Of a stretch of 64,000 nt of DNA, positions 1 through 64,000 are shown one piece after another. How positions within the stretch are numbered: the first letter of the stretch is position 1; each line of letters starts with the position of its first letter. The DNA comes from Oscillospiraceae bacterium (GTDB taxonomy: Bacteria > Bacillota > Clostridia > Oscillospirales > JAVBQB01): contig JAVBQB010000002.1 of the NCBI GenBank assembly GCA_031549265.1, positions 114,210-178,209 of the forward strand, given 5' to 3'. Below the pieces are notes generated by a model that was not told where the DNA came from, ran no database searches, and was given only the letters and a program-made list of their open reading frames with translations. Position numbers and translations under genes: made by a program.

Positions 1-123
1 CCATTCCTTGATCTGCCGCTTGATCGGGCCCCGGAAAAAGGCCGGAATTTCATTAAGCACGGCCCGCATCATTTCCCGGCTGTTGCCGTGCCAGGTGAGT
101 GTATCGAAGAAATTCTTCTCCAT
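1..123 (-). CDS. Small PCP-reductase-domain-like protein, N-terminal fragment only (gene continues left of the window)
   Basis: Reverse-strand ATG at 121-123. The translation MEKNFFDTLTWHGNSREMMRAVLNEIPAFFRGPIKRQIKEW resembles the W..A..L..IP.F.R..I+..I motif of PCP_red-type small proteins. It is shorter than the ORF-track cutoff inside the window. Confidence 0.35.
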   Translation of the reverse strand, partial: MEKNFFDTLTWHGNSREMMRAVLNEIPAFFRGPIKRQIKEW

Positions 124-384
124 CTAAAAAACCCCGCTTATTAAGTCGTATCGCTATTAGAATATGCGCGGCGTAAGCCAAACTTGCCAACTACATAATA
201 AATCGGGATGCAACTATCCCGCAATAGCCGCTTCGGTAATTTATTTTGTTATTTTGGCGGAATCATCAAAAATTGACCATAGAATCAAAAGTGGACTAAT
301 CAACCATTTGATTTTGAATTGTAAAAGTGTTATTATCGTAGCGATTGACAGTATATTCCAATAGCCGATCTGGGCCGGAAGGCG

Positions 385-1230
385 TTGCGAGGCATGGAAG
401 TACGATTACAGTTTGGAGTCGAGGGGGTAATGCGGTTGTCGGCGACTGACAACGGAGCGAGCTTTAAGACTGTTGGAGTTAATGCGCTGATCGTTGATGA
501 CAATCCGGTTAATCTGAATGTGGCGGCTGGATTTTTCAAATCATTGGGTATAGAGGCCGACCTTGCGTCCTCTGGGATCGAGGCGCTTGAACTTGTGCCA
601 GGCAATTGCTACGACCTTGTTTTTATGGATCAGATGATGCCCGGAATGGACGGAATTGAAACCACGCGAAAGCTCCGCCAAATGGGATTCACAGCGGAAA
701 AGCTGCCCATCATCGCGCTATCGTCAAACAACGACGAGGGCGCGCGCGACATGTTCATCAAGAACGGAATGCAGGACTTTCTGAACAAACCCATTGATAA
801 GTCAAAGCTCTGCTCGATGCTGGCCAAATGGCTGCCGCCGGAGAAGATAGTTGACCCCGGGAGAGAGAAAGAGGAAGCCCTGGACAAGGTTATGCTGCTG
901 AGGCGCGTGGACGGGCTCGACCTGGCGGCCTGCTTGGACGACGCCAATTTTGACGCGGTAAGGTATCTGAAGTCGGTCGATGTGTTTGTCCGTAATATGC
1001 CGCTCATTTTAGGTTCGCTCTCCCGTGTCAATGAGGGGCCGAAACTGGAGGGCTTGTTCAGAAGCATCAGCACGCTGGCCGGCAACATCGGAGCTTTTTC
1101 ACTGTCCGCCGAAGCCGAGGTATTTGAAAGGCTGGCGGCGGAGAGCGACGGCACGGGCAATATCGAGGTCGCGCCCCTTATTGAAAAACTTTCCGCTCTG
1201 CGAGACAGAATTTTTATGGCGGTGGGATAA
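385..1230 (+). CDS. Response-regulator receiver domain fused to an HPt-like domain (HPt His replaced by Arg)
   Basis: REC motifs are present: ALIVDDNPVNLNV, DLVFMDQMMPGMDG, IIALSS, LNKPI. The C-terminal helical region aligns to the HPt signature (FRSISTLAGNIGA versus aHxLKGxaxNlGa). The start is ambiguous: TTG 385, ATG 394, or ATG 430 behind GAGGGGG. Confidence 0.85.
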   Translation: MRGMEVRLQFGVEGVMRLSATDNGASFKTVGVNALIVDDNPVNLNVAAGFFKSLGIEADLASSGIEALELVPGNCYDLVFMDQMMPGMDGIETTRKLRQMGFTAEKLPIIALSSNNDEGARDMFIKNGMQDFLNKPIDKSKLCSMLAKWLPPEKIVDPGREKEEALDKVMLLRRVDGLDLAACLDDANFDAVRYLKSVDVFVRNMPLILGSLSRVNEGPKLEGLFRSISTLAGNIGAFSLSAEAEVFERLAAESDGTGNIEVAPLIEKLSALRDRIFMAVG

Positions 1231-1332
1231 ATACCCGCGCGATGATGCCATATATATCGATACAGAAAAGTCGTCGGAAGTATTCTTTCCGGCGACATTT
1301 TTTAACTTCGATAAATACCGTTGAGCACTCCG

Positions 1333-3735
1333 TCAGTCGATAATTTCGGCAATCATGCTGGCGAGTTTGACGCTCTGGCAGAGATCCGCCTGATCCAGCG
1401 AATCCTTCAGGCCGCAGACCAGGTTTCTGACAGTCGTGTCGTAAGAGGTTAAATCGACGTTGGCAAGCAGGCTGACAGCTCCGGCGGTATCGAAGACTTC
1501 CAGCATGGAAAGCGTTTCGGACATGATCTGGCGCAGACTGGACAGGGCGCACTCAGTTTTTGGCAAGAGATTACAGCTCTGTATTACCGTGGCAAGTTTT
1601 TTCGCGAAGTTTCTGAGATCGAAGACAAGCCCAGGCAAATATGCCGAGCAGCAACTGGCATCATCACTCTTGCAGCTTTGTTCCAGCTGCTCGGCGCGCT
1701 GAGAGAGAGCAAGCGCCCCAATATTTTTCAGCGCGGATTTGAGCCCGTGGACTTCGGTCTGCAGCTTGTCCAGCCTGCCTTCTTTGAGGTACAAAGTAAG
1801 CTTGTTGCAGTCAACCGGGATTTTGTCGGCCATAATCACGAGGCACTTCTCGAAGATATCGGCCATTCCCTCCATTTTGCCGAGCGCGTAATCCACTTGC
1901 AACTCAGAGAGTTCAGAAGCACTCTTGACAAGCTGGCCGGCGGCGGGTTTGCGCGGCTTGCCCGAATCAAACAGAATGTTGACCTTCTCGTCCGGCAGCC
2001 ATTTAACCAGTACGTCGATCAGCTTCGACTTGTCGACCGGCTTAGAGAGAAAACCGCTGAAGCCTTCACTTATGAACATGGCATCAATGCCTTTAATCGC
2101 GTTTGCGGTCAGCGCGATAATGGGAAGCTCGGTGAATCCGCGTCTGCGAAGCTCGCGGGTGGCGGCGACTCCGTCAATCTCGGGCATCATGTGATCCATG
2201 AAAACCAAGTCGTATTTTTTCTGCCGGATCAGCTCAAATGCTTCCTGTGCGCTTTCGGCAAGGTCGGCGTTGATGCCGAACAGCGCGAGGTAGCCCGCCG
2301 AGACGTTGAGATTGATGCGGTTGTCGTCCACGACAAGCACTCTCGCATCAGGCGCGGAAATTGACTCGATCTTAGCGAGGTCGCCGGCCTGGGAGGGTTC
2401 GCCAATCACAAGTGGGAGCTTGACGTGGAACGTAGTGCCCTTCGAATATTCGCTCTCGAACGTGATTTCGCCCTGCATGACGTTGACCAGCTTGCGGGTG
2501 ATGGAAAGTCCCAGCCCTGATCCACTGGAGTCGCGGTTGCTGTCCAGATCGAACTGGGTGAAGTCGGCGAACATATTGTTGTAATCCGACTTTTTTATGC
2601 CGACTCCGGTGTCGATGACATCAAAGCAAATGTGCCGGTCGGTCACGAACACCTTGAACATAATGTAGCCTTTTCGGGTGAACTTGATGGAGTTGCCGAT
2701 CAGGTTGACCAGGATCTGCCGTATCCTGATGTCGTCGCCGAACAGATACCGCGGGACGCTTTGCGAGATGTCTATGACAAAATCCAGCCCCTTTTTGGAG
2801 GCCGACAGCGAAAAAACCGACTGTAAATGTTTGAGCAGCGCAAACAGGTCATAGGTAATGGGAACCAGGGTAAACTTTCCGGACTCTATTTTAGTGAGAT
2901 CCAAAATATCGTTAATAATGGCGAGCAGCGACTGGGCTGAGGAGCGGATGTCGCTCACCTGTTCAATCTGTTTGGATGGCAGGTCGCTTTCGAGCAGCAG
3001 CTCGGACATGCCGATAATCGCGTTCATCGGGGTGCGGATTTCGTGGCTCATCTGGGAGAGGAATTCGGTTTTGGTTCGGTTCGCGGCTTCGGCGTTCAAC
3101 TTTTCCTGGGCAATCAGAGCTTTGGCTTGGTTGGCGCGCTCTGCGGTCTGGATCGCCTCGGAAAGGCGGGATACATCGTGCGCAATAATCAGGACCCCGC
3201 CAAAGCCGCCGTTGCTTTCCAGCAGAGATTTCACACATACTTCGAAATTCTTGCCATTTAACTCCAGGCTGAGGTTGACGCTCTCTCCGGCCTTTATGCT
3301 CGCGACGTAATAGACAGCCGCCAGCAGTTTTTTGCCGAAGTCCTTGGGACAGATTCTGGAAAACAGTACGTCGATTCTTTTGCCGACGAGCAGCGAGAGA
3401 TCCTCAATATTAAAATGCTTCAGCAGGCTGGCCGTTCCCAGCATGAATCTGAGCTTGTTGTCGATAATGACTATGGGGTCGGGGCAGTGCTGCAGCAGCA
3501 GGTTGTTGTACATCTCCTGCTTCAGATTTTCCTGCGTAAGTAAAGACCGAAGGATCTGGTGGGTCTCAATGCGCGCTTCCAGCTTCGCAAGAGTATCCTC
3601 CAGCGAAGTGATTTTTCTTGCTTGGAATGCGTTTTCAGATTCGAGCGATTTCACTTTTTGCGTAAGCTCGTCATAAGTTGGAACAAGCTTGATTCGGTTA
3701 TCATTGAGATTCTGCTCGTTATCTTTTTTGTTCAT
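1333..3735 (-). CDS. Cytoplasmic hybrid sensor histidine kinase (coiled coil/PAS-like, HisKA, HATPase, REC, HPt)
   Basis: H-box [13 protein letters not shown]; N, G1 and G2 boxes [27 protein letters not shown] domain [11 protein letters not shown]...[14 protein letters not shown]...LSKPV. HPt motif [13 protein letters not shown]. No obvious TM segment. ATG 3735 (GGAGTG RBS) is preferred over the track start at 3753. Confidence 0.9.
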
Positions 3736-4200
3736 ATATTCACACTCCGGCATTGATCCAGAAATCCAAAGATTTTGATGGCTGCCAAGGCAAAGCCATA
3801 AACGAGCTGTTCAATCAGCCGCAGACAGCGGAATGTCAAGAAAAACCGGTCGATATACGCAAGACCAATATTACACAAAATGTCGCAGGAATAAAACAGT
3901 TTTCGAGCTGTTTCGGCAAGCAACGCTTCGCCCTAAGGATTTTTTACAACAGAAAATTCCGTTGGATTCTCAGATGATTATATCACTTATTTGACAAAAG
4001 TCAAAAGAAAATGCACAATTCGTTGTAAAAAGTATATAGTTTTTGTTAGTATTGTTCTGTTTAAGATAGCTATTGCTGAAAATATACGAAATAAGTATAT
4101 ATAGTCGCATTTTGTCGCTTGTATTACAATAATAAATTTGAATGAAACAAATGAAAATTAATTACCATATAAAAGTTATAAAAATTAAAAGAATTATACT

Positions 4201-4228
4201 TTGACACAATCGCAATTTCTTATATAAT
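4201..4228 (+). promoter_or_regulatory. Sigma-A type promoter of feoAB (TTGACA-16 nt-TATAAT)
   Basis: TTGACA at 4201-4206 and TATAAT at 4223-4228, in an AT-rich region about 105 nt upstream of feoA. Confidence 0.45.
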
Positions 4229-4242
4229 TAGCACTAGCTAAC
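4227..4242. promoter_or_regulatory. Palindromic operator candidate 1 (aTTAGC-ACTA-GCTAAC) overlapping the -10 box and TSS of the feoAB promoter
   Basis: Inverted repeat read directly from the sequence. A second copy has the same architecture (4299-4314). Confidence 0.35.
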
Positions 4243-4298
4243 ATAATTCACAGTCAGAGTTTCTACACCGTTTAAAAGCGGTTTTTTAGAGAGGGTCA

Positions 4299-4314
4299 GT
4301 TAGCCACAACTAAC
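4299..4314. promoter_or_regulatory. Palindromic operator candidate 2 (GTTAGC-CACA-ACTAAC) just upstream of the feoA RBS
   Basis: Same half-site and 4-nt spacer as 4227-4242. It ends 8 nt before the GGGAG RBS at 4322-4326. Confidence 0.35.
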
Positions 4315-4332
4315 AAAATTTGGGAGTTTAAC

Positions 4333-4695
4333 ATGAAAAATCAAGCAGAAGCATCCATCAGGTCAGACTTGGCGGATACGCATATCAGACAGCACAACGA
4401 ACATATGAAAACACACCACCGTCCGCGCAGAGATCTTGGCGGCATGGCCAGGCTGGACAGTCTGACTCCCGGGCAATCGGGCGAGATCGTTAAAATCGGC
4501 GGTGAGGGCGCACTTCGCCGCAGGCTGCTGGATATGGGCCTGACTCCGGGCACCAAAGTACATATGAAAAAGTACGCGCCGCTCGGCGATCCGATAGAGC
4601 TCAATTTGAGAGGATACGACCTCAGCCTGCTGCGCGCCGATGCCCACAATATCGGAATTATGCCGATTGGCGCAGTATTAGGAAAAGCGCAATGA
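4333..4695 (+). CDS. feoA: Ferrous iron transport protein FeoA with a His-rich N-terminal extension
   Basis: The C-terminal ~80 aa match the FeoA SH3-like domain (GEIVKIGGEGALRRRLLDMGLTPGTKV...IELNLRGYDLSLLRADA). A GGGAG RBS lies 6 nt before the ATG. The stop overlaps the feoB start (ATGA). Confidence 0.85.
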   Translation: MKNQAEASIRSDLADTHIRQHNEHMKTHHRPRRDLGGMARLDSLTPGQSGEIVKIGGEGALRRRLLDMGLTPGTKVHMKKYAPLGDPIELNLRGYDLSLLRADAHNIGIMPIGAVLGKAQ

Positions 4696-6713
4696 TTTTT
4701 GCGCTTGTCGGCAACCAAAACAGCGGAAAAACCACACTCTTTAACAAGCTAACCGGATCAAGCCAGCATGTGGGCAACTGGCCCGGTGTCACCGTTGAGA
4801 AAAAGGAAGGAAAAATCAAACGCCATAAAGACATACGCGTTGTTGACCTTCCGGGCATATATTCGCTCTCGCCGTATTCGACTGAGGAAATCGTATCGCG
4901 CAACTTCGTTTTGGAAAACACGACCGACGCCGTCATCAACATTGTCGACGCGACCAGCCTGGAGCGCAGCCTTTATCTTACGCTGCAGCTTATGGAGCTT
5001 GGAAAACCGATGGTCATCGCGCTTAACATGATGGATGACGTCGACTCCCGCGGAGACCGCATTGACGTTAACAAACTCAGCGACAAGCTCGGGATTCCCA
5101 TTGTGCCAATATCGGCGCGCCGCAACCGGGGTATCGATAAGTTGATCTCGACGGCAATTGATGTGGGTAAGAACAAGAGAGTACCCAAGCTGATAGATAT
5201 TTGCGAAGGCGTCCTGCATGAATCGCTCCATTCCGTCTCGGCGCTGCTCGAAAGCCGGGCGACCGCCTGCGGGTATACTCCGCGGTTTGCCGCCAGCAAG
5301 CTGATTGAGGGCGACGAACCTGTACTTAAAGCCCTGTCGCTAAGCACGCACGAATTGCATATTGTCGACGAAATCCTTGAAGAGATGGAGCACCGCAGCG
5401 GCCAAGAGCGCGATTCGATGCTGGCCGACCAGAGGTTTAAGTTCATTACAAAGCTGGTTTCCGAAACCGTTAACCGGAAAAAACCCGAGGGAGCCGCGAC
5501 GGTATCGGATAAAATTGACCGGATATTGACTAACCGAATTCTGGCTATACCGATTTTCCTCGGCATCATGTACGGCATTTTCTGGCTCACTTTCGGCCCG
5601 CTCGGCACGTTTATCTCCGACAATTTCGCGGCGCTGATCGATATGGGCATTGGCGCTGTCGACGAATGGCTGGTCGGCCTCGGCGTGGCTGAATGGCTAC
5701 ACGGCCTAATTGTCGGCGGTATACTCACAGGTGTCGGCAGCGTTCTTGGATTCCTGCCGCTTATCCTGCTGCTGTTCCTGTTTATTTCAATACTTGAAGA
5801 CACCGGATACATGGCGCGCGCCGCGTTCGTTATGGATCGCCTTCTCCGCAAGATCGGACTCAGCGGGCGTTCCTTTATCCCGATGATAATGGGCTTTGGG
5901 TGCAGTGTTCCCGCTATCATGGCGACGCGGACGCTCGAAAATGAACGCGACCGCAAGATGACCATCCTGGTCACGCCGTTTATGAGCTGTACGGCTCGCG
6001 TGCCGATCTACGGAGTGTTCGTAGCCGCGTTTTTCGCGCAGTATCAGGCTATCACATTGCTTTCGATCTACGTTCTCGGCATCGTTGTTGCCGTCCTGTC
6101 CGCGCTGCTGCTGAGCAAGACGGTATTTAAAGGCCAGAGCGTCCCCTTCCTTATGGAGCTTCCGACCTACCGCCTGCCCTCCTTGAGAAATGTACTCATG
6201 CAGATGTGGGATAAGGGCAAGGGATTTATTCAGCGCGCGTTTACAATTATCTTCGCGGCGACCGTCGTCATCTGGTTCCTTTCGAGCTTTAACTTCTCGA
6301 TGCAGATGGTTGACGATAACTCACAGAGTATGCTGGCGACAATCGGCGGTTTTATCGCTCCGATATTCGCCCCGCTCGGCTTTGGCACATGGGAGTCCGC
6401 GACATCTGTCGTCACCGGCATTCTGGCAAAAGAGAACGTGGTCGGCACAATGGCCATACTCTACAATGTCGGAGAAGAAGGCGTCGAAAACGGTGCTCTC
6501 AGCGGACTGCTCTCCGGAGCGTTCACTCCTCTCGCGGCATACGCGATGATGGCTTTCACGCTCCTGTACGTCCCCTGCGCCGCGGCCTTTGCCGCGATGC
6601 GGCGCGAGCTTGGATCCATGAAGCTGGCGCTCGCCGGTATCGCCTATCAGACAGGCGTTGCGTGGATCGTTGCTTTCCTTATATTCAACATCGGAGGCCT
6701 GTTTGTCAGATAA
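4692..6713 (+). CDS. feoB: Ferrous iron transporter FeoB
   Basis: N-terminal G-domain motifs GNQNSGKTTLFNKLTG, DLPG and NMMD, followed by a long polytopic membrane domain. 673 aa. Confidence 0.95.
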   Translation: MIFALVGNQNSGKTTLFNKLTGSSQHVGNWPGVTVEKKEGKIKRHKDIRVVDLPGIYSLSPYSTEEIVSRNFVLENTTDAVINIVDATSLERSLYLTLQLMELGKPMVIALNMMDDVDSRGDRIDVNKLSDKLGIPIVPISARRNRGIDKLISTAIDVGKNKRVPKLIDICEGVLHESLHSVSALLESRATACGYTPRFAASKLIEGDEPVLKALSLSTHELHIVDEILEEMEHRSGQERDSMLADQRFKFITKLVSETVNRKKPEGAATVSDKIDRILTNRILAIPIFLGIMYGIFWLTFGPLGTFISDNFAALIDMGIGAVDEWLVGLGVAEWLHGLIVGGILTGVGSVLGFLPLILLLFLFISILEDTGYMARAAFVMDRLLRKIGLSGRSFIPMIMGFGCSVPAIMATRTLENERDRKMTILVTPFMSCTARVPIYGVFVAAFFAQYQAITLLSIYVLGIVVAVLSALLLSKTVFKGQSVPFLMELPTYRLPSLRNVLMQMWDKGKGFIQRAFTIIFAATVVIWFLSSFNFSMQMVDDNSQSMLATIGGFIAPIFAPLGFGTWESATSVVTGILAKENVVGTMAILYNVGEEGVENGALSGLLSGAFTPLAAYAMMAFTLLYVPCAAAFAAMRRELGSMKLALAGIAYQTGVAWIVAFLIFNIGGLFVR

Positions 6714-6728
6714 GACTGGAGAAACACT

Positions 6729-6893
6729 ATGGAAACAGTAATTGTTGCCGCATTCGTTCTGATAGCTTTCGGAGCTGCGGTCGTATACATGATCCGCAAG
6801 AGAAAAAAGGGCGGGTCCTGCGGCGGGTGCAATTGCTCCTGCGGAGACAGCGGCAAATGCAGCACAAAACCCGGCGGTCAGAATAAGATTTAA
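6729..6893 (+). CDS. FeoB-associated Cys-rich small membrane protein (54 aa, absent from the ORF track)
   Basis: ATG at 6729, 16 nt after the feoB stop. Translation METVIVAAFVLIAFGAAVVYMIRKRKKGGSCGGCNCSCGDSGKCSTKPGGQNKI has one TM helix, a basic stretch and a Cys-rich tail, typical of the FeoB_associated family. TAA at 6891-6893. Confidence 0.7.
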   Translation: METVIVAAFVLIAFGAAVVYMIRKRKKGGSCGGCNCSCGDSGKCSTKPGGQNKI

Positions 6894-6910
6894 CCTTCAA
6901 ATTAATTTAG

Positions 6911-6948
6911 TTAAGCGGGCCGGACGTTGAGTCGTACGGCCCGCTTAA
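6911..6948 (+). terminator. Hairpin terminator after the feo operon
   Basis: A 12-bp stem, TTAAGCGGGCCG (6911-6922) pairing with CGGCCCGCTTAA (6937-6948). The downstream T-tract is weak. Confidence 0.45.
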
Positions 6949-7264
6949 TGTTATGTAGGGGAAAAAGAAACGAGGCGGCGAAATTCCTCGGTTTAAATCG
7001 ACAGCATGAGCGCCGGGAGGCCAACGCATTTGTCGGAGAGAGCAATACACACAGATGCTGCCAATAAAGTATAAAAGCCTGCGCATACGGCAGTCGGTTC
7101 CGAAAGAGTCACCTTAAATGACAAAAATCGAGATAAAATAATTACATGTTTTGCGAAAAAAACTATTATGACGGAAATATACTGAGACATCTCTTGGAGT
7201 GCGTCTTACAAACAAAGGAAGCCACTTGACGGCGGCAGTAGTACTGATATCTCCGGCGCGGCTG

Positions 7265-7801
7265 TTAACCGGCATCCCGGATGCCACCGGCGTAGACGTT
7301 TTTTACCAGTCTTAGCGTGTACTTAACCGCGATTCCGACCAGAATTCCGGTTATGACGCCTGAAACCAGAAGTATTGGCAAGTACGACACAAAGAGAAAC
7401 GTTCCCATAACGACGCTGACCGCGATTATCTGGCCGAGGTTGTGGAATATTGCGCCGACAACGCTGATGCCGATCGGAGTGACCTTGTCCCGCATCAGCT
7501 TCAACGATATCGCCATGGCGGCGAAGCTGAGCAGCGCGCCGCTCAGGCTGTACATAAAGGAGGGAAACGACCCGGTGAACATCGCGACCATGAACGTCTT
7601 GAGAAGTGTGAGCGCAAAAGCCTCGGGCACGGTGAATAAATAAAGCGCCGAGAGGATGACAACGTTACCCAGTCCCAGCTTGACGCCGGGAATAGCGAAA
7701 TCCAGCGGGATGGAGCGCTCGACTATTCCGATAATCAGCGCGAACGCCAAAAAGATCGAAAGCAGAGCGAGTTTCCGTGTTTTTGTCCTTTTATCCAACA
7801 A
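7265..7801 (-). CDS. Gx transporter family / heptaprenyl-diphosphate-synthase-component-I-like polytopic membrane protein
   Basis: 178-aa hydrophobic protein with about 5 TM segments. It sits in the typical position downstream of a NusG-domain-II protein and ApbE. TTG start, overlapping the upstream gene by 11 nt. Confidence 0.65.
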   Translation of the reverse strand: MLDKRTKTRKLALLSIFLAFALIIGIVERSIPLDFAIPGVKLGLGNVVILSALYLFTVPEAFALTLLKTFMVAMFTGSFPSFMYSLSGALLSFAAMAISLKLMRDKVTPIGISVVGAIFHNLGQIIAVSVVMGTFLFVSYLPILLVSGVITGILVGIAVKYTLRLVKNVYAGGIRDAG

Positions 7802-8183
7802 TTATATCGACCGTCCCGTCATCAGTCTGGCCGGAAACTTCGCCGGTCAGTTTTATCAGCAATGAGTGTGGAAGGCAGGCAATGGCGGAGTTTGTGTTCT
7901 TGAGCTTGGGAGCGTGGACGCAGTCCTGCGAGGGGCAGTCCGCCCAGATAACCTTGACGCCGTCGGGAGACAGGCGCAGAGTATTCTTGCCGCCGCCCGC
8001 CGTGACCGTGATCTCGCGCTCGCCCGACTCGGGCAGCGGTATCGTGTCGTACAGCTCGCCGCCGATCCGGATTTCAGCCGAGAGTCCGGCCGGGCGCCCC
8101 GTTTCGGAGAGAAAGAGCGAAAGCGCGATGCCGCCAGCGATGACCAGCGCTGCCGCGATAATAATGATATCCGCTTTTTTCAT
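7791..8183 (-). CDS. NusG domain II-containing membrane-anchored protein
   Basis: N-terminal anchor MKKADIIIIAAALVIAGGIALSLF, then a beta-rich domain with CPSQDCV...IACLPH, as in NusG_II family proteins. 130 aa. Confidence 0.65.
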   Translation of the reverse strand: MKKADIIIIAAALVIAGGIALSLFLSETGRPAGLSAEIRIGGELYDTIPLPESGEREITVTAGGGKNTLRLSPDGVKVIWADCPSQDCVHAPKLKNTNSAIACLPHSLLIKLTGEVSGQTDDGTVDIIVG

Positions 8184-8188
8184 AAAAA

Positions 8189-9238
8189 TCAGTCCGCCAA
8201 TTTGTAGCCGGATTCAATCAGCTTAAAGGAACCGGCAATACCGCCGGTAGTTACGACCGTGTTGTCGGTGGTTATGAAAATACCCTCCGTGTCGGGTAAG
8301 GAGTCAAGCAGCGCGCAGCCCTTTTCCACGCCCAGCACAAAGCACGCTGTTGACAGCTGATCGGCAAGAGTCGAGCTCTTTGAGATGATGGTGACCGACA
8401 GCAGCCCGCTTTTCGGGGGATAACCCGTCGCCGGATCGATAATATGATGGTAGATTTCCCCGTCACGCTCAAAATAATGCTCGTAGCCGCCGGAGGTGAC
8501 GACCGAGGTATCGCTGACCGAAACCACACCGACGATTTTGTCACTGCCGATGACCGGCTCGCGGATGCCTACGTTCCAGTTGGAGCCGTCCGGCTTTTTG
8601 CCGAACGCGTAAATGTTGCCGCCAAAGTCGAGGATCGCGCTCGTGATTGAATTCTCTCTGAAAATCCGGACAGCCTCGTCGCAGGCGTAACCCTTGGCGA
8701 CGCCGCCAAGGTCAATGGACATGCCGTGCTCGGCTAGCTTGACAGTCTTACCGGCGTCGTCGATCTCCAGCTTGCGGAAGTCAACCAGCCGTTTGGCGTT
8801 TGCGATCTCTGCTTCATCAGGGACGCGGGGGTGATCGGTCCCGATGCCCCAGAGCTTGATGAGCGGCCCGATGGTCACGTCAAAAGCGCCGCCCGACAGC
8901 TCCGACATATGCTTCGACTGCCGTATAAGCTCCAGCAGCGGCTCAAACTCAACTTTGCACGCGGTTCCTGCGGCGCTGTTGATCCGGTCGAGCTCGTTGC
9001 CCACGATGGTAGCGGACATCTTGTTATGTATTTCGGATACGCGCGCCAGCGCCTGCTCTGCGGCGGCGGGGACGTCGCCCTTCCGGTCGGCAGGCGCGTC
9101 ATGGACGGTAATTGTTATGACCGTGCCGAGATACTCGTCGGTTGTGTATGACGCAGGAAGCTCCACCGTGCCCGCGCCCGAGCATCCGGTCAAAAGCGCG
9201 AGAGAGACAATCATTGAAATTGCCGCAGTTTTCTTCAT
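8189..9238 (-). CDS. apbE: FAD:protein FMN transferase (ApbE family) lipoprotein
   Basis: Lipoprotein signal MKKTAAISMIVSLALLTGC. ApbE motifs FDVTIGPL, IDLGGVAKGYACDEA, TSGGYEHYF, HHIIDPATG. ATG 9238 behind AGGTGA is preferred over the track start at 9271. Confidence 0.9.
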   Translation of the reverse strand: MKKTAAISMIVSLALLTGCSGAGTVELPASYTTDEYLGTVITITVHDAPADRKGDVPAAAEQALARVSEIHNKMSATIVGNELDRINSAAGTACKVEFEPLLELIRQSKHMSELSGGAFDVTIGPLIKLWGIGTDHPRVPDEAEIANAKRLVDFRKLEIDDAGKTVKLAEHGMSIDLGGVAKGYACDEAVRIFRENSITSAILDFGGNIYAFGKKPDGSNWNVGIREPVIGSDKIVGVVSVSDTSVVTSGGYEHYFERDGEIYHHIIDPATGYPPKSGLLSVTIISKSSTLADQLSTACFVLGVEKGCALLDSLPDTEGIFITTDNTVVTTGGIAGSFKLIESGYKLAD

Positions 9239-9499
9239 AAAGTCACCTGGTAAAAGAATTAATGTTAGCATAGATTAACATATTTGACAGTATATATATT
9301 TGCCGAGAGCATGTCAATATGAAATTTGGCTGTATTTTAGTGTATTCCAGATAAATATACAGCGAATTCCGCCTGACTCCGCTAAAAGAGCAAGAGCTCG
9401 GATAACTTTTCACCAAAGAAAGCGTCAAAGATGCCGGCAAAAAGGACGGCTGCGTAAGGCAGTCGTCCCTCGATGCTTTTTTCAAATTATCAGTCGCGC

Positions 9500-10111
9500 T
9501 TATCGGCAAGGTGGGATTGATCTAAAAACTTTCATGCGGTTCTCGATTGGCGCGAACTGTTTTGCGTCGGGCTGAGCCACGACCGAGCCGAACGGCATTT
9601 GCGCGATCAGCTGCCAGTCATCAGGAACGTCCCACTCTGCCTTGACTTCGGCATCAATGATCGGATTGTAGTGCTGAAGCGACGCGCCGAGTCCCTCAAG
9701 CTCCAGTGCGGTCCAGATTGTGAACTGGAGTATCGCGCTGGCGTGCTGAGACCAAACCGGGAATTTGTCGCTGTAAGTGGGATAGGTCTCCATCAGCCCG
9801 CGGACAGTGGCGTCATCCTCAAAGTAAAGGATGCTGCCGTAACCGGCTACGAACGAATTTACCTTCTCATCGGTGGCGGCAAAGGCTTCGGGCGGGACTA
9901 TGCGCCGGAGCGTTTCCATCACGATTGACCACAATTTCGTGTGATACGCGCCGAAAAGCACAACTACCCTCGAAGTCTGAGAGTTAAAAGCGGACGGGCA
10001 GTGCAGCAAAGCGGTTTCGACGATTTCCAGAATCCGATCCTGCGAAACTGTTATCTCGTTTCCGATAGCGTAGATTGTGCGTCTCTTTTTAACGTTATCC
10101 AAAAATGTCAT
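9500..10111 (-). CDS. Nitroreductase family protein
   Basis: MTFLDNVKKRRTIYAIGNE... and overall nitroreductase-fold sequence features. GGGAGG RBS before ATG 10111. The track ORF extends to 10174. Confidence 0.8.
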   Translation of the reverse strand: MTFLDNVKKRRTIYAIGNEITVSQDRILEIVETALLHCPSAFNSQTSRVVVLFGAYHTKLWSIVMETLRRIVPPEAFAATDEKVNSFVAGYGSILYFEDDATVRGLMETYPTYSDKFPVWSQHASAILQFTIWTALELEGLGASLQHYNPIIDAEVKAEWDVPDDWQLIAQMPFGSVVAQPDAKQFAPIENRMKVFRSIPPCR

Positions 10112-10369
10112 GCAAAAACCTCCCTTAAAACGGTTTGTAAATGAAAGGCGGCGATCCGGACGGCAGGTTACCATAGGACAATCTCATTAATTAGAAGTAT
10201 ACCACTCCGGTAGGTCAAAGTCAATGAGAGGTAAAAATGGAAAAAAGCGCAAGTGTCACCGGAGCTTGAATTCCGTATCCGCCCATGATAAAATGTTCAG
10301 CATAGAAATGTTGACGCTTATAGAGTATTGCCGGTAAAAAGAATACTATGTCTGCGGGTGATTTGCCTT

Positions 10370-10684
10370 ATGATATATCCGTGTATCGGTTGTGGGATTT
10401 GCTGTACATTTCTGAAGGGCATTCCGGAGCTTGCCGGGTTCCACGGCGGCGACGGAGTCTGCGTTAATTTAAAAAACAACCGCTGCGAGATTTACGCGTC
10501 GCGCCCGGATATATGCAGTACTGAGAAAATGTACAGGCTGGTGCTGTCCGAAGATATGAGCGAGAACGAGTTTATTTATTCCAACCTGCATGTCTGCCTT
10601 ATGCTTAACCGAGAGCACGGAGAAATACATAATGTGCGAAAGCTGACCGAAATAATCAAGGAATGGAGATCGAAGCTATCGTGA
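10370..10684 (+). CDS. YkgJ-family cysteine-cluster (putative Fe-S/Zn) protein
   Basis: CIGCGICCTF plus downstream C..C motifs (NNRCEIYASRPDIC). ATG 10370 is preferred over TTG 10328. Confidence 0.65.
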   Translation: MIYPCIGCGICCTFLKGIPELAGFHGGDGVCVNLKNNRCEIYASRPDICSTEKMYRLVLSEDMSENEFIYSNLHVCLMLNREHGEIHNVRKLTEIIKEWRSKLS

Positions 10685-10848
10685 TCCGTCATCTCTTTGG
10701 CGATTTGCGATCGAGCGCAATTCACGCCGGATAAACAGAAATCCGCCGAGCCGTACTGGCCTGGCGGATTTATCATATGCGCGGCTGGTGGTTGACAGAT
10801 GGGCGCCCGGATTCAGCAAGTCGCGGCGTTGAAGTATAACCCGGTCTC

Positions 10849-11901
10849 TCAGCGTGCGCCCAGATAGTATACGTCGCACGTGATGTTGTCGTCGCTCACC
10901 AAGTCGAAACTGAACGGGCAATCCGCCGGCAATACCACTCGCCAGGTGACTAGACCGTCTTCGGCGTTTGTGTCGGAGAATACAGCGTCGCTGAAGCGGT
11001 CCTGTCCGGATTCGCCGGAGCCGCCCTGCTTATACGCGTAAAATTCACCAGAAAAGTAATGGCCGAAAACGTATTTCTCACCGCTGACAGAAAAAATTAC
11101 GTCGTACACGGTGGAACCTGCTACCGGAAATTCGAAGGTGTATGTAAAGACCGCTTCCCTCGCCGAGCGGATATCGAGCTTGAGCGAGACGGGCTTCTGC
11201 TCATCAAATCCGGCGACGTCGGCCTCCGCGTTGACAAGATAGGTTCTGGCCGCGTTTTGGCCGGAATTATCCGGGAGCTGAGTTTCCGGCGCGTTTGCCA
11301 GTTCCTCAAGAATCGCCTGTAACAGCGTTTTGCCGCCGTCTTTGAGCTTCTGATCCAGCGCCTTTGCCGAGACGGTAACTGCGTCGCTGCGGGTAAAGGC
11401 TGATTTCGCGCCGTACTGGCCGGACGTGACGCCCAGCTTGTCGGTAAGCTCCCAGGCGGTACTCCAGGCAAAGTCGCCGTCCGAGCTGTATCCCAGCGCC
11501 CTGAGCACAAACGTCAGGTACTGCGCGGCGCTGACGGTGTCGGTGCCGTTGAATTTCGTCGCGGACATGCCGGAAGTCAGACCGTGCACAAAGGCGTATC
11601 CGACATAGGGCCGCGCCCAGTCCGCAACGTCGGTGAACGGGATTGTCCACGCGCCGGAGAGCGCCTCGGCCTCCTTGCCGAGCAGACGGACGAGGAGGGT
11701 GACGGTTTCCATGCGGTTCGGAGAGCGGTCAAGGTCGTAATTCGGCGTGCCGTCCGCGCTGACGCCGACGCCGTTGAAAAGTCCCAGCTCATGCAGCCGG
11801 TCTGCGGCTTTAACCGCCTCTGCCGGCGCCGCGAAGGCCGGGGCAGCGAGGCTCGCGCAAAGCACCGCGACAATCAGCAGTGATGTTGCTTTTTTAAGCA
11901 T
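10849..11901 (-). CDS. Secreted SLH-domain cell-wall protein
   Basis: Signal peptide MLKKATSLLIVAVLCASLAAPAFA. Repeated SLH motifs (LGLFNGVG, FTDVADWARPYVGYAFVHGLTSG, TRSDAV). Confidence 0.8.
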   Translation of the reverse strand: MLKKATSLLIVAVLCASLAAPAFAAPAEAVKAADRLHELGLFNGVGVSADGTPNYDLDRSPNRMETVTLLVRLLGKEAEALSGAWTIPFTDVADWARPYVGYAFVHGLTSGMSATKFNGTDTVSAAQYLTFVLRALGYSSDGDFAWSTAWELTDKLGVTSGQYGAKSAFTRSDAVTVSAKALDQKLKDGGKTLLQAILEELANAPETQLPDNSGQNAARTYLVNAEADVAGFDEQKPVSLKLDIRSAREAVFTYTFEFPVAGSTVYDVIFSVSGEKYVFGHYFSGEFYAYKQGGSGESGQDRFSDAVFSDTNAEDGLVTWRVVLPADCPFSFDLVSDDNITCDVYYLGAR

Positions 11902-11944
11902 TTTATTGTTCCTCTCTGTTTTATGAAAGTTAGCCGGTCGGGAT

Positions 11945-12310
11945 TCAGCGGCGGGTCAGCTTGCCCAGCGCGTCCTTTTCGGACGGGACGAAGAATATCG
12001 AGTTGCCGTTGTTACATTCGTATATGAAATCTCGGAGCGCCTTGCTCGAATATACGGAAAAGTCGCCAACAATCGCGAGGCGCATCATATAGGTCGAGAA
12101 CTTTTGCAGTACGTCACCCGCAATGCCGGTGCGCAGCTCAAAAAAGTCCTCCGTAATATTTTCCTTGTTTATTACAACCGCGTTGCAGCCGTCGTGATAG
12201 TTTACGTTCATGATTAGATCGAGCGCCGACTGTGTGTCGGTAATAATCACTTCGTTGCCGCTGACGACTGCGATTTTATTTCCGCTGGATTCGACTATCT
12301 TCTTTTCCAA
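11945..12310 (-). CDS. DUF4180 domain-containing protein
   Basis: 121 aa with typical DUF4180 sequence (NKENITEDFFELRTGIAGDVLQKFSTYMMRLAIVGDFS). TTG start 8 nt after AGGAGG. An extended -10 box (TGgTATAAT) lies upstream on the minus strand. Confidence 0.7.
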   Translation of the reverse strand: MEKKIVESSGNKIAVVSGNEVIITDTQSALDLIMNVNYHDGCNAVVINKENITEDFFELRTGIAGDVLQKFSTYMMRLAIVGDFSVYSSKALRDFIYECNNGNSIFFVPSEKDALGKLTRR

Positions 12311-12589
12311 GGGTTTCGCCTCCTGATTTATAGTGAGTGTGCTCCATTATACCACTCTGGACAAAAAATAAAAGCTGGCGCAGGAGAAAAATTGCTTTTT
12401 TGTGAGGGATACCATTGACGGCGCCGAGCCGCGCTTTGATCTGCTCAGTCACCATAAATGACAATCATGCTGCGCTCATTTGATGAACTGTGGCACATCA
12501 TGAGTTTATTTTGCTTAAAAATCGCAGTGCATAACGACCAAGAATAATCATAACATGCCTCGGCTATTATTAACGGAGATACTAACAGA

Positions 12590-12625
12590 GGAGCGCCGCG
12601 ACTGATTTATCAGCCGCAGCGCTCC
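12590..12625. repeat. GC-rich palindromic element, copy A (GGAGCGCCGCGACTGATTTATCAGCCGCAGCGCTCC); probable terminator of the peptidase gene
   Basis: Imperfect hairpin about 50 nt past the stop of the M28 peptidase gene. By-eye alignment gives 30 of 36 identical positions with the element at 15316-15351. Confidence 0.5.
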
Positions 12626-12674
12626 TTATGGTATGAGACTTAATTCAGTTTTTCGAGGATTCGACGCCGGGTAA

Positions 12675-15206
12675 TTACGAAAATGCCTGGATGGCATCCA
12701 GATCAAATCCGTCCAGTCTTGCCAGGAACGTGCTGTACTTGTACCATGCGTCACCCGATCTGAACGAGTTCGCGCCATTAAAGGTATACTCGATGTTTCC
12801 GTTGTCCTTAATGTTAAAGCTGCTCAGAAGAAGACCCGCGTTTGCTTCGTTATAGATGTTGTATTTATGGGTCGCATCGGCAAGCATGACAGCCCCAGCG
12901 CCTGACACGTTTTCTGGGAACCAGACGTTAATTTCCGAGCTGTTGCCGTGTTGCACCAGCTCCTGAGAGAAGCCGTCGATACCGTTGTCGCTGATCATAC
13001 CGAGCTTGCTCAGCAGGTTGCCGGGCGCGTTGAATACCGTTCCGATGTAGAGCTTATCGACGGTCTGGCCATCGACCACGGCGTCAATGAGCCAGATCTC
13101 AGCGGCTTCGGGGTGCCACGCGCCCTGTGTGATTTCATACAGCGTCAGGTCGTAATCATTCGGGCGGTTGACGATGGGAGCGCCGAAGGAATAGGTCACG
13201 TTCTCATAATATCTGAGCGCGGTAATGCCCGCGTTGTTTATTGGAACCAGAGGATTGTTGAAGTCATAGGCATTCTGGCCGCCAAGCGCATTTCCGGTGT
13301 TGACTCGCAGGTCGGGAGCGCTGTCATTGACGCCCTTGGTCTTGGCGCCGGATGTGACTCCGCTTGCCCAGACGGGAGCGGCTTCCGCGCGCGAAACGGT
13401 GATTTCAAGTGAGGCGGTGAATTCGCCGAAGCTCACTGTAACAGTAACGGGGCCCGCGGTGTTGAGGAGAGTGCCGACGGCCGGGTCAGTCGTGTATTCG
13501 GTGACTTCCCGTTCCAGGCCGTCCGCATAAACGCCGGTCACCACCAAGCCGGTGAGGTCGAGCTGTTCGCCGAGCTGATACTCAAGTTTCGCGGGTTTTG
13601 CTGTCAAACGGATTCCGGTTGCAGGGATACGGTAGACGCCGGCGGTATCAAATATCGCGAGAGAGATGATATCGCCTTGCGACTGCATACGGGTTTTGCT
13701 GTAGTTGAGTTCGGGCGTGTCGCCGACTCTGTGATACAGAAGCTCAAAGCCCGTGCCTCTGCGGTTGGAGCGCCAGTCGTACTCAATCGCGTTGAACATA
13801 TTCGCGAAGGCGTTGTCGTTCTTTCTGCCCTCGACGACAAAGGCATAATGGTCGGTTGTCGTGTCATAGCAAAAGAAATAGTTCTCCATCGGGAAGTCCA
13901 GCTTTTCAGCGGCTTTGACCGATGCGTTGTAGGCGATATTTTCCTCGGCAATCGCCACGGCGGCGGGGTTGTCCTTGAGCGCAACATTATTGTCTTTGAT
14001 GGCGCTTTGCAGTGTCTGAAGGCGTGTGTCACTGATGTTGACGAATATGTAATTGCAGTCGTCGGCTCCGGTGGAGATCATGTCCATGTTAAAGTTCGCG
14101 ACAAAATTGGATTTTTCCTCGTCGGACATGTTGTTGCAATAGTTATAAGCGCCGAGCAGTCCGTTTTCTTCGGAGCCAAAGAACATAAACATGATATTAT
14201 ACTCAAACGGTACGTCTTTGAAGGCTCTTGCCATCTCGAGGGTCATCGCCGTGCCGGACGCGTTGTCGTTGCAGCCCGGGCCGGAAATCACCGAGTCGTG
14301 GTGGCAGGATATGTAGACAGTCTTTTTGCTGCCGACAGCAGACGGAAGGTACGCGAAAACGTTCTTGGCGTATTTATCAAGCTCCATGCTGAGGGTGATT
14401 TCTGTGTCGCTATCAAGCAAACTGATGAACTTATCTGCGTCATTATACTTGACGCAGCCGACCGGGATATTTATGTCGGCAGGCTGGTTTGAGATCGCGG
14501 CCGCGGCTATTCTGCTGTAGCCGGTGTTGCCGTCGTCGGCGGGCTTGAGATAGACAAAAACGATGCCGGCCGCGCCAGCTTCAGACAGTTTGCCGATAGC
14601 GTCGGTATATATCGTGGTATACTGGTTGCTGATGATGCTGCCTGATGCGCTGAGCGGGATTATTGCGATTTTGCCGCTGACGTCAATATCAGAGATGTCC
14701 GGCAGCAGGCTGGTGTCGGCGTTCGGCAGATCGACTACAACGGCGGGAGCGGATATCTCGCCGTAGAACTGATATTTACTATTAGCCGCCCATGCGGGGC
14801 CGTATACGTTATATGTATCTTCGCCGATTGTCAGAAGGCCGTTGTTGAAGTAGTTGGGAGTGGGAGCCGAACCTGCGGGATATCTTAGCATCTCAAACTC
14901 TTCCACCCACGGCTGGTAACCGAAGGACTCGAGCTGCCCCGTCAAGTATTCGACCGTCTCGTCCTCCTCGGGCGTGCCTGAGAATCTGGAGCCGATTGTC
15001 TCGGAGAGATAGCGGAGATAAGTCTCGACATTGTCATAATCAAGCCGCTCGACAAAGGCTTTCTCAACCGCGTTCAGACCGTCATGGCTGACCGTCGGTA
15101 TGTCCCCCTCGAAACCGGCCACCGCCGGCAGCGCTGTCAGCAAAAATGTCACTGCCAGTATCATTGCGAGAATACCTTTTCTGCGGAACTTGACTTTTGT
15201 GCCCAT
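12675..15206 (-). CDS. Secreted M28-family aminopeptidase with PA domain and C-terminal extension
   Basis: Signal/anchor ILAMILAVTFLLTALPAVAG. M28 metal-ligand motifs SCHHDS, CNDNASGTA, FFGSEENGLLGAYNY, NFNMDM. The second ATG (15206) is best spaced from AGGAGG. Confidence 0.85.
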   Translation of the reverse strand: MGTKVKFRRKGILAMILAVTFLLTALPAVAGFEGDIPTVSHDGLNAVEKAFVERLDYDNVETYLRYLSETIGSRFSGTPEEDETVEYLTGQLESFGYQPWVEEFEMLRYPAGSAPTPNYFNNGLLTIGEDTYNVYGPAWAANSKYQFYGEISAPAVVVDLPNADTSLLPDISDIDVSGKIAIIPLSASGSIISNQYTTIYTDAIGKLSEAGAAGIVFVYLKPADDGNTGYSRIAAAAISNQPADINIPVGCVKYNDADKFISLLDSDTEITLSMELDKYAKNVFAYLPSAVGSKKTVYISCHHDSVISGPGCNDNASGTAMTLEMARAFKDVPFEYNIMFMFFGSEENGLLGAYNYCNNMSDEEKSNFVANFNMDMISTGADDCNYIFVNISDTRLQTLQSAIKDNNVALKDNPAAVAIAEENIAYNASVKAAEKLDFPMENYFFCYDTTTDHYAFVVEGRKNDNAFANMFNAIEYDWRSNRRGTGFELLYHRVGDTPELNYSKTRMQSQGDIISLAIFDTAGVYRIPATGIRLTAKPAKLEYQLGEQLDLTGLVVTGVYADGLEREVTEYTTDPAVGTLLNTAGPVTVTVSFGEFTASLEITVSRAEAAPVWASGVTSGAKTKGVNDSAPDLRVNTGNALGGQNAYDFNNPLVPINNAGITALRYYENVTYSFGAPIVNRPNDYDLTLYEITQGAWHPEAAEIWLIDAVVDGQTVDKLYIGTVFNAPGNLLSKLGMISDNGIDGFSQELVQHGNSSEINVWFPENVSGAGAVMLADATHKYNIYNEANAGLLLSSFNIKDNGNIEYTFNGANSFRSGDAWYKYSTFLARLDGFDLDAIQAFS

Positions 15207-15313
15207 TTCCATTCCTCCTAAATTAATTTAGCAGGCTAATTATAAAACATGATAAAGTAATAATCAAGTAAAATCACAATTTCTACCAATTTAGCCAAAG
15301 CTGCAACACAAGT

Positions 15314-15353
15314 GCGGAGCGCCGCAGCCGATTGACCAGCCGCGGCGCTCCGC
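15314..15353. repeat. GC-rich palindromic element, copy B (GCGGAGCGCCGC-N16-GCGGCGCTCCGC)
   Basis: Perfect 12-bp stem. It lies between the V-ATPase D stop (15460) and the peptidase start, so it also fits a terminator of the ntp operon. Its core resembles 12590-12625. Confidence 0.5.
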
Positions 15354-15459
15354 AGATATCCAATGCAGTACCGAATAATCTTATTCAGTCTTATCCTAAT
15401 TAAAGTCGCTCAAATGTCGGTCAAATCGCCTTTTTCACCGGCATTCAGCAGCATATTCC

Positions 15460-16122
15460 CTACTCCCGTAATGCATTCGCCTCGAACTGCGCCTTGATCA
15501 TCATATCCTTGACCTTCATCAGCCGGGTCAGATTGCCGCGCTCGTTTTCGTCCAGCTTCATCGTGATATACTTGATAGTCTCCTCAAACTGCGGGATCAT
15601 GACGTATTCCAGCGCGTTGACGCGGCGGCGGGTCTTTTCGATCTCCTGAGCCAGCAGCTGCATGGTCTTTTCGATCTCGGCGAGCTTCAGCATATCCTGA
15701 AACACTTTCGAAAGCGCGGAGATCGCGTCGTCAAGCTCGCCGGACGTCGTGGAGAACGAATAGGGATAGATATCCGACGCCCGGTCACTTTTGGTGACAA
15801 AGGTGTATTCGGGCACGTACACGCTCATTATATTCTTGCTCGATACCTCAAGCGACACCGACTGCTTTGGATAGGCCAGCGACTGCTCCAGCATTTCGGG
15901 CGACATCAGCGACGAAGCGATCGAGAAGCTGACGTGCGATTTCGCAAGCGCTTCCTCGACAGAGGTGCGCAGCTCGCGGTTGATCTGCATTATCTCGAGA
16001 AAACGGCGAACGAGTTCGTCGCGTTTGTCTTTGAGCAGCTTGTGACCGCGGCGGGCGGTGCGCAGTCTGCCCTTGAGGCGCGTGAGCTCCATTCGAGTTG
16101 GATTGACATTGAGTCGTGCCAT
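15460..16122 (-). CDS. ntpD: V-type ATP synthase subunit D
   Basis: MARLNVNPTRMELTRLKGRLRTARRGHKLLKDKRDEL is typical of V/A-ATPase subunit D. It is the last gene of the operon. Confidence 0.95.
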   Translation of the reverse strand: MARLNVNPTRMELTRLKGRLRTARRGHKLLKDKRDELVRRFLEIMQINRELRTSVEEALAKSHVSFSIASSLMSPEMLEQSLAYPKQSVSLEVSSKNIMSVYVPEYTFVTKSDRASDIYPYSFSTTSGELDDAISALSKVFQDMLKLAEIEKTMQLLAQEIEKTRRRVNALEYVMIPQFEETIKYITMKLDENERGNLTRLMKVKDMMIKAQFEANALRE

Positions 16123-16192
16123 TTTTCCCTCCGTCCGGCAGGATTCCCGGGAAATACCACTCCCGAACCGCCGATAAATACCAGAAGACCTG

Positions 16193-17578
16193 TTACTTTT
16201 CCGAGCTGACTGCGTATTTTTCGATAAACTGCGGTCGGATACGCTTGAGCTCGGCTTTAGGCAATATGTCGAGCAATTCCCAGCCTATTGACAGCGTTTC
16301 CTCGATGCTACGGTTGACGTCGTAGCCCTGAGAAACGTACCGCTGTTCAAACTGCTCGGCGAATTTGGCGTACAGCTTGTCGGTGTCGGACAGCGCGGCC
16401 TCGCCGAGGATGGTCATCAGCTCCTTGCAGTCCTTGCCGCGGGCATAGGACGCAAAAAGCTGGTTCATCGTGTCGGCGTGATCCTCGCGCGTTTTACCCG
16501 CGCCGATGCCCTTGTCCTTTAGGCGGGAGAGCGACGGCAGTACGTCCACCGGCGGCTGGAGGTTCTTGCGGTACAGTTCGCGCGACAGGATGATCTGCCC
16601 CTCGGTGATGTACCCGGTCAGGTCGGGGATGGGATGCGTCTTGTCGTCCTCGGGCATAGACAGAATGGGAATCATGGTAATCGAGCCGTCATAGCCGATG
16701 CGGCGTCCGGCGCGTTCGTACATTGTGGCAAGGTCGGTGTACATATAGCCCGGATAGCCGCGGCGTCCGGGGACTTCCTTGCGCGCGGCGGAAACCTCGC
16801 GCATGGCCTCGGCGTAGTTGGTGATGTCGGTCAGGATGACCAGTACGTGCATGTTCAGGTCAAACGCCAGATATTCGGCGGCAGTCAGCGCCATGCGCGG
16901 GGTCGCGATGCGCTCAATCGCCGGGTCGTTGGCGAGGTTGATGAACAGAACCGTCCGGTCGATGGCTCCGGTCTGCTTAAAGTCCGAAATAAAGAAGTCG
17001 GCTTCCTCAAACGTTATGCCGATAGCCGCGAAAACGACGGCAAACGGCGCGTCGGAGGCCAGCACCTTGGCCTGGCGCGCGATCTGGGCGGCAAGCTTTG
17101 CGTGCGGCAGTCCGGAACCGGAGAATATGGGCAGCTTCTGCCCGCGAACCAGTGTGTTCAGCCCGTCAATTGACGAGACGCCGGTCTGGATAAACTCCGA
17201 AGGATAATCGCGGGCGGCGGGGTTCATCGGCAGGCCGTTGATGTCCAGCCGCTTTTCGGCTAGAATGTCCGGCCCGTTGTCGGCGGGTCGTCCCAGCCCG
17301 TCGAAAACGCGGCCCAGAATTTCGTTTGAAACGGCGAGTTCCAGGCTTTTGCCCAGAAACCGCACCTTGCTCGCGGCGAGGTTAATGCCCGCCGACGACT
17401 CGAAGAGCTGAACCAGCGCGTTGGAACCGTCCAGCTCAAGCACGCGGCAGCGGCGCAGTTCGCCGTTTTGCAGCTCGATCTCACCGATCTCGTTATAGGT
17501 CACGCCCTCAACCTCGCGCACAAGCATGAGCGGGCCCGCGACCTCGGATATCGTCCGGTATTCCTTGATAATGCTCAC
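16193..17578 (-). CDS. ntpB: V-type ATP synthase subunit B
   Basis: 461 aa with conserved subunit-B sequence ([29 protein letters not shown]). Overlaps the subunit A gene by 4 nt. Confidence 0.95.
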
Positions 17579-19341
17579 GACTGCGCCTCCCTAATCAGAG
17601 CGTCTATCTGCAATTTCATGTCGGCTTCTATTTTAGTGTAGGTCTCTTTGTACTCATCCGCCGGAGCGTGCTTTGCGCGCCCCAGCTCCTCGCGCACGGG
17701 GATGGCGATCAACGCCTCGATGTCCACACCCTTTTCGATCGCCTCGCGTCCCAGCTCATAGAAGCGCAGCACTGCCGACATCAGCCGGAACTGGCGGTCG
17801 CCCGACGAATAGGCGTCGGTATCCACAAACGCGTTTTGTTGGAGGAAGTCCTCGCGCACCATACGCGCCGCCTCCATTGTCAGCCGGTCGCCCTTGGACA
17901 GCGCGTCAATACCGACCAGGCGCACGACCTCCTGAAGCTCCGACTCGGATTGCAGCAGGCTCATGGCCGTATTGCGGTTTTTCATAAAGTCACGGTTGAT
18001 GTTCTCGTCGTACCACGCGCCCAAGCGGTCGAGATAGAGCGAATATGAGTTCAGCCAGTTGATGGCCGGAAAGTGGCGGGCGTAGGCAAGCGAACTGTCC
18101 AGACTCCAGAAAACCTTGACAATGCGCATAGTCGCCTGCGAAACCGGCTCGGAAAGGTCGCCGCCCGGGGGAGAAACAGCGCCGACAGCCGAGAGCGAAC
18201 CCAGCCTGTCGCCGGAGCACTGGCAGTAAACGCGCCCCGCGCGCTCGTAAAACTGCGCGAGCCTGGACGACAGATACGCCGGATAACCCTCCTCGCCGGG
18301 CATCTCCTCGAGGCGTCCGGACATCTCGCGCAGCGCCTCCGCCCAGCGGGAGGTCGAGTCGGCGATAACCGCGACGTCGTAGCCCATATCACGGAAGTAT
18401 TCGGCGATTGTAATACCGGTATAGATGGAAGCCTCACGTGCCGCGACTGGCATGTCGGAGGTGTTGGCGATCAGGACGGTACGCTTCATCAGGCTCTCGC
18501 CGGTGCGCGGATCCTTTAGCTCGGGGAATTCGCGCAGCACGTCGGTCATTTCGTTGCCGCGCTCGCCGCAGCCGATGTAGACCACGATATCGACGTCCGA
18601 CCATTTGGCGAGCTGGTGCTGCACGACGGTTTTGCCCGAGCCGAACGGGCCGGGAACAGCCGCAGTGCCGCCCTTGGCAATAGGAAACATCGTATCTATG
18701 ATGCGCTGGCCGGAAATCAGCGGAACATTAGGGGGGATCTTCTCGCGGTAAGGACGGCCGACACGAACCGGCCACTTCTGCATAAGCGAAACCTCGGAAA
18801 CGCTTCCGTCATCACGCTTTATCCTGCAAACGATATCATCGACATGGAACACGCCGCTGGAAACCGACTCGACAATACCGCCGCAACCTTTCGGAACCAT
18901 AACGCGGTGTTCGACCACGACAGTCTCCTGTACTGTTCCGATAAAGTCACCGGGCACGACCCTGTCGCCCTTTTTGACCAGCGGCTCAAACTCCCATGTT
19001 CGCTCCCGGGAAATAGACGGAACGTCGACTCCGCGGCTGATGGTGCTGCCGGTCAGCTTCATAATTTCGACGAGCGGGCGCTGGATGCCGTCGTATATTG
19101 TCTCAATCAGACCGGGGCCGAGCTCGACCGAGAGCGGCGCGCCGGTGGTGACCACCTCGTCGCCGGGGCCGATGCCCGCGGTCTCCTCATAGACCTGAAT
19201 AGAGGCGCGGTCGCCGCGCATTTCAATGACCTCACCAATCAGATGCTGACGGCCTACGCGCACAACGTCAAACATGTTGGCGTCGGTCAGTCCCTCAGCG
19301 ACCACCAGCGGGCCAGATACCTTTACTATTTTGCCGTTCAT
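17575..19341 (-). CDS. ntpA: V-type ATP synthase catalytic subunit A
   Basis: 588 aa. Walker [11 protein letters not shown], plus the GERGNEM and [10 protein letters not shown] motifs. Confidence 0.95.
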
Positions 19342-19494
19342 ATGCGGAAACCTCGCTATTCTTGAGATTGGCGGCGGCGAATGCCTAAAAAGCCTGCGCG
19401 TCCCGCCAAACGTCAGCCCGCCAAAAGTCTATCGGAAAGATGCAAAAAGTATAAATGTCGAGATAAGAGTCAGTCAATACAGATGACAACGCAC

Positions 19495-19806
19495 TTAGTC
19501 GAGAATATTCGCGCCTATCGCGCGTTCTACAGCGCTGCGCAGTCCGCTCATGCCGAGACCCATGGAGCCGCTCTTGCCTGGAATCGGGATAATGGCGGGC
19601 GAGACGACGTCCTTATAAGCCGCGATCTCGGTCGTGAGCTCCGATACAAGCTGTTCAGTGATGTATATTATCGGATACCCTTCCGAGGCCAGGCGCTTGA
19701 GCGTGGGAGCCGCATCAGAGCGGTCCCCGCAGTAAAACACGTCGAGACCGAGCGCGCGAAAACCCATCACGCTTTCCCGGTCGCCCATCACCGCGATCTT
19801 ATACAT
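19495..19806 (-). CDS. ntpG: V-type ATP synthase subunit F
   Basis: 103 aa; MYKIAVMGDRESVMGFRALGLDVF is typical of subunit F. Overlaps the subunit C gene. Confidence 0.9.
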   Translation of the reverse strand: MYKIAVMGDRESVMGFRALGLDVFYCGDRSDAAPTLKRLASEGYPIIYITEQLVSELTTEIAAYKDVVSPAIIPIPGKSGSMGLGMSGLRSAVERAIGANILD

Positions 19807-20797
19807 AAAAATCCCTCAATCCTGTGCGGATGCGCTCCGGCGTCAGTCCCGCGGCGCGTCCGGCCACAATGGTGCGCACGGCGACGGCCTCGGCTTCCTT
19901 GGCGGCAATATACGCGACCAGCGGCTGTTCGCCGAAAGCAACGTATTTCGCGCTCGACAGATAGGACACAAGCGCGTTGTCCACCGCTCGTTCAAAGTCG
20001 ATTAGCGGGCGCGCGCTGTCCGACGCGGATTCGGCAAGCGACGCGGCCTCCCGCAGCTTGGTGGGAGAAAAGAGCTCGGCGACCGACGTGCGAGCCGAGG
20101 ACGCGTCCAGAATACGCTTTACCCCGACCGAGCCGCCAGCCGCCAGCGCGTGCCGCAGCAGACCCCGGTCGCCTCCGGTACGTTCGGTGCGAACCAGCGC
20201 GCGCAGGTTGCAGGCGTCGATATACAGCAGCACATAGCCGAGCAAAAACGCGCTGCCGGTCTTTTGGGAGATGCTGACCATCTCATCAAACATCGCGTGG
20301 TCAAGAAAAAAGTCTGACACCTGAGGGTCGGACGTGCGGGCGAGTAGTTCGCGGGCCTCCGACGCGGCGTTTGCCATAACCGGCGGCATATCGTGAAAGC
20401 TCAGCATACGTACCATCTCGATCATCTTTTTCGCCGGAACTCGGCCGAGGTCGATCAGCATATGCGTATTGTCCGCCGAGAGCGCATCACCCTTTATCAG
20501 AGCCTTCAAGTTGTGGTAATCATATTTCAGTCTGAATACGTCAATTATGCTCGTATCACTTATTAGTGAAGCAATAAGCGTATACGTCTTTGTCAATTCA
20601 AGTGACAGGGCGGGTTCGAGCGCCAAGGTGTCCGATATGTCGCCGTAGCCGCAGTCCTGTAGAACTTTCAGAGCGTCGGCCATCGACCGAGCTTCCAGCA
20701 TCCGCTCGGCGTGCGGCTTGCCGAACAGTGTGCGTTCCATCGCGCGAACGCGTGTTGCAGAGTACAGGTAATCGGTATCCTTTATCTTGCGCGGCAA
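19799..20797 (-). CDS. ntpC: V-type ATP synthase subunit C (d-like)
   Basis: DYLYSATRVRAMERTLF... is typical of V-ATPase subunit C. A probable TTG start at 20797 lies 8 nt after GGGAGG. The track ORF extends to 20833. Confidence 0.85.
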   Translation of the reverse strand: MPRKIKDTDYLYSATRVRAMERTLFGKPHAERMLEARSMADALKVLQDCGYGDISDTLALEPALSLELTKTYTLIASLISDTSIIDVFRLKYDYHNLKALIKGDALSADNTHMLIDLGRVPAKKMIEMVRMLSFHDMPPVMANAASEARELLARTSDPQVSDFFLDHAMFDEMVSISQKTGSAFLLGYVLLYIDACNLRALVRTERTGGDRGLLRHALAAGGSVGVKRILDASSARTSVAELFSPTKLREAASLAESASDSARPLIDFERAVDNALVSYLSSAKYVAFGEQPLVAYIAAKEAEAVAVRTIVAGRAAGLTPERIRTGLRDFYV

Positions 20798-20839
20798 TGT
20801 TTTCACCTCCCGGCAGCCGGGACTTTCCGGCATGTATTA

Positions 20840-21439
20840 TCAGTCAAACAGAATTTTTGATATGTCGGGCGCCCACTCGTCGCGAACTGCCCGCAGCATA
20901 GCGGCGAAGGTGCAGTTCAGCTCAATCCTGCCGTCGACTAGTATCAGACCGCAGCCGATGGGACGGATTTCCTCGGACAGCGTGAGGTTTGCCGGTCGTC
21001 CGAGCTCCTCAAGCTGTTTGTTGGCGGAGGCGACAATTTTTTTGCCAAACCGCTGACGGAAGGACATGTTGAGAATGATCTGCTCGCTGCCTGTGCGCGA
21101 GGCCTTGACGGCAAGTCCGGTAAGAAGCGCCGCCATCTCGTCGTCAGGCAGGTTCCACAGTTTTTCCAGAGCCATCGCGAACGCTTCGTCTATCTTTTCC
21201 TGACGAACGCCCAGCTCCAGCTTGCGGGCTTCTAATACCGCGACGCCAGTGCGCCGCTCAAGCAGTTCCTTCGCCGCTCGTCTGCCGTTTTCAAGCGTCG
21301 CTTCGGTTTCCTGCTCGGCCTGCTTTGCGGATGCGGCAAGGATAGCCGCAGCTTCACTCCGCGCCTGCTCCAGCTGTGCGCCGGTTTCACTGTCGGCTTC
21401 GCTCAGTATTCTAGCCGTAATTCGTTCAATACCATTCAT
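20840..21439 (-). CDS. ntpE: V-type ATP synthase subunit E
   Basis: 199 aa with an Ala/Glu-rich N-terminal helix and a globular C-terminus. AAGGTGA RBS. Position matches the ntp operon order. Confidence 0.85.
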   Translation of the reverse strand: MNGIERITARILSEADSETGAQLEQARSEAAAILAASAKQAEQETEATLENGRRAAKELLERRTGVAVLEARKLELGVRQEKIDEAFAMALEKLWNLPDDEMAALLTGLAVKASRTGSEQIILNMSFRQRFGKKIVASANKQLEELGRPANLTLSEEIRPIGCGLILVDGRIELNCTFAAMLRAVRDEWAPDISKILFD

Positions 21440-21568
21440 TGTGAGTCACCTTATTGCCACTGTGTAAGTCATCATAAATGACAAAAAGCGGCAGAAAATT
21501 ATGCGTATTGCGAGCGTTCAGCAGGCAATAGGCCGCCGTCAGAGCGCGAATCAGAGATCGAAAACCGG

Positions 21569-22057
21569 TCAGGCAGTCAGGTTGACGTTTGAGATCATCA
21601 TGATTGAGGCAAGCAGGCAGAGAATTGCGTAGAACTCGACCAGGATACACATGATCATACCCTTGGAGAGTTCCTCGGGGCGCTTGGAAATCAGTCCAAT
21701 GGAGGCCGCGGCGACTCTGCCCTGGGCGATAGCCGACAGCATTCCGCCGATCGCGATGGGCAGGCAGGCCATACAGACGGCAGCGCCGCCCGCGACAGTG
21801 ATCTGCACAGGGTCTGGCGTGAGGATCTGCATCGCGTTGAGCACCCAGAACCAGATAACGAATCCATAAAGACCCTGCGTACCCGGCATGATTTGCAGGA
21901 CGAGCACCTGCGCGAATTTGCCCGGCTCCTCCGAAAGAAGTCCGGCTCCGGCCTCGCCGGTGGAGCCGACGCCTATTGCCGAGCCGGCGCAGGCCAGTCC
22001 GACCGCGAGAGATGCTCCGAGCAGGGCGAGAACGGTTCCGTTAAGAAGAAAATCCAT
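21569..22057 (-). CDS. ntpK: V-type ATP synthase proteolipid subunit K (4-TM c subunit)
   Basis: 162 aa, duplicated hairpin. Motifs LQIMPGTQGLYGF, SAIAQGRVAA and ILVEFYAIL match the ion-site residues of Enterococcus hirae NtpK. Confidence 0.95.
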   Translation of the reverse strand: MDFLLNGTVLALLGASLAVGLACAGSAIGVGSTGEAGAGLLSEEPGKFAQVLVLQIMPGTQGLYGFVIWFWVLNAMQILTPDPVQITVAGGAAVCMACLPIAIGGMLSAIAQGRVAAASIGLISKRPEELSKGMIMCILVEFYAILCLLASIMMISNVNLTA

Positions 22058-22059
22058 GT

Positions 22060-23994
22060 TCAGTTGTCCTTTCTGATAATGTCAAAGTATTTCGGCTCAA
22101 GCCGCAGCGGCTTAAACGGACGCCCGCCGCTTTCGTAGAACTTGCTGAAGTATTCGAGGTATTGCAGGCGCGCGCCGTGGACGTATGTGCCGATTATATT
22201 GACAGCCATGTTAAAGAAATGGCCGATAACAAAGACCAGGATGAAGAAAACCGGTCCCGCGCCCGCGCCAAGCTGGTTTACCACCGAGGCGATGACGCTG
22301 CTTGCCATCATCAGGGCCATCAGGCGGGCATAAGAGAGGATATCCGAAAAGTAGTTCGTGATGTTGTAGAGGCTGGCAAGCCCGCCGATGAATTTTCCGC
22401 CGATGCTGGGCGAGTGCCGCCCTTGGGTGAGTATGAGCATAAGCGCGCCTGCAACCGTTATCCAGAACGTACCGCCCGTGACCCATACGCCGATTCCCGC
22501 GAACAGCACCCACCATGAGCCGACGTCGAACAGTGCATCCAGCGGCTTGCCGTCCCGGCAGAGCAGGTAGATCTTGATACACATTCCGGTGAAGAGCTGG
22601 ATCGCGCCGATAATAAGCGCGGCGACCAGGGTAAGCATCGGCTCCTTGACCGGGTTGATGAGCGCGGGCATTACCACCGTGCCGGGCGCGGCTCCAAAAA
22701 AGGTCTCGGCGATGACTGTTATCGCGTCGCCGAAGAATCCGCCGAACAGCAGACCTGACGCGGCGCTGACGAGTCCGACAACCCGCCCCAGCTCAAACAG
22801 CTGACGCACGGTGCCCCGCGGACGGACTTTACGCAGCACGATTGCCGAAAAGATAAAGACAATAAGCCCGTAAGCGAGGTCGCAGTACATAATGCCGAAA
22901 AAAATCGGGAAGAACGGGAATATCAGCGGGTTTGGGTCGATGTTGTTATACTTGGGCAGGGAATACATCTCGGTGACCAGATTCATTGTGCCGACCAGTT
23001 TGCTGTTGCGCAGCTCAACCGGCACATCGTCCGACGGGTCGGGGTCGGTCAGCTCAAAGGCGCAGTCGTATTTCGCAAAGAGCCGCGCGAGGTTGTCGGA
23101 ATCGGATTCGCGCACCCAGCCCTCCATGAAAAACGCCTGACCCGTCTTCAGCAGGTTCGCCCTCGCATGTTCGCGGTCGAGCTTGATCGTGAGCATATCA
23201 TAGGCGCGGCGGAGACCGTCTCGGGTATGCGACATGGCAGCGACGTTCTCGACTGTTTGGGCACGGACTTTTTCACACTCGACAATGTCGGCGAGGGTAC
23301 TCGTTATATTCTCGCTCGCTGTGCCGTGCATGTCCTTGAAGCTCTGCTGGGTGAATCCGATGGGCTTCAGAAGAGCCATCGCTGCATCAAGGTCGTCTGA
23401 GTGGCATATCAGGAGGATGTAGTGCTGTTCGGCGTCAGAGGAGCTGATAATCAGTTCGCTGTCCGTGGCTCTCGCCAGTTCGGAACGCAATTCGTCAAGG
23501 CTTGCGTTGGACGGCAGGACGCCGAAACAAAAAAAGCAATTAGCGGTAGATTCGGTCTGGAGCGGGACGTAAATTTCCTTCCAGGGCAGGAGAAGCTCGT
23601 ATTTGTTTTTCAGGCGGCTCTCCTCGGTGAACATCTCGTTGATAATCCTGGCGAGTTCGCCAAGCTTATCCGCTGTCTCAAGCTGAGCGGACAAAAATTC
23701 GTCGTCAAACAGAGCGGAATTTGAGATAAACGGGCGCGCGCTCAGCAACGGAGTCTTTTGCCGCGCGAATTTGTCCAGCGAGTCCAGCGCCAGAGCGACA
23801 GACGCGCGCTGGTCGCGAAGCTCAATATCGTCTGCCGCGTCCTTAGTGACTATCGCCTGCCAAACGGGGTCGCTCAGGCGATCGGAGCATTCTTCCGGCT
23901 GGACGCATCCGGCGTCGGTAATCTCGGTCAGCAGGCGCGTTTTGTCCCTGGCGAGCGCGATAAGCCTGACGCGCTTCATCTTGACAATTGCCAT
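22060..23994 (-). CDS. ntpI: V-type ATP synthase subunit I (a-like stator/channel)
   Basis: 644 aa. Soluble N-terminal half MAIVKMKRVRLIAL... plus a polytopic C-terminal half with the conserved ARLMALMMAS motif (essential Arg). Confidence 0.95.
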   Translation of the reverse strand: MAIVKMKRVRLIALARDKTRLLTEITDAGCVQPEECSDRLSDPVWQAIVTKDAADDIELRDQRASVALALDSLDKFARQKTPLLSARPFISNSALFDDEFLSAQLETADKLGELARIINEMFTEESRLKNKYELLLPWKEIYVPLQTESTANCFFCFGVLPSNASLDELRSELARATDSELIISSSDAEQHYILLICHSDDLDAAMALLKPIGFTQQSFKDMHGTASENITSTLADIVECEKVRAQTVENVAAMSHTRDGLRRAYDMLTIKLDREHARANLLKTGQAFFMEGWVRESDSDNLARLFAKYDCAFELTDPDPSDDVPVELRNSKLVGTMNLVTEMYSLPKYNNIDPNPLIFPFFPIFFGIMYCDLAYGLIVFIFSAIVLRKVRPRGTVRQLFELGRVVGLVSAASGLLFGGFFGDAITVIAETFFGAAPGTVVMPALINPVKEPMLTLVAALIIGAIQLFTGMCIKIYLLCRDGKPLDALFDVGSWWVLFAGIGVWVTGGTFWITVAGALMLILTQGRHSPSIGGKFIGGLASLYNITNYFSDILSYARLMALMMASSVIASVVNQLGAGAGPVFFILVFVIGHFFNMAVNIIGTYVHGARLQYLEYFSKFYESGGRPFKPLRLEPKYFDIIRKDN

Positions 23995-24308
23995 CAGGCG
24001 TTCACTATCCTTTCAACAATGGCGTCGGCGGCCGCCTCGAGCCGGTCGTTCGCTTTGTTGCGCATAATATCGCACGCGTGACGCGCTTCAGCCATCGCGT
24101 CGGACACGTGATCGGATGCCCGGTCGTTGGCCTCGGCAAGCATAGCGGAGACCTGCTCGCGCGCGGCGTCACGCGCCCGTTCCTGATGCGCGCGGGCCTC
24201 CTGACGGGCATTGTCCAGAATTTCTCGAATTTCGGAAACTGAGTCGCTTCTTTTGGACTGCGCCGCTTCCTCGGCTTCGGCGACTTTCTTAATCGCTTCA
24301 ATAGGCAT
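23994..24308 (-). CDS. ntpF: V-type ATPase small peripheral-stalk subunit (G/H-like)
   Basis: 104-aa Ala/Glu/Arg-rich helical protein. It is the first gene of the operon and overlaps ntpI by 1 nt, the same position as E. hirae ntpF. Confidence 0.75.
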   Translation of the reverse strand: MPIEAIKKVAEAEEAAQSKRSDSVSEIREILDNARQEARAHQERARDAAREQVSAMLAEANDRASDHVSDAMAEARHACDIMRNKANDRLEAAADAIVERIVNA

Positions 24309-24946
24309 CCCTGGTCACCGCCTCAAACATTTATAATGATATCATATATTGCGATATCCATTTTCGTATATGGTACTATGAATTTATCGTTTTTGTCAAT
24401 ATGCAGGATAGACAGAAAAGTCAAAAAAGTTATCCGAAGGAATAAATATTTACGCTTTGTCAATAAATTGTCCGTGATATGTTATCAAAGATGCTTTATA
24501 ATAGGTATAGAGAAATACTGAGCATATTATTGCTTATCGATTAGAAGAGAAAAACTAGCAATAGTAATTGTAAATGACAAAGATATGGAGACAAATTTTA
24601 AATTATACGCGCAAAATAGCTTGATAATTAAAAAATAGTTGAAGTATACGTAGTTGGGGCAATGAGCCTAATATTTTTACTTAGTCAATATGCACACATT
24701 TTTTGCCGGCGTCGCAATAATTATGTAAGCGGCGCGGCTGTCAGATTTGATAAAATAACCGGAAAATTCTTTTCGGCCTTTCCCCGCCGGCTTGACTTGG
24801 CGGCAAATTCGCCGCATAATTAAAGATAAAAATCACATAGAAAATTGAACGCATTCAATGTGCGTCCCCGGCAGTTACGAACGCGCGTTAGTGAAAGTGT
24901 GTCAATAAGAATGACGGAAAATTACAGCACAAATGGGAGAATAGCT

Positions 24947-25813
24947 ATGATTGAGATATCAAAAGCGCTTGTAGACTCGACAATACCTGTCAGGCCAAGG
25001 GAGTGTCACAAGCTGCATTTCGGCAGGATTTTGCTCATCTGCGGAAGCGTCGGCTATACCGGAGCGGCGCGGATGGCGGCGGAGGCTGCGCTGCGTTCCG
25101 GCGCGGGGCTCACCCATGTAGGGACGCCGCGGTCGGTCTATCCTATCGTGGCTGGCGGCCTGCCGGAGGCGATGGTGCAGCCGCTTGTGGACGACGCCGA
25201 CGGAAAACTGTCGCTTGAAGCGGCGGACTGGATACTCCAGACGCTGGACAAATCCGACTGCTGTCTGGTCGGCCCGGGGCTTGGGCGGTCGAGCGATATA
25301 ACCGGGCTGATAAATGCCGTTCTGGAGCGAGCAAAGTGTCCGGTGGTGCTGGACGCAGACGGAATCAACGCGATCGCGGGTACGAATCCGGAACACCGGT
25401 GCGAGCTTGTTCTGACGCCGCACGGCGGCGAATATGAGCGCCTGGGCGGCGGACGGCCGGAGGAGACTGCCGAGCGTTTGAATTGTACACTGGTTCTCAA
25501 AGGGGCGCGAACCGCGGTTTATTCGCCAGATGGCAGGCGCTTCGAGTATTTCGGCATGAATCCGGGGATGGCGAGAGGCGGTAGCGGCGACGTGCTGGCA
25601 GGTCTGCTTACCTCGCTTATCGGTCAGGCGCACACGATGCCAGAGAACTGGAAGGGCGCCGATACCGCGCGGATCTGCGCTGCCGGCGTATGGCTGCACG
25701 GCGAGGCCGGAAAGCGCTGCGCCGTTGATATCGGGCAGTACGGGATGCTGCCGACAGACGTGATCGCGAGGCTGCCCGAGCTGCTGCGGCCGTACAACTG
25801 CGAAATCGGCTGA
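24947..25813 (+). CDS. nnrD: ADP/ATP-dependent NAD(P)H-hydrate dehydratase
   Basis: Motifs HKLHFGRILLICGS, LVGPGLGRS, GGSGDVLAGLLTSL. ATG 24947 behind GGGAGA is preferred over the TTG track start at 24845. Confidence 0.85.
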   Translation: MIEISKALVDSTIPVRPRECHKLHFGRILLICGSVGYTGAARMAAEAALRSGAGLTHVGTPRSVYPIVAGGLPEAMVQPLVDDADGKLSLEAADWILQTLDKSDCCLVGPGLGRSSDITGLINAVLERAKCPVVLDADGINAIAGTNPEHRCELVLTPHGGEYERLGGGRPEETAERLNCTLVLKGARTAVYSPDGRRFEYFGMNPGMARGGSGDVLAGLLTSLIGQAHTMPENWKGADTARICAAGVWLHGEAGKRCAVDIGQYGMLPTDVIARLPELLRPYNCEIG

Positions 25814-25903
25814 GTCCGCCGAAAACAAAGAGGCTCGGTTTTAGGCCGAACCTCGTGTCATAAAAATGTGTAAACGGTACGCGGCCGGACGGAACTCAGA
25901 GCA

Positions 25904-26839
25904 TTAAGCTTTGCCGTCGCAGCCGAGGACGTTTTTGATCTTGTGCGCGACCATGCCCTTGATTGCCGCACGCGCCGGGGTAAGATACTGGCGCGGGTCG
26001 AAGTGACTGGGATTGTCGGCAAAGTGCTTGCGGATGGTGGCAGTCATCGCGAGGCGGAGGTCGGAGTCGATATTGATCTTGCAAACCGACATACGGGCGG
26101 CCTGACGCAGCATATCCTCGGGGATTCCGATGGCGTCGGGCATGTTGCCGCCGTTTTCGTTGATCATTTTAACGTATTCGGGGATGACCGACGACGCGCC
26201 GTGCAGCACGATCGGATATCCGGGCAGACGCTGCCCGACTTCCTCGAGTATATCGAACCGGAGCTGGGGCTTTTGCCCGGGCTTGAACTTAAACGCGCCG
26301 TGCGATGTGCCGATGGCGATCGCCAGGCTGTCAACGCCGGTGCGCTCGACAAATTCCTGTACCTGGGAAGGCTTGGTATATGAAGCGTCATCGTCGGAGA
26401 CATTAACGTCGTCCTCGACGCCGGCCAGTCTGCCCAGCTCGCCCTCAACGGTGACGCCCTTGGAGTGCGCGTATTCGACCACCTGCGCGGTCAGCTTGAC
26501 GTTGTCTTCAAACGAGTGATGGGAGCCGTCGATCATAACCGAGGTGAATCCGCCGTCGATGCAGCTTTTGCAAAGCTCAAACGTGTCGCCGTGGTCGAGA
26601 TGGACGGCGATCGGCAGGTTGGTTTCGATTATGGCGGCTTCAATCAGCTTCATAAGGTAAGTGTGATTGGCATATTTTCTAGCGCCCGAGGAGACCTGGA
26701 GTATGAGCGGGGCGCTGAGCTCTTTGGCGGCTTCGGTGATACCCTGGATAATCTCCATGTTGTTAACATTGAACGCGCCTATAGCGTATCCGCCGTCATA
26801 TGCCTTTTTGAACATCTCTGTTGTCGTTACTAACGCCAT
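25904..26839 (-). CDS. fba: Class II fructose-1,6-bisphosphate aldolase
   Basis: Motifs GYAIGAFNVNN, PIAVHLDHG, VMIDGSH, IVLHGASS. 311 aa. Confidence 0.95.
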   Translation of the reverse strand: MALVTTTEMFKKAYDGGYAIGAFNVNNMEIIQGITEAAKELSAPLILQVSSGARKYANHTYLMKLIEAAIIETNLPIAVHLDHGDTFELCKSCIDGGFTSVMIDGSHHSFEDNVKLTAQVVEYAHSKGVTVEGELGRLAGVEDDVNVSDDDASYTKPSQVQEFVERTGVDSLAIAIGTSHGAFKFKPGQKPQLRFDILEEVGQRLPGYPIVLHGASSVIPEYVKMINENGGNMPDAIGIPEDMLRQAARMSVCKINIDSDLRLAMTATIRKHFADNPSHFDPRQYLTPARAAIKGMVAHKIKNVLGCDGKA

Positions 26840-27039
26840 AATTCCAACTCCTCTAACATTTTAGGGCGGCGGCGGACGCCGTGCCGTCCTATAGTATGAT
26901 TTTACCAGCATGAGGGCCGCAAAGCAAGTAAAACCGCATGATTTGACAAAACATTATCATCTAAGCGTTTGCATTGATGCGTTATGTGTGTTATATTATT
27001 TCCAGTTAATTTAATTCTATCGCCTGGGGAGGATAACAA

Positions 27040-28293
27040 ATGAGACAACTACGCGGCGCTTGCATTATCGGGCAGTCCGGCGGCCCGACTGCGGCAATAA
27101 ACGCCAGTGTGCTCGGCGCTATACACGCGGCTTTCGCGGCCGATTGTATAACAAATGTGCTCGGCGCGGCAAACGGTATCAAGGGCGTTATGGATGACAT
27201 TTTTTACGACCTCACGCGGGAGGATCTCGGCGAGCTGGAGCTGCTCAAGCATTCTCCTTCGTCGGCGCTCGGTTCGAGCAGATTCAAGCTCAGCCGGGAT
27301 ATGAACGACGAATCCGAGTACGAACGCATTCTCGAGGTCTTTAAGAAATACGATGTGCGCTACTTCTTCTTCAACGGCGGCAACGATTCGATGGATACCT
27401 GCAACAAAATAAGCAAATTCCTGCAAAAGAGCGGGTACCCCTGTCGCGTGATGGGCATTCCCAAAACGGTGGACAACGATCTCGCCCATACCGACCACTG
27501 CCCCGGTTACGGCAGCGCCGCCAAATATGTCGCAACGTCCTGCATGGAAGTTTACCACGACGTAAATGTTTACGACACAAGCCAGGTAGTCATTATGGAA
27601 ATCATGGGGCGCAATGCCGGCTGGCTGGCGGCCTCTTCGGCGCTGGCTCAGTATAAGGGCTGCGGGCCGGATCTTATATATGTCCCTGAGGTGCCCTTTG
27701 ACATCGACCGGTTCGCGAGGCAGGTGGAGGAGGTATATATGTTCAAGGGTAAGTGCTTTGTCGCGGTCTCCGAGGGAATCCGCGATAAAGACGGCACCTA
27801 CATATCCTCGTACAGCAACGAATCAGCCGCAAACCAGATGGACGCGTTCGGCCACGCGCAAATGGGCGGGCTCGCGTCGATTCTTGCCCATAAGATAAAG
27901 CTGAAGCGCAAGGTTAAGGTTCGGCCGATCGAGCTATCCCTGCTCCAGCGCTGCGCTGCGCACTGCGCTTCGAAAACCGACATCGAGGAGGCGTATCTTT
28001 CCGGACGCACCGCGGTTGAGGCCGCCGTCGCCGGTGAGACCGACAAAATGGTGGGCTTTGAGCGTGAGCCGGGCCTGGTTTATAAATGCAAAACCAAACT
28101 AATCCCGCTTGAGGACTGCGCCAACGCCGAAAAGAAGCTTCCGCTCGAATGGATCACCATTGAGGGCAACGGCGTCCGCCAGCCGTTTATCGACTACGCG
28201 CTTCCGCTTATCCAGGGCGACATCGACCTGGTTAAGGAAGACGGTCTGCCGAGGTTCGCAAGGCTCAAAAAGATACAAATCGCCGTAAAATAA
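27040..28293 (+). CDS. pfp: 6-phosphofructokinase, predicted pyrophosphate-dependent (diphosphate--fructose-6-phosphate 1-phosphotransferase)
   Basis: PFK family motifs GGPTAAINAS, MGRNAGWLA. GGNDS (Asp at the GGDG/GGDD discriminating position) and PKTVDND (Lys rather than Gly) are the PPi-type signatures. Confidence 0.8.
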   Translation: MRQLRGACIIGQSGGPTAAINASVLGAIHAAFAADCITNVLGAANGIKGVMDDIFYDLTREDLGELELLKHSPSSALGSSRFKLSRDMNDESEYERILEVFKKYDVRYFFFNGGNDSMDTCNKISKFLQKSGYPCRVMGIPKTVDNDLAHTDHCPGYGSAAKYVATSCMEVYHDVNVYDTSQVVIMEIMGRNAGWLAASSALAQYKGCGPDLIYVPEVPFDIDRFARQVEEVYMFKGKCFVAVSEGIRDKDGTYISSYSNESAANQMDAFGHAQMGGLASILAHKIKLKRKVKVRPIELSLLQRCAAHCASKTDIEEAYLSGRTAVEAAVAGETDKMVGFEREPGLVYKCKTKLIPLEDCANAEKKLPLEWITIEGNGVRQPFIDYALPLIQGDIDLVKEDGLPRFARLKKIQIAVK

Positions 28294-28307
28294 TGGTAAT
28301 GAAAAAC

Positions 28308-28352
28308 CGCCCCGAAAGTACTGCGCAAGTACGGTCGGGGCGTTAGTTTTTT
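28308..28352. terminator. Bidirectional terminator between convergent pfp and sigE
   Basis: Stem CGCCCCGA...TCGGGGCG with an inner GTAC/GTAC extension. It is flanked by an A-run (28302-28306) and a T-run (28347-28352). Confidence 0.6.
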
Positions 28353-28391
28353 ATCCGTTGGATACATGACAATAATGATGACAGACGCCGG

Positions 28392-29132
28392 CTATATCAT
28401 ACGGGCGATCTCGCGGCGCAGGCGGGCGATGATCCGTTTTTCCAGGCGGGAAATGTACGACTGTGAGATGCCCATCAGGTCGGCGACCTCCTTTTGCGTC
28501 ATCTCATCCACACCGCCGAGGCCGAACCGGAGGGTTATAATCTCCTTTTCTCGCTCGGACAACTTGGATATGGCGCGCTGAAGCAGCTCGCGATCGACGT
28601 CGTCCTCCAATGGACGCATGACAGAGTCGGGGTCGGTGCCCATGATGTCCGACAGCAGCAGCTCGTTGCCGTCCCAGTCAATATTGAGCGGCTCGTCAAA
28701 TGACACCTCGCTGCGCAGTCCCGAATTCTTTCGCAGGAACATGAGTATTTCGTTTTCGACACAGCGGGAAGCGTAGGTTGCAAGTTTTATATTGCGGTCG
28801 GGCTTGTATGTATTTATCGACTTGATGAGCCCGATGGTGCCGATTGAAATGAGATCCTCGACGTTTATCCCCGTGTTTTCGAACCGGCGCGCGATATAGA
28901 CGACAAGCCGCAGATTGCGCTCGATCAGGGCGGCGCGTATCCACTCCTGCCCCTCGGAAAAGCGGCTTATCAGATATGCTTCCTCGTCGGGAGAAAGCGG
29001 GGGCGGGAGCGTTTCGCCGCCGCCGATGTACATTACGCCAGGAGGAATGGACAGTCCAAGCCTCGCCCAAAGCCGCTGCAACATCAGGGACAGCCTGATT
29101 CTGGTAACCCTTATAGCAAGGCCGACCTTCAT
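28392..29132 (-). CDS. sigE: Sporulation sigma factor SigE (pro-sigma-E)
   Basis: Pro-sequence followed by [17 protein letters not shown]. Region 2 is [31 protein letters not shown] and region 4.2 is [23 protein letters not shown]. It lies directly downstream of spoIIGA. Confidence 0.92.
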
Positions 29133-29194
29133 TTTTTCTATACCTCCAAACTATAATTTTTGAATATGTAATCGATGCAAGAGTAAATCAGCTA

Positions 29195-30067
29195 TCATGC
29201 TCCGACAAGCGCCGAATAGGCGGAGCTGTCCGACAAATGCGTTGGCGACAGTGCGATCAGCATCCCGTCGACGCGCTTTGAATTAACGGCGGCGGAATCC
29301 GGTCTGAAAGCCAGCAGTATGCCCGAGCTGACCCCCACCGCCTGGTAAGGTATGAGACGGAAATACCTGCCATGGCCCAGCAGCGCGATATCCTCGAGCG
29401 CCCGTGCCGGATCCTTTAGCGTCTCCCGGTTGATAAACGCGGTCACCTCGCGGGGGAGCAGCGGGCGAACCGACTCAAACTCGGCGACCATCACCGGCGC
29501 GTTTGTCAGCGGGTCATGCAATGTGTTTCCGGTATCCACCAGCGCGGTCAGGGCGACCTTGTTGTCCTTCATCGACAGCTCGACCTCAACCAGTCCTCCG
29601 CCCGCCGTGCCGCGTTTGGCCAGCCTGCGGAATACGACAGCCAGCAGTACGTAGCAAATTCCGGCGGTGAGCAGTAGCGTTTTCATGTCGATGGGCAGAT
29701 AGGGGACGCCGCCCGCCAGAATACCGCTGCCGCCGAATATCAGCCAGGCGGCCATAACGCCGCCGCCAAATACGAACGATATCGCCAAAAAGAGCAGAAC
29801 CGAGCGGATAAACGCCCTCCAGGAGCGCACGCCGAAAGCGATCAGCACCATCAGCAGAGCGAACGCGCCCTTGCACGGCAGCATCTGAAGGAACTTGAGC
29901 CCGGGCAGGAATACGGCAACGGCGTAAGCCGCCCCGGCAGCCGCCCCGGCGAAAATCCGCCACCGGTTGATCGGAGAGCCGGAGACCTTTGCCGTCGCAA
30001 GAAGCAGCAGGTAGTTGATAATAAGGTTGAGCACGAACAGCGAGTCTATGTAGATTGTAGTTTCCAT
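29195..30067 (-). CDS. spoIIGA: Sigma-E processing peptidase SpoIIGA
   Basis: Five N-terminal TM helices (IYIDSLFVLNLIINYLLLLATAKV...) and the aspartic protease motif ALVDTGNTLHDPLT. 290 aa. Confidence 0.92.
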   Translation of the reverse strand: METTIYIDSLFVLNLIINYLLLLATAKVSGSPINRWRIFAGAAAGAAYAVAVFLPGLKFLQMLPCKGAFALLMVLIAFGVRSWRAFIRSVLLFLAISFVFGGGVMAAWLIFGGSGILAGGVPYLPIDMKTLLLTAGICYVLLAVVFRRLAKRGTAGGGLVEVELSMKDNKVALTALVDTGNTLHDPLTNAPVMVAEFESVRPLLPREVTAFINRETLKDPARALEDIALLGHGRYFRLIPYQAVGVSSGILLAFRPDSAAVNSKRVDGMLIALSPTHLSDSSAYSALVGA

Positions 30068-30073
30068 GGACTA

Positions 30074-30106
30074 ATTATAACTTTGTCCAATGCCGAAAAA
30101 GGTCAA
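30074..30106 (-). promoter_or_regulatory. spoIIGA promoter candidate: TTGACC-21 nt-TATAAT with an internal 0A-box-like TGCCGAA; the -10 box lies 6 nt from the ATG
   Basis: On the minus strand, TTGACC is the reverse complement of 30101-30106 and TATAAT is the reverse complement of 30074-30079. TGCCGAA sits at 30091-30097 on the plus strand. There is no Shine-Dalgarno sequence before ATG 30067. Confidence 0.35.
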
Positions 30107-30174
30107 ACGAAAACGACTGGTTTTGGGGGAAAATGCAGGTTTTTGGTATACAAGACATAACATGCCAATAAAGT

Positions 30175-30202
30175 TGGACGGCAGTGTAAAATCCGCCGTC
30201 CA
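30175..30202 (-). terminator. Hairpin terminator after the SLH/cadherin-like gene
   Basis: An 8-bp stem, TGGACGGC pairing with GCCGTCCA, with a 12-nt loop. A T-rich tract follows on the minus strand. Confidence 0.45.
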
Positions 30203-30328
30203 TAACAATTATTGACTGAAAAAAATAGTATTGAATTTTTGGCTGTTAGTTATCGGACAAATTATGAAAAAATTCGCCGTTTGTCAGATCGCACTCCGCG
30301 CCGCCGCAGTTAATCTGCCGGAACAGAA

Positions 30329-31657
30329 TTAAAGGAAGCCTCCCCAGCCAAACATGCCGGTCGGGGTGTTGAGCTTATTTTCCAGCTCGATCGCCGATGC
30401 AATAATGGCGGCCGCCTCGGCGCGGGTCACCTCGCGCGTAGGTTCGAGCGAGCCGTCGTCACCGGCGTTGATGATGCCGTTTACCTGAGTGTTGACCATA
30501 GCCTGGTGAGCCCAGGTCGGGATGGCGGCATCGTCGGCGTACTCAATTTTCAGTCCGGCGTTCGTCAGACGGAGTGTATTGTTGACGATAACGGCTCCCT
30601 CGGCGCGGGTCATGGGCGCGTTGGCGTTCAGCAGCCTGCCGCCGTCATCGGGCAGGCGTATACCCGAGAGTATGCCCGCCTTCAGCGCCGCCGCGGCGTA
30701 AGGGCGAATCCACGCGGGAGTGTCAGGGTCGTCAGTAAAGCCTGTGCGCGATACCGGCTTGACGTTCAGATCACCGACCGCAGTCACAGCCATCGCGACA
30801 AATTCTCCTCGGGTCACCGGGCGGTCGGGCATAAAGAAATATGCGCCCCCAACCTGCTCGCCGACAAAAACGCCCTTTTCAGCCAGCAGCAGCGCTTCGT
30901 AATGACCGGGCTCGTTTTCCATATCCGCATAGCGGATGGTTGTCTTGGCCTGCTCCACCTTAATGCGGACACGCGCCGGCTTGGAGATGTTACCCTGGGC
31001 GTCTGTCGCCGTATATGTGAATTCATCATTGCCGGTTTTGTCTTTATCAGGGATATAGCAGAATTTTGTTTTGTCAATTATACTGACAATGCCGATGGAA
31101 GGCATACTGATTATCTTGTAAGTCAGCTTGTCGCCCTCGGGATCGGTGGCAACAAACGAGCCGTAGACCGCGATTCCGCTATAAGCGTTGAACTCGATAT
31201 TCTGCGCGATGGGGGCGGCGTTTTCCCGGGTCATCAAATTGATTGCGACGGTGACGTTGGAATACGAGTCACCCACGTCGAAAACGGGTATGAACGTAAA
31301 CGAAGTCTTGATTTCGTTGTCGCACTGCGGGACAAACCGCATGTCACCGAGCGCGGTGGTCATGACAGCCTCCCCGGGCAGAAGACTTCTCTCGCGAAGC
31401 ATCAGCGTTCCCGCGGCGCTGTCGGGCAGTGATGTGATGATTATTCCCTCGAGAGTCGCTCCCTTGGTTGCGCGGGCGGTGAAATCCTCCTGCATGAAGT
31501 TGATTTCGCTGCCAATAAGATCGCTCTTGGAAAACGTCTGAACAGTCAGCTCGGTGAGCATCTCATCGGTGGCGAGCGCTGTCGGCAGCAGCGTCATACA
31601 AAGCGCGGCTGCAAGTATTATTGAGATTGCGCGTGAATTAAAGCGTTTACTAACCAT
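30329..31657 (-). CDS. Secreted cell-wall protein with cadherin/Ig-like repeat and three C-terminal SLH domains
   Basis: Signal peptide AISIILAAALCMTLLPTALA. Repeat region ATDPEGDKLTYKII...DEFTYTATDAQGNIS. SLH motifs (FTDDPDTPAWIRPYAAAALKAGILSG, TRAEGAVIV, TRAEAAAII). Confidence 0.8.
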   Translation of the reverse strand: MVSKRFNSRAISIILAAALCMTLLPTALATDEMLTELTVQTFSKSDLIGSEINFMQEDFTARATKGATLEGIIITSLPDSAAGTLMLRERSLLPGEAVMTTALGDMRFVPQCDNEIKTSFTFIPVFDVGDSYSNVTVAINLMTRENAAPIAQNIEFNAYSGIAVYGSFVATDPEGDKLTYKIISMPSIGIVSIIDKTKFCYIPDKDKTGNDEFTYTATDAQGNISKPARVRIKVEQAKTTIRYADMENEPGHYEALLLAEKGVFVGEQVGGAYFFMPDRPVTRGEFVAMAVTAVGDLNVKPVSRTGFTDDPDTPAWIRPYAAAALKAGILSGIRLPDDGGRLLNANAPMTRAEGAVIVNNTLRLTNAGLKIEYADDAAIPTWAHQAMVNTQVNGIINAGDDGSLEPTREVTRAEAAAIIASAIELENKLNTPTGMFGWGGFL

Positions 31658-31858
31658 CGTGTCGAACCTCCAAAAAGTTGTTTCGAACTAGTATTAGCAA
31701 ATATAAGGTCATTATTCCAATAATTAGAAACAAAACTGAAAATTTGTGCCAAATTATGTGATGACATTTGTCGATACAGGCGACATGATTTCTGTTGCGC
31801 TTGAAAAGAAAGTGTTATATCATTAATTGAATACAAATTTAGTACAAAGGATACTTGA

Positions 31859-33007
31859 ATGAACGAATTTGGTCGGCGCGTTAAGGGTTTTTTCATGGAA
31901 GCGGATATGTTTCTGCTTTCCATATGTCTGGTGCTGTCCGGATTCGGCGTGGTGCTGATTTCGAGTGCGTCGAGAACACTCCCCGGAGGGCCGGGCCGCT
32001 ACATGACAATCCAGATAGCGGCGATTATTCTCGGGGTGATCGGGTTCATCATCATGTCCATGATCGATGTCGAGCATATTTCCGAGGCGTGGAAGATAAT
32101 TCTGGTGTTTAACGCGCTGTTCATGCTCAGCCTGATTCCGTTTGGGGTTCAGACTGACAACAACCGCAGCTGGATCAGGCTGGAGCCGTTTTTGCCGGTC
32201 GGCATTCAGCCCGCGGAGATCATCAAGATAACGTTCATTGTTCTGATGGCGAAGCACATGTACCATCTCAGGGAAACGCTGAGCTCAGTCAAGTCCATGG
32301 CGCAGATTGGCGGACACCTTTTTCTGATGCTGGCGCTCATATACGTCGTTTCCAGCGACGACGGAATGGTGGTAATGTACTTTTTGATATTCGTGTGCAT
32401 GGCGATTGCGGCGGGCGTCAAGCCGCGGTGGTTCATCCTCGCCTTCGGCATAATAGCGGCGGCGGCGCCCTTTGTCTGGTCACACATGAGAGACTATCAG
32501 CAAAAGCGTATTCTGGTTCTGCTCAACCCGGAGCTCGACCCGCTGGGAGCCGGATGGCAGACCACAATGAGCAAAATTGCCCTGGGCGGAGGTCAGCTCG
32601 CGGGACAGGGACTGTTTGAGGGCACCCAGACTCAATATGACAAGCTGCCCGCCCGCCAGACCGACTTCATCTTTTCGGTATGCGGCGAGGAGCTTGGCTT
32701 CATCGGCTGTATCGCACTGATTGCGCTGCTCACAATAATAATTGTCCGGTGCCTTTACATCGCGTCGAGAGCCAAGACCGGTATGTCGATGCTGGTGTGC
32801 GTCGGCATCGCAGGGATGCTGATTTCGCAGGTCATTATCAATATCGGAATGTGCGTGGGCATTCTGCCGGTAATCGGGGTTACGCTGCCTTTCGTCAGCT
32901 ACGGAGGAACGTCGGTGGTCGCGCTGTTCATGGCGATGGGGCTCGTGTCCGGTGTGCGAATGCGGCCGATGCCGAACTGGCTGCGCGACCGCGCTAATAT
33001 CAACTGA
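31859..33007 (+). CDS. SEDS-family peptidoglycan polymerase (FtsW/RodA/SpoVE)
   Basis: Motifs QPAEIIKITFIV, RQTDFIFSVCGEELGFIGC, GVTLPFVSYGGTS. 382 aa, polytopic. Confidence 0.9.
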   Translation: MNEFGRRVKGFFMEADMFLLSICLVLSGFGVVLISSASRTLPGGPGRYMTIQIAAIILGVIGFIIMSMIDVEHISEAWKIILVFNALFMLSLIPFGVQTDNNRSWIRLEPFLPVGIQPAEIIKITFIVLMAKHMYHLRETLSSVKSMAQIGGHLFLMLALIYVVSSDDGMVVMYFLIFVCMAIAAGVKPRWFILAFGIIAAAAPFVWSHMRDYQQKRILVLLNPELDPLGAGWQTTMSKIALGGGQLAGQGLFEGTQTQYDKLPARQTDFIFSVCGEELGFIGCIALIALLTIIIVRCLYIASRAKTGMSMLVCVGIAGMLISQVIINIGMCVGILPVIGVTLPFVSYGGTSVVALFMAMGLVSGVRMRPMPNWLRDRANIN

Positions 33008-33165
33008 GGGTATTAACCGGCGCGGAATAGCATCGAAACCCGGAGAAAATCGGATGTATCGCGCGAATCACGCCGGATTCTGGTAGAAGTATCGGCAATT
33101 ATGATGACAACAATAGGCGAACTGATCTCTGCGCGCGCGGCAGAGACTAATATTTTATAACGGAG

Positions 33166-33777
33166 GTGCGGGAGCAAGATGGATTGCCGAATAACATGAG
33201 CGGTCAGAGCACAACAAAAAAAGACAGCGGATTTCGCAAAAAATACCTGGACACCCAGGCGGAAAACGTGCGGCTGAGGGCGCAGGTGGAAGCACTGGAA
33301 GCCGAGCTGTCGGGAGCTAGGCAGCTGATTCAGTCACAGGCCGCGGAGATACTCGACAAGTTTAACGTTATCGCTGACATGCAGATATCCAACAACGCGC
33401 TGTCGGAGGAGTGCAAAATACTTGGAACCAGACTGCGCAATTTGAAGAGCGCGGCCGGGACGCCGGTAAATGAAAATGAAAGTAATAAGCGAGAAAAACA
33501 GGCTCAAGCGCGGCTCAAAGCGGGGACGATATCAGCGTCGGGTGAGCTTTGCGTGCAGTCCCGGAGCTTTGACGTTACAGTGTTCGGTGAGGGGAGCTTC
33601 GACGAGCTCAGGAAAGCCGCAAATGACATGGATGAGATTTGGCTGATCGCCAGCGAAATCGGGTCGTTCAGGCTGCGCGGAAAAATGAAATCATGCAGGG
33701 AATTTGAAACGAAACTAAAAACATTCGCGCATCTGCTAGAATTAAAAGATTATCTGACGAGGAGAGATTATGGATAA
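33166..33777 (+). CDS. Hypothetical coiled-coil protein, first gene of a three-gene McrBC-like operon
   Basis: Charged, heptad-rich N-terminal half (KKYLDTQAENVRLRAQVEALEAELSGARQLIQSQAAEILDKF...) with no catalytic motif. The stop overlaps the next ATG (ATGGATAA). The start is uncertain: GTG 33166 or ATG 33196. Confidence 0.55.
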   Translation: MREQDGLPNNMSGQSTTKKDSGFRKKYLDTQAENVRLRAQVEALEAELSGARQLIQSQAAEILDKFNVIADMQISNNALSEECKILGTRLRNLKSAAGTPVNENESNKREKQAQARLKAGTISASGELCVQSRSFDVTVFGEGSFDELRKAANDMDEIWLIASEIGSFRLRGKMKSCREFETKLKTFAHLLELKDYLTRRDYG

Positions 33778-35698
33778 CAGCAAAATAGATTATATTGGCG
33801 AACTGGCAAGCGACGACGATGTGCGTGACCTCACGGGCAAGGACAACAGCCGCCGTGTTTTCATAAATAACATCGGAGAGCTTCAATACAGCGTGAAAAT
33901 CATCTCCGAACCTTCTCCGGCGTCGGGCACACTGGTCACCGGGTACCTGAACTCGATAATAGGAAGCATTTTTGAAGAAGAGGAATATGAACAGGACGCG
34001 CATGACGAAAGAACAGATAAATTTTCAAATTACATTTCAAATTATCTATTCATCTTAAATTACACCGAAAAAAACTCTTACAGAAGGATAAACCGGGCGA
34101 CGCTGGTCGGAAAGCCGCCGTCCCACTGCAAAAGTTCGCGCTATGTCGCGGTGCCGGTATTCCAGCCGAGAGGCGAGACGGCCGACTGGGAAGCCGACCG
34201 CGGAGTGAAGCTGTACCGCGACTTTGAGACGCTCGAAGAATTCGCGGACACACTGGAAGCACGCAAAAACACCGGCAGAGTTGAGAACTATTCGGCTGAG
34301 CAGAACCGGATTCAAATGATATTCTGGCTGAAGGATGGAAATCTGACGGCTGTGGGGCCGTTTGACTCCTGCCGCGTCCAGGCGCGCGGGTATACACTTG
34401 GATTTGACCGGCTCTTTAAGGCGGAGCTGGACGACGCCGACGAGAGCTTTGTCTATCTGCCGGAGTACAATCCGACTTTGCTGCATATTGACGAGAACGA
34501 CTACGACAAGCTGTTCGGCAGGCTGCGCTCCGGAGATTGCGACGTGCTCCGCGACAGGCAGAATCTTGCCGACGGCATAGAGAGCGACGTTCGCGCGGCC
34601 GCTGATCCGGCTGATATTGACCGGGCGGTGCTTGACAGGTTGGCGGTTTTGCTTTCCTTTCGGGACGCGTGTTTCCCAATCGGGACACTGCATCATTTGC
34701 ATACCGCCGTCAAAACCGGCTGGTTCACGGTGATCACAGGCTCGAGCGGGTCGGGTAAAACCCTGCTGGCCGACGCATATGTGAAAGCGGCGGCCGGAGA
34801 TCTCGCGCCCGCCGACAACTGCCTGAGGATCAACATGAATCCCTCGTGGCCGGATGACAGCCCGCTGCTGGGCTGTGTGGACAGAGACGCCTTGCTGTAC
34901 TGGCCGGGCGAAACAGGGCTGCTGGACCTGATTCTGGACGCGCAAAAAGCTCCGGAGCGGCCGTTCTTTGTCCTGCTGGACGACATTAACGCCGTCAGCG
35001 CCGATATGATCCTGACAAGGCTGCTGGGCGCGCTGGGAAGCGTCGGCGGATGCCGCCAGGTCGCGCTGTATGGCCCGAAACTGGAGCAGACGCTGCGCAA
35101 CGGTTCGCGCTACCCGTATATGCTGGAAATACCGGATAATGTTAATTTTATCGCGACCGCGTTCACCGGGCAGGGCGCTCACGCGCTGTCAGACAGGCTG
35201 TTGTCGGTCGCCTGCGTGATAAACCTCGGCTGCAAAGCCTGCGATGCGGCGGATGATATGGCTGGGGACCGGTTCGCACCGCATTTGCGCGAGATGGACG
35301 GGCGAGATTATACCCTCCTGCGCGAGACTGACGAAATGCTCCCGGCGCCGGTTCGAGAAATGCTTGCCGAGCTGAGCGCCGTTCTGACCGCCGCGTCGCC
35401 GGGGTTCAGAATCAGCCGGAGAACGCTGCGGCGCATGGGAATTTACTTGAATGCTTTCACCGGGGATACGACAGAGGGAGTAAACCTTACGGAGGCGCTG
35501 GACAGATTGCTGGTGTCGTGCGTGCTGACCAGGATTCGCGGAGACGAGGATCAGCTCTCCGACCTGCTCAGCGGCTCTCCGGACAAGGGTCTTATCCCGC
35601 GGCTGGATAATTTCTCGGCTTTGTCGGGATTCAAAGACTGCCGTGAAACGGTGCTGGCCAGAAAAAAAGAGCTGAATACTTATGGCTATTGCGTTTGA
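33770..35698 (+). CDS. Large protein with an unknown ~320-aa N-terminal domain and an AAA_5/McrB-like P-loop NTPase core
   Basis: Walker A ITGSSGSGKT (34739-34762) and Walker B FFVLLDDIN (34964-34990). NVNFIATA and ALSDRLL follow in the order and spacing of the McrB/MoxR AAA_5 core. Overlapping start and stop codons on both sides. Confidence 0.7.
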   Translation: MDNSKIDYIGELASDDDVRDLTGKDNSRRVFINNIGELQYSVKIISEPSPASGTLVTGYLNSIIGSIFEEEEYEQDAHDERTDKFSNYISNYLFILNYTEKNSYRRINRATLVGKPPSHCKSSRYVAVPVFQPRGETADWEADRGVKLYRDFETLEEFADTLEARKNTGRVENYSAEQNRIQMIFWLKDGNLTAVGPFDSCRVQARGYTLGFDRLFKAELDDADESFVYLPEYNPTLLHIDENDYDKLFGRLRSGDCDVLRDRQNLADGIESDVRAAADPADIDRAVLDRLAVLLSFRDACFPIGTLHHLHTAVKTGWFTVITGSSGSGKTLLADAYVKAAAGDLAPADNCLRINMNPSWPDDSPLLGCVDRDALLYWPGETGLLDLILDAQKAPERPFFVLLDDINAVSADMILTRLLGALGSVGGCRQVALYGPKLEQTLRNGSRYPYMLEIPDNVNFIATAFTGQGAHALSDRLLSVACVINLGCKACDAADDMAGDRFAPHLREMDGRDYTLLRETDEMLPAPVREMLAELSAVLTAASPGFRISRRTLRRMGIYLNAFTGDTTEGVNLTEALDRLLVSCVLTRIRGDEDQLSDLLSGSPDKGLIPRLDNFSALSGFKDCRETVLARKKELNTYGYCV

Positions 35699-37337
35699 CC
35701 ACAAGCTGCCGTTCAGGCTGCTGTTTATTACCGAGTATGACGACCCGCGAGTATCGCTGGCGGAGCGGTTTTGCTGCGACTACGGCCAGTTTTTGCTGAT
35801 GGACATCGTCAGCGCCGAGATCGAGGAGAACGACAACGTCTCGATCTTGTTCGACAGCGCGGACCGGGACGCCAGGTTCTATCTGGAGGCGCTGGATTCC
35901 ATTCCGGCGAGCCCGCTTACCAGAATTGACGGTCAGGGGCGGTATTACAGAATGCCATCCGAGCAAAAGTTCGCGCTCTACCGCAACTGTTCCGGCGGAG
36001 AATACTGCGCGCTGCGGGTGGGAATATACCGGATTATCGTAGAGGCGTGCGGAAAGCAGTTTTTCGGCGCTCTGAGGGTGCGTCCCAAACAGCTTTCGCA
36101 CAACGAATGGTCCGAGATGATCGAGGAGCTTGAGAGCGAGTCCGCGGGACTTGCGCGGGAGTTCGGCAAAAGTGAAAGCCGTCAGCCGACTGACGGGCTC
36201 ACGGGCAGGCATGAGCGGTCCTACAGGACGCTGAAAAAGCACACGGGCTCGCTGCTGCGTATTTTTGGCACGGCTGATGACAGGATTCTCCCGTCCGGAG
36301 GCGCGGGGGCAAGCCGGAGCTGCCCGGCTCAAAAGCGCGAACTGATCTGCAAAACCGCGCGACTCTGCCGCCGTGAGCTTGACGAGATTCTGAGCATTGC
36401 TGGACTGGCGGACGTTGGAGTCAGCGCCGGTAACGGCGAGGCGCCGGGTGCGGGAGACATGCCGGATGCCGGGGAGCTGCGGAACTTTATCCCGACGGCG
36501 CGCAGACTAAGACTAGCCGCCGCGGGGGTATGCCGCCGCTACCGGGTGGCGGGAAATTCGAACGGCGCGGCGGGAGCTATGCCTGATACGCCGGGCGATG
36601 CCGAGTGCGCCCTGCTGGCTGCGATATGCAGGACGCTCGCCGGGCGCGAGCCGAAATCGACCGCGAAAATGCGGTTTTCGGGAGTTTGGAAGACCAGCAG
36701 CAATCTTTACGAACGCTGGTGCTTTATGAAGATATACCACATGTTTCGCGCGAGGTACAAGATGCTGCCGTCTGTAAAGTGCGAGGCGGCGGAAAGTGGT
36801 TCCGATACCGCTGACCTTTACGACTGGGAGCGGGTTTCCTTTCTTCGCGGCGGGGATATTCGGCTGGATCTGGTATATGACCGGGCGCTCCCGATCAGCG
36901 GAGATAATACTGACAGCGAAATCCACCCATTATGGATACGCTCTGAGAAAGCCGGTTTCAGGCCGGACATACTGATAAATATTTTCGAATATACCAGCGG
37001 CAGGTATTTTGGCAGCATTGTGCTGGAGTGCAAATACCGAAAGTTTAAGAGCTTTTGGGAGAGTACGCTGTCGTCCAAGGAACAGATCATATCCTATCAG
37101 GAGAAATCGCGTTCAAAGTTCTATCTTTCCGAACGGATTGACGTCAGACCGGTGCAAAAGGTGTTTGTATTAAATCCCGATCTCGGGGGAGTGGAGCGCG
37201 AAAGCGGTACTGTGGTAATCAGCAGAATGCGACCCAAGGACGAGACGTCGCTCGCGGCCACGGTTGACGCCATTGACCGGGCGATTGAAAGCGCGTGCGA
37301 GATCGCGGTCACTTTTAACAGATTACTGGGCGTTTGA
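35682..37337 (+). CDS. McrC-like protein: N-terminal domain, low-complexity linker and C-terminal PD-(D/E)xK nuclease
   Basis: C-terminal signature LYERWCFMKIY...GFRPD(36966-36968)ILINIF...GSIVLE-C-K(37026-37034)YRK. 17-nt overlap with the upstream NTPase gene. 551 aa. Confidence 0.7.
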   Translation: MAIAFDHKLPFRLLFITEYDDPRVSLAERFCCDYGQFLLMDIVSAEIEENDNVSILFDSADRDARFYLEALDSIPASPLTRIDGQGRYYRMPSEQKFALYRNCSGGEYCALRVGIYRIIVEACGKQFFGALRVRPKQLSHNEWSEMIEELESESAGLAREFGKSESRQPTDGLTGRHERSYRTLKKHTGSLLRIFGTADDRILPSGGAGASRSCPAQKRELICKTARLCRRELDEILSIAGLADVGVSAGNGEAPGAGDMPDAGELRNFIPTARRLRLAAAGVCRRYRVAGNSNGAAGAMPDTPGDAECALLAAICRTLAGREPKSTAKMRFSGVWKTSSNLYERWCFMKIYHMFRARYKMLPSVKCEAAESGSDTADLYDWERVSFLRGGDIRLDLVYDRALPISGDNTDSEIHPLWIRSEKAGFRPDILINIFEYTSGRYFGSIVLECKYRKFKSFWESTLSSKEQIISYQEKSRSKFYLSERIDVRPVQKVFVLNPDLGGVERESGTVVISRMRPKDETSLAATVDAIDRAIESACEIAVTFNRLLGV

Positions 37338-37403
37338 AAAACGAAAGCCCCGCGCAGCCTCGGAACTATGAGGCTTTGATCTTAATAGAACGCAGAAATA
37401 AGT

Positions 37404-37433
37404 AACGCGCCGGGGAATTACACCCGGCGCGTT
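37404..37433. terminator. Bidirectional terminator between the McrBC-like operon and convergent hydF
   Basis: An 11-bp stem, AACGCGCCGGG pairing with CCCGGCGCGTT, with an 8-nt loop. Confidence 0.6.
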
Positions 37434-37448
37434 CAGTTTAGCGCTCGA

Positions 37449-38636
37449 TTAATAGACAATCCGGTCGAGAATGCCGCCGGTTTTCGCGAACGCGATGCCA
37501 AAATTGGTAACAGGCACTCCTTTTTCCCGCGCCGCCGCGATGCGCGTCAAAAACAGCCGCCGGTTGATCATGCAGCCGCCGCAGTGCACGACAAGCGCGA
37601 ACCCCGAAAGCTCGGGCGGGGAGTCCGATCCCGAGCACACCTCGAAGGCAAGCGTTTTGCCGGTGGCTTTTCTGATCGCGCCCGGCAGCTTTTCGGTGGC
37701 AATATCGCCGCACTGGCGGTGGTGCGTGCACGCCTCCATGACCAGTATCCGGTCGCCGTCGTGGAGATTGCCGATGGCGTTCGCGCCGCTGACCAGCAAA
37801 TCGATATCGCCCTTAAAACCGGCGAACAGCACCGAAAACGAGGTCAGCCGGATGTCCGGACTCAAAATTCGGTTCACTTTATCGAACACCTGTGAATCGC
37901 AGATGACCAGATCGGGACGGGGCAGGGATTCGAGCGCTTGTTCCAGCTGGGCATCGGTGATGATTGTGGCTATCGCGCCGTTGTCGAGCAGATCGCGCAG
38001 CATTTGCACCTGCGGAAGGATCAGCCGTCCTTTTGGCGCCTGGATATCCTGCGGCGCGACAAGTAAAACGTGGTCTCCGGGATTTACCAAATGGCCGGCC
38101 AGCGACAGACGTTCGAAATCGAGCGGCGCGTTCGCGGATATAAACGACTTGACGGCGGTGGCCGCCGACGGATCTCCCAGCAAATCAACGCTCAGATACG
38201 ACGCGCCATCAAAAGCGGCGGGTCGGCCGGAGTCGGTCTCCCCTGATCTCAGGTTCCGTATGACGATTGTGGGAATACCCCGCGCCGACGCCAGACTAAA
38301 CAGCTCGGTCTCGCTCGAAAGTTCGGCGCCGTCTCCCGCGATTATTATGACGGCGAGGTCGGTTCGGTCGAGAATGTCGAGCGACTTGCCGCGGCGCTGC
38401 CTGCCGAGTGCGCTGTCGTCGTCCAGTCCTGCGGTGTCGGTGATCTGTACGGGTCCCACCGGGTAAAGCTCCATTGCCTTGGACACGGGATCGGTGGTGG
38501 TACCGCGAATCGGGCTGACAATGGACAGGCTCTGGCCGGTAATTATATTGAGCAGCGTCGATTTGCCGGCGTTGATTTTGCCGAAAATGCCGATGTGAAG
38601 GCGATTGGCGATTGGCGTCTGGTTGAAATCACTCAT
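37449..38636 (-). CDS. hydF: [FeFe]-hydrogenase H-cluster maturation GTPase HydF
   Basis: G-domain IGIFGKINAGKSTLLN, TTDPV and DTAGLDD. C-terminal cluster ligands CTHH...VVHCGGC. Confidence 0.9.
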   Translation of the reverse strand: MSDFNQTPIANRLHIGIFGKINAGKSTLLNIITGQSLSIVSPIRGTTTDPVSKAMELYPVGPVQITDTAGLDDDSALGRQRRGKSLDILDRTDLAVIIIAGDGAELSSETELFSLASARGIPTIVIRNLRSGETDSGRPAAFDGASYLSVDLLGDPSAATAVKSFISANAPLDFERLSLAGHLVNPGDHVLLVAPQDIQAPKGRLILPQVQMLRDLLDNGAIATIITDAQLEQALESLPRPDLVICDSQVFDKVNRILSPDIRLTSFSVLFAGFKGDIDLLVSGANAIGNLHDGDRILVMEACTHHRQCGDIATEKLPGAIRKATGKTLAFEVCSGSDSPPELSGFALVVHCGGCMINRRLFLTRIAAAREKGVPVTNFGIAFAKTGGILDRIVY

Positions 38637-38733
38637 GACGTCACCCCTGAATAATTCATATTACAATTATATGTTATCACACCAAATCCGGAAATTCCAC
38701 ATATTTTATTATTACAGCAGCCAAAAGCGGGGC

Positions 38734-38780
38734 AAAAAAATGCGGCGCGCGCCCCGAAGCAAATCTTCAGGGCGCGCGCG
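38734..38780 (-). terminator. Rho-independent terminator of the small Cys-rich gene
   Basis: GC-rich stem of about 14 bp with bulges (38745-38779), followed on the minus strand by T7 (plus-strand A-run 38734-38740). Confidence 0.6.
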
Positions 38781-38851
38781 GGGCTTCCTTTTCCGGCCGG
38801 GTTAAGGATTATGTATCCCCTCGACCATCAGGGGTGAGCTTTACGCGGGAA

Positions 38852-38968
38852 TTAGCACTTGTCGCAGTCATCGTTGCAGCAGCAGCAGATAACTATGATC
38901 GCGAGGATAATGAGGATCCAGAGCCAGCAATCGTTGTCGCCGCATCCACCGAAAAAGCCTCTTGACAT
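38852..38968 (-). CDS. Small Cys-rich membrane peptide (38 aa), possibly sporulation or coat related; absent from the ORF track
   Basis: GGGAGG RBS 8 nt before the ATG (38966-38968). Translation MSRGFFGGCGDNDCWLWILIILAIIVICCCCNDDCDKC. It has its own terminator. Confidence 0.55.
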   Translation of the reverse strand: MSRGFFGGCGDNDCWLWILIILAIIVICCCCNDDCDKC

Positions 38969-38999
38969 TGATTTTTACCTCCCGTTTGTTATTACACTA

Positions 39000-39026
39000 T
39001 ATACTATGCAAACGGCGGCAAAGGGT
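39000..39026 (-). promoter_or_regulatory. Sigma-K/sigma-E-like promoter candidate (AC-16 nt-CATAGTATA) for the Cys-rich peptide gene
   Basis: On the minus strand, CATAGTATA is the reverse complement of 39000-39008, with AC 16 nt upstream. This matches the B. subtilis sigma-K consensus AC-N16/17-CATAnnnTA. Confidence 0.25.
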
Positions 39027-39426
39027 GAAAACCGGCACGGAATTTTAACAAATCTGTCACAAGCTGTAGTTTGACCGCGTGTAAAGAGCATAGCAAAACG
39101 GGAGCATTCCACTATTGCCGGAGCGCTCAAACGCAGTTGTTGCGGAGGGGACAATTTAACTTATTTCAAGTTTGCGCCACACAAAAATGAAAAATAGATT
39201 TCCCAGTATTTTTCGATAATCATCTTTTTGCCCGGGCAGAAAAGCGGGCCGCGCGGCAGGATTTATCGAGGCTCGGGGGGGCGGAGGCACACCGGTTCCA
39301 CACACTATGGTGATGGGGCTCAGCGAGCCTTGTTGCCTCTCATCCGGCGAAAAGTACTAATCCGGCAGTCTTGGGTCAGGAATTTGCGGCGCAAAATCTC
39401 GTAGGCTGTGATTCTTGTGATACCGC

Positions 39427-39455
39427 TTGAAAAGCCTACACACTAATGGTAAAAT
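39427..39455 (+). promoter_or_regulatory. Orphan sigma-A promoter (TTGAAA-17 nt-TGgTAAAAT) with no CDS downstream
   Basis: TTGAAA at 39427-39432, an extended -10 TG at 39447-39448, and TAAAAT at 39450-39455. Confidence 0.4.
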
Positions 39456-39461
39456 ATGTCT

Positions 39462-39528
39462 GCTACTCATTTTTAAAGAACAGTTATGGGCGGAGTATGC
39501 TTTGGGGAAAGTGCCGCCATACTTTTTT
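39462..39528 (+). ncRNA. Candidate short (~65 nt) sRNA defined by the orphan promoter and a hairpin plus T6
   Basis: The predicted TSS is near 39462. A hairpin (TATGGGCGG...CCGCCATA, or AGTATG/CATACT) ends in TTTTTT at 39523-39528. Only a 6-codon ORF is present. Confidence 0.2.
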
Positions 39529-39595
39529 AAACTGAGGTATTCGCGGACACACTGCAACTAAACAGCAAAAGCAAATGGAGACATAGTTTGCCGAT

Positions 39596-39633
39596 GAAAA
39601 ATAAAGCGGGGACAGAATCACTCCCGTCCCCGC
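39596..39633 (-). terminator. Rho-independent terminator of gap
   Basis: Stem GCGGGGAC (39606-39613) pairing with GTCCCCGC (39626-39633). On the minus strand it is followed by TTTATTTTT. Confidence 0.7.
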
Positions 39634-39653
39634 GTATTAATATTGCGTTTGAT

Positions 39654-40706
<1,053 letters not shown>

Positions 40707-40708
40707 TT

Positions 40709-40737
40709 ATTATATACGGAATATGCAAAATCTACAA
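40709..40737 (-). promoter_or_regulatory. gap promoter candidate (TTGTAG-17 nt-TATAAT)
   Basis: On the minus strand, the -35 box is the reverse complement of 40732-40737 and the -10 box is the reverse complement of 40709-40714. Confidence 0.35.
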
Positions 40738-41084
40738 GCGAATCTGCAAAAATGATTTGCAATTCTTCGTAATTAGTGCTATGAATATGTTGTCTAGATC
40801 TATTTGTTTTTTGCCTTGATATTTTTAATTAATTTTGATAGAATGGTATGGAACATATAAAAATCAGTCCGTTTCCGACAAAACTAACATGAACCATGTG
40901 AAATAACACCTGTTTGGTAGAGAATTAACAATATCGCTCAAGAAAATCCTACGGTGCCGCCGCGTATGTTTTCGGCCAAAACGATTTACCGAAAACCCGC
41001 AAATAATTACACACTTTGGGAATACTAGTCGTGCACCGCCGTGAATGCATAATGCGATATGGCTCAGATGATAAGGAGCAAAAA

Positions 41085-42227
41085 ATGGAAATGGAAGACA
41101 GGATACGCGAACTTACACTTTTGTTTGGTTCAACCGGGATCCCGGTCATTGCCGTGCACAAGGAGCGCATAGTTTTTGTGAACGCCTGCGCTATTGAGGC
41201 TTTTGACATAGTGGATACCAACGCCAATTCGCTGTTTGAATCAGTCAGCCTGAACTCTGTCCTGAGCGACGATACCGAGACGCCTGTCCGCAGGATTTAC
41301 GTTAAAGGCAGACGTTATGACATAGACGTCTCCGTCTTGGACGGCATCTATATTATGATGTTCCGGGCGGCGCTGTCCGCATCGGAGCTGAGGAAGCATT
41401 CGGAAGATATACTGGCCTCCATCGGGCAGGAGCTGCGCACCCCGTTTACGCTGATCTTTTCGGCGATAAACCATTTGATGCCGTATACTGAAGATCAGTC
41501 GCTGGATAAATATCTGTCGGTCATCGCCCGCCAGAGTTATCTGCTGCTGAGGCTGTCCAATAATCTGATTGACGTCCGCAGGTTCAATGATCCTGAGGAA
41601 AAGCTGAAGCTGGCGTATACGAACGTCGGCGATTTTTTGATGGGCATTTGTGACGAAATCATACCGCTGATAGGCGAGCTTGAAATATCGCTTGATTACC
41701 AGTGCCAGGACGAAGACATTTGCACTATGGTGGACCGGCAGAAGCTGGAGCGCATTGTGCTGAATCTGATTTCAAACGCGCTCAAGCACACCGACAAGGG
41801 CGGCTCGGTCGCTCTGCAGCTGTCCGAGTTCCGCGACAACCTGTTTATTTCGGTCACCGACACCGGCGTCGGCGTTGCCAATGACAAAATGTCCGAGGTG
41901 TTTCGCCTTTCAACCGACCAGCGTGACGACGAGGAGGACTGCACCGGCTACGGTCTGGGGCTCATAATAGTTAAAGAAATCTCGGAGATGCACGGCGGCA
42001 GCGTCGTACTCAGCAATATGGAGGACAGGGGCACCAAGGTGACCGTGTCACTGCCGATAAAGCCCGGACGCCCGGATTCGGTGCACAGCAGCCTTGAGAC
42101 CCCCGATTACGCCGGAGGATTCTCCCATGTATTGCTGGAGCTTTCCGAAGTGCTGCCGACCAGGTGTTTCTCCGCCGCCCGAAGAACAAAGCACGCCGGC
42201 GGTGTAAAACCAACGGATAAGCACTGA
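41085..42227 (+). CDS. Soluble histidine-kinase-like protein with Gln in place of the phospho-accepting His
   Basis: The HisKA signature reads SIGQELRTPFT (Q codon CAG at 41427-41429) instead of SHELRTP. The N, G1 and G2 boxes are intact (LNLISNALKHT, DTGVGV, GYGLGL). No TM segment. AAGGAG RBS before ATG 41085. Confidence 0.8.
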   Translation: MEMEDRIRELTLLFGSTGIPVIAVHKERIVFVNACAIEAFDIVDTNANSLFESVSLNSVLSDDTETPVRRIYVKGRRYDIDVSVLDGIYIMMFRAALSASELRKHSEDILASIGQELRTPFTLIFSAINHLMPYTEDQSLDKYLSVIARQSYLLLRLSNNLIDVRRFNDPEEKLKLAYTNVGDFLMGICDEIIPLIGELEISLDYQCQDEDICTMVDRQKLERIVLNLISNALKHTDKGGSVALQLSEFRDNLFISVTDTGVGVANDKMSEVFRLSTDQRDDEEDCTGYGLGLIIVKEISEMHGGSVVLSNMEDRGTKVTVSLPIKPGRPDSVHSSLETPDYAGGFSHVLLELSEVLPTRCFSAARRTKHAGGVKPTDKH

Positions 42228-42250
42228 TAAAAACGAAAAAAAACAAAAAC

Positions 42251-42286
42251 AAAAGCGGACAGGTGAGCGAACTGTCCGCTTTTGTT
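42251..42286. terminator. Bidirectional rho-independent terminator (kinase-like gene and glgA)
   Basis: Stem AAAGCGGACAG pairing with CTGTCCGCTTT, with an A-rich tract upstream and a T-rich tract downstream. Confidence 0.75.
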
Positions 42287-42465
42287 TCTGTTAATGTTTG
42301 GGGAGGGGTAAGATGAAAACACTCAATCTCTTTGCAATATTAGAATAACAGTTCATTATTAACAAAAAAAGAACGAAAAATTAATAATGTTTAAATTCTG
42401 GAATTTGACACAACAACAACCAATTTATGCCAAACAATACACACAAAAATTGCGTCCGGCGGCGG

Positions 42466-43905
42466 TCAGCTTTTGCCTTTTTGCGAAAGCAGCGATTTGT
42501 AAAGCGCGATATATTCCGCGGCAGACTTTGACCAGCTCAAATCAAGCGACATACAGTTGGTGATCAGTTTTTGCCAGACCTTCTTGTTTCCATAGCAATC
42601 AATCGCCTGCTTGAGGACATACATCATGTCGTCTGCGTTAAAATTAGAGAAGGCAAAGCCGTTTCCGGCGCCGGTATCGGGGTCGTAAGGCTGGACGGTG
42701 TCGCGCAGGCCGCCCGTTTCACGGACGACGGGTACGGTACCGTACCGCATGCCGATCATCTGGGAGATGCCACAGGGCTCGGTCTGGGAGGGCATCAGCA
42801 AAATGTCGGCGCCCGCATAAATCATCATGGCCAGATTGTCGTTGTACATAATTTTTGCAGAAACTCTGCCTGCGTACTGCTGCTGAGCGTTTTGGAACCG
42901 CTGCTCATAATGCCATTCGCCGCGGCCGAGCACGACAAACTGCATGTCGAGGTTCATCATCGCGCCCAGCGAGACTGTCGCAAGATCAATGCCCTTGTGA
43001 TGCACCAGACGCGTAACCATCGCCACCAGCGGAATGTTCTCGTCCTGATTCAGGCCGACAAGGCGCTGCAATTCCAGTTTGTTGGCGGTTTTCTTGGCGA
43101 TGCTGTCTATCCCGAAATTCTGCAATATGCGCACGTCGGTTTCGGGATTGTACAGGTCGGTGTCTATGCCGTTGAGAATGCCCTTGAGTTTGTCTGCGTT
43201 TTCGCTGATGATGTCCTGCAACCCGCGCGCGTAAAAGGCGTAGCCCAGTTCCTTGGCGTATGTCGGGCTGACGGTGGTGACGAAGTCGGACATCAGGATG
43301 GCGGCCTTCATCAGCGATACGCCGCTGCCGAACCTCAGTACGCCGTTGGTATACAGGTCGTATGACAGGCCGAACAGGTCGCAAACGGTGTTCGCGCCGA
43401 ACTGGCCCTGGTATTCGATGTTGTGGATGGTAAACACCGTTTTGATGGATGACAGCAGCTCGTTGTCCGACAGCCTGAGGTAGATGGGAACAAGCGCAGT
43501 CTGCCAGTCGTTGCAGTGCACGATATCCGGAGTCCAGCCGAGCTCGGGGATAATATCCGCGGCGGCGCGCGAGAAATAGGCAAACCGCTCGCCGTCATCG
43601 AAATATCCGTAAAGCTCGGAACGCTTGAAATAATATTCGTTGTCAATGAAATAATAGGTTATACCGTTGTGTTTGCATTCATACAGGCCGCAGTAAAGAT
43701 TGCGCCATGCCAGGCGGATATAAATATACTTTACAAATTTCATTTTATCCCGGAGTTCCGGGGGAGTGCTCGCGTAGAGCGGAAGCAGTACCCGAACAGA
43801 AACCTTTTTATCAAAAAGTTCGCGGGGCAGTGAAGCGGCAACGTCGCCCAGTCCCCCGGTTTTAGAAAATGGGGCGGCTTCACTGGTAACAAAAAGAACT
43901 TTCAT
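42466..43905 (-). CDS. glgA: Glycogen synthase
   Basis: MKVLFVTSEAAPFSKTGGLGDV start and GT5 family features. 479 aa. Confidence 0.95.
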   Translation of the reverse strand: MKVLFVTSEAAPFSKTGGLGDVAASLPRELFDKKVSVRVLLPLYASTPPELRDKMKFVKYIYIRLAWRNLYCGLYECKHNGITYYFIDNEYYFKRSELYGYFDDGERFAYFSRAAADIIPELGWTPDIVHCNDWQTALVPIYLRLSDNELLSSIKTVFTIHNIEYQGQFGANTVCDLFGLSYDLYTNGVLRFGSGVSLMKAAILMSDFVTTVSPTYAKELGYAFYARGLQDIISENADKLKGILNGIDTDLYNPETDVRILQNFGIDSIAKKTANKLELQRLVGLNQDENIPLVAMVTRLVHHKGIDLATVSLGAMMNLDMQFVVLGRGEWHYEQRFQNAQQQYAGRVSAKIMYNDNLAMMIYAGADILLMPSQTEPCGISQMIGMRYGTVPVVRETGGLRDTVQPYDPDTGAGNGFAFSNFNADDMMYVLKQAIDCYGNKKVWQKLITNCMSLDLSWSKSAAEYIALYKSLLSQKGKS

Positions 43906-44082
43906 AATGACCTCCCTATTGGAATAACTCTCGCGTGTCGGTTGGCGCGACCGGCGTCAAAAGTTAAGTCGTAATTATTGCGCCAGCTTCGTCATTAGTA
44001 TAGCTCCAGCTTCCAGGTAAAGATTTACGCGCAGCCAAAAGAGCAGAACCACTTTTGCTTTATGCGCCTGACAGTAAACGGG

Positions 44083-45195
44083 TCAGACAACGACGCCCTT
44101 CGCGATGGCGATCGGGTACGTCTCGTGGCCCATCAGCATACGGCCTTGGTTTATCAGAACTTCTTTGTCCGTTATAGCATATGTCAGTGAAGCGTTTTCC
44201 TTGACGCGGGTGTCCTGCATCAGCACGCAATTATTGATTCTAGCTCCCTTGTGAACCCGTACCCCCCGGAAAAGAATACTGTTTGTGACCTCGCCCTCGA
44301 TGTAGCAGCCGTCGGCCACAACGCAGTTTTTTACGACCGACTCCTGACCGTAATAAGTCGAAGACTCGTCGCGCACCTTGGTTTTGATCGGGCGGCGCGC
44401 GTTAAACAGCTCACTGCGGACGTCGGGCTGAAGCAGCTCCATGCTGTGCTTGAAGTACGACGCGGCGCTGTCCAGCCTCGCGGTAAAGCCGTCAAAGACA
44501 TATCCGTGGACGGACAGGGCGCCCAGCATTTTTTGAAGGACATTGCGCTCAAAGTCGTAGAGGTTATACGCGGTGCTGTGGCTGATAAGCTTAAGGAGCA
44601 GCTGTTTTTCCATGATGTAAAAGTCCAGAGATTCGTATCCGCCGGTCTGGGGTATGTCTGCGGCGATATCGGCAACCATGCCGCCCGTTCCCAGCGTGAA
44701 GAATGTCGCGTTCTCGTGCCTGATACGCTTCTGAGTGCAGACCGCTGTAATGTCGGCGCCGCTTTCGATATGTGAGTCGTAAATATCGTCAATCGGGAAG
44801 TTCGCTATCAGGTCACCGTCCGCGATCGCCACATATTTCTGCCGGATTCGCTGAACAAACGTGGAAACCGCCGACAGCGCCTCCATTTTTCCACGGTATA
44901 TCTCGCCGACGCGGCTCTGGGCATACCCAAACGGGGGAAGCAGGCGCAGTCCGCCGCGTTTGCGGTTGAGATCCCAGTCCTTGCCTGAGCCCAGGTGGTC
45001 GAGCAGCGACTGATAATTTTCGCGCATGATAACGCCGACGTTGGTAATGCCCGCGTTAACCATGCTGGACAGCATAAAGTCAATAACACGGTACCGTCCG
45101 CCGAAGGGAAGGGACGGAGCGGCGCGCAGGTCGCCGAGCTCTTTGACCTTTGCCTGTGTGCTGTATGCCAGGATTATTCCGAACATGTCTCTCAT
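44083..45195 (-). CDS. glgD: Glucose-1-phosphate adenylyltransferase regulatory subunit GlgD
   Basis: PFGGRYRVIDFMLSSMVNAG and a left-handed beta-helix C-terminus. It lacks the GGxGxRL motif of GlgC and follows glgC. Confidence 0.9.
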   Translation of the reverse strand: MRDMFGIILAYSTQAKVKELGDLRAAPSLPFGGRYRVIDFMLSSMVNAGITNVGVIMRENYQSLLDHLGSGKDWDLNRKRGGLRLLPPFGYAQSRVGEIYRGKMEALSAVSTFVQRIRQKYVAIADGDLIANFPIDDIYDSHIESGADITAVCTQKRIRHENATFFTLGTGGMVADIAADIPQTGGYESLDFYIMEKQLLLKLISHSTAYNLYDFERNVLQKMLGALSVHGYVFDGFTARLDSAASYFKHSMELLQPDVRSELFNARRPIKTKVRDESSTYYGQESVVKNCVVADGCYIEGEVTNSILFRGVRVHKGARINNCVLMQDTRVKENASLTYAITDKEVLINQGRMLMGHETYPIAIAKGVVV

Positions 45196-45247
45196 ACGTC
45201 AAACCCTTCCTTTCCTTTTCAGTAGGCCGCCGCGGCCGCCGGTCCGC

Positions 45248-46459
45248 TTAAAGCAGGTCTTCGCCCACCATTTGCCTAGCGGCAACTATCCTGCCCGGGC
45301 CAATGGTTTTGTCGGCGGCGACCACTGATATTCCCCATTCTCCTGTCGTGTCGTCGGCGGGAAGAGAACCAACGCGCGCGTCCTTGCAAATTCTCGCGCG
45401 TTCGCCGACGATCGAATATTCAATCACCGCGCCGTCCTCGACGACGGCGTCCGGCATTATTATCGAGTAACGTATCGAAGCGCCCGAGCCGACCTTCACG
45501 TTGTGAAAAAGCACCGAGTTTTCGACTGCGCCGTATACAACGCAACCCCCGGTAACCAGCGAGTGGGACAGCGTGGAGTCGGGGCCGCAGTAATGCGGGG
45601 GAGCGTCGGCGCTGCCGGCGTAAATGCGCCATTCCGGATCAAAAAGATTGAGTCCGGTCTCGGGAGACAGCATGTCCATGTTGGCCTCCCACAGGCTTTC
45701 GATGGTTCCGACATCTTTCCAGTATCCGGAGAAGCGGTAAACCATCATTTTCTCGTTATTTGCCAGCATCTTTGGTATGATATTGGCGCCGAAGTCGTTG
45801 GAGGACTTGGGATCGCGCTCGTCGTCCAACAAATACATCCGGAGCTTTTGCCAGCTGAAGACGTATATACCCATCGAAGCGAGGTTGGATTTCGGCACTT
45901 TCGGCTTTTCCTCAAATTCGAAGATAGTGTCATCGGAATTCACGTTCATTATTCCAAAACGCGAAGCCTCTTCCGCGGAAACCTCGATAACGGCTATTGT
46001 GCAGTCCGCTTCGTTCTTTCTGTGATGGTCGATCATCTGCCGGTAGTCAAATTTATAGATATGGTCGCCCGACAGGATGAGCACGTATTCCGGGTCATAT
46101 CTGTCAATAAAATCCATGTTTTGGTAGATGGCGTTCGCCGTGCCCTTGTACCACGTTCCCTTTTTCCCCTTGATATACGGCGGTAGAATATGCACGCCTC
46201 CGTCAATTCGGTCGAGATCCCAGGCCTGGCCGCTGCCGATATACGCGTTGAGCTCGTGCGGCTGATACTGGGTGAGCACGCCGACCGTATCGATATCGGA
46301 ATTGACGCAGTTGGAAAGCGGAAAATCGATAATGCGGTACTTTCCGCCGAACGGGACGGCGGGCTTTGCGATTTTTTCGGTCAGGCAGTAAAGGCGGCTG
46401 CCCTGACCGCCCGCCAATAGCATGGCCACGCACTCTTTGTTAGCAAACAATAGTATCAC
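45248..46459 (-). CDS. glgC: Glucose-1-phosphate adenylyltransferase
   Basis: [10 protein letters not shown] and [15 protein letters not shown] motifs. The start is uncertain (GTG 46459 or a downstream codon). Confidence 0.93.
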
Positions 46460-46506
46460 TCCAGAACGGTATAATTCTTAACACGCGGTGCGCGGATGCT
46501 TGCCGG

Positions 46507-48405
46507 TTATTGATCGGTGACGCGCTCCAGGAAAACCGCGCCGTACGGCGGTACGGTCAATTTAATGGACTGTTCCTTGCCGTGCCACGGATTATTCTCG
46601 GTGTACAGGATATGCGGATTGGTGTTGCCCCATCCGCCGAAACGGACATCGTCCGAGTTCAGAAGCTCGCGGTACGCGCCGGGGAGCGGCACGCCAAGCT
46701 GATATCCCGCCCTGTTGACGGGAGAAAAGTTGGCGACAAACAGCAATTCTCCGCCGGAAGCGTTCTTGCGGCTGAAGGCGATTGTGTTGCCGTTAAAATC
46801 GTCGCAGCAAAGCCAGTCGAAGCCTTTCCAATCGTAATCGATCTCCCAAAGCTCGCTGCGGTCGAGATAAAAGCGGTTTATTTCCCGGAAAAAGTCCAAC
46901 AGCTGGCGGTGACGGTCAAATTCCAGCAGGTGCCAGTCCATAGATTTGTCATACGCCCACTCGATGAACTGTCCGAACTCGGAGCCCATGAAGATCATCT
47001 TTTTTCCGGGGTGAGCCATCATGTACGAATAAAAGGAACGAGTACCGGCAAACTTATCGTCGTAGAAACCGGGCATTTTGTTGAGAAGTGAGCCCTTGCC
47101 GTGAACGACCTCGTCGTGCGAAATCGGGAGGATGTAGTTCTCTGAAAAAGCGTACATGAGCGAAAAGGTGATATCCTTGTGATTAAACTGGCGGAACACC
47201 GGATCCATTTGCAGATAGTGGATGATGTCGTTCATCCAGCCCATGTTCCACTTGAAGCTGAATCCGACTCCGCCGAGATACGTCGGCTTTGTGACGTTAG
47301 CCCATGCGGTCGATTCCTCGGCAATCATCAGCACGTTGGGGAAGGAGGCAAACACGGCCTCGTTCAGCCGCTGCAAAAAGTCGACCGCCTCGAGGTTCTC
47401 GCGTCCGCCATACTTGTTGGGCCGCCACTGGCCGGGCAGGCGCGCGTAGTCGAGATAAAGCATGGACGCAACCGCGTCGACGCGCAGTCCGTCTATATGG
47501 TACTTCTCGAACCAAAATACCGCCGAGGACATAAGAAATGAGCGGACCTCGTTTCTGCCGTAGTCGAAAACGCGCGTTCCCCAGTCGGGATGCTCGCGCT
47601 TCATCGCGTCCGAGTATTCGTAGCAGCAGGTGCCGTCAAATTCCATCAGCCCGTGGCCGTCTTTGGGGAAATGAGCGGGAACCCAATCGAGTATTACCGC
47701 GATTCCGGCGTCGTGGCACGCATCGACAAACGCCATAAAGTCGGCGGGCGTGCCGTATCTGGAAGTGGCCGCGAAGTAGCCGGTGCACTGGTATCCCCAC
47801 GAGCCGTCGAAGGGAAACTCCATCACGGGCATAAGCTCAATGTGGGTGAAGCCGAGGTCTTTGACGTAAGGAATGAGCTCGGCGGCGAGCTGAGCGTATG
47901 AATAGGGGCTGCCGTCGGCGTGGAGCCGCCAGGAGCCGGGGTGCAGCTCGTATATGTTCATCGGGCGGTCAAACATCGGACAGGCGGAGCGTGCCGCTAT
48001 CCACTCGTCGTCCCGCCATTCGTAGGCATCAAGGTCATACGCCTTAGAGGCGGTCTTGGGACGCACCTCGGCGTGAAAAGCGTAAGGGTCGGATTTTTCG
48101 AGAAATTTGCCGCGGGAGGTTTCCACGCAGTATTTATACGCGGAATACTGCTCCAGACCGGAGACAAAGACCTCCCACACTCCCACCGAGATTTTTTTCA
48201 TCGGGGTGGCTCCGCGGTTCCACTCGTTAAAATCCCCGATCACCGACACCGATTTCGCGCCGGGCGCCCACACACGGAAGACGACGCCGGGGTACCGGCC
48301 GCGTTTTTCGAAATGGGAACCCATGAACTCGTAAGCTCTCGAATCGGTGCCTTCATGGAAAAGATATAAATGATATTCAAGACTGTTTTTCTTGTTGACG
48401 GCCAT
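46507..48405 (-). CDS. glgB: 1,4-alpha-glucan branching enzyme
   Basis: GH13 motifs DWVPAHF, DGLRVDAVASM, MIAEESTAW, SHDEVVHGK. 632 aa. Confidence 0.95.
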   Translation of the reverse strand: MAVNKKNSLEYHLYLFHEGTDSRAYEFMGSHFEKRGRYPGVVFRVWAPGAKSVSVIGDFNEWNRGATPMKKISVGVWEVFVSGLEQYSAYKYCVETSRGKFLEKSDPYAFHAEVRPKTASKAYDLDAYEWRDDEWIAARSACPMFDRPMNIYELHPGSWRLHADGSPYSYAQLAAELIPYVKDLGFTHIELMPVMEFPFDGSWGYQCTGYFAATSRYGTPADFMAFVDACHDAGIAVILDWVPAHFPKDGHGLMEFDGTCCYEYSDAMKREHPDWGTRVFDYGRNEVRSFLMSSAVFWFEKYHIDGLRVDAVASMLYLDYARLPGQWRPNKYGGRENLEAVDFLQRLNEAVFASFPNVLMIAEESTAWANVTKPTYLGGVGFSFKWNMGWMNDIIHYLQMDPVFRQFNHKDITFSLMYAFSENYILPISHDEVVHGKGSLLNKMPGFYDDKFAGTRSFYSYMMAHPGKKMIFMGSEFGQFIEWAYDKSMDWHLLEFDRHRQLLDFFREINRFYLDRSELWEIDYDWKGFDWLCCDDFNGNTIAFSRKNASGGELLFVANFSPVNRAGYQLGVPLPGAYRELLNSDDVRFGGWGNTNPHILYTENNPWHGKEQSIKLTVPPYGAVFLERVTDQ

Positions 48406-48806
48406 AATTTAAGCAACTCCAAAACCAGGACAGAATCAGACTATTAAACCTTAATGGCTCGGTCAGGAATAATTTGTCACAATCCGTAAGCCGGCTACAT
48501 TTTTTTTCACGCTGTATTCAGGTGGAAGTGCGCAAAAACTTCGCGCCGGGCGTTCGTAACAAAATCCGCACAAATACTGGGCAAGTATAATTTATCACAC
48601 TTGGAAGAATTATTCAATCTTTCAGCATGAATATTATTTTAATATGTGCCGATAGAGGGCTGCTTTCTTTGTCGAATTAATTCGGAGCATAAAGCAATAT
48701 AAAACAAGATTATGATAGGGAACCAATTCGTGGTAAAGTTTTTGGATAATTTGACATAATTTCTATTAAAAATATTTTAGATTATATGCAAAGTGAAAAT
48801 AAACTG

Positions 48807-48835
48807 TTTACACGGATGGATAAAAATGATAGAAT
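48807..48835 (+). promoter_or_regulatory. PFOR promoter candidate (TTTACA-17 nt-TGaTAGAAT)
   Basis: -35 box at 48807-48812, extended -10 TG at 48827-48828, and -10 box at 48830-48835. Confidence 0.4.
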
Positions 48836-48920
48836 TACAAAAGTTATGCGCAATATTCTTTAGAGAGTCCTGACCGGAGGACAATTCCGTGAAATGTCCC
48901 AAACACTAGGAGGTTAACAG

Positions 48921-51900
48921 ATGGCCAGAAAGAAAAAAACAATGGATGGCAACACGGCTGCGGCGCATGTGGCATATGCGTTTACAGACGTTGCCGGAAT
49001 TTATCCGATCACACCGTCGTCGGTCATGGCGGAGCTGGCGGACAAGTGGTCCGCATCCGGACAGAAAAATATTTTCGGTCAGCAGGTTCGAGTATGTGAA
49101 ATGCAGTCGGAAGCGGGAGCCGCCGGTACGGTGCACGGTTCGCTGGCTGCCGGAGCGCTGACGACCACATTCACAGCGTCCCAGGGCCTGCTTCTGATGA
49201 TTCCCAATATGTATAAAATCGCGGGAGAACTGCTTCCCGGCGTAATCCACGTCTCGGCGCGCGCCGTCGCCTCCCACGCGCTGTCAATATTCGGCGACCA
49301 TTCGGACGTTATGGCGTGCCGCGGCACCGGATTTGCCATGCTGGCCGCCACCAACCCGCAGGAGGTCATGGATCTCGGCGCTGTGGCGCACCTGTCCGCC
49401 ATTTCCGGCCGCGTGCCCTTCCTGCATTTCTTTGACGGCTTCCGCACCTCGCACGAGATGCAGAAGATCGAAGCCTGGGATTACGAAGAACTGGCCAAGA
49501 TGTGTGATCTGGACGCCGTCAAGAGATTCCGCGACAACGCGCTGAATCCCGAGCATCCGGTGCTGCGCGGAACGGCACAGAACCCCGACGTGTTCTTCCA
49601 GGCCCGCGAAGCCTGCAATCCGTACTACGACAAGCTGCCGGCCGTTGTCGAGCAGATGATGGGCAAGGTCAACGCCGCCGCAGGAACTGATTACGGACTG
49701 TTCAACTACTACGGTTCGCCCGACGCCGAGCACGTCATAGTCGCCATGGGTTCAGTCTGCGACACCATCGAGGAGACAATTGACTACCTGATGTCCAAAG
49801 GCGAAAAGGTCGGCCTTGTCAAAGTTCGCCTTTATCGCCCGTTTGTCGCGGGAAAATTCGTGGACGCGATACCCAAAACCGCCAAAACTATTGCCGTCCT
49901 CGACCGCACCAAGGAACCAGGAGCACTGGGAGAGCCTCTGTATCTCGACGTCATCACAGCGCTTGCCGAATGCGGAGTATCTGGCCTTAAGGTCGTCGGC
50001 GGCCGCTACGGCCTCGGCTCCAAGGATGCGCCACCGTCCAGCGTTATCTCCGTATACCGCAACCTTCAGTCGGCGTCCCCGCGCAACAAGTTCTCGGTCG
50101 GCATAAACGACGACGTCACCAACCTGTCGCTGCCTCTTGATGAGAATCCCGACACCGCGCCCGCCGGAATGGTCTCCTGCAAATTCTGGGGACTGGGCTC
50201 TGACGGTACTGTTGGAGCGAACAAGAACTCCATCAAGATCATCGGCGACAATACCGACCTTAACGTTCAGGCATATTTCGCCTACGACTCCAAGAAGTCC
50301 GGCGGCGTGACAATATCTCACCTGCGTTTTGGCGACAAACCGATAAAGTCCACCTATTTCGTCAAGAAGGCCGACTTCGTGGCCTGCCACAACCCGGCGT
50401 ATCTCGGCAAATACGAGATGGTCGAGGACCTCAAGCCGGGTGGCACCTTCCTGCTCAACTGCTCGTGGAGCCCGGATGAGCTCTCAAAATATCTGCCCGG
50501 ATCGGTCAAGAAATTTATCGCAGACAACGGCATCAAGCTCTTTATCTGCGACGGTATCGCGGAGGCGCGCCGCCTCGGTCTCGGCGGACGCATCAACATC
50601 ATCCTTCAGTCCGCTTTCTTTAAGCTAACCAACATCATTCCGATAAACGACGCCGTGAAGTATATGAAAGCGGCTGTCGAATCCACCTATGGCCACAAGG
50701 GCGAAAAGATCGTCGGCATGAACATCCAGGCAGTGGACGCCGGAATCGAAAACGTCCGCCAGGTGGAAATCCCCGCCGATTGGAAGAACGCCGCCAACGA
50801 CAGCGCGTCGTTTGATCCCAAGGGCGACCGTCCGGAGCTTGTCTCCTTCGTAAAGGATATACTGATGCCGGTCAATTGCCAGTGCGGCGACCGCCTGCCG
50901 GTATCCGCGTTCAAGGGCGCGGAGGACGGAACCTTCCCGCAGGGCTCCAGCGCTTATGAGAAGCGCGGCATCGCCGTCGACGTTCCGACATGGGTGCCCG
51001 AGAACTGCATACAGTGCAACCAGTGCTCGTTCGTCTGCCCGCACGCGGTAATCCGTCCGTTTATACTCGATGACGCCGAGCTCAGCGCCGCTCCCGCCGG
51101 AACGCCCACGCTTCCGATGCAGGGCAAGGACTGCGAGAGCTACAAGTTCACCATTGTTCCGTCGGTACTGGACTGCACGGGCTGCGGCTCCTGCGCCAAC
51201 ATCTGTCCGGGCAACAAGGGCGGCAAGGCTCTCGAGATGAAGCCGCTGGCAGAGCAAAGACACGTCGCCGACAGGTTCGCCTACTGCTTCGACAAGGTCG
51301 CGGCCAAGGACAACATCCCGTTTGCCGCGGAATCGGTCAAGGGCTCTCAGTTCAGGCAGCCGCTGTTCGAGTTCTCCGGAGCGTGCGCCGGATGCGGCGA
51401 AACACCGTATCTCAAACTGATCACGCAGCTTTACGGCGAGCGTATGATGGTCGCCAACGCCACCGGCTGCTCCTCGATCTACGGCGGTTCCTGCCCGAGC
51501 ACTCCGTATACAATTGGCAAGAATGGCAAGGGTCCGTCCTGGGCTAACTCGCTGTTTGAGGATAACGCCGAATACGGTTTCGGTATGCACCTCGGTGTGG
51601 CGCAGAGACGCGCCAAACTGACAGACCTCGTAAGGTCGGTCGGCGGACACGAGTTGTGCACGCCCGAGATGAAGGCCGCCTGCGACGAGTGGCTGGCCAA
51701 CAAGGACGACGGCAAACTGTCGGTCACTGCCGCCGCAAAGCTGGGAGAAGCGATGAAGGTCGGAATCGCGTCCGGCTGCCCGGGAGTTCCGCAGTTCGAA
51801 GAAATTCTCTCGATGTCCGATATGTTCGTCAAGAAGTCGATCTGGATATTCGGCGGCGACGGCTGGGCCTATGACATCGGATTCGGCGGACTCGACCACG

Positions 51901-52487
51901 TTATCGCTTCCGGCGAGGATGTAAATATATTCGTGCTCGATACCGAGGTATATTCCAACACCGGCGGCCAGGCTTCCAAGGCTTCGCAGACCGGTCAGGT
52001 CGCGCAGTTCGCGGCGGCGGGCAAGGTAACGTCCAAGAAAGACCTCGCCCAGATAGCGATGTCATACGGTTACGTCTACGTCGCCCAGGTGGCGATGGGC
52101 GCGAACTACAACCAGACGGTCAAGGCTATTGCCGAAGCCGAGAGCTATCCCGGCCCGTCCATCATCATTGGATACGCGCCGTGCATCAACCACGGCATCA
52201 AAGCCGGAATGGGCAAGTCGATGACCGAGATGAAGAACGCGGTTGAGGCCGGATACTGGCACATGTTCCGCTTTGACCCGCGCCAGAAGGATGAGGGCAA
52301 GAACCCCTTCCAGCTGGACAGCAAGGCTCCGAGCGCGTCCTACGCCGAATTCATCAAGAACGAGGTGCGCTACAGCTCGCTCGAGCGCTCCTTCCCCGAC
52401 AGGGCGGAAAAACTGTTCGCGGCGGCCGAGCAGGCGGCGGCAGACAAGTACGCAAAGCTCGAGAAGATGAAGGCGCTTTACGAATAA
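48921..52487 (+). CDS. nifJ: Pyruvate:ferredoxin (flavodoxin) oxidoreductase
   Basis: 1188 aa single-chain PFOR. Two ferredoxin motifs CIQCNQCSFVCPH and CTGCGSCANICP. TPP-binding GGDGWAYDIG. Confidence 0.97.
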   Translation: MARKKKTMDGNTAAAHVAYAFTDVAGIYPITPSSVMAELADKWSASGQKNIFGQQVRVCEMQSEAGAAGTVHGSLAAGALTTTFTASQGLLLMIPNMYKIAGELLPGVIHVSARAVASHALSIFGDHSDVMACRGTGFAMLAATNPQEVMDLGAVAHLSAISGRVPFLHFFDGFRTSHEMQKIEAWDYEELAKMCDLDAVKRFRDNALNPEHPVLRGTAQNPDVFFQAREACNPYYDKLPAVVEQMMGKVNAAAGTDYGLFNYYGSPDAEHVIVAMGSVCDTIEETIDYLMSKGEKVGLVKVRLYRPFVAGKFVDAIPKTAKTIAVLDRTKEPGALGEPLYLDVITALAECGVSGLKVVGGRYGLGSKDAPPSSVISVYRNLQSASPRNKFSVGINDDVTNLSLPLDENPDTAPAGMVSCKFWGLGSDGTVGANKNSIKIIGDNTDLNVQAYFAYDSKKSGGVTISHLRFGDKPIKSTYFVKKADFVACHNPAYLGKYEMVEDLKPGGTFLLNCSWSPDELSKYLPGSVKKFIADNGIKLFICDGIAEARRLGLGGRINIILQSAFFKLTNIIPINDAVKYMKAAVESTYGHKGEKIVGMNIQAVDAGIENVRQVEIPADWKNAANDSASFDPKGDRPELVSFVKDILMPVNCQCGDRLPVSAFKGAEDGTFPQGSSAYEKRGIAVDVPTWVPENCIQCNQCSFVCPHAVIRPFILDDAELSAAPAGTPTLPMQGKDCESYKFTIVPSVLDCTGCGSCANICPGNKGGKALEMKPLAEQRHVADRFAYCFDKVAAKDNIPFAAESVKGSQFRQPLFEFSGACAGCGETPYLKLITQLYGERMMVANATGCSSIYGGSCPSTPYTIGKNGKGPSWANSLFEDNAEYGFGMHLGVAQRRAKLTDLVRSVGGHELCTPEMKAACDEWLANKDDGKLSVTAAAKLGEAMKVGIASGCPGVPQFEEILSMSDMFVKKSIWIFGGDGWAYDIGFGGLDHVIASGEDVNIFVLDTEVYSNTGGQASKASQTGQVAQFAAAGKVTSKKDLAQIAMSYGYVYVAQVAMGANYNQTVKAIAEAESYPGPSIIIGYAPCINHGIKAGMGKSMTEMKNAVEAGYWHMFRFDPRQKDEGKNPFQLDSKAPSASYAEFIKNEVRYSSLERSFPDRAEKLFAAAEQAAADKYAKLEKMKALYE

Positions 52488-52512
52488 TTGCGCGTTACGC
52501 AACCGATTTGTG

Positions 52513-52547
52513 TGCTGTTGCGGCGGGAGCGATCCGCCGCAACAGCA
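52513..52547 (+). terminator. Strong hairpin after nifJ (14-bp stem); a second hairpin lies at 52600-52622
   Basis: TGCTGTTGCGGCGG pairing with CCGCCGCAACAGCA, with a 7-nt loop. The downstream CCCCCCGA/TCGGGGGG hairpin is followed by a T-rich tract. Confidence 0.55.
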
Positions 52548-52640
52548 TAATATGTTTAACTCGCATTTGGCAAAATCCGACGTAAAATCTCCTAATACTC
52601 CCCCCCGATTGGATTCGGGGGGCTGTTGTGTTGATTTGAG

Positions 52641-55600
52641 GTGAACTATCTGCGCGCAATTTGCGATGTAATTACCCGGAGTCCCGAGTTTATTGAGATT
52701 GAAAAAAAGATAGCTGACGGCCAGTGCCCGATCGCGGTCGGCGGGCTGTCCGGCATCCACAAGGCGCATATCGCGTCAGCGCTGGCGAGGCGGACGGGCA
52801 GACCTGTTTTTTTAGTCACGCCCGAGGAGACTGAGGCGCGGAGGCTTGCCGCCGACATGTCCGCAATTTCGGGCGAGACCGTGCGGCTGCTGCCGGCGCG
52901 CGATTTTGTCTTCCATAACGTTGACAGCGCATCCCGCCAGTGGGAGCATGAGAGGTGCGATCTGTTCAGCAGGCTGATGAGCGGACAGCCGCCGATGGTT
53001 TGCGCGCCGCTTGAGGCCGTGCTTCAGCGCACATTGCCGCCCGACGCGCTTCGGTCGGTCACGCTGGAACTCCGTGTCGGGATGACCGTTCCGGTATCCG
53101 AACTGCTCTCGAAGTTCGTGCGGTGCGGGTTCAAACGGTGCGAACAGGTCGAAGGGCCCGGTCAGTTTGCCGCGCGCGGAGGCATCGTCGACTTTTACTC
53201 TCCCGCCGACAGCTGCCCTGTGCGCGTCGAGTTTTTCGGAGACGAAATAGACACAATATCCAGCATTGACGTCGATACCCAGCGCCGAACCGGCCAGCAT
53301 AAGGGCAAAACCGTGCTGCCCGCGACCGAAACTCTGCCCCATGCCTGCGACGGCGGAACTGACACCCTGTTTGAGCGGATGCGCGGCCTTGTCGCTGGTG
53401 CGGGGAAAAAGCAGAAGCAGTCGTTTTCAAATAACGTCGAGCAGGACATTGCCCGGCTGTCGGACGGACTGTCCCTGCCCGCCGCCGACCGGTATATCGC
53501 GCTGATATACCCGGAGTACGCCACCGCGCTCGACTATCTGCCGAATGATACGATTTTTATCATCGACGAGCACGCGAGGATGCGTGAGAAGGCCAAAAAT
53601 ATCCTGTGGCAATACAGTCAGGACGTCGAAACCCTGTTGGATGCGGGAACCATGACCGGCGAGCAGGCGAATTATATGCGCTCGGCTGACGATTTTTACC
53701 GGTCAGCCGCGCGGTTTGACGTCGTGATGACCGACGCGTTCATCTCGGCCGCATATGATATACCTCCGTCGGCAATACTTTCGGTATCAGCCAAACAGCT
53801 GCCGTCGTTTGGCAACAGTCTTGAAACGGCGATAACCGACATCGGGCATTACACCCGAGAGGGCTACAGCACAGTGGTTTTGTGCCCGACTGAGCGCCGC
53901 GCGCGCCATCTCTCGACAATCCTCTCGGACAACGGAGTGCGGGCGGGTCTTTCGCTCACACTGGACGAGATGCCGAAGCACGGGGACGCGTTTGTCACGG
54001 TCGGAGGCCTGTCGGCGGGTATGGAATATCCGAGCGTGCGCGTGGCTGTAATCACCGAGGGAGAGGTGCGGCAGGAACCGCGCATCAAGCGCCCGAGGTC
54101 GCAGGATAAGACCAACCGTCAGCGCGTTAAAAGTTACGCCGATCTGTCGGTGGGAGACCTAGTGGTGCACGAGCATCACGGCATCGGCAGGCTTGCGGGC
54201 ATCCAGAAGATGGAAGTTGACGGCGTGGTGCGCGACTATATCAAGATCGCGTATTCCGGCGCCGACGTGCTGTACGTTCCGGCCAGCCAGCTGGACATGG
54301 TTTCCAAATACATCGGAGCCGGAGAGGACGCGCCGGTCAGGCTCAACAAGCTGGGCGGCGCAGAATGGGCCCGGGCCAAATCGCGGGCAAAATCCGCAGT
54401 CAAGGATCTCGCCAACTATCTGGTCGGACTCTACGCCGAACGCCAGCGCCGCAAGGGATTCGCTTTTCCGTCGGACGACGAGTGGCAGCGCGAGTTTGAG
54501 GAGGCGTTTGAGTACGTCGAGACCGACGACCAGCTGAAATGCGTTTCCGAAATTAAAAAGGACATGCGGCAGGCCATTCCGATGGACCGCCTGCTGTGCG
54601 GCGACGTCGGGTTCGGTAAGACCGAGGTTGCGCTGCGCGCGGTGATGAAATGCGTTCTGGGCGGCAAGCAGGCAGCGTTTCTGGTGCCGACCACCGTACT
54701 CGCCCAGCAGCATTATGTGACGGCCACCAAGAGATTTGCGAACTATCCGGTTAAAGTGGATATGGTCAGCCGCTTCCGCTCACCGGCGCAAATACGCGAC
54801 ACGCTGAAGAAGTTCAAGACCGGTCAGCTCGACCTTATCATAGGCACCCACCGACTGCTACAAAAGGACGTTGTGCCTTACAATCTCGGCCTGCTGATAG
54901 TGGACGAGGAGCAGCGTTTTGGCGTTTCGCACAAGGAGAGGCTGAAAGAGATGTCGCGTCAGGTGGACGTGCTGACTCTGACGGCCACGCCCATTCCCCG
55001 CACGCTCAACATGGCGCTGTCCGGCATACGCGATATGTCGACGATCGAGGAAGCACCCGCCGACAGGCATCCGGTGCAAACGTATGTGCTGGAGCATGAC
55101 TGGGGACTGATTGCCGACGCCATACGGCGGGAATTGACCCGGGGAGGTCAAGTATATTACCTGCACAACCGGGTGGAGACGATTGAACGCACCGCATCGA
55201 AGATTCTGGAATATGTGCCCGAAGCGGCGGTGGCTGTGGCGCACGGCAAAATGGACGAGCAGCAGCTGGGAGACGTCATGCGGGCCATGGACGAGGGCGA
55301 AGTGAACGTCTTGGTGTGCACCACAATTATCGAAACCGGCATCGACATACCGAACGTGAATACGTTGATAGTGGAAGACGCCGACCATCTGGGTCTTGCG
55401 CAGATGCACCAGATACGGGGACGCGTCGGGCGGTCGCCGCGCCACGCTTACGCTTATCTGACATACCGTCGAGGAAAGGTGCTGACCGAGATCGCGACAA
55501 AGCGCCTGTCCGCCATACGTGAATACGCCGAGTTCGGCTCGGGATTCAAGATCGCGATGCGTGACCTCGAAATACGCGGCGCGGGCAATGTCCTGGGCGC

Positions 55601-56153
55601 CGAACAGTCGGGACACATGCTGTCAGTGGGATACGACATGTATCTCAAGCTGCTGGAGGAGGCCGTTCTGGAGCAACGGGGAGAAGCGCCGTCCGGCCAG
55701 TCCGACTGCTCGGCGGACATCAACGTCTCGGCTGGAATACCGGAGGAATATATCCCGTCGCCCGAACAGCGCATGGATATATACCGCCGCATAGCCAAGC
55801 TGACCACGCGGGATGACGCGAGCGATATCATCGACGAGCTTATCGACCGGTACGGCGACGTTCCCGGCCAGGTAAACGCGCTGGTGGAGATCGCAATGCT
55901 GCGGGCACACGCGGCGCGCGCCGGTATCCGTGATATCGCGCAAAAGAGCGGCAAAATCAACTTCGCGCTTACCAGACTGGACGTTGCACGGGTGTCTTTG
56001 CTCTGCGGAATGCCCGAATACAAGGGAAGAATACTGCTGTCGGCGGGCGAAAAGCCATATATTGTGCTGAAACTGGGGAGCGGAGAAAATCCGCTGCACG
56101 CCTCGGCAAAACTGATCGATTTATTTTCTGCCGAGCCCCAAAATGCAACCTAA
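52641..56153 (+). CDS. mfd: Transcription-repair coupling factor Mfd
   Basis: 1170 aa with a UvrB-homology N-terminus and an RNAP-interacting region. Helicase motifs LLCGDVGFGKTEVA, LIVDEEQRFG, TATPIPRT. GTG start. Confidence 0.95.
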   Translation: MNYLRAICDVITRSPEFIEIEKKIADGQCPIAVGGLSGIHKAHIASALARRTGRPVFLVTPEETEARRLAADMSAISGETVRLLPARDFVFHNVDSASRQWEHERCDLFSRLMSGQPPMVCAPLEAVLQRTLPPDALRSVTLELRVGMTVPVSELLSKFVRCGFKRCEQVEGPGQFAARGGIVDFYSPADSCPVRVEFFGDEIDTISSIDVDTQRRTGQHKGKTVLPATETLPHACDGGTDTLFERMRGLVAGAGKKQKQSFSNNVEQDIARLSDGLSLPAADRYIALIYPEYATALDYLPNDTIFIIDEHARMREKAKNILWQYSQDVETLLDAGTMTGEQANYMRSADDFYRSAARFDVVMTDAFISAAYDIPPSAILSVSAKQLPSFGNSLETAITDIGHYTREGYSTVVLCPTERRARHLSTILSDNGVRAGLSLTLDEMPKHGDAFVTVGGLSAGMEYPSVRVAVITEGEVRQEPRIKRPRSQDKTNRQRVKSYADLSVGDLVVHEHHGIGRLAGIQKMEVDGVVRDYIKIAYSGADVLYVPASQLDMVSKYIGAGEDAPVRLNKLGGAEWARAKSRAKSAVKDLANYLVGLYAERQRRKGFAFPSDDEWQREFEEAFEYVETDDQLKCVSEIKKDMRQAIPMDRLLCGDVGFGKTEVALRAVMKCVLGGKQAAFLVPTTVLAQQHYVTATKRFANYPVKVDMVSRFRSPAQIRDTLKKFKTGQLDLIIGTHRLLQKDVVPYNLGLLIVDEEQRFGVSHKERLKEMSRQVDVLTLTATPIPRTLNMALSGIRDMSTIEEAPADRHPVQTYVLEHDWGLIADAIRRELTRGGQVYYLHNRVETIERTASKILEYVPEAAVAVAHGKMDEQQLGDVMRAMDEGEVNVLVCTTIIETGIDIPNVNTLIVEDADHLGLAQMHQIRGRVGRSPRHAYAYLTYRRGKVLTEIATKRLSAIREYAEFGSGFKIAMRDLEIRGAGNVLGAEQSGHMLSVGYDMYLKLLEEAVLEQRGEAPSGQSDCSADINVSAGIPEEYIPSPEQRMDIYRRIAKLTTRDDASDIIDELIDRYGDVPGQVNALVEIAMLRAHAARAGIRDIAQKSGKINFALTRLDVARVSLLCGMPEYKGRILLSAGEKPYIVLKLGSGENPLHASAKLIDLFSAEPQNAT

Positions 56154-56216
56154 TAAAATATGCTTGCAATATCGCGTGAATCGGAATATAATAACCAGGT
56201 AAATTTGAGCCTTTAG

Positions 56217-57593
<1,377 letters not shown>

Positions 57594-57623
57594 TAACCCG
57601 GCGACAGTTTCTTGCGTACCGGT

Positions 57624-57935
57624 TCATTCCGGACGAATCTGAAGCTCGCGGATTTTTACCGAGTTTTTGTACACCTTAATCATATAGAGCTGGCCGGAAT
57701 TGAGCGGGCCGAACATAAACTGGCCAAGCTCATCGGTGACGGTCTGGGCGGACATCGCAAGTTCGTCGTCCTCGCCCGCGAGGAACAGCATGACCAGCGC
57801 GTCCGGAATGGCGCGCCCGTCGGACTCGCGGACAAATCCGTGGATGGAACTGCGCGTGTCAGGCTGCATGTGGACAATGGTCTCGATCAGTTCATCCTGA
57901 CCCGGGCGAAAGTAGAATTTGGTGTATGATCCCAT
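57624..57935 (-). CDS. Small carboxypeptidase-regulatory-like (prealbumin-fold) domain protein
   Basis: IHGFVRESDGRAIPDALVMLF...TDELGQFMFGPLNSGQLYMIKVY resembles a CarboxypepD_reg-type beta-sandwich. ATG 57935 is preferred. Confidence 0.5.
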   Translation of the reverse strand: MGSYTKFYFRPGQDELIETIVHMQPDTRSSIHGFVRESDGRAIPDALVMLFLAGEDDELAMSAQTVTDELGQFMFGPLNSGQLYMIKVYKNSVKIRELQIRPE

Positions 57936-58045
57936 ATTGATAACCCTTCCCAGCAAAAGCAAAGTATGATGGCGGCGGCATCCGGCGTTTATCGCCGATA
58001 TAACCTTTTCTTGTACCAGTATAGCTGAAATGCGCCGCTTTTGTG

Positions 58046-58074
58046 CTTGACAAACGGATAACGCTAATATAATA
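58046..58074 (+). promoter_or_regulatory. proS promoter candidate (TTGACA, then TATAAT/TAATAT after 15-17 nt)
   Basis: TTGACA at 58046-58051 and TATAAT at 58067-58072. Confidence 0.4.
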
Positions 58075-58116
58075 TTTACGGATGATATTATAAGGAATTA
58101 TTTGGGAGTGACATTA

Positions 58117-59550
58117 ATGGCATCCGACAAAATGGTCGAACAGATCACAGCAATGGACGTCGATTTTGCCAAGTGGTATACCGACGTCGTCAAGAAGGCC
58201 GAGCTAATCGATTATTCCAGCGTCAAGGGTTGCGTTATATTGCGGCCGTACGCTTACGCGCTGTGGGAAAACATCCAGCGCGCGCTGGACGATATGCTCA
58301 AGGCGTCCGGGCATGAGAATGTCTATATGCCGCTGTTCATTCCCGAATCGCTGCTGCAAAAGGAGAAAGACCACGTCGACGGCTTCGCGCCCGAGGTGGC
58401 CTGGGTTACCCACGGCGGCAGCGAACCGCTGACCGAGCGCATGTGCGTCCGACCTACGTCGGAGACGCTGTTTTGCGAGCACTATAAGAACATCATCCAC
58501 TCCTGGCGCGACCTGCCCAAGCTCTACAACCAGTGGTGCTCGGTGGTTCGCTGGGAGAAAACCACACGTCCTTTCCTGCGCGGACGCGAATTTCTCTGGC
58601 AGGAGGGGCATACAATCCACGCGACAGCCGAGGAAGCCGACGCCGAGGCGATGGCCATTCTCGAATTTTACGCCGATCTGGCCGAAAACTGGCTGGCAAT
58701 GCCGGTAATCCGCGGACAAAAGACAGAGAGCGAGAAGTTTGCGGGCGCGCAGTCGACCTATGCCATTGAGTGCATGATGCACGACGGCAAAGCGCTCCAG
58801 GCCGGTACAACGCACTTCTTCGGAGACGGATTCGCAAAGGCTTTCGAGATCCAGTTCACCGACCGCGAAAACAAGCTGCGCTATCCGCACCAGAGCTCGT
58901 GGGGAGTGACCACCCGTCTCATCGGCGGAATAATTATGACCCACGGCGACGACAACGGACTGCTTCTGCCACCCAAAATCGCGCCGGTGCAGGTGGTCGT
59001 CATTCCGGTCGCCGCGCACAAGCCGGGAGTGCTGGATGCCGCCAAAGCCCTGTGCGACGGCCTACGAGCCTCTGGCCTGCGTGTCAAGCTTGATGACAGC
59101 GACAATAATCCCGGCTGGAAATACGCCGAGCACGAGATGAAGGGCGTTCCTGTTCGGCTGGAGCTCGGCCCGCGCGACATTGAAGCGGGAACCTGCATGG
59201 TGGTTCGACGCGACACCCGCGAAAAAGCCGCCCTGCCGCTTGAGGGCATTGCCGGCGCTCTTCGCGAAATGCTGGACAGCATCCAGGCAGATCTGCTTGC
59301 GCGCGCACGCACAAACCTTGAAAACCGCACGTTTTCCACGACCGACGCCAAGGATTTGGCCAGAATCGTGCCGGAGGGCGGATTTGCACGCGCCATGTGG
59401 TGCGGCGACGCCGCTTGCGAGGACAAACTTAAGGCAGACTATGGCGTTTCATCGCGCTGTATCCCTTTTGAACAGCAGAAGCTGAGCGACAGCTGCATTT
59501 GCTGCGGCAAACCCGCCGAAAAAATGGTGCTGTGGGCGGTCGCTTACTGA
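58117..59550 (+). CDS. proS: Proline--tRNA ligase (archaeal/eukaryote-like type)
   Basis: Class II aaRS motifs and ProRS sequence ([27 protein letters not shown]). C-terminal Zn-binding-like [11 protein letters not shown] 58117. Confidence 0.93.
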
Positions 59551-59605
59551 TCGGGCAGTTGCCCGCCTGGACCCTTGGCGTATATGTTTTTTTATACTAA
59601 TGACG

Positions 59606-59636
59606 AATGCCGGCGTATTTTCTGCGCCGGCATTTG
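59606..59636 (+). terminator. Hairpin terminator after proS
   Basis: A 10-bp stem, AATGCCGGCG pairing with CGCCGGCATT, followed by TTGAT. It lies inside the spurious 5' extension of the nagB track ORF. Confidence 0.5.
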
Positions 59637-59672
59637 ATAGGCATATTGCTGACATTAATTGGAGGTATTTCC

Positions 59673-60398
59673 ATGAAAACCACAATTTGCAAAAACTATG
59701 ATGAGATGAGCCTCGTTGCCGCCTACATAATGGCAGAGCGGGTGAGAACCAAGCCCGACTGCGTTTTGGGGCTCGCGACCGGCGGAACTCCGGTGGGCAT
59801 GTACGCTGCGCTGGCCGATATGCACCGCCGCTCAGGACTGGATTTTTCGCGGGTTACGTCTTTTAACCTTGACGAGTACTATCCTATAAAGAAGTCCAAT
59901 GATCAGAGTTATGACTATTTCATGTGGGATAACCTGTTTTCGCACATTAATATTAAACGAGAGAATGTCAATATTCTTGACGGAGAAGCAGCCGACCCCG
60001 ACGCCGAGTGCAGAGAATATGAAGCGCGCATGGCCGGGGCGGGTGGCATTGACCTCCAGGTGCTGGGCATCGGTCTGAACGGACATATCGGCTTTAACGA
60101 ACCGGAAAACGAAATGCACGTCCTCACGCATAAGACCGGGCTCACCGAAAGCACCATCGAAGCCAACGCGCGCTTCTTTGCCAGCGCCGCCGACGTACCG
60201 CGCCACTCGCTGACAATGGGCATGGGCAGCATTATGGCGGCTAAAAGTATTTTACTGCTCATTTCCGGAAAGAATAAGGCTGAAGTTGTCAAAAGACTGT
60301 TCGCGGGACGAATAACGACCTCGTGCCCCGCGACGCTGCTGCACCTGCATCCCGACGTGACGCTTCTTCTCGACGAGGACGCCGCCTCCCTGATCTGA
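59673..60398 (+). CDS. nagB: Glucosamine-6-phosphate deaminase
   Basis: Motifs LGLATGGTP, FNLDEY, LGIGLNGHIGFNEP. GGAGGT RBS before ATG 59673. Confidence 0.92.
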   Translation: MKTTICKNYDEMSLVAAYIMAERVRTKPDCVLGLATGGTPVGMYAALADMHRRSGLDFSRVTSFNLDEYYPIKKSNDQSYDYFMWDNLFSHINIKRENVNILDGEAADPDAECREYEARMAGAGGIDLQVLGIGLNGHIGFNEPENEMHVLTHKTGLTESTIEANARFFASAADVPRHSLTMGMGSIMAAKSILLLISGKNKAEVVKRLFAGRITTSCPATLLHLHPDVTLLLDEDAASLI

Positions 60399-60440
60399 GC
60401 GGACATGTGAAAAAATATCAAAAAAATTGCAATTTGAGTA

Positions 60441-60469
60441 TTGACAACGGCCGAACCATTACGTATAAT
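60441..60469 (+). promoter_or_regulatory. Consensus sigma-A promoter of the S10 ribosomal operon (TTGACA-17 nt-TATAAT)
   Basis: TTGACA at 60441-60446 and TATAAT at 60464-60469. About 155-nt leader before rpsJ. Confidence 0.6.
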
Positions 60470-60626
60470 AATCAAGTGTCTGTGTGGATAGCTACATTAT
60501 TGGCCGGATGTTTTCCGGCCAATATATTATCCGGACTCGGCACACACGGCAGGGAGTATAAAATATTTTTCTAAATCGTCATAGAGACAACAACAACTAT
60601 TAAGGTACGATTCAGGGGGTAAAATC

Positions 60627-60944
60627 ATGGCAGGAGCCGCCAAGGAAAAAATCCGCATTCGCTTGAAAGCGTATGATCATCAGATCATCGACCAGAGCGC
60701 GGAGAGAATTGTTGACACCGCAAAGCGCACGGGCGCAACAGTATCAGGCCCGATCCCGCTTCCCACAGCGAAAGAAATAGTCACCATTCTGCGCGCGGTG
60801 CACAAGTATAAGGACAGCCGTGAGCAGTTTGAAAGACGTACCCACAAGAGACTGATCGACATACTCAGCCCCAATCCCAAGACTGTTGAAGCGCTGATGG
60901 CACTGAACCTGCCGGCCGGCGTTGAAATAGAAATAAAACTTTAA
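60627..60944 (+). CDS. rpsJ: 30S ribosomal protein S10
   Basis: [16 protein letters not shown]...; 105 aa. Confidence 0.98.
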
Positions 60945-61059
60945 GCCCGCGGCAGCTCGGCGGGCATGAAGTCCGGGATTTCGGACATAATGCAAGCGCC
61001 GCAGCCTGTGCCGGGTCAAGTTGACTTGAGGTCAACCAATAACCTTAGGAGGGCAATTC

Positions 61060-61695
61060 ATGCAAAAGGCTATCATTGGAAGAAAAGTCGGAATGACCCA
61101 ACTTTTCGACGAAAACGGCAAAGTGATACCGGTAACCGTAATTAAAGCTGGTCCTTGCGTTGTCGTTCAAAAGAAAACATCGGAAAAGGAAGGCTACAAC
61201 AGCGTGCAGCTGGGTTTTGAGGATGTGCCGGAGCGAAAGCTGACCCGTCCAGAAATCGGGCACCTGAAGAAAGCCGATGTCCCCTTTAAGAGAGTGCTCC
61301 GCGAATTTAAGCTTGACGACTGCAACGCATACGACGTGGGCGCGACCCTGCTTGCCGACGTTTTTGCTGAAGGCGAGCGCGTCGACATAACCGGAACCAG
61401 CAAGGGTAAAGGTTACGCTGGCGTCGTTAAGCGCTGGGGCGCCAGAATGCAGGCGTCATCCCACGGTGTCGGACCCGTACACCGCAGCGTCGGTTCGATG
61501 GGCGCGAACTCCGACCCCTCGCGCGTCATGCCCGGCAAAAAGATGGCCGGACACATGGGCGACGAGCAGGTCACTATCCTCAATCTTGACGTTGTCAAAG
61601 TCGACGTTGAGCTTGGCGTGATCGCGGTTCGCGGCGCGGTACCCGGTCCCCGCGGCGGCCTGGTTACCATTCGCAATTCGGTTATCAACGAATAA
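61060..61695 (+). CDS. rplC: 50S ribosomal protein L3
   Basis: [24 protein letters not shown]...; 211 aa. Confidence 0.98.
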
Positions 61696-61787
61696 GCTGA
61701 GGGGCGCTTTGACCTCACAAGCAGCGGCATGTCCGCACACGCCGAGGCTCCAAATGCCACCGGCTTCAACCGAAAGGAGTATTTAAC

Positions 61788-62411
61788 ATGTCTTCCGTAC
61801 CTGTTTACGATATGACCGGCAAAAAAGTCGGTGATATAGAACTCAGCGAAAGCGTGTTTGGCATTAAACCGAACAAAGACGCCATGTACACGCTGGTACG
61901 CAACCATCTCGCCAATTGCAGACAGGGCACGCAGAGCACACTGACCCGCGCCGAGGTTTCGGGCGGCGGCAGAAAACCCTGGAGGCAAAAGGGCACCGGT
62001 CGCGCCCGTCAAGGCTCCACTCGCAGCCCGCAGTGGACTCACGGCGGCATCGCGTTCGGCCCTAAGCCACGCGACTACTCATACACCGTTAACAAAAAGC
62101 TGCGCCGTCTGGCAATAAAGAGCGCGCTTTCCGCAAAGGCTCAGAAGGGCGAACTCATTGTGGTTGCCGATCTCAACATGAGCGAGATCAAAACCAAGAG
62201 CTTTAAAGCGTTCCTCACGGCTATCAGCGCCGAAGGACGCGCCCTGGTGGTAACGCCGGAGCCCCGCGAGAACGTCATCAAGTCTGCGCGCAACCTGCCT
62301 GGAGTTAAGACGACGATCGCGAACATCCTGAACGTTTACGATCTTCTCAACTGCGAGAAGTTCATTGTGGATAAAAGCGCCATCGCACGTATTGAGGAGG
62401 TGTTCGCATAA
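61788..62411 (+). CDS. rplD: 50S ribosomal protein L4
   Basis: GGGRKPWRQKGTGRARQGS motif. 207 aa. Confidence 0.98.
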   Translation: MSSVPVYDMTGKKVGDIELSESVFGIKPNKDAMYTLVRNHLANCRQGTQSTLTRAEVSGGGRKPWRQKGTGRARQGSTRSPQWTHGGIAFGPKPRDYSYTVNKKLRRLAIKSALSAKAQKGELIVVADLNMSEIKTKSFKAFLTAISAEGRALVVTPEPRENVIKSARNLPGVKTTIANILNVYDLLNCEKFIVDKSAIARIEEVFA

Positions 62412-62704
62412 TGAAGACGGCATACGATATTATTATCAAACCCGTTATCACCGAGCGTTCGATGGACTCCGCCTCGGACAAGAAGTACGTGTTCCAGGTC
62501 GACCGCGACTCGAACAAGATCGAGATTAAAAAAGCGCTCGAGGAAATCTTTGGCGTTAAGGTCGCCAGCGTCAACACTATGAATGTTATCGGCAAGGAAA
62601 AACGCCTGGGCGTCCACAAGGGTCGCCGCGCATCCTGGAAAAAGGCGATTGTCCAGCTGAAAAGCGATTCCAAGAGCATTGAATTCTTCGAAGGCATGGT
62701 GTAA
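62411..62704 (+). CDS. rplW: 50S ribosomal protein L23
   Basis: YDIIIKPVITERS...KYVFQVD...; TAATG overlap with rplD. Confidence 0.97.
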   Translation: MKTAYDIIIKPVITERSMDSASDKKYVFQVDRDSNKIEIKKALEEIFGVKVASVNTMNVIGKEKRLGVHKGRRASWKKAIVQLKSDSKSIEFFEGMV

Positions 62705-62775
62705 TCCTGAGCCGCCATTATTTCGCGGCTTTGAGATGACATTTTACTTTCTCATAGATTATTTGAGGTGATCGA

Positions 62776-63609
<834 letters not shown>

Positions 63610-63621
63610 GGGGGCAGATTT

Positions 63622-63900
63622 GTGAGCAGAAGCGTAAAGAAGGGCCCGTTTGTCGCCCCTGAGCTTATTCGCAGAGTCGAAGCCATGAACGCGGGCGGCG
63701 ATAAGAAAGTTATCAAGACTTGGTCGAGATCGTCCACCATCTTCCCGCAGTTTGTCGGACATACCATCGCTGTTCATGACGGACGCAGGCACGTGCCCGT
63801 ATATGTCACCGAAGATATGGTCGGACACAAACTGGGCGAATTCGCCCCAACACGCACTTACAGAGGTCATTCCGGCAGCAAGACCTCCAACGCCAGATAA
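63622..63900 (+). CDS. rpsS: 30S ribosomal protein S19
   Basis: [10 protein letters not shown]...[17 protein letters not shown]...GHKLGEF; GTG start. Confidence 0.97.
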
Positions 63901-63917
63901 AGGAGGGGAAATCAGAA

Positions 63918-64000
63918 ATGGAAGCATATGCACACTCACGTTTTGTCCGGATTTCTCCCCGAAAGGTCAGCATAGTCTGCGACCTTATCAGAGGCAAGGA
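63918..64000 (+). CDS. rplV: 50S ribosomal protein L22, N-terminal fragment (runs off the window)
   Basis: ATG 63918 behind AGGAGGGG. Translation MEAYAHSRFVRISPRKVSIVCDLIRGK is typical of the L22 N-terminus. Confidence 0.9.
   Translation, partial: MEAYAHSRFVRISPRKVSIVCDLIRGK

Follow-up and report, generated by a model that had tools for sequence, protein, structure and literature searches.

The window analysed here is a 64,000-nucleotide stretch of an Oscillospiraceae contig. A block of three genes lies in it between a SEDS gene and hydF, with the following features:

31859..33007, + strand: FtsW/RodA/SpoVE (SEDS) gene, flank
33126..33146, + strand: hairpin with a 7-bp stem, then a T-rich tract, 3' of the SEDS gene
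33184..33777, + strand: ORF1, 197 aa from TTG 33184 in the public gene call
33770..33777, + strand: ORF1/ORF2 overlap, ATGGATAA, ORF2 start over ORF1 stop
33770..35698, + strand: ORF2, 642 aa
35682..35698, + strand: ORF2/ORF3 overlap of 17 nt (ORF3 ATG at 35682, ORF2 TGA at 35696-35698)
35682..37337, + strand: ORF3, 551 aa
37356-37375, + strand: weak hairpin 3' of ORF3, the sole + strand hairpin there
37404..37433, - strand: terminator with an 11-bp stem and its T-run on the minus strand
37449..38636, - strand: HydF gene, flank

The reading frames of the three ORFs, about 4.1 kb in all, are uninterrupted, and neither coupling overlap has been lost; GTG 33166 (33166..33777, 203 aa) and ATG 33196 are alternative starts of ORF1. 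The overlap at 33770..33777 is, from its sequence, a translational coupling of ORF1 and ORF2. The three overlapping same-strand ORFs reported in the initial annotation were recovered at the same coordinates, and the two flanking genes named there were confirmed. The hairpins that it took as the limits of the block also exist. The upstream one is probably the terminator of the SEDS gene; it directly precedes the ribosome-binding site of ORF1. The T-run of the downstream one, on the minus strand, makes it primarily a hydF terminator, although transcription of ORF3 may end there too. A search of the + strand in 33008-33184 gave no sigma-70-like promoter. Near the block, tRNA, Rfam RNA, integrase and methyltransferase genes were all absent, in agreement with the earlier description. 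The block differs little in GC3 from host genes, which is suggestive of long residence in the host.

Related loci encode a three-gene cassette whose proteins we refer to as A, B and C:

A protein: stand-alone coiled-coil protein
B protein: conserved N-terminal domain of about 240 aa and an NxD-type McrB-like AAA+ GTPase
C protein: Ig-like domain, DUF2357 helical "finger" and PD-(D/E)xK nuclease

The A-B-C layout recurs with a 17-nt B/C overlap in related loci holding all three genes (for example L087 8001-8017, L176 7610-7626 and L177 7067-7083). This overlap length is also kept in plasmid copies; at the A/B junction, relatives have either an overlap of 1-44 nt or nearly abutting genes. The cassette is frequent among Bacillota. 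It was found both in gut metagenomes and on plasmids of Lactococcus and Bacillus, and its contexts are variable and unrelated: Lactococcus lactis p275A carries it between two ISS1 copies near an Abi gene, and the Bacillus pseudomycoides plasmid pN451-2.2 also carries it. Distant two-gene relatives have type I R-M genes on one side and Wadjet genes on the other, and the distant relatives P0002, P0003 and P0006, members of PDC-M26A, adjoin DUF2357 genes in defence islands. From this association we infer a possible defence role for the block.

ORF1 is, by homology, a truncated version of the upstream CnuA-like A protein. An A-family HMM (19 representatives) matched it with an E value of 6e-9 over HMM positions 125-320 of 323; of the 515 ORFs of the window, ORF1 alone was matched significantly. 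ORF1 and members of the family have in common the motifs KKxxxFRxKYL and E(I/L)W(L/I)I; a word-index search returned zero homologues for ORF1. The proposed separate coiled-coil partner is thus borne out. Its description as a heptad-rich coiled coil holds for the N-terminal half, to which a heptad scan confined the coiled coil (about residues 15-90, about 75 aa), but not for residues about 115 to 197, which align to the non-coiled, alpha/beta-looking C-terminal domain of the family. The N-terminal domain of the family (about 120 aa) is missing from ORF1, and no remnant of it was found upstream in any frame.

ORF2 is assigned by sequence comparison as a CnuB/McrB-like AAA+ homologue, and is divided as follows:

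residues 1-240: N-terminal (reader) domain, conserved in the family
residues about 241-297: variable linker
residues 298-642: AAA+ core and lid

BLASTP aligned ORF2 over its full length with the 655-aa B protein of L087 (30% identity, E 5e-91), a member of a family of AAA_5/McrB-like proteins of about 650 aa with the NxD signature. Comparison with Escherichia coli McrB by hhalign gave a probability of 97% (E 6e-11), and the family profile matched the McrB PDB chains 6hz4, 6ut6 and 7vsr over the whole core. The N-terminal region had been taken for a new sensor domain; it is instead common, in its entirety, to dozens of relatives, and no CSD or YTH character was detected in it by sequence methods.

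The McrB-type motifs occur in the expected order, namely, GSSGSGKT (324-331), FFVLLDD (398-404), NVNFIATA and ALSDRLL. Walker A is intact (G324-T331) and the Mg-binding Asp is kept (D404). The core is nevertheless not the intact NTPase core that the motif order had implied: Walker B reads D404-D405 where relatives have D-E, F465-T-G467-Q468 stands where relatives have N-x-D-E, and S479-V480 replaces D-R, so that the conserved Arg of LDRA is Val. NVNFIATA corresponds to the conserved strand preceding sensor 1, and the N-x-D expected next is missing. In a motif census of 54 B-type sequences, ORF2 alone lacked NxD, carried a DD Walker B and had SVA for DRA. Moreover, it showed 40 private changes at columns invariant in 18 relatives, compared to at most 6 in any relative, and it fell below the Pfam AAA_5 threshold that relatives pass. 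Its predicted structure (pLDDT 38) has the AAA+ secondary-structure order at low confidence. GTPase activity needs the Walker-B Glu, the consensus-loop Asn and the Arg pair (Niu et al. 2020). Since ORF2 is without Nx(xx)D, the Walker-B Glu and the conserved Arg, the NTP-driven nuclease machine proposed in the initial annotation appears doubtful for this copy, while nucleotide binding is plausible because the P-loop is retained. AAA+ proteins formally permit a DD Walker B, and unusual catalytic solutions occur among them; hydrolysis by ORF2 is therefore possible.

ORF3 is, by its family matches, a CnuC/McrC-like protein of the DUF2357 plus PDDEXK_7 type, with three parts:

residues about 11-134: N-terminal Ig-like beta-sandwich
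residues 140-320: helical bundle
residues about 339-549: C-terminal PD-(D/E)xK nuclease (E344, D429, E449, K451)

It passed the Pfam PDDEXK_7 cut-off (24.5 bits; cut-off, 22.1), and its nuclease has an intact set of catalytic residues, with D429 at 36966-36968 and E449-C-K451 at 37026-37034, as first noticed. An exhaustive search returned 244 homologues; a Pfam scan of 10 of them found PDDEXK_7 in 10/10 and DUF2357 in 9/10, mostly over the Pfam cut-offs. Together with the McrB homology of ORF2, these matches uphold the proposed descent from McrBC. The family HMM covers only residues 1-162 and 318-544 of ORF3, and the helical core between them (163-317) has diverged past sequence recognition. 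The AlphaFold2 model (pLDDT 83.3, pTM 0.76) comprises a beta-sandwich, a helical bundle and an alpha/beta nuclease. McrC structures were absent among the whole-chain Foldseek matches of ORF3, and the ORF3 family did not align significantly with E. coli McrC in hhalign. The Ig-like domain has a weak match to RhoGDI.

We then compared the identity of the window proteins to their relatives with that of the relatives among themselves. The values were 0.27 versus 0.27 for the ORF2 N-domain, 0.33 versus 0.32 for the ORF3 Ig-like domain and 0.29 versus 0.33 for the nuclease, compared to 0.31 versus 0.66 for the ORF2 NTPase core and 0.13 versus 0.32 for the ORF3 helical core. Conserved columns were retained at 16/17, 15/17 and 29/34 positions in the first three domains, versus 45/105 (60 changed) in the NTPase core and 5/24 in the helical core. 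Judged by these alignments, conservation in the reader, Ig-like and nuclease domains is normal for the family. GC is highest in the diverged segments (0.62-0.65 versus 0.51 in the conserved N-domain). Because the ORFs are intact and conservation is uneven between domains, we infer that the block may be retained under selection.

For this copy, a hydrolysis-deficient derivative is the likeliest reading, with a decaying relic as the alternative. By analogy with McrBC, the B protein of relatives probably forms nucleotide-bound rings, the C finger probably enters the ring and stimulates GTP hydrolysis, and hydrolysis probably licenses the C nuclease on nucleic acid recognised by the B N-terminal domain. 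In this copy, the motor module has been remodelled, with the P-loop kept and the catalytic residues gone, the ORF3 finger region has diverged in parallel with the ORF2 motor, and ORF1 has lost its N-terminal adaptor domain. The block is thus a strongly diverged, chromosomal version of an McrBC-derived three-gene cassette. We consider the chances evenly balanced that its proteins are still maintained and would work as a non-translocating complex of reader and nuclease, deficient in hydrolysis. Such a complex would probably serve in defence in a weakened or re-purposed form, and not as a GTP-driven restriction motor.

The same A-B-C ancestry could instead have ended in loss of function, the lesions marking early pseudogenisation of a system no longer needed. 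Three independent lesions across three genes (NTPase residues, McrC finger, ORF1 truncation) speak for such decay, as do the high GC of the diverged segments, which fits drift toward the host mutational bias, and the failure to detect a promoter upstream of ORF1. Moreover, all three proteins are singletons among 15 billion sequences, found in one strain only, and such cassettes do decay: a three-gene Type I-B CoCoNuT was reported in Staphylococcus aureus, and its alleles in another strain are stop-disrupted. However, the open frames, the preserved overlaps and the intact nuclease catalytic residues make a relic a somewhat doubtful explanation, and neutral decay replacing 60/105 core positions ought not to have spared the reader, Ig-like and nuclease domains. 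It is unlikely that ORF2 is a fully working McrBC-type motor that hydrolyses NTP via non-canonical residues and drives cleavage of modified DNA by ORF3. The intact Walker A, D404, a D-D Walker B within the loose D[D/E] definition, the predicted AAA+ order and the intact nuclease motif would permit this, but the defining Nx(xx)D signature and the LDRA Arg are gone, most conserved core positions are altered, the GTPase-stimulating finger of ORF3 is unrecognisable by sequence, and ORF2, unlike its relatives, does not reach the AAA_5 threshold.

A non-immune, lineage-specific housekeeping or regulatory operon tied to SEDS/SpoVE cell-wall synthesis or HydF hydrogenase maturation would agree with the host-like GC3 and with a position among core genes lacking any mobile-element or island hallmark. 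This explanation is highly improbable, given that homologous cassettes lie in unrelated contexts, on plasmids, between IS elements and beside an Abi gene, and that type I R-M and Wadjet genes flank the distant two-gene relatives. In the comparison around hydF proposed earlier, the three genes and the SpoVE linkage were absent from every one of the 80 nearest HydF loci. Singleton proteins and variable, partly plasmid-borne contexts likewise speak against a conserved housekeeping operon.

Among known systems, PADLOC PDC-M26, an unpublished candidate system from Payne et al., was matched by ORF2 (PDC-M26A, E 6e-9) and weakly by ORF3 (PDC-M26B, E 0.008). The suggested PADLOC search thus gave a hit, but the window would not count as PDC-M26. 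The PDC-M26A match is limited to some 110 residues around the P-loop, and PDC-M26 has two genes, with a coiled coil fused to the A protein (e.g., P0006). LlaI/LlaJI/BsuMI-type systems resemble the block as three-gene McrBC-derived Bacillota operons with one function in a separate upstream gene. Their extra gene is a site-specific DNA-binding module and they have an associated methyltransferase, whereas the window has a coiled-coil protein and no methyltransferase; profile searches of the window proteins gave no match to LlaJI-type families. The type IV restriction enzymes McrBC of E. coli and Thermococcus (Nirwan 2019, Niu 2020) share with the block a homologous AAA+ core, the motif order Walker A, Walker B, consensus loop and SRH, and a PD-(D/E)xK partner nuclease gene immediately downstream. 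Unlike McrBC, the window has no DUF3578/ADAM reader and no catalytic consensus in ORF2 (MNxxDRS, RR pair), and it has a third gene and an extra Ig-like domain in ORF3.

The initial comparison with CoCoNuT systems was apt. Type I-B CoCoNuT (CnuA-CnuB-CnuC), a computational prediction (Bell, Sahakyan, Makarova, Wolf & Koonin, eLife 2024, PMC11090510), has the same order of separate coiled-coil, McrB-like GTPase and McrC-like proteins. In both, the B protein has N-terminal domains and no fused coiled coil, and the C protein has an Ig-like beta-sandwich, DUF2357 and a PD-DxK nuclease. Overlapping frames, a Bacillota host, the NxD(E) signature in the window's relatives and the weak RhoGDI match of the Ig-like domain, as in that paper, are further likenesses. 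In contrast to Type I-B CoCoNuT, ORF2 is without NxD, the Walker-B Glu and the conserved Arg, ORF1 is without the N-terminal (PYD/CARD-like) domain, and the DUF2357 core of ORF3 is unrecognisable by sequence; CSD, YTH and REC domains were not detected in the window by sequence methods. The architecture, first considered possibly uncharacterised, matches the published Type I-B CoCoNuT, as well as the three-gene example reported from S. aureus, and is therefore already catalogued, the match being one of architecture. What is unusual is not the cassette type but this copy, in which the motor subunit has lost residues needed for GTP hydrolysis, with sensor and nuclease kept.

The block lies between an FtsW/RodA/SpoVE-family (SEDS) gene on one side and the convergent hydF gene on the other, and comprises three overlapping ORFs. 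The initial annotation had described it correctly with respect to ORF coordinates, both overlaps, flanking genes, peptide motifs and the positions of D429, E449 and K451. The features of the locus are as follows.

33126-33146: terminator-like hairpin, after the SEDS gene and ahead of the ORF1 ribosome-binding site
33166-33777 (+): ORF1, with a GTG start; TTG 33184 is the start in the public gene call, for a product of 197 aa
33770-35698 (+): ORF2, 642 aa
35682-37337 (+): ORF3, 551 aa
37404-37433: 11-bp-stem hairpin, with its T-run on the minus strand

The TTG start of ORF1 has a GGGAG sequence 9 nt upstream. ORF1 and ORF2 overlap by 8 nt (ATGGATAA), and ORF2 and ORF3 by 17 nt (35682-35698). 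Both hairpins that had been taken to bound the block exist, but the T-run of the 37404-37433 stem lies on the minus strand, and this element is therefore the terminator of hydF. No sigma-70-like promoter was found in window positions 33008-33184, from the SEDS hairpin to the ORF1 ribosome-binding site; transcription of the operon could occur via read-through or an alternative sigma factor. As claimed initially, no methyltransferase, integrase or tRNA adjoins the block: tRNA and Rfam scans gave no match, and neither an integrase nor a methyltransferase gene was found nearby. No insertion scars or flanking repeats were found at the block, and we rejected its reading as an island by GC composition, since its GC is like that of the rest of the window.

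Elsewhere, the window carries housekeeping genes (V-ATPase, FeoB, PFOR, Mfd, GlgA/GlgB and histidine kinases), with core metabolism at 15460-23994 (-), 42466-48405 (-) and 48921-56153 (+) (V/A-type ATPase subunits, glycogen synthase and branching enzyme, pyruvate:ferredoxin oxidoreductase and Mfd). The core metabolism genes, together with spoIIGA and a gene for an SLH-domain protein, point to a spore-forming member of the Clostridia as the host. Antisense ORFs of 375, 233 and 331 aa are present within ORF2, ORF3 and hydF, at 34055-35182 (-), 35631-36332 (-) and 37471-38466 (+), respectively, and are probably by-products of high G+C rather than genes. Close relatives of the source genome are missing from the collections, the sole other copy being 100% identical, and the ORF1, ORF2 and ORF3 proteins each form a singleton cluster. 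The nearest HydF in species-representative genomes is 52% identical (Oscillospiraceae MAGs) and lacks synteny; at this distance, comparison of presence and absence between spoVE and hydF shows no more than a lack of linkage of the block to hydF elsewhere.

Profile searches with the single ORF2 sequence gave Pfam matches at the level of the P-loop. PADLOC, which had been suggested as a check, returned a partial match of ORF2 to PDC-M26A (E = 6e-9), the ATPase-side family of the two-gene candidate system PDC-M26, but no system call. ORF1 gave coiled-coil noise only, and single-sequence searches with ORF2 and ORF3 against PDB, NCBIfam and PHROGs gave P-loop noise or nothing. A word-index search with ORF2 recovered five distant relatives (P0002-P0006); with ORF3 and ORF1 it recovered self-matches only, and full-length ORF2 homologues of 30% identity were missed too. 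An exhaustive HMMER search with ORF3 retrieved 244 homologues, including 150 with E <= 1e-10, and the reading of the block genes as orphans was rejected on this basis. The homologues are typically 570-610 aa long and match the N-terminal and C-terminal thirds of ORF3; in a Pfam scan of 10 of them, PDDEXK_7 was found in all and DUF2357 in nine, mostly above curated cut-offs. Orphan calls from indexed searches are unreliable for sequences of shifted composition such as ORF1-3. As regards annotation, ORF2 escaped Pfam AAA_5, a PADLOC system call and the word-index search, its family surfacing only via the exhaustive profile search.

The contigs of the best ORF3 homologues, where long enough, carry a conserved cassette of gene A (a coiled-coil protein of ~340 aa, without Pfam matches), gene B (an AAA_5-like protein of ~640-655 aa) and gene C (a DUF2357 nuclease), in this order. 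In the window as in the family, C lies directly downstream of B in one operon, and the overlap of B and C is 17 nt family-wide (8001-8017 in the related locus L087, 7610-7626 in L176 and 7067-7083 in L177). The overlap codes for ...YGYC(V/I/L)-stop in one frame and for M(D/A)I(V/A)(S/F) in the other, so that the last codons of B and the first of C are under dual coding constraint. The B protein of L087 aligns with ORF2 over the full length (30% identity, E = 5e-91), including the N-terminal 300 residues, which the initial annotation had taken for a new sensor domain; the domain is not new. For gene A, an HMM of 19 A proteins (323 positions) was searched against the 515 six-frame ORFs of the window, and ORF1 was the sole significant match (E = 6e-9, HMM positions 125-320). 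All three block genes thus have their homologues in the cassette. The proposed McrBC/CoCoNuT descent was right in ancestry, and ORF1 is indeed a stand-alone coiled-coil partner. A-family proteins begin with a helical N-domain, followed by a coiled coil and a small C-domain of alpha/beta type; the ORF1 match covers the latter two. About the first 120 family positions are missing from ORF1, and no remnant of the N-domain was found upstream.

When metagenomes were scanned with the B alignment, 80 further loci were recovered, mainly from the human gut, and the A-B-C order and the overlaps recur in those that are sufficiently long. On the Lactococcus lactis plasmid p275A (L176, NZ_CP016699.1 61704-66555), a mobilizable dairy plasmid, the cassette lies between two identical ISS1 (IS6-family) transposase genes, with a "putative phage abortive infection protein" ~3 kb away; this arrangement looks like a composite transposon with a phage-resistance module. 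The cassette is also present on a second plasmid, pN451-2.2 of Bacillus pseudomycoides. In both plasmid copies B passes Pfam AAA_5 and C passes PDDEXK_7, and the DUF2357 cut-off is reached by C of the Bacillus copy only. No cassette homologue was found in the phage genomes searched. The plasmid and IS location, the adjoining Abi gene and the variable contexts are only associations with a putative anti-phage role of the family.

P0002-P0006 are all PDC-M26A-type proteins. The four relatives whose context was examined all sit directly 5' of another gene. In P0002 and P0003 this is a DUF2357/PDDEXK_7 gene, within defence islands (type I R-M, Wadjet, WYL, NYN), and in P0006 it is unannotated and cut by the contig end. 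The more distant two-gene relatives at L001 (8001-11823, on a JGI metagenome contig) and L003 (4052-7909) are pairs with no upstream coiled-coil gene, in which a 750-aa PDC-M26A-like NxD ATPase is paired with a DUF2357 nuclease in defence-type neighbourhoods. The L001 pair is flanked by type I R-M HsdR and Wadjet JetC/JetD, and the L003 pair adjoins NYN, WYL and beta-CASP genes.

We then compared the domains of ORF2 and ORF3 with those of their relatives.

Domain conservation in ORF2 and ORF3. Conserved columns are those conserved in at least 80% of relatives.
ORF2 N-terminal domain: identity to relatives 0.27 vs 0.27 among relatives; conserved columns kept, 16/17
ORF2 NTPase core: identity to relatives 0.31 vs 0.66 among relatives; conserved columns kept, 45/105
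ORF2 lid: identity to relatives 0.26 vs 0.39 among relatives; conserved columns kept, 19/35
ORF3 Ig-like domain: identity to relatives 0.33 vs 0.32 among relatives; conserved columns kept, 15/17
ORF3 helical core (163-317): identity to relatives 0.13 vs 0.32 among relatives; conserved columns kept, 5/24
ORF3 nuclease: identity to relatives 0.29 vs 0.33 among relatives; conserved columns kept, 29/34

B is McrB-like and C McrC-like in nature. The profile of ORF2 and P0002-P0006 matched E. coli McrB in hhalign (probability 97%, E = 6e-11, ORF2 298-486), and the B-family profile matched the McrB chains 6hz4, 6ut6 and 7vsr over the whole core. ORF2 alone fails Pfam AAA_5, which its relatives pass. 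The McrB-type core assigned initially to ORF2 is thus homologous and has an intact Walker A motif (G324-S-S-G-S-G-K330-T331, a column block invariant in the family), and the Mg-binding D404 is kept, but three catalytic elements are missing. Walker B reads LLD404-D405, compared to D-E or E-E in 18 of 18 relatives; it fits the loose D[D/E] pattern only, and the catalytic Glu of hhhhDE is absent. The Nx(xx)D consensus loop, with its sensor-1 Asn and its Asp, is absent as well: F465-T-G467-Q468 aligns gap-free with NTAD of E. coli McrB (EcMcrB) and with GT(V/I)N-x-D-E, which all relatives have. Finally, the SRH Arg (arginine finger/sensor II) is lost, the family sequence SDK(V/L)LDRA being SDRLLSVA in ORF2, with S479-V480 in place of D-R. 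The Arg of the family LDRA would be the equivalent of the EcMcrB RR pair, with which it aligns within 1-2 residues. McrB GTPase activity was shown to depend on each of three elements, the Walker-B Glu, the Asn of the consensus loop and the pair of Arg residues, and exchange of the Walker-B Glu for Ala abolishes hydrolysis by TgMcrB (Niu et al. 2020); the consensus-loop Asn is strictly required according to Bell et al. 2024 (PMC11090510), who cite Pieper et al. 1999 for this point.

ORF2 alone among 54 B-type sequences shows the Walker-B Glu, NxD and D-R changes. At columns invariant in 18 representatives it has 40 private substitutions, compared to 6 in the worst relative, and in a leave-one-out control relatives kept 87-100% of invariant columns and ORF2 42 of 82. 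A profile of the ORF2 N-domain had no match among PDB sequences or in Pfam, its hhalign comparison with CspA was not significant, and CSD and YTH domains were undetected by sequence. The AlphaFold2 model of ORF2, made from a 6-sequence alignment, had a pLDDT of 38 and was excluded from the fold search.

The PD-(D/E)xK signature noticed in ORF3 was borne out: PDDEXK_7 scored just above its cut-off (24.5 vs 22.1 bits), and E344, D429, E449 and K451 align to nearly invariant family columns. The AlphaFold2 model of ORF3 (pLDDT 83.3, pTM 0.76) comprises an N-terminal Ig-like beta-sandwich (strands in 11-134, pLDDT ~85-97), a helical bundle (140-320) and an alpha/beta nuclease domain (339-549, pLDDT mostly >85). 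Foldseek of this model against PDB gave no match at E <= 1e-3 and no McrC chain among the matches listed; Ig domains and RhoGDI matched weakly (E = 0.04-0.07). Comparison of the ORF3 family with E. coli McrC by hhalign, and of the family profile with PDB, gave helical-bundle noise only. DUF2357 did not match in ORF3; most relatives pass its threshold. The family HMM matches ORF3 at 1-162 and 318-544, leaving HMM positions 159-353 (~195) unmatched in any frame; since other frames lack a match, a frameshift as the cause of this divergence was rejected. In McrC the corresponding segment forms the finger, a domain that inserts into the ring of McrB and stimulates hydrolysis (Niu et al. 2020). Residues 163-317 are rich in Ala, Gly and Arg. 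G+C is 0.65 in their coding segment (36168-36632), 0.62 in that of the ORF2 NTPase core (34661-35239) and 0.51 in that of the ORF2 N-domain (33770-34489).

Taken together, the catalytic signature of ORF2 is lost, the ORF3 finger has diverged in parallel and ORF1 is truncated; the coupling overlaps are preserved, as are the reader, Ig-like and nuclease domains. ORF2 may still bind nucleotide, and hydrolysis is unlikely. A tentative reading, to which we give distinctly less than even weight, is that ORF2 is a natural pseudo-GTPase McrB that binds nucleotide and oligomerises without hydrolysis, and that the McrC finger was remodelled and the coiled-coil partner shortened in co-evolution with it; a translocating restriction motor would thereby have become a static reader-nuclease switch that is gated by ligand and kept by selection. 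If active at all, the complex would be a reader-nuclease that does not translocate. The main rival reading is that the block is an early-stage relic, with which the G+C of the diverged segments (0.62-0.65 vs 0.51) and the failure to find a promoter upstream are consistent; this high G+C may reflect drift to the compositional bias of the host under relaxed constraint. However, uniform neutral decay that replaced more than half of the conserved core is not expected to spare three domains and a 4.1-kb open frame, and we infer from this that the operon is probably still under selection as protein.

A fully active ORF2/ORF3 motor, for which the intact Walker A could speak, is unlikely given the missing catalytic residues. 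That the block is a housekeeping operon, as its chromosomal neighbours might suggest, is very unlikely because it is linked to hydF or spoVE nowhere else and the cassette is mobile elsewhere. The pseudo-GTPase reading, if true, would make the block the first branch of the McrBC/CoCoNuT lineage to lack a motor. The window copy represents a natural separation-of-function allele, in which the catalytic residues of the GTPase changed together with the activating finger of McrC, and the reader and nuclease were kept. If it is still active, nuclease licensing would be separable from GTP hydrolysis in this lineage, which bears on motor-nuclease coupling of the McrBC type; if inactive, it would be a record of cassette decay after chromosomal fixation.

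The defining features of McrB-like GTPases are Walker A, Walker B and the Nx(xx)D signature; one clade is NxD, and Type I-B CoCoNuT lies within it (Bell et al. 2024, PMC11090510). Type I-B systems occur mainly in Bacillota (620 listed instances; the reference sequences in Supplementary file 3 include GED20858.1) and consist of a separate CnuA (PYD/CARD-like, coiled coil, REC), a CnuB without fused coiled coil (CSD, YTH, McrB) and CnuC (Ig-like, McrC N-domain, PD-DxK) (PMC11090510); a three-gene Type I-B CoCoNuT was also reported on an S. aureus island. Similarly, the cassette family of the window has the signature GT(V/I)N-x-D-E, and a separate coiled-coil protein (ORF1) is encoded upstream of ORF2, which has no fused coiled coil (a heptad scan gave no heptad-rich stretch save one marginal window). 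Like CnuC, ORF3 has an N-terminal Ig-like beta-sandwich, its weak RhoGDI and Ig matches being in line with PMC11090510. Unlike CnuA, ORF1 lacks the first ~120-124 positions of its family, and Pfam did not show the N- and C-terminal domains of the relatives' A proteins as PYD/CARD-like or REC. The cassette family is thus probably Type I-B CoCoNuT, an assignment made on architecture and motif because CSD, YTH and REC are undetected by sequence. Such Type I-B CoCoNuT-like cassettes, putatively defensive, are widespread in Bacillota; bacteria of the human gut and dairy plasmids of Lactococcus are among their carriers. The three-gene architecture is already catalogued; the noteworthy point is the degenerate motor and its co-diverged activator in an otherwise conserved cassette.
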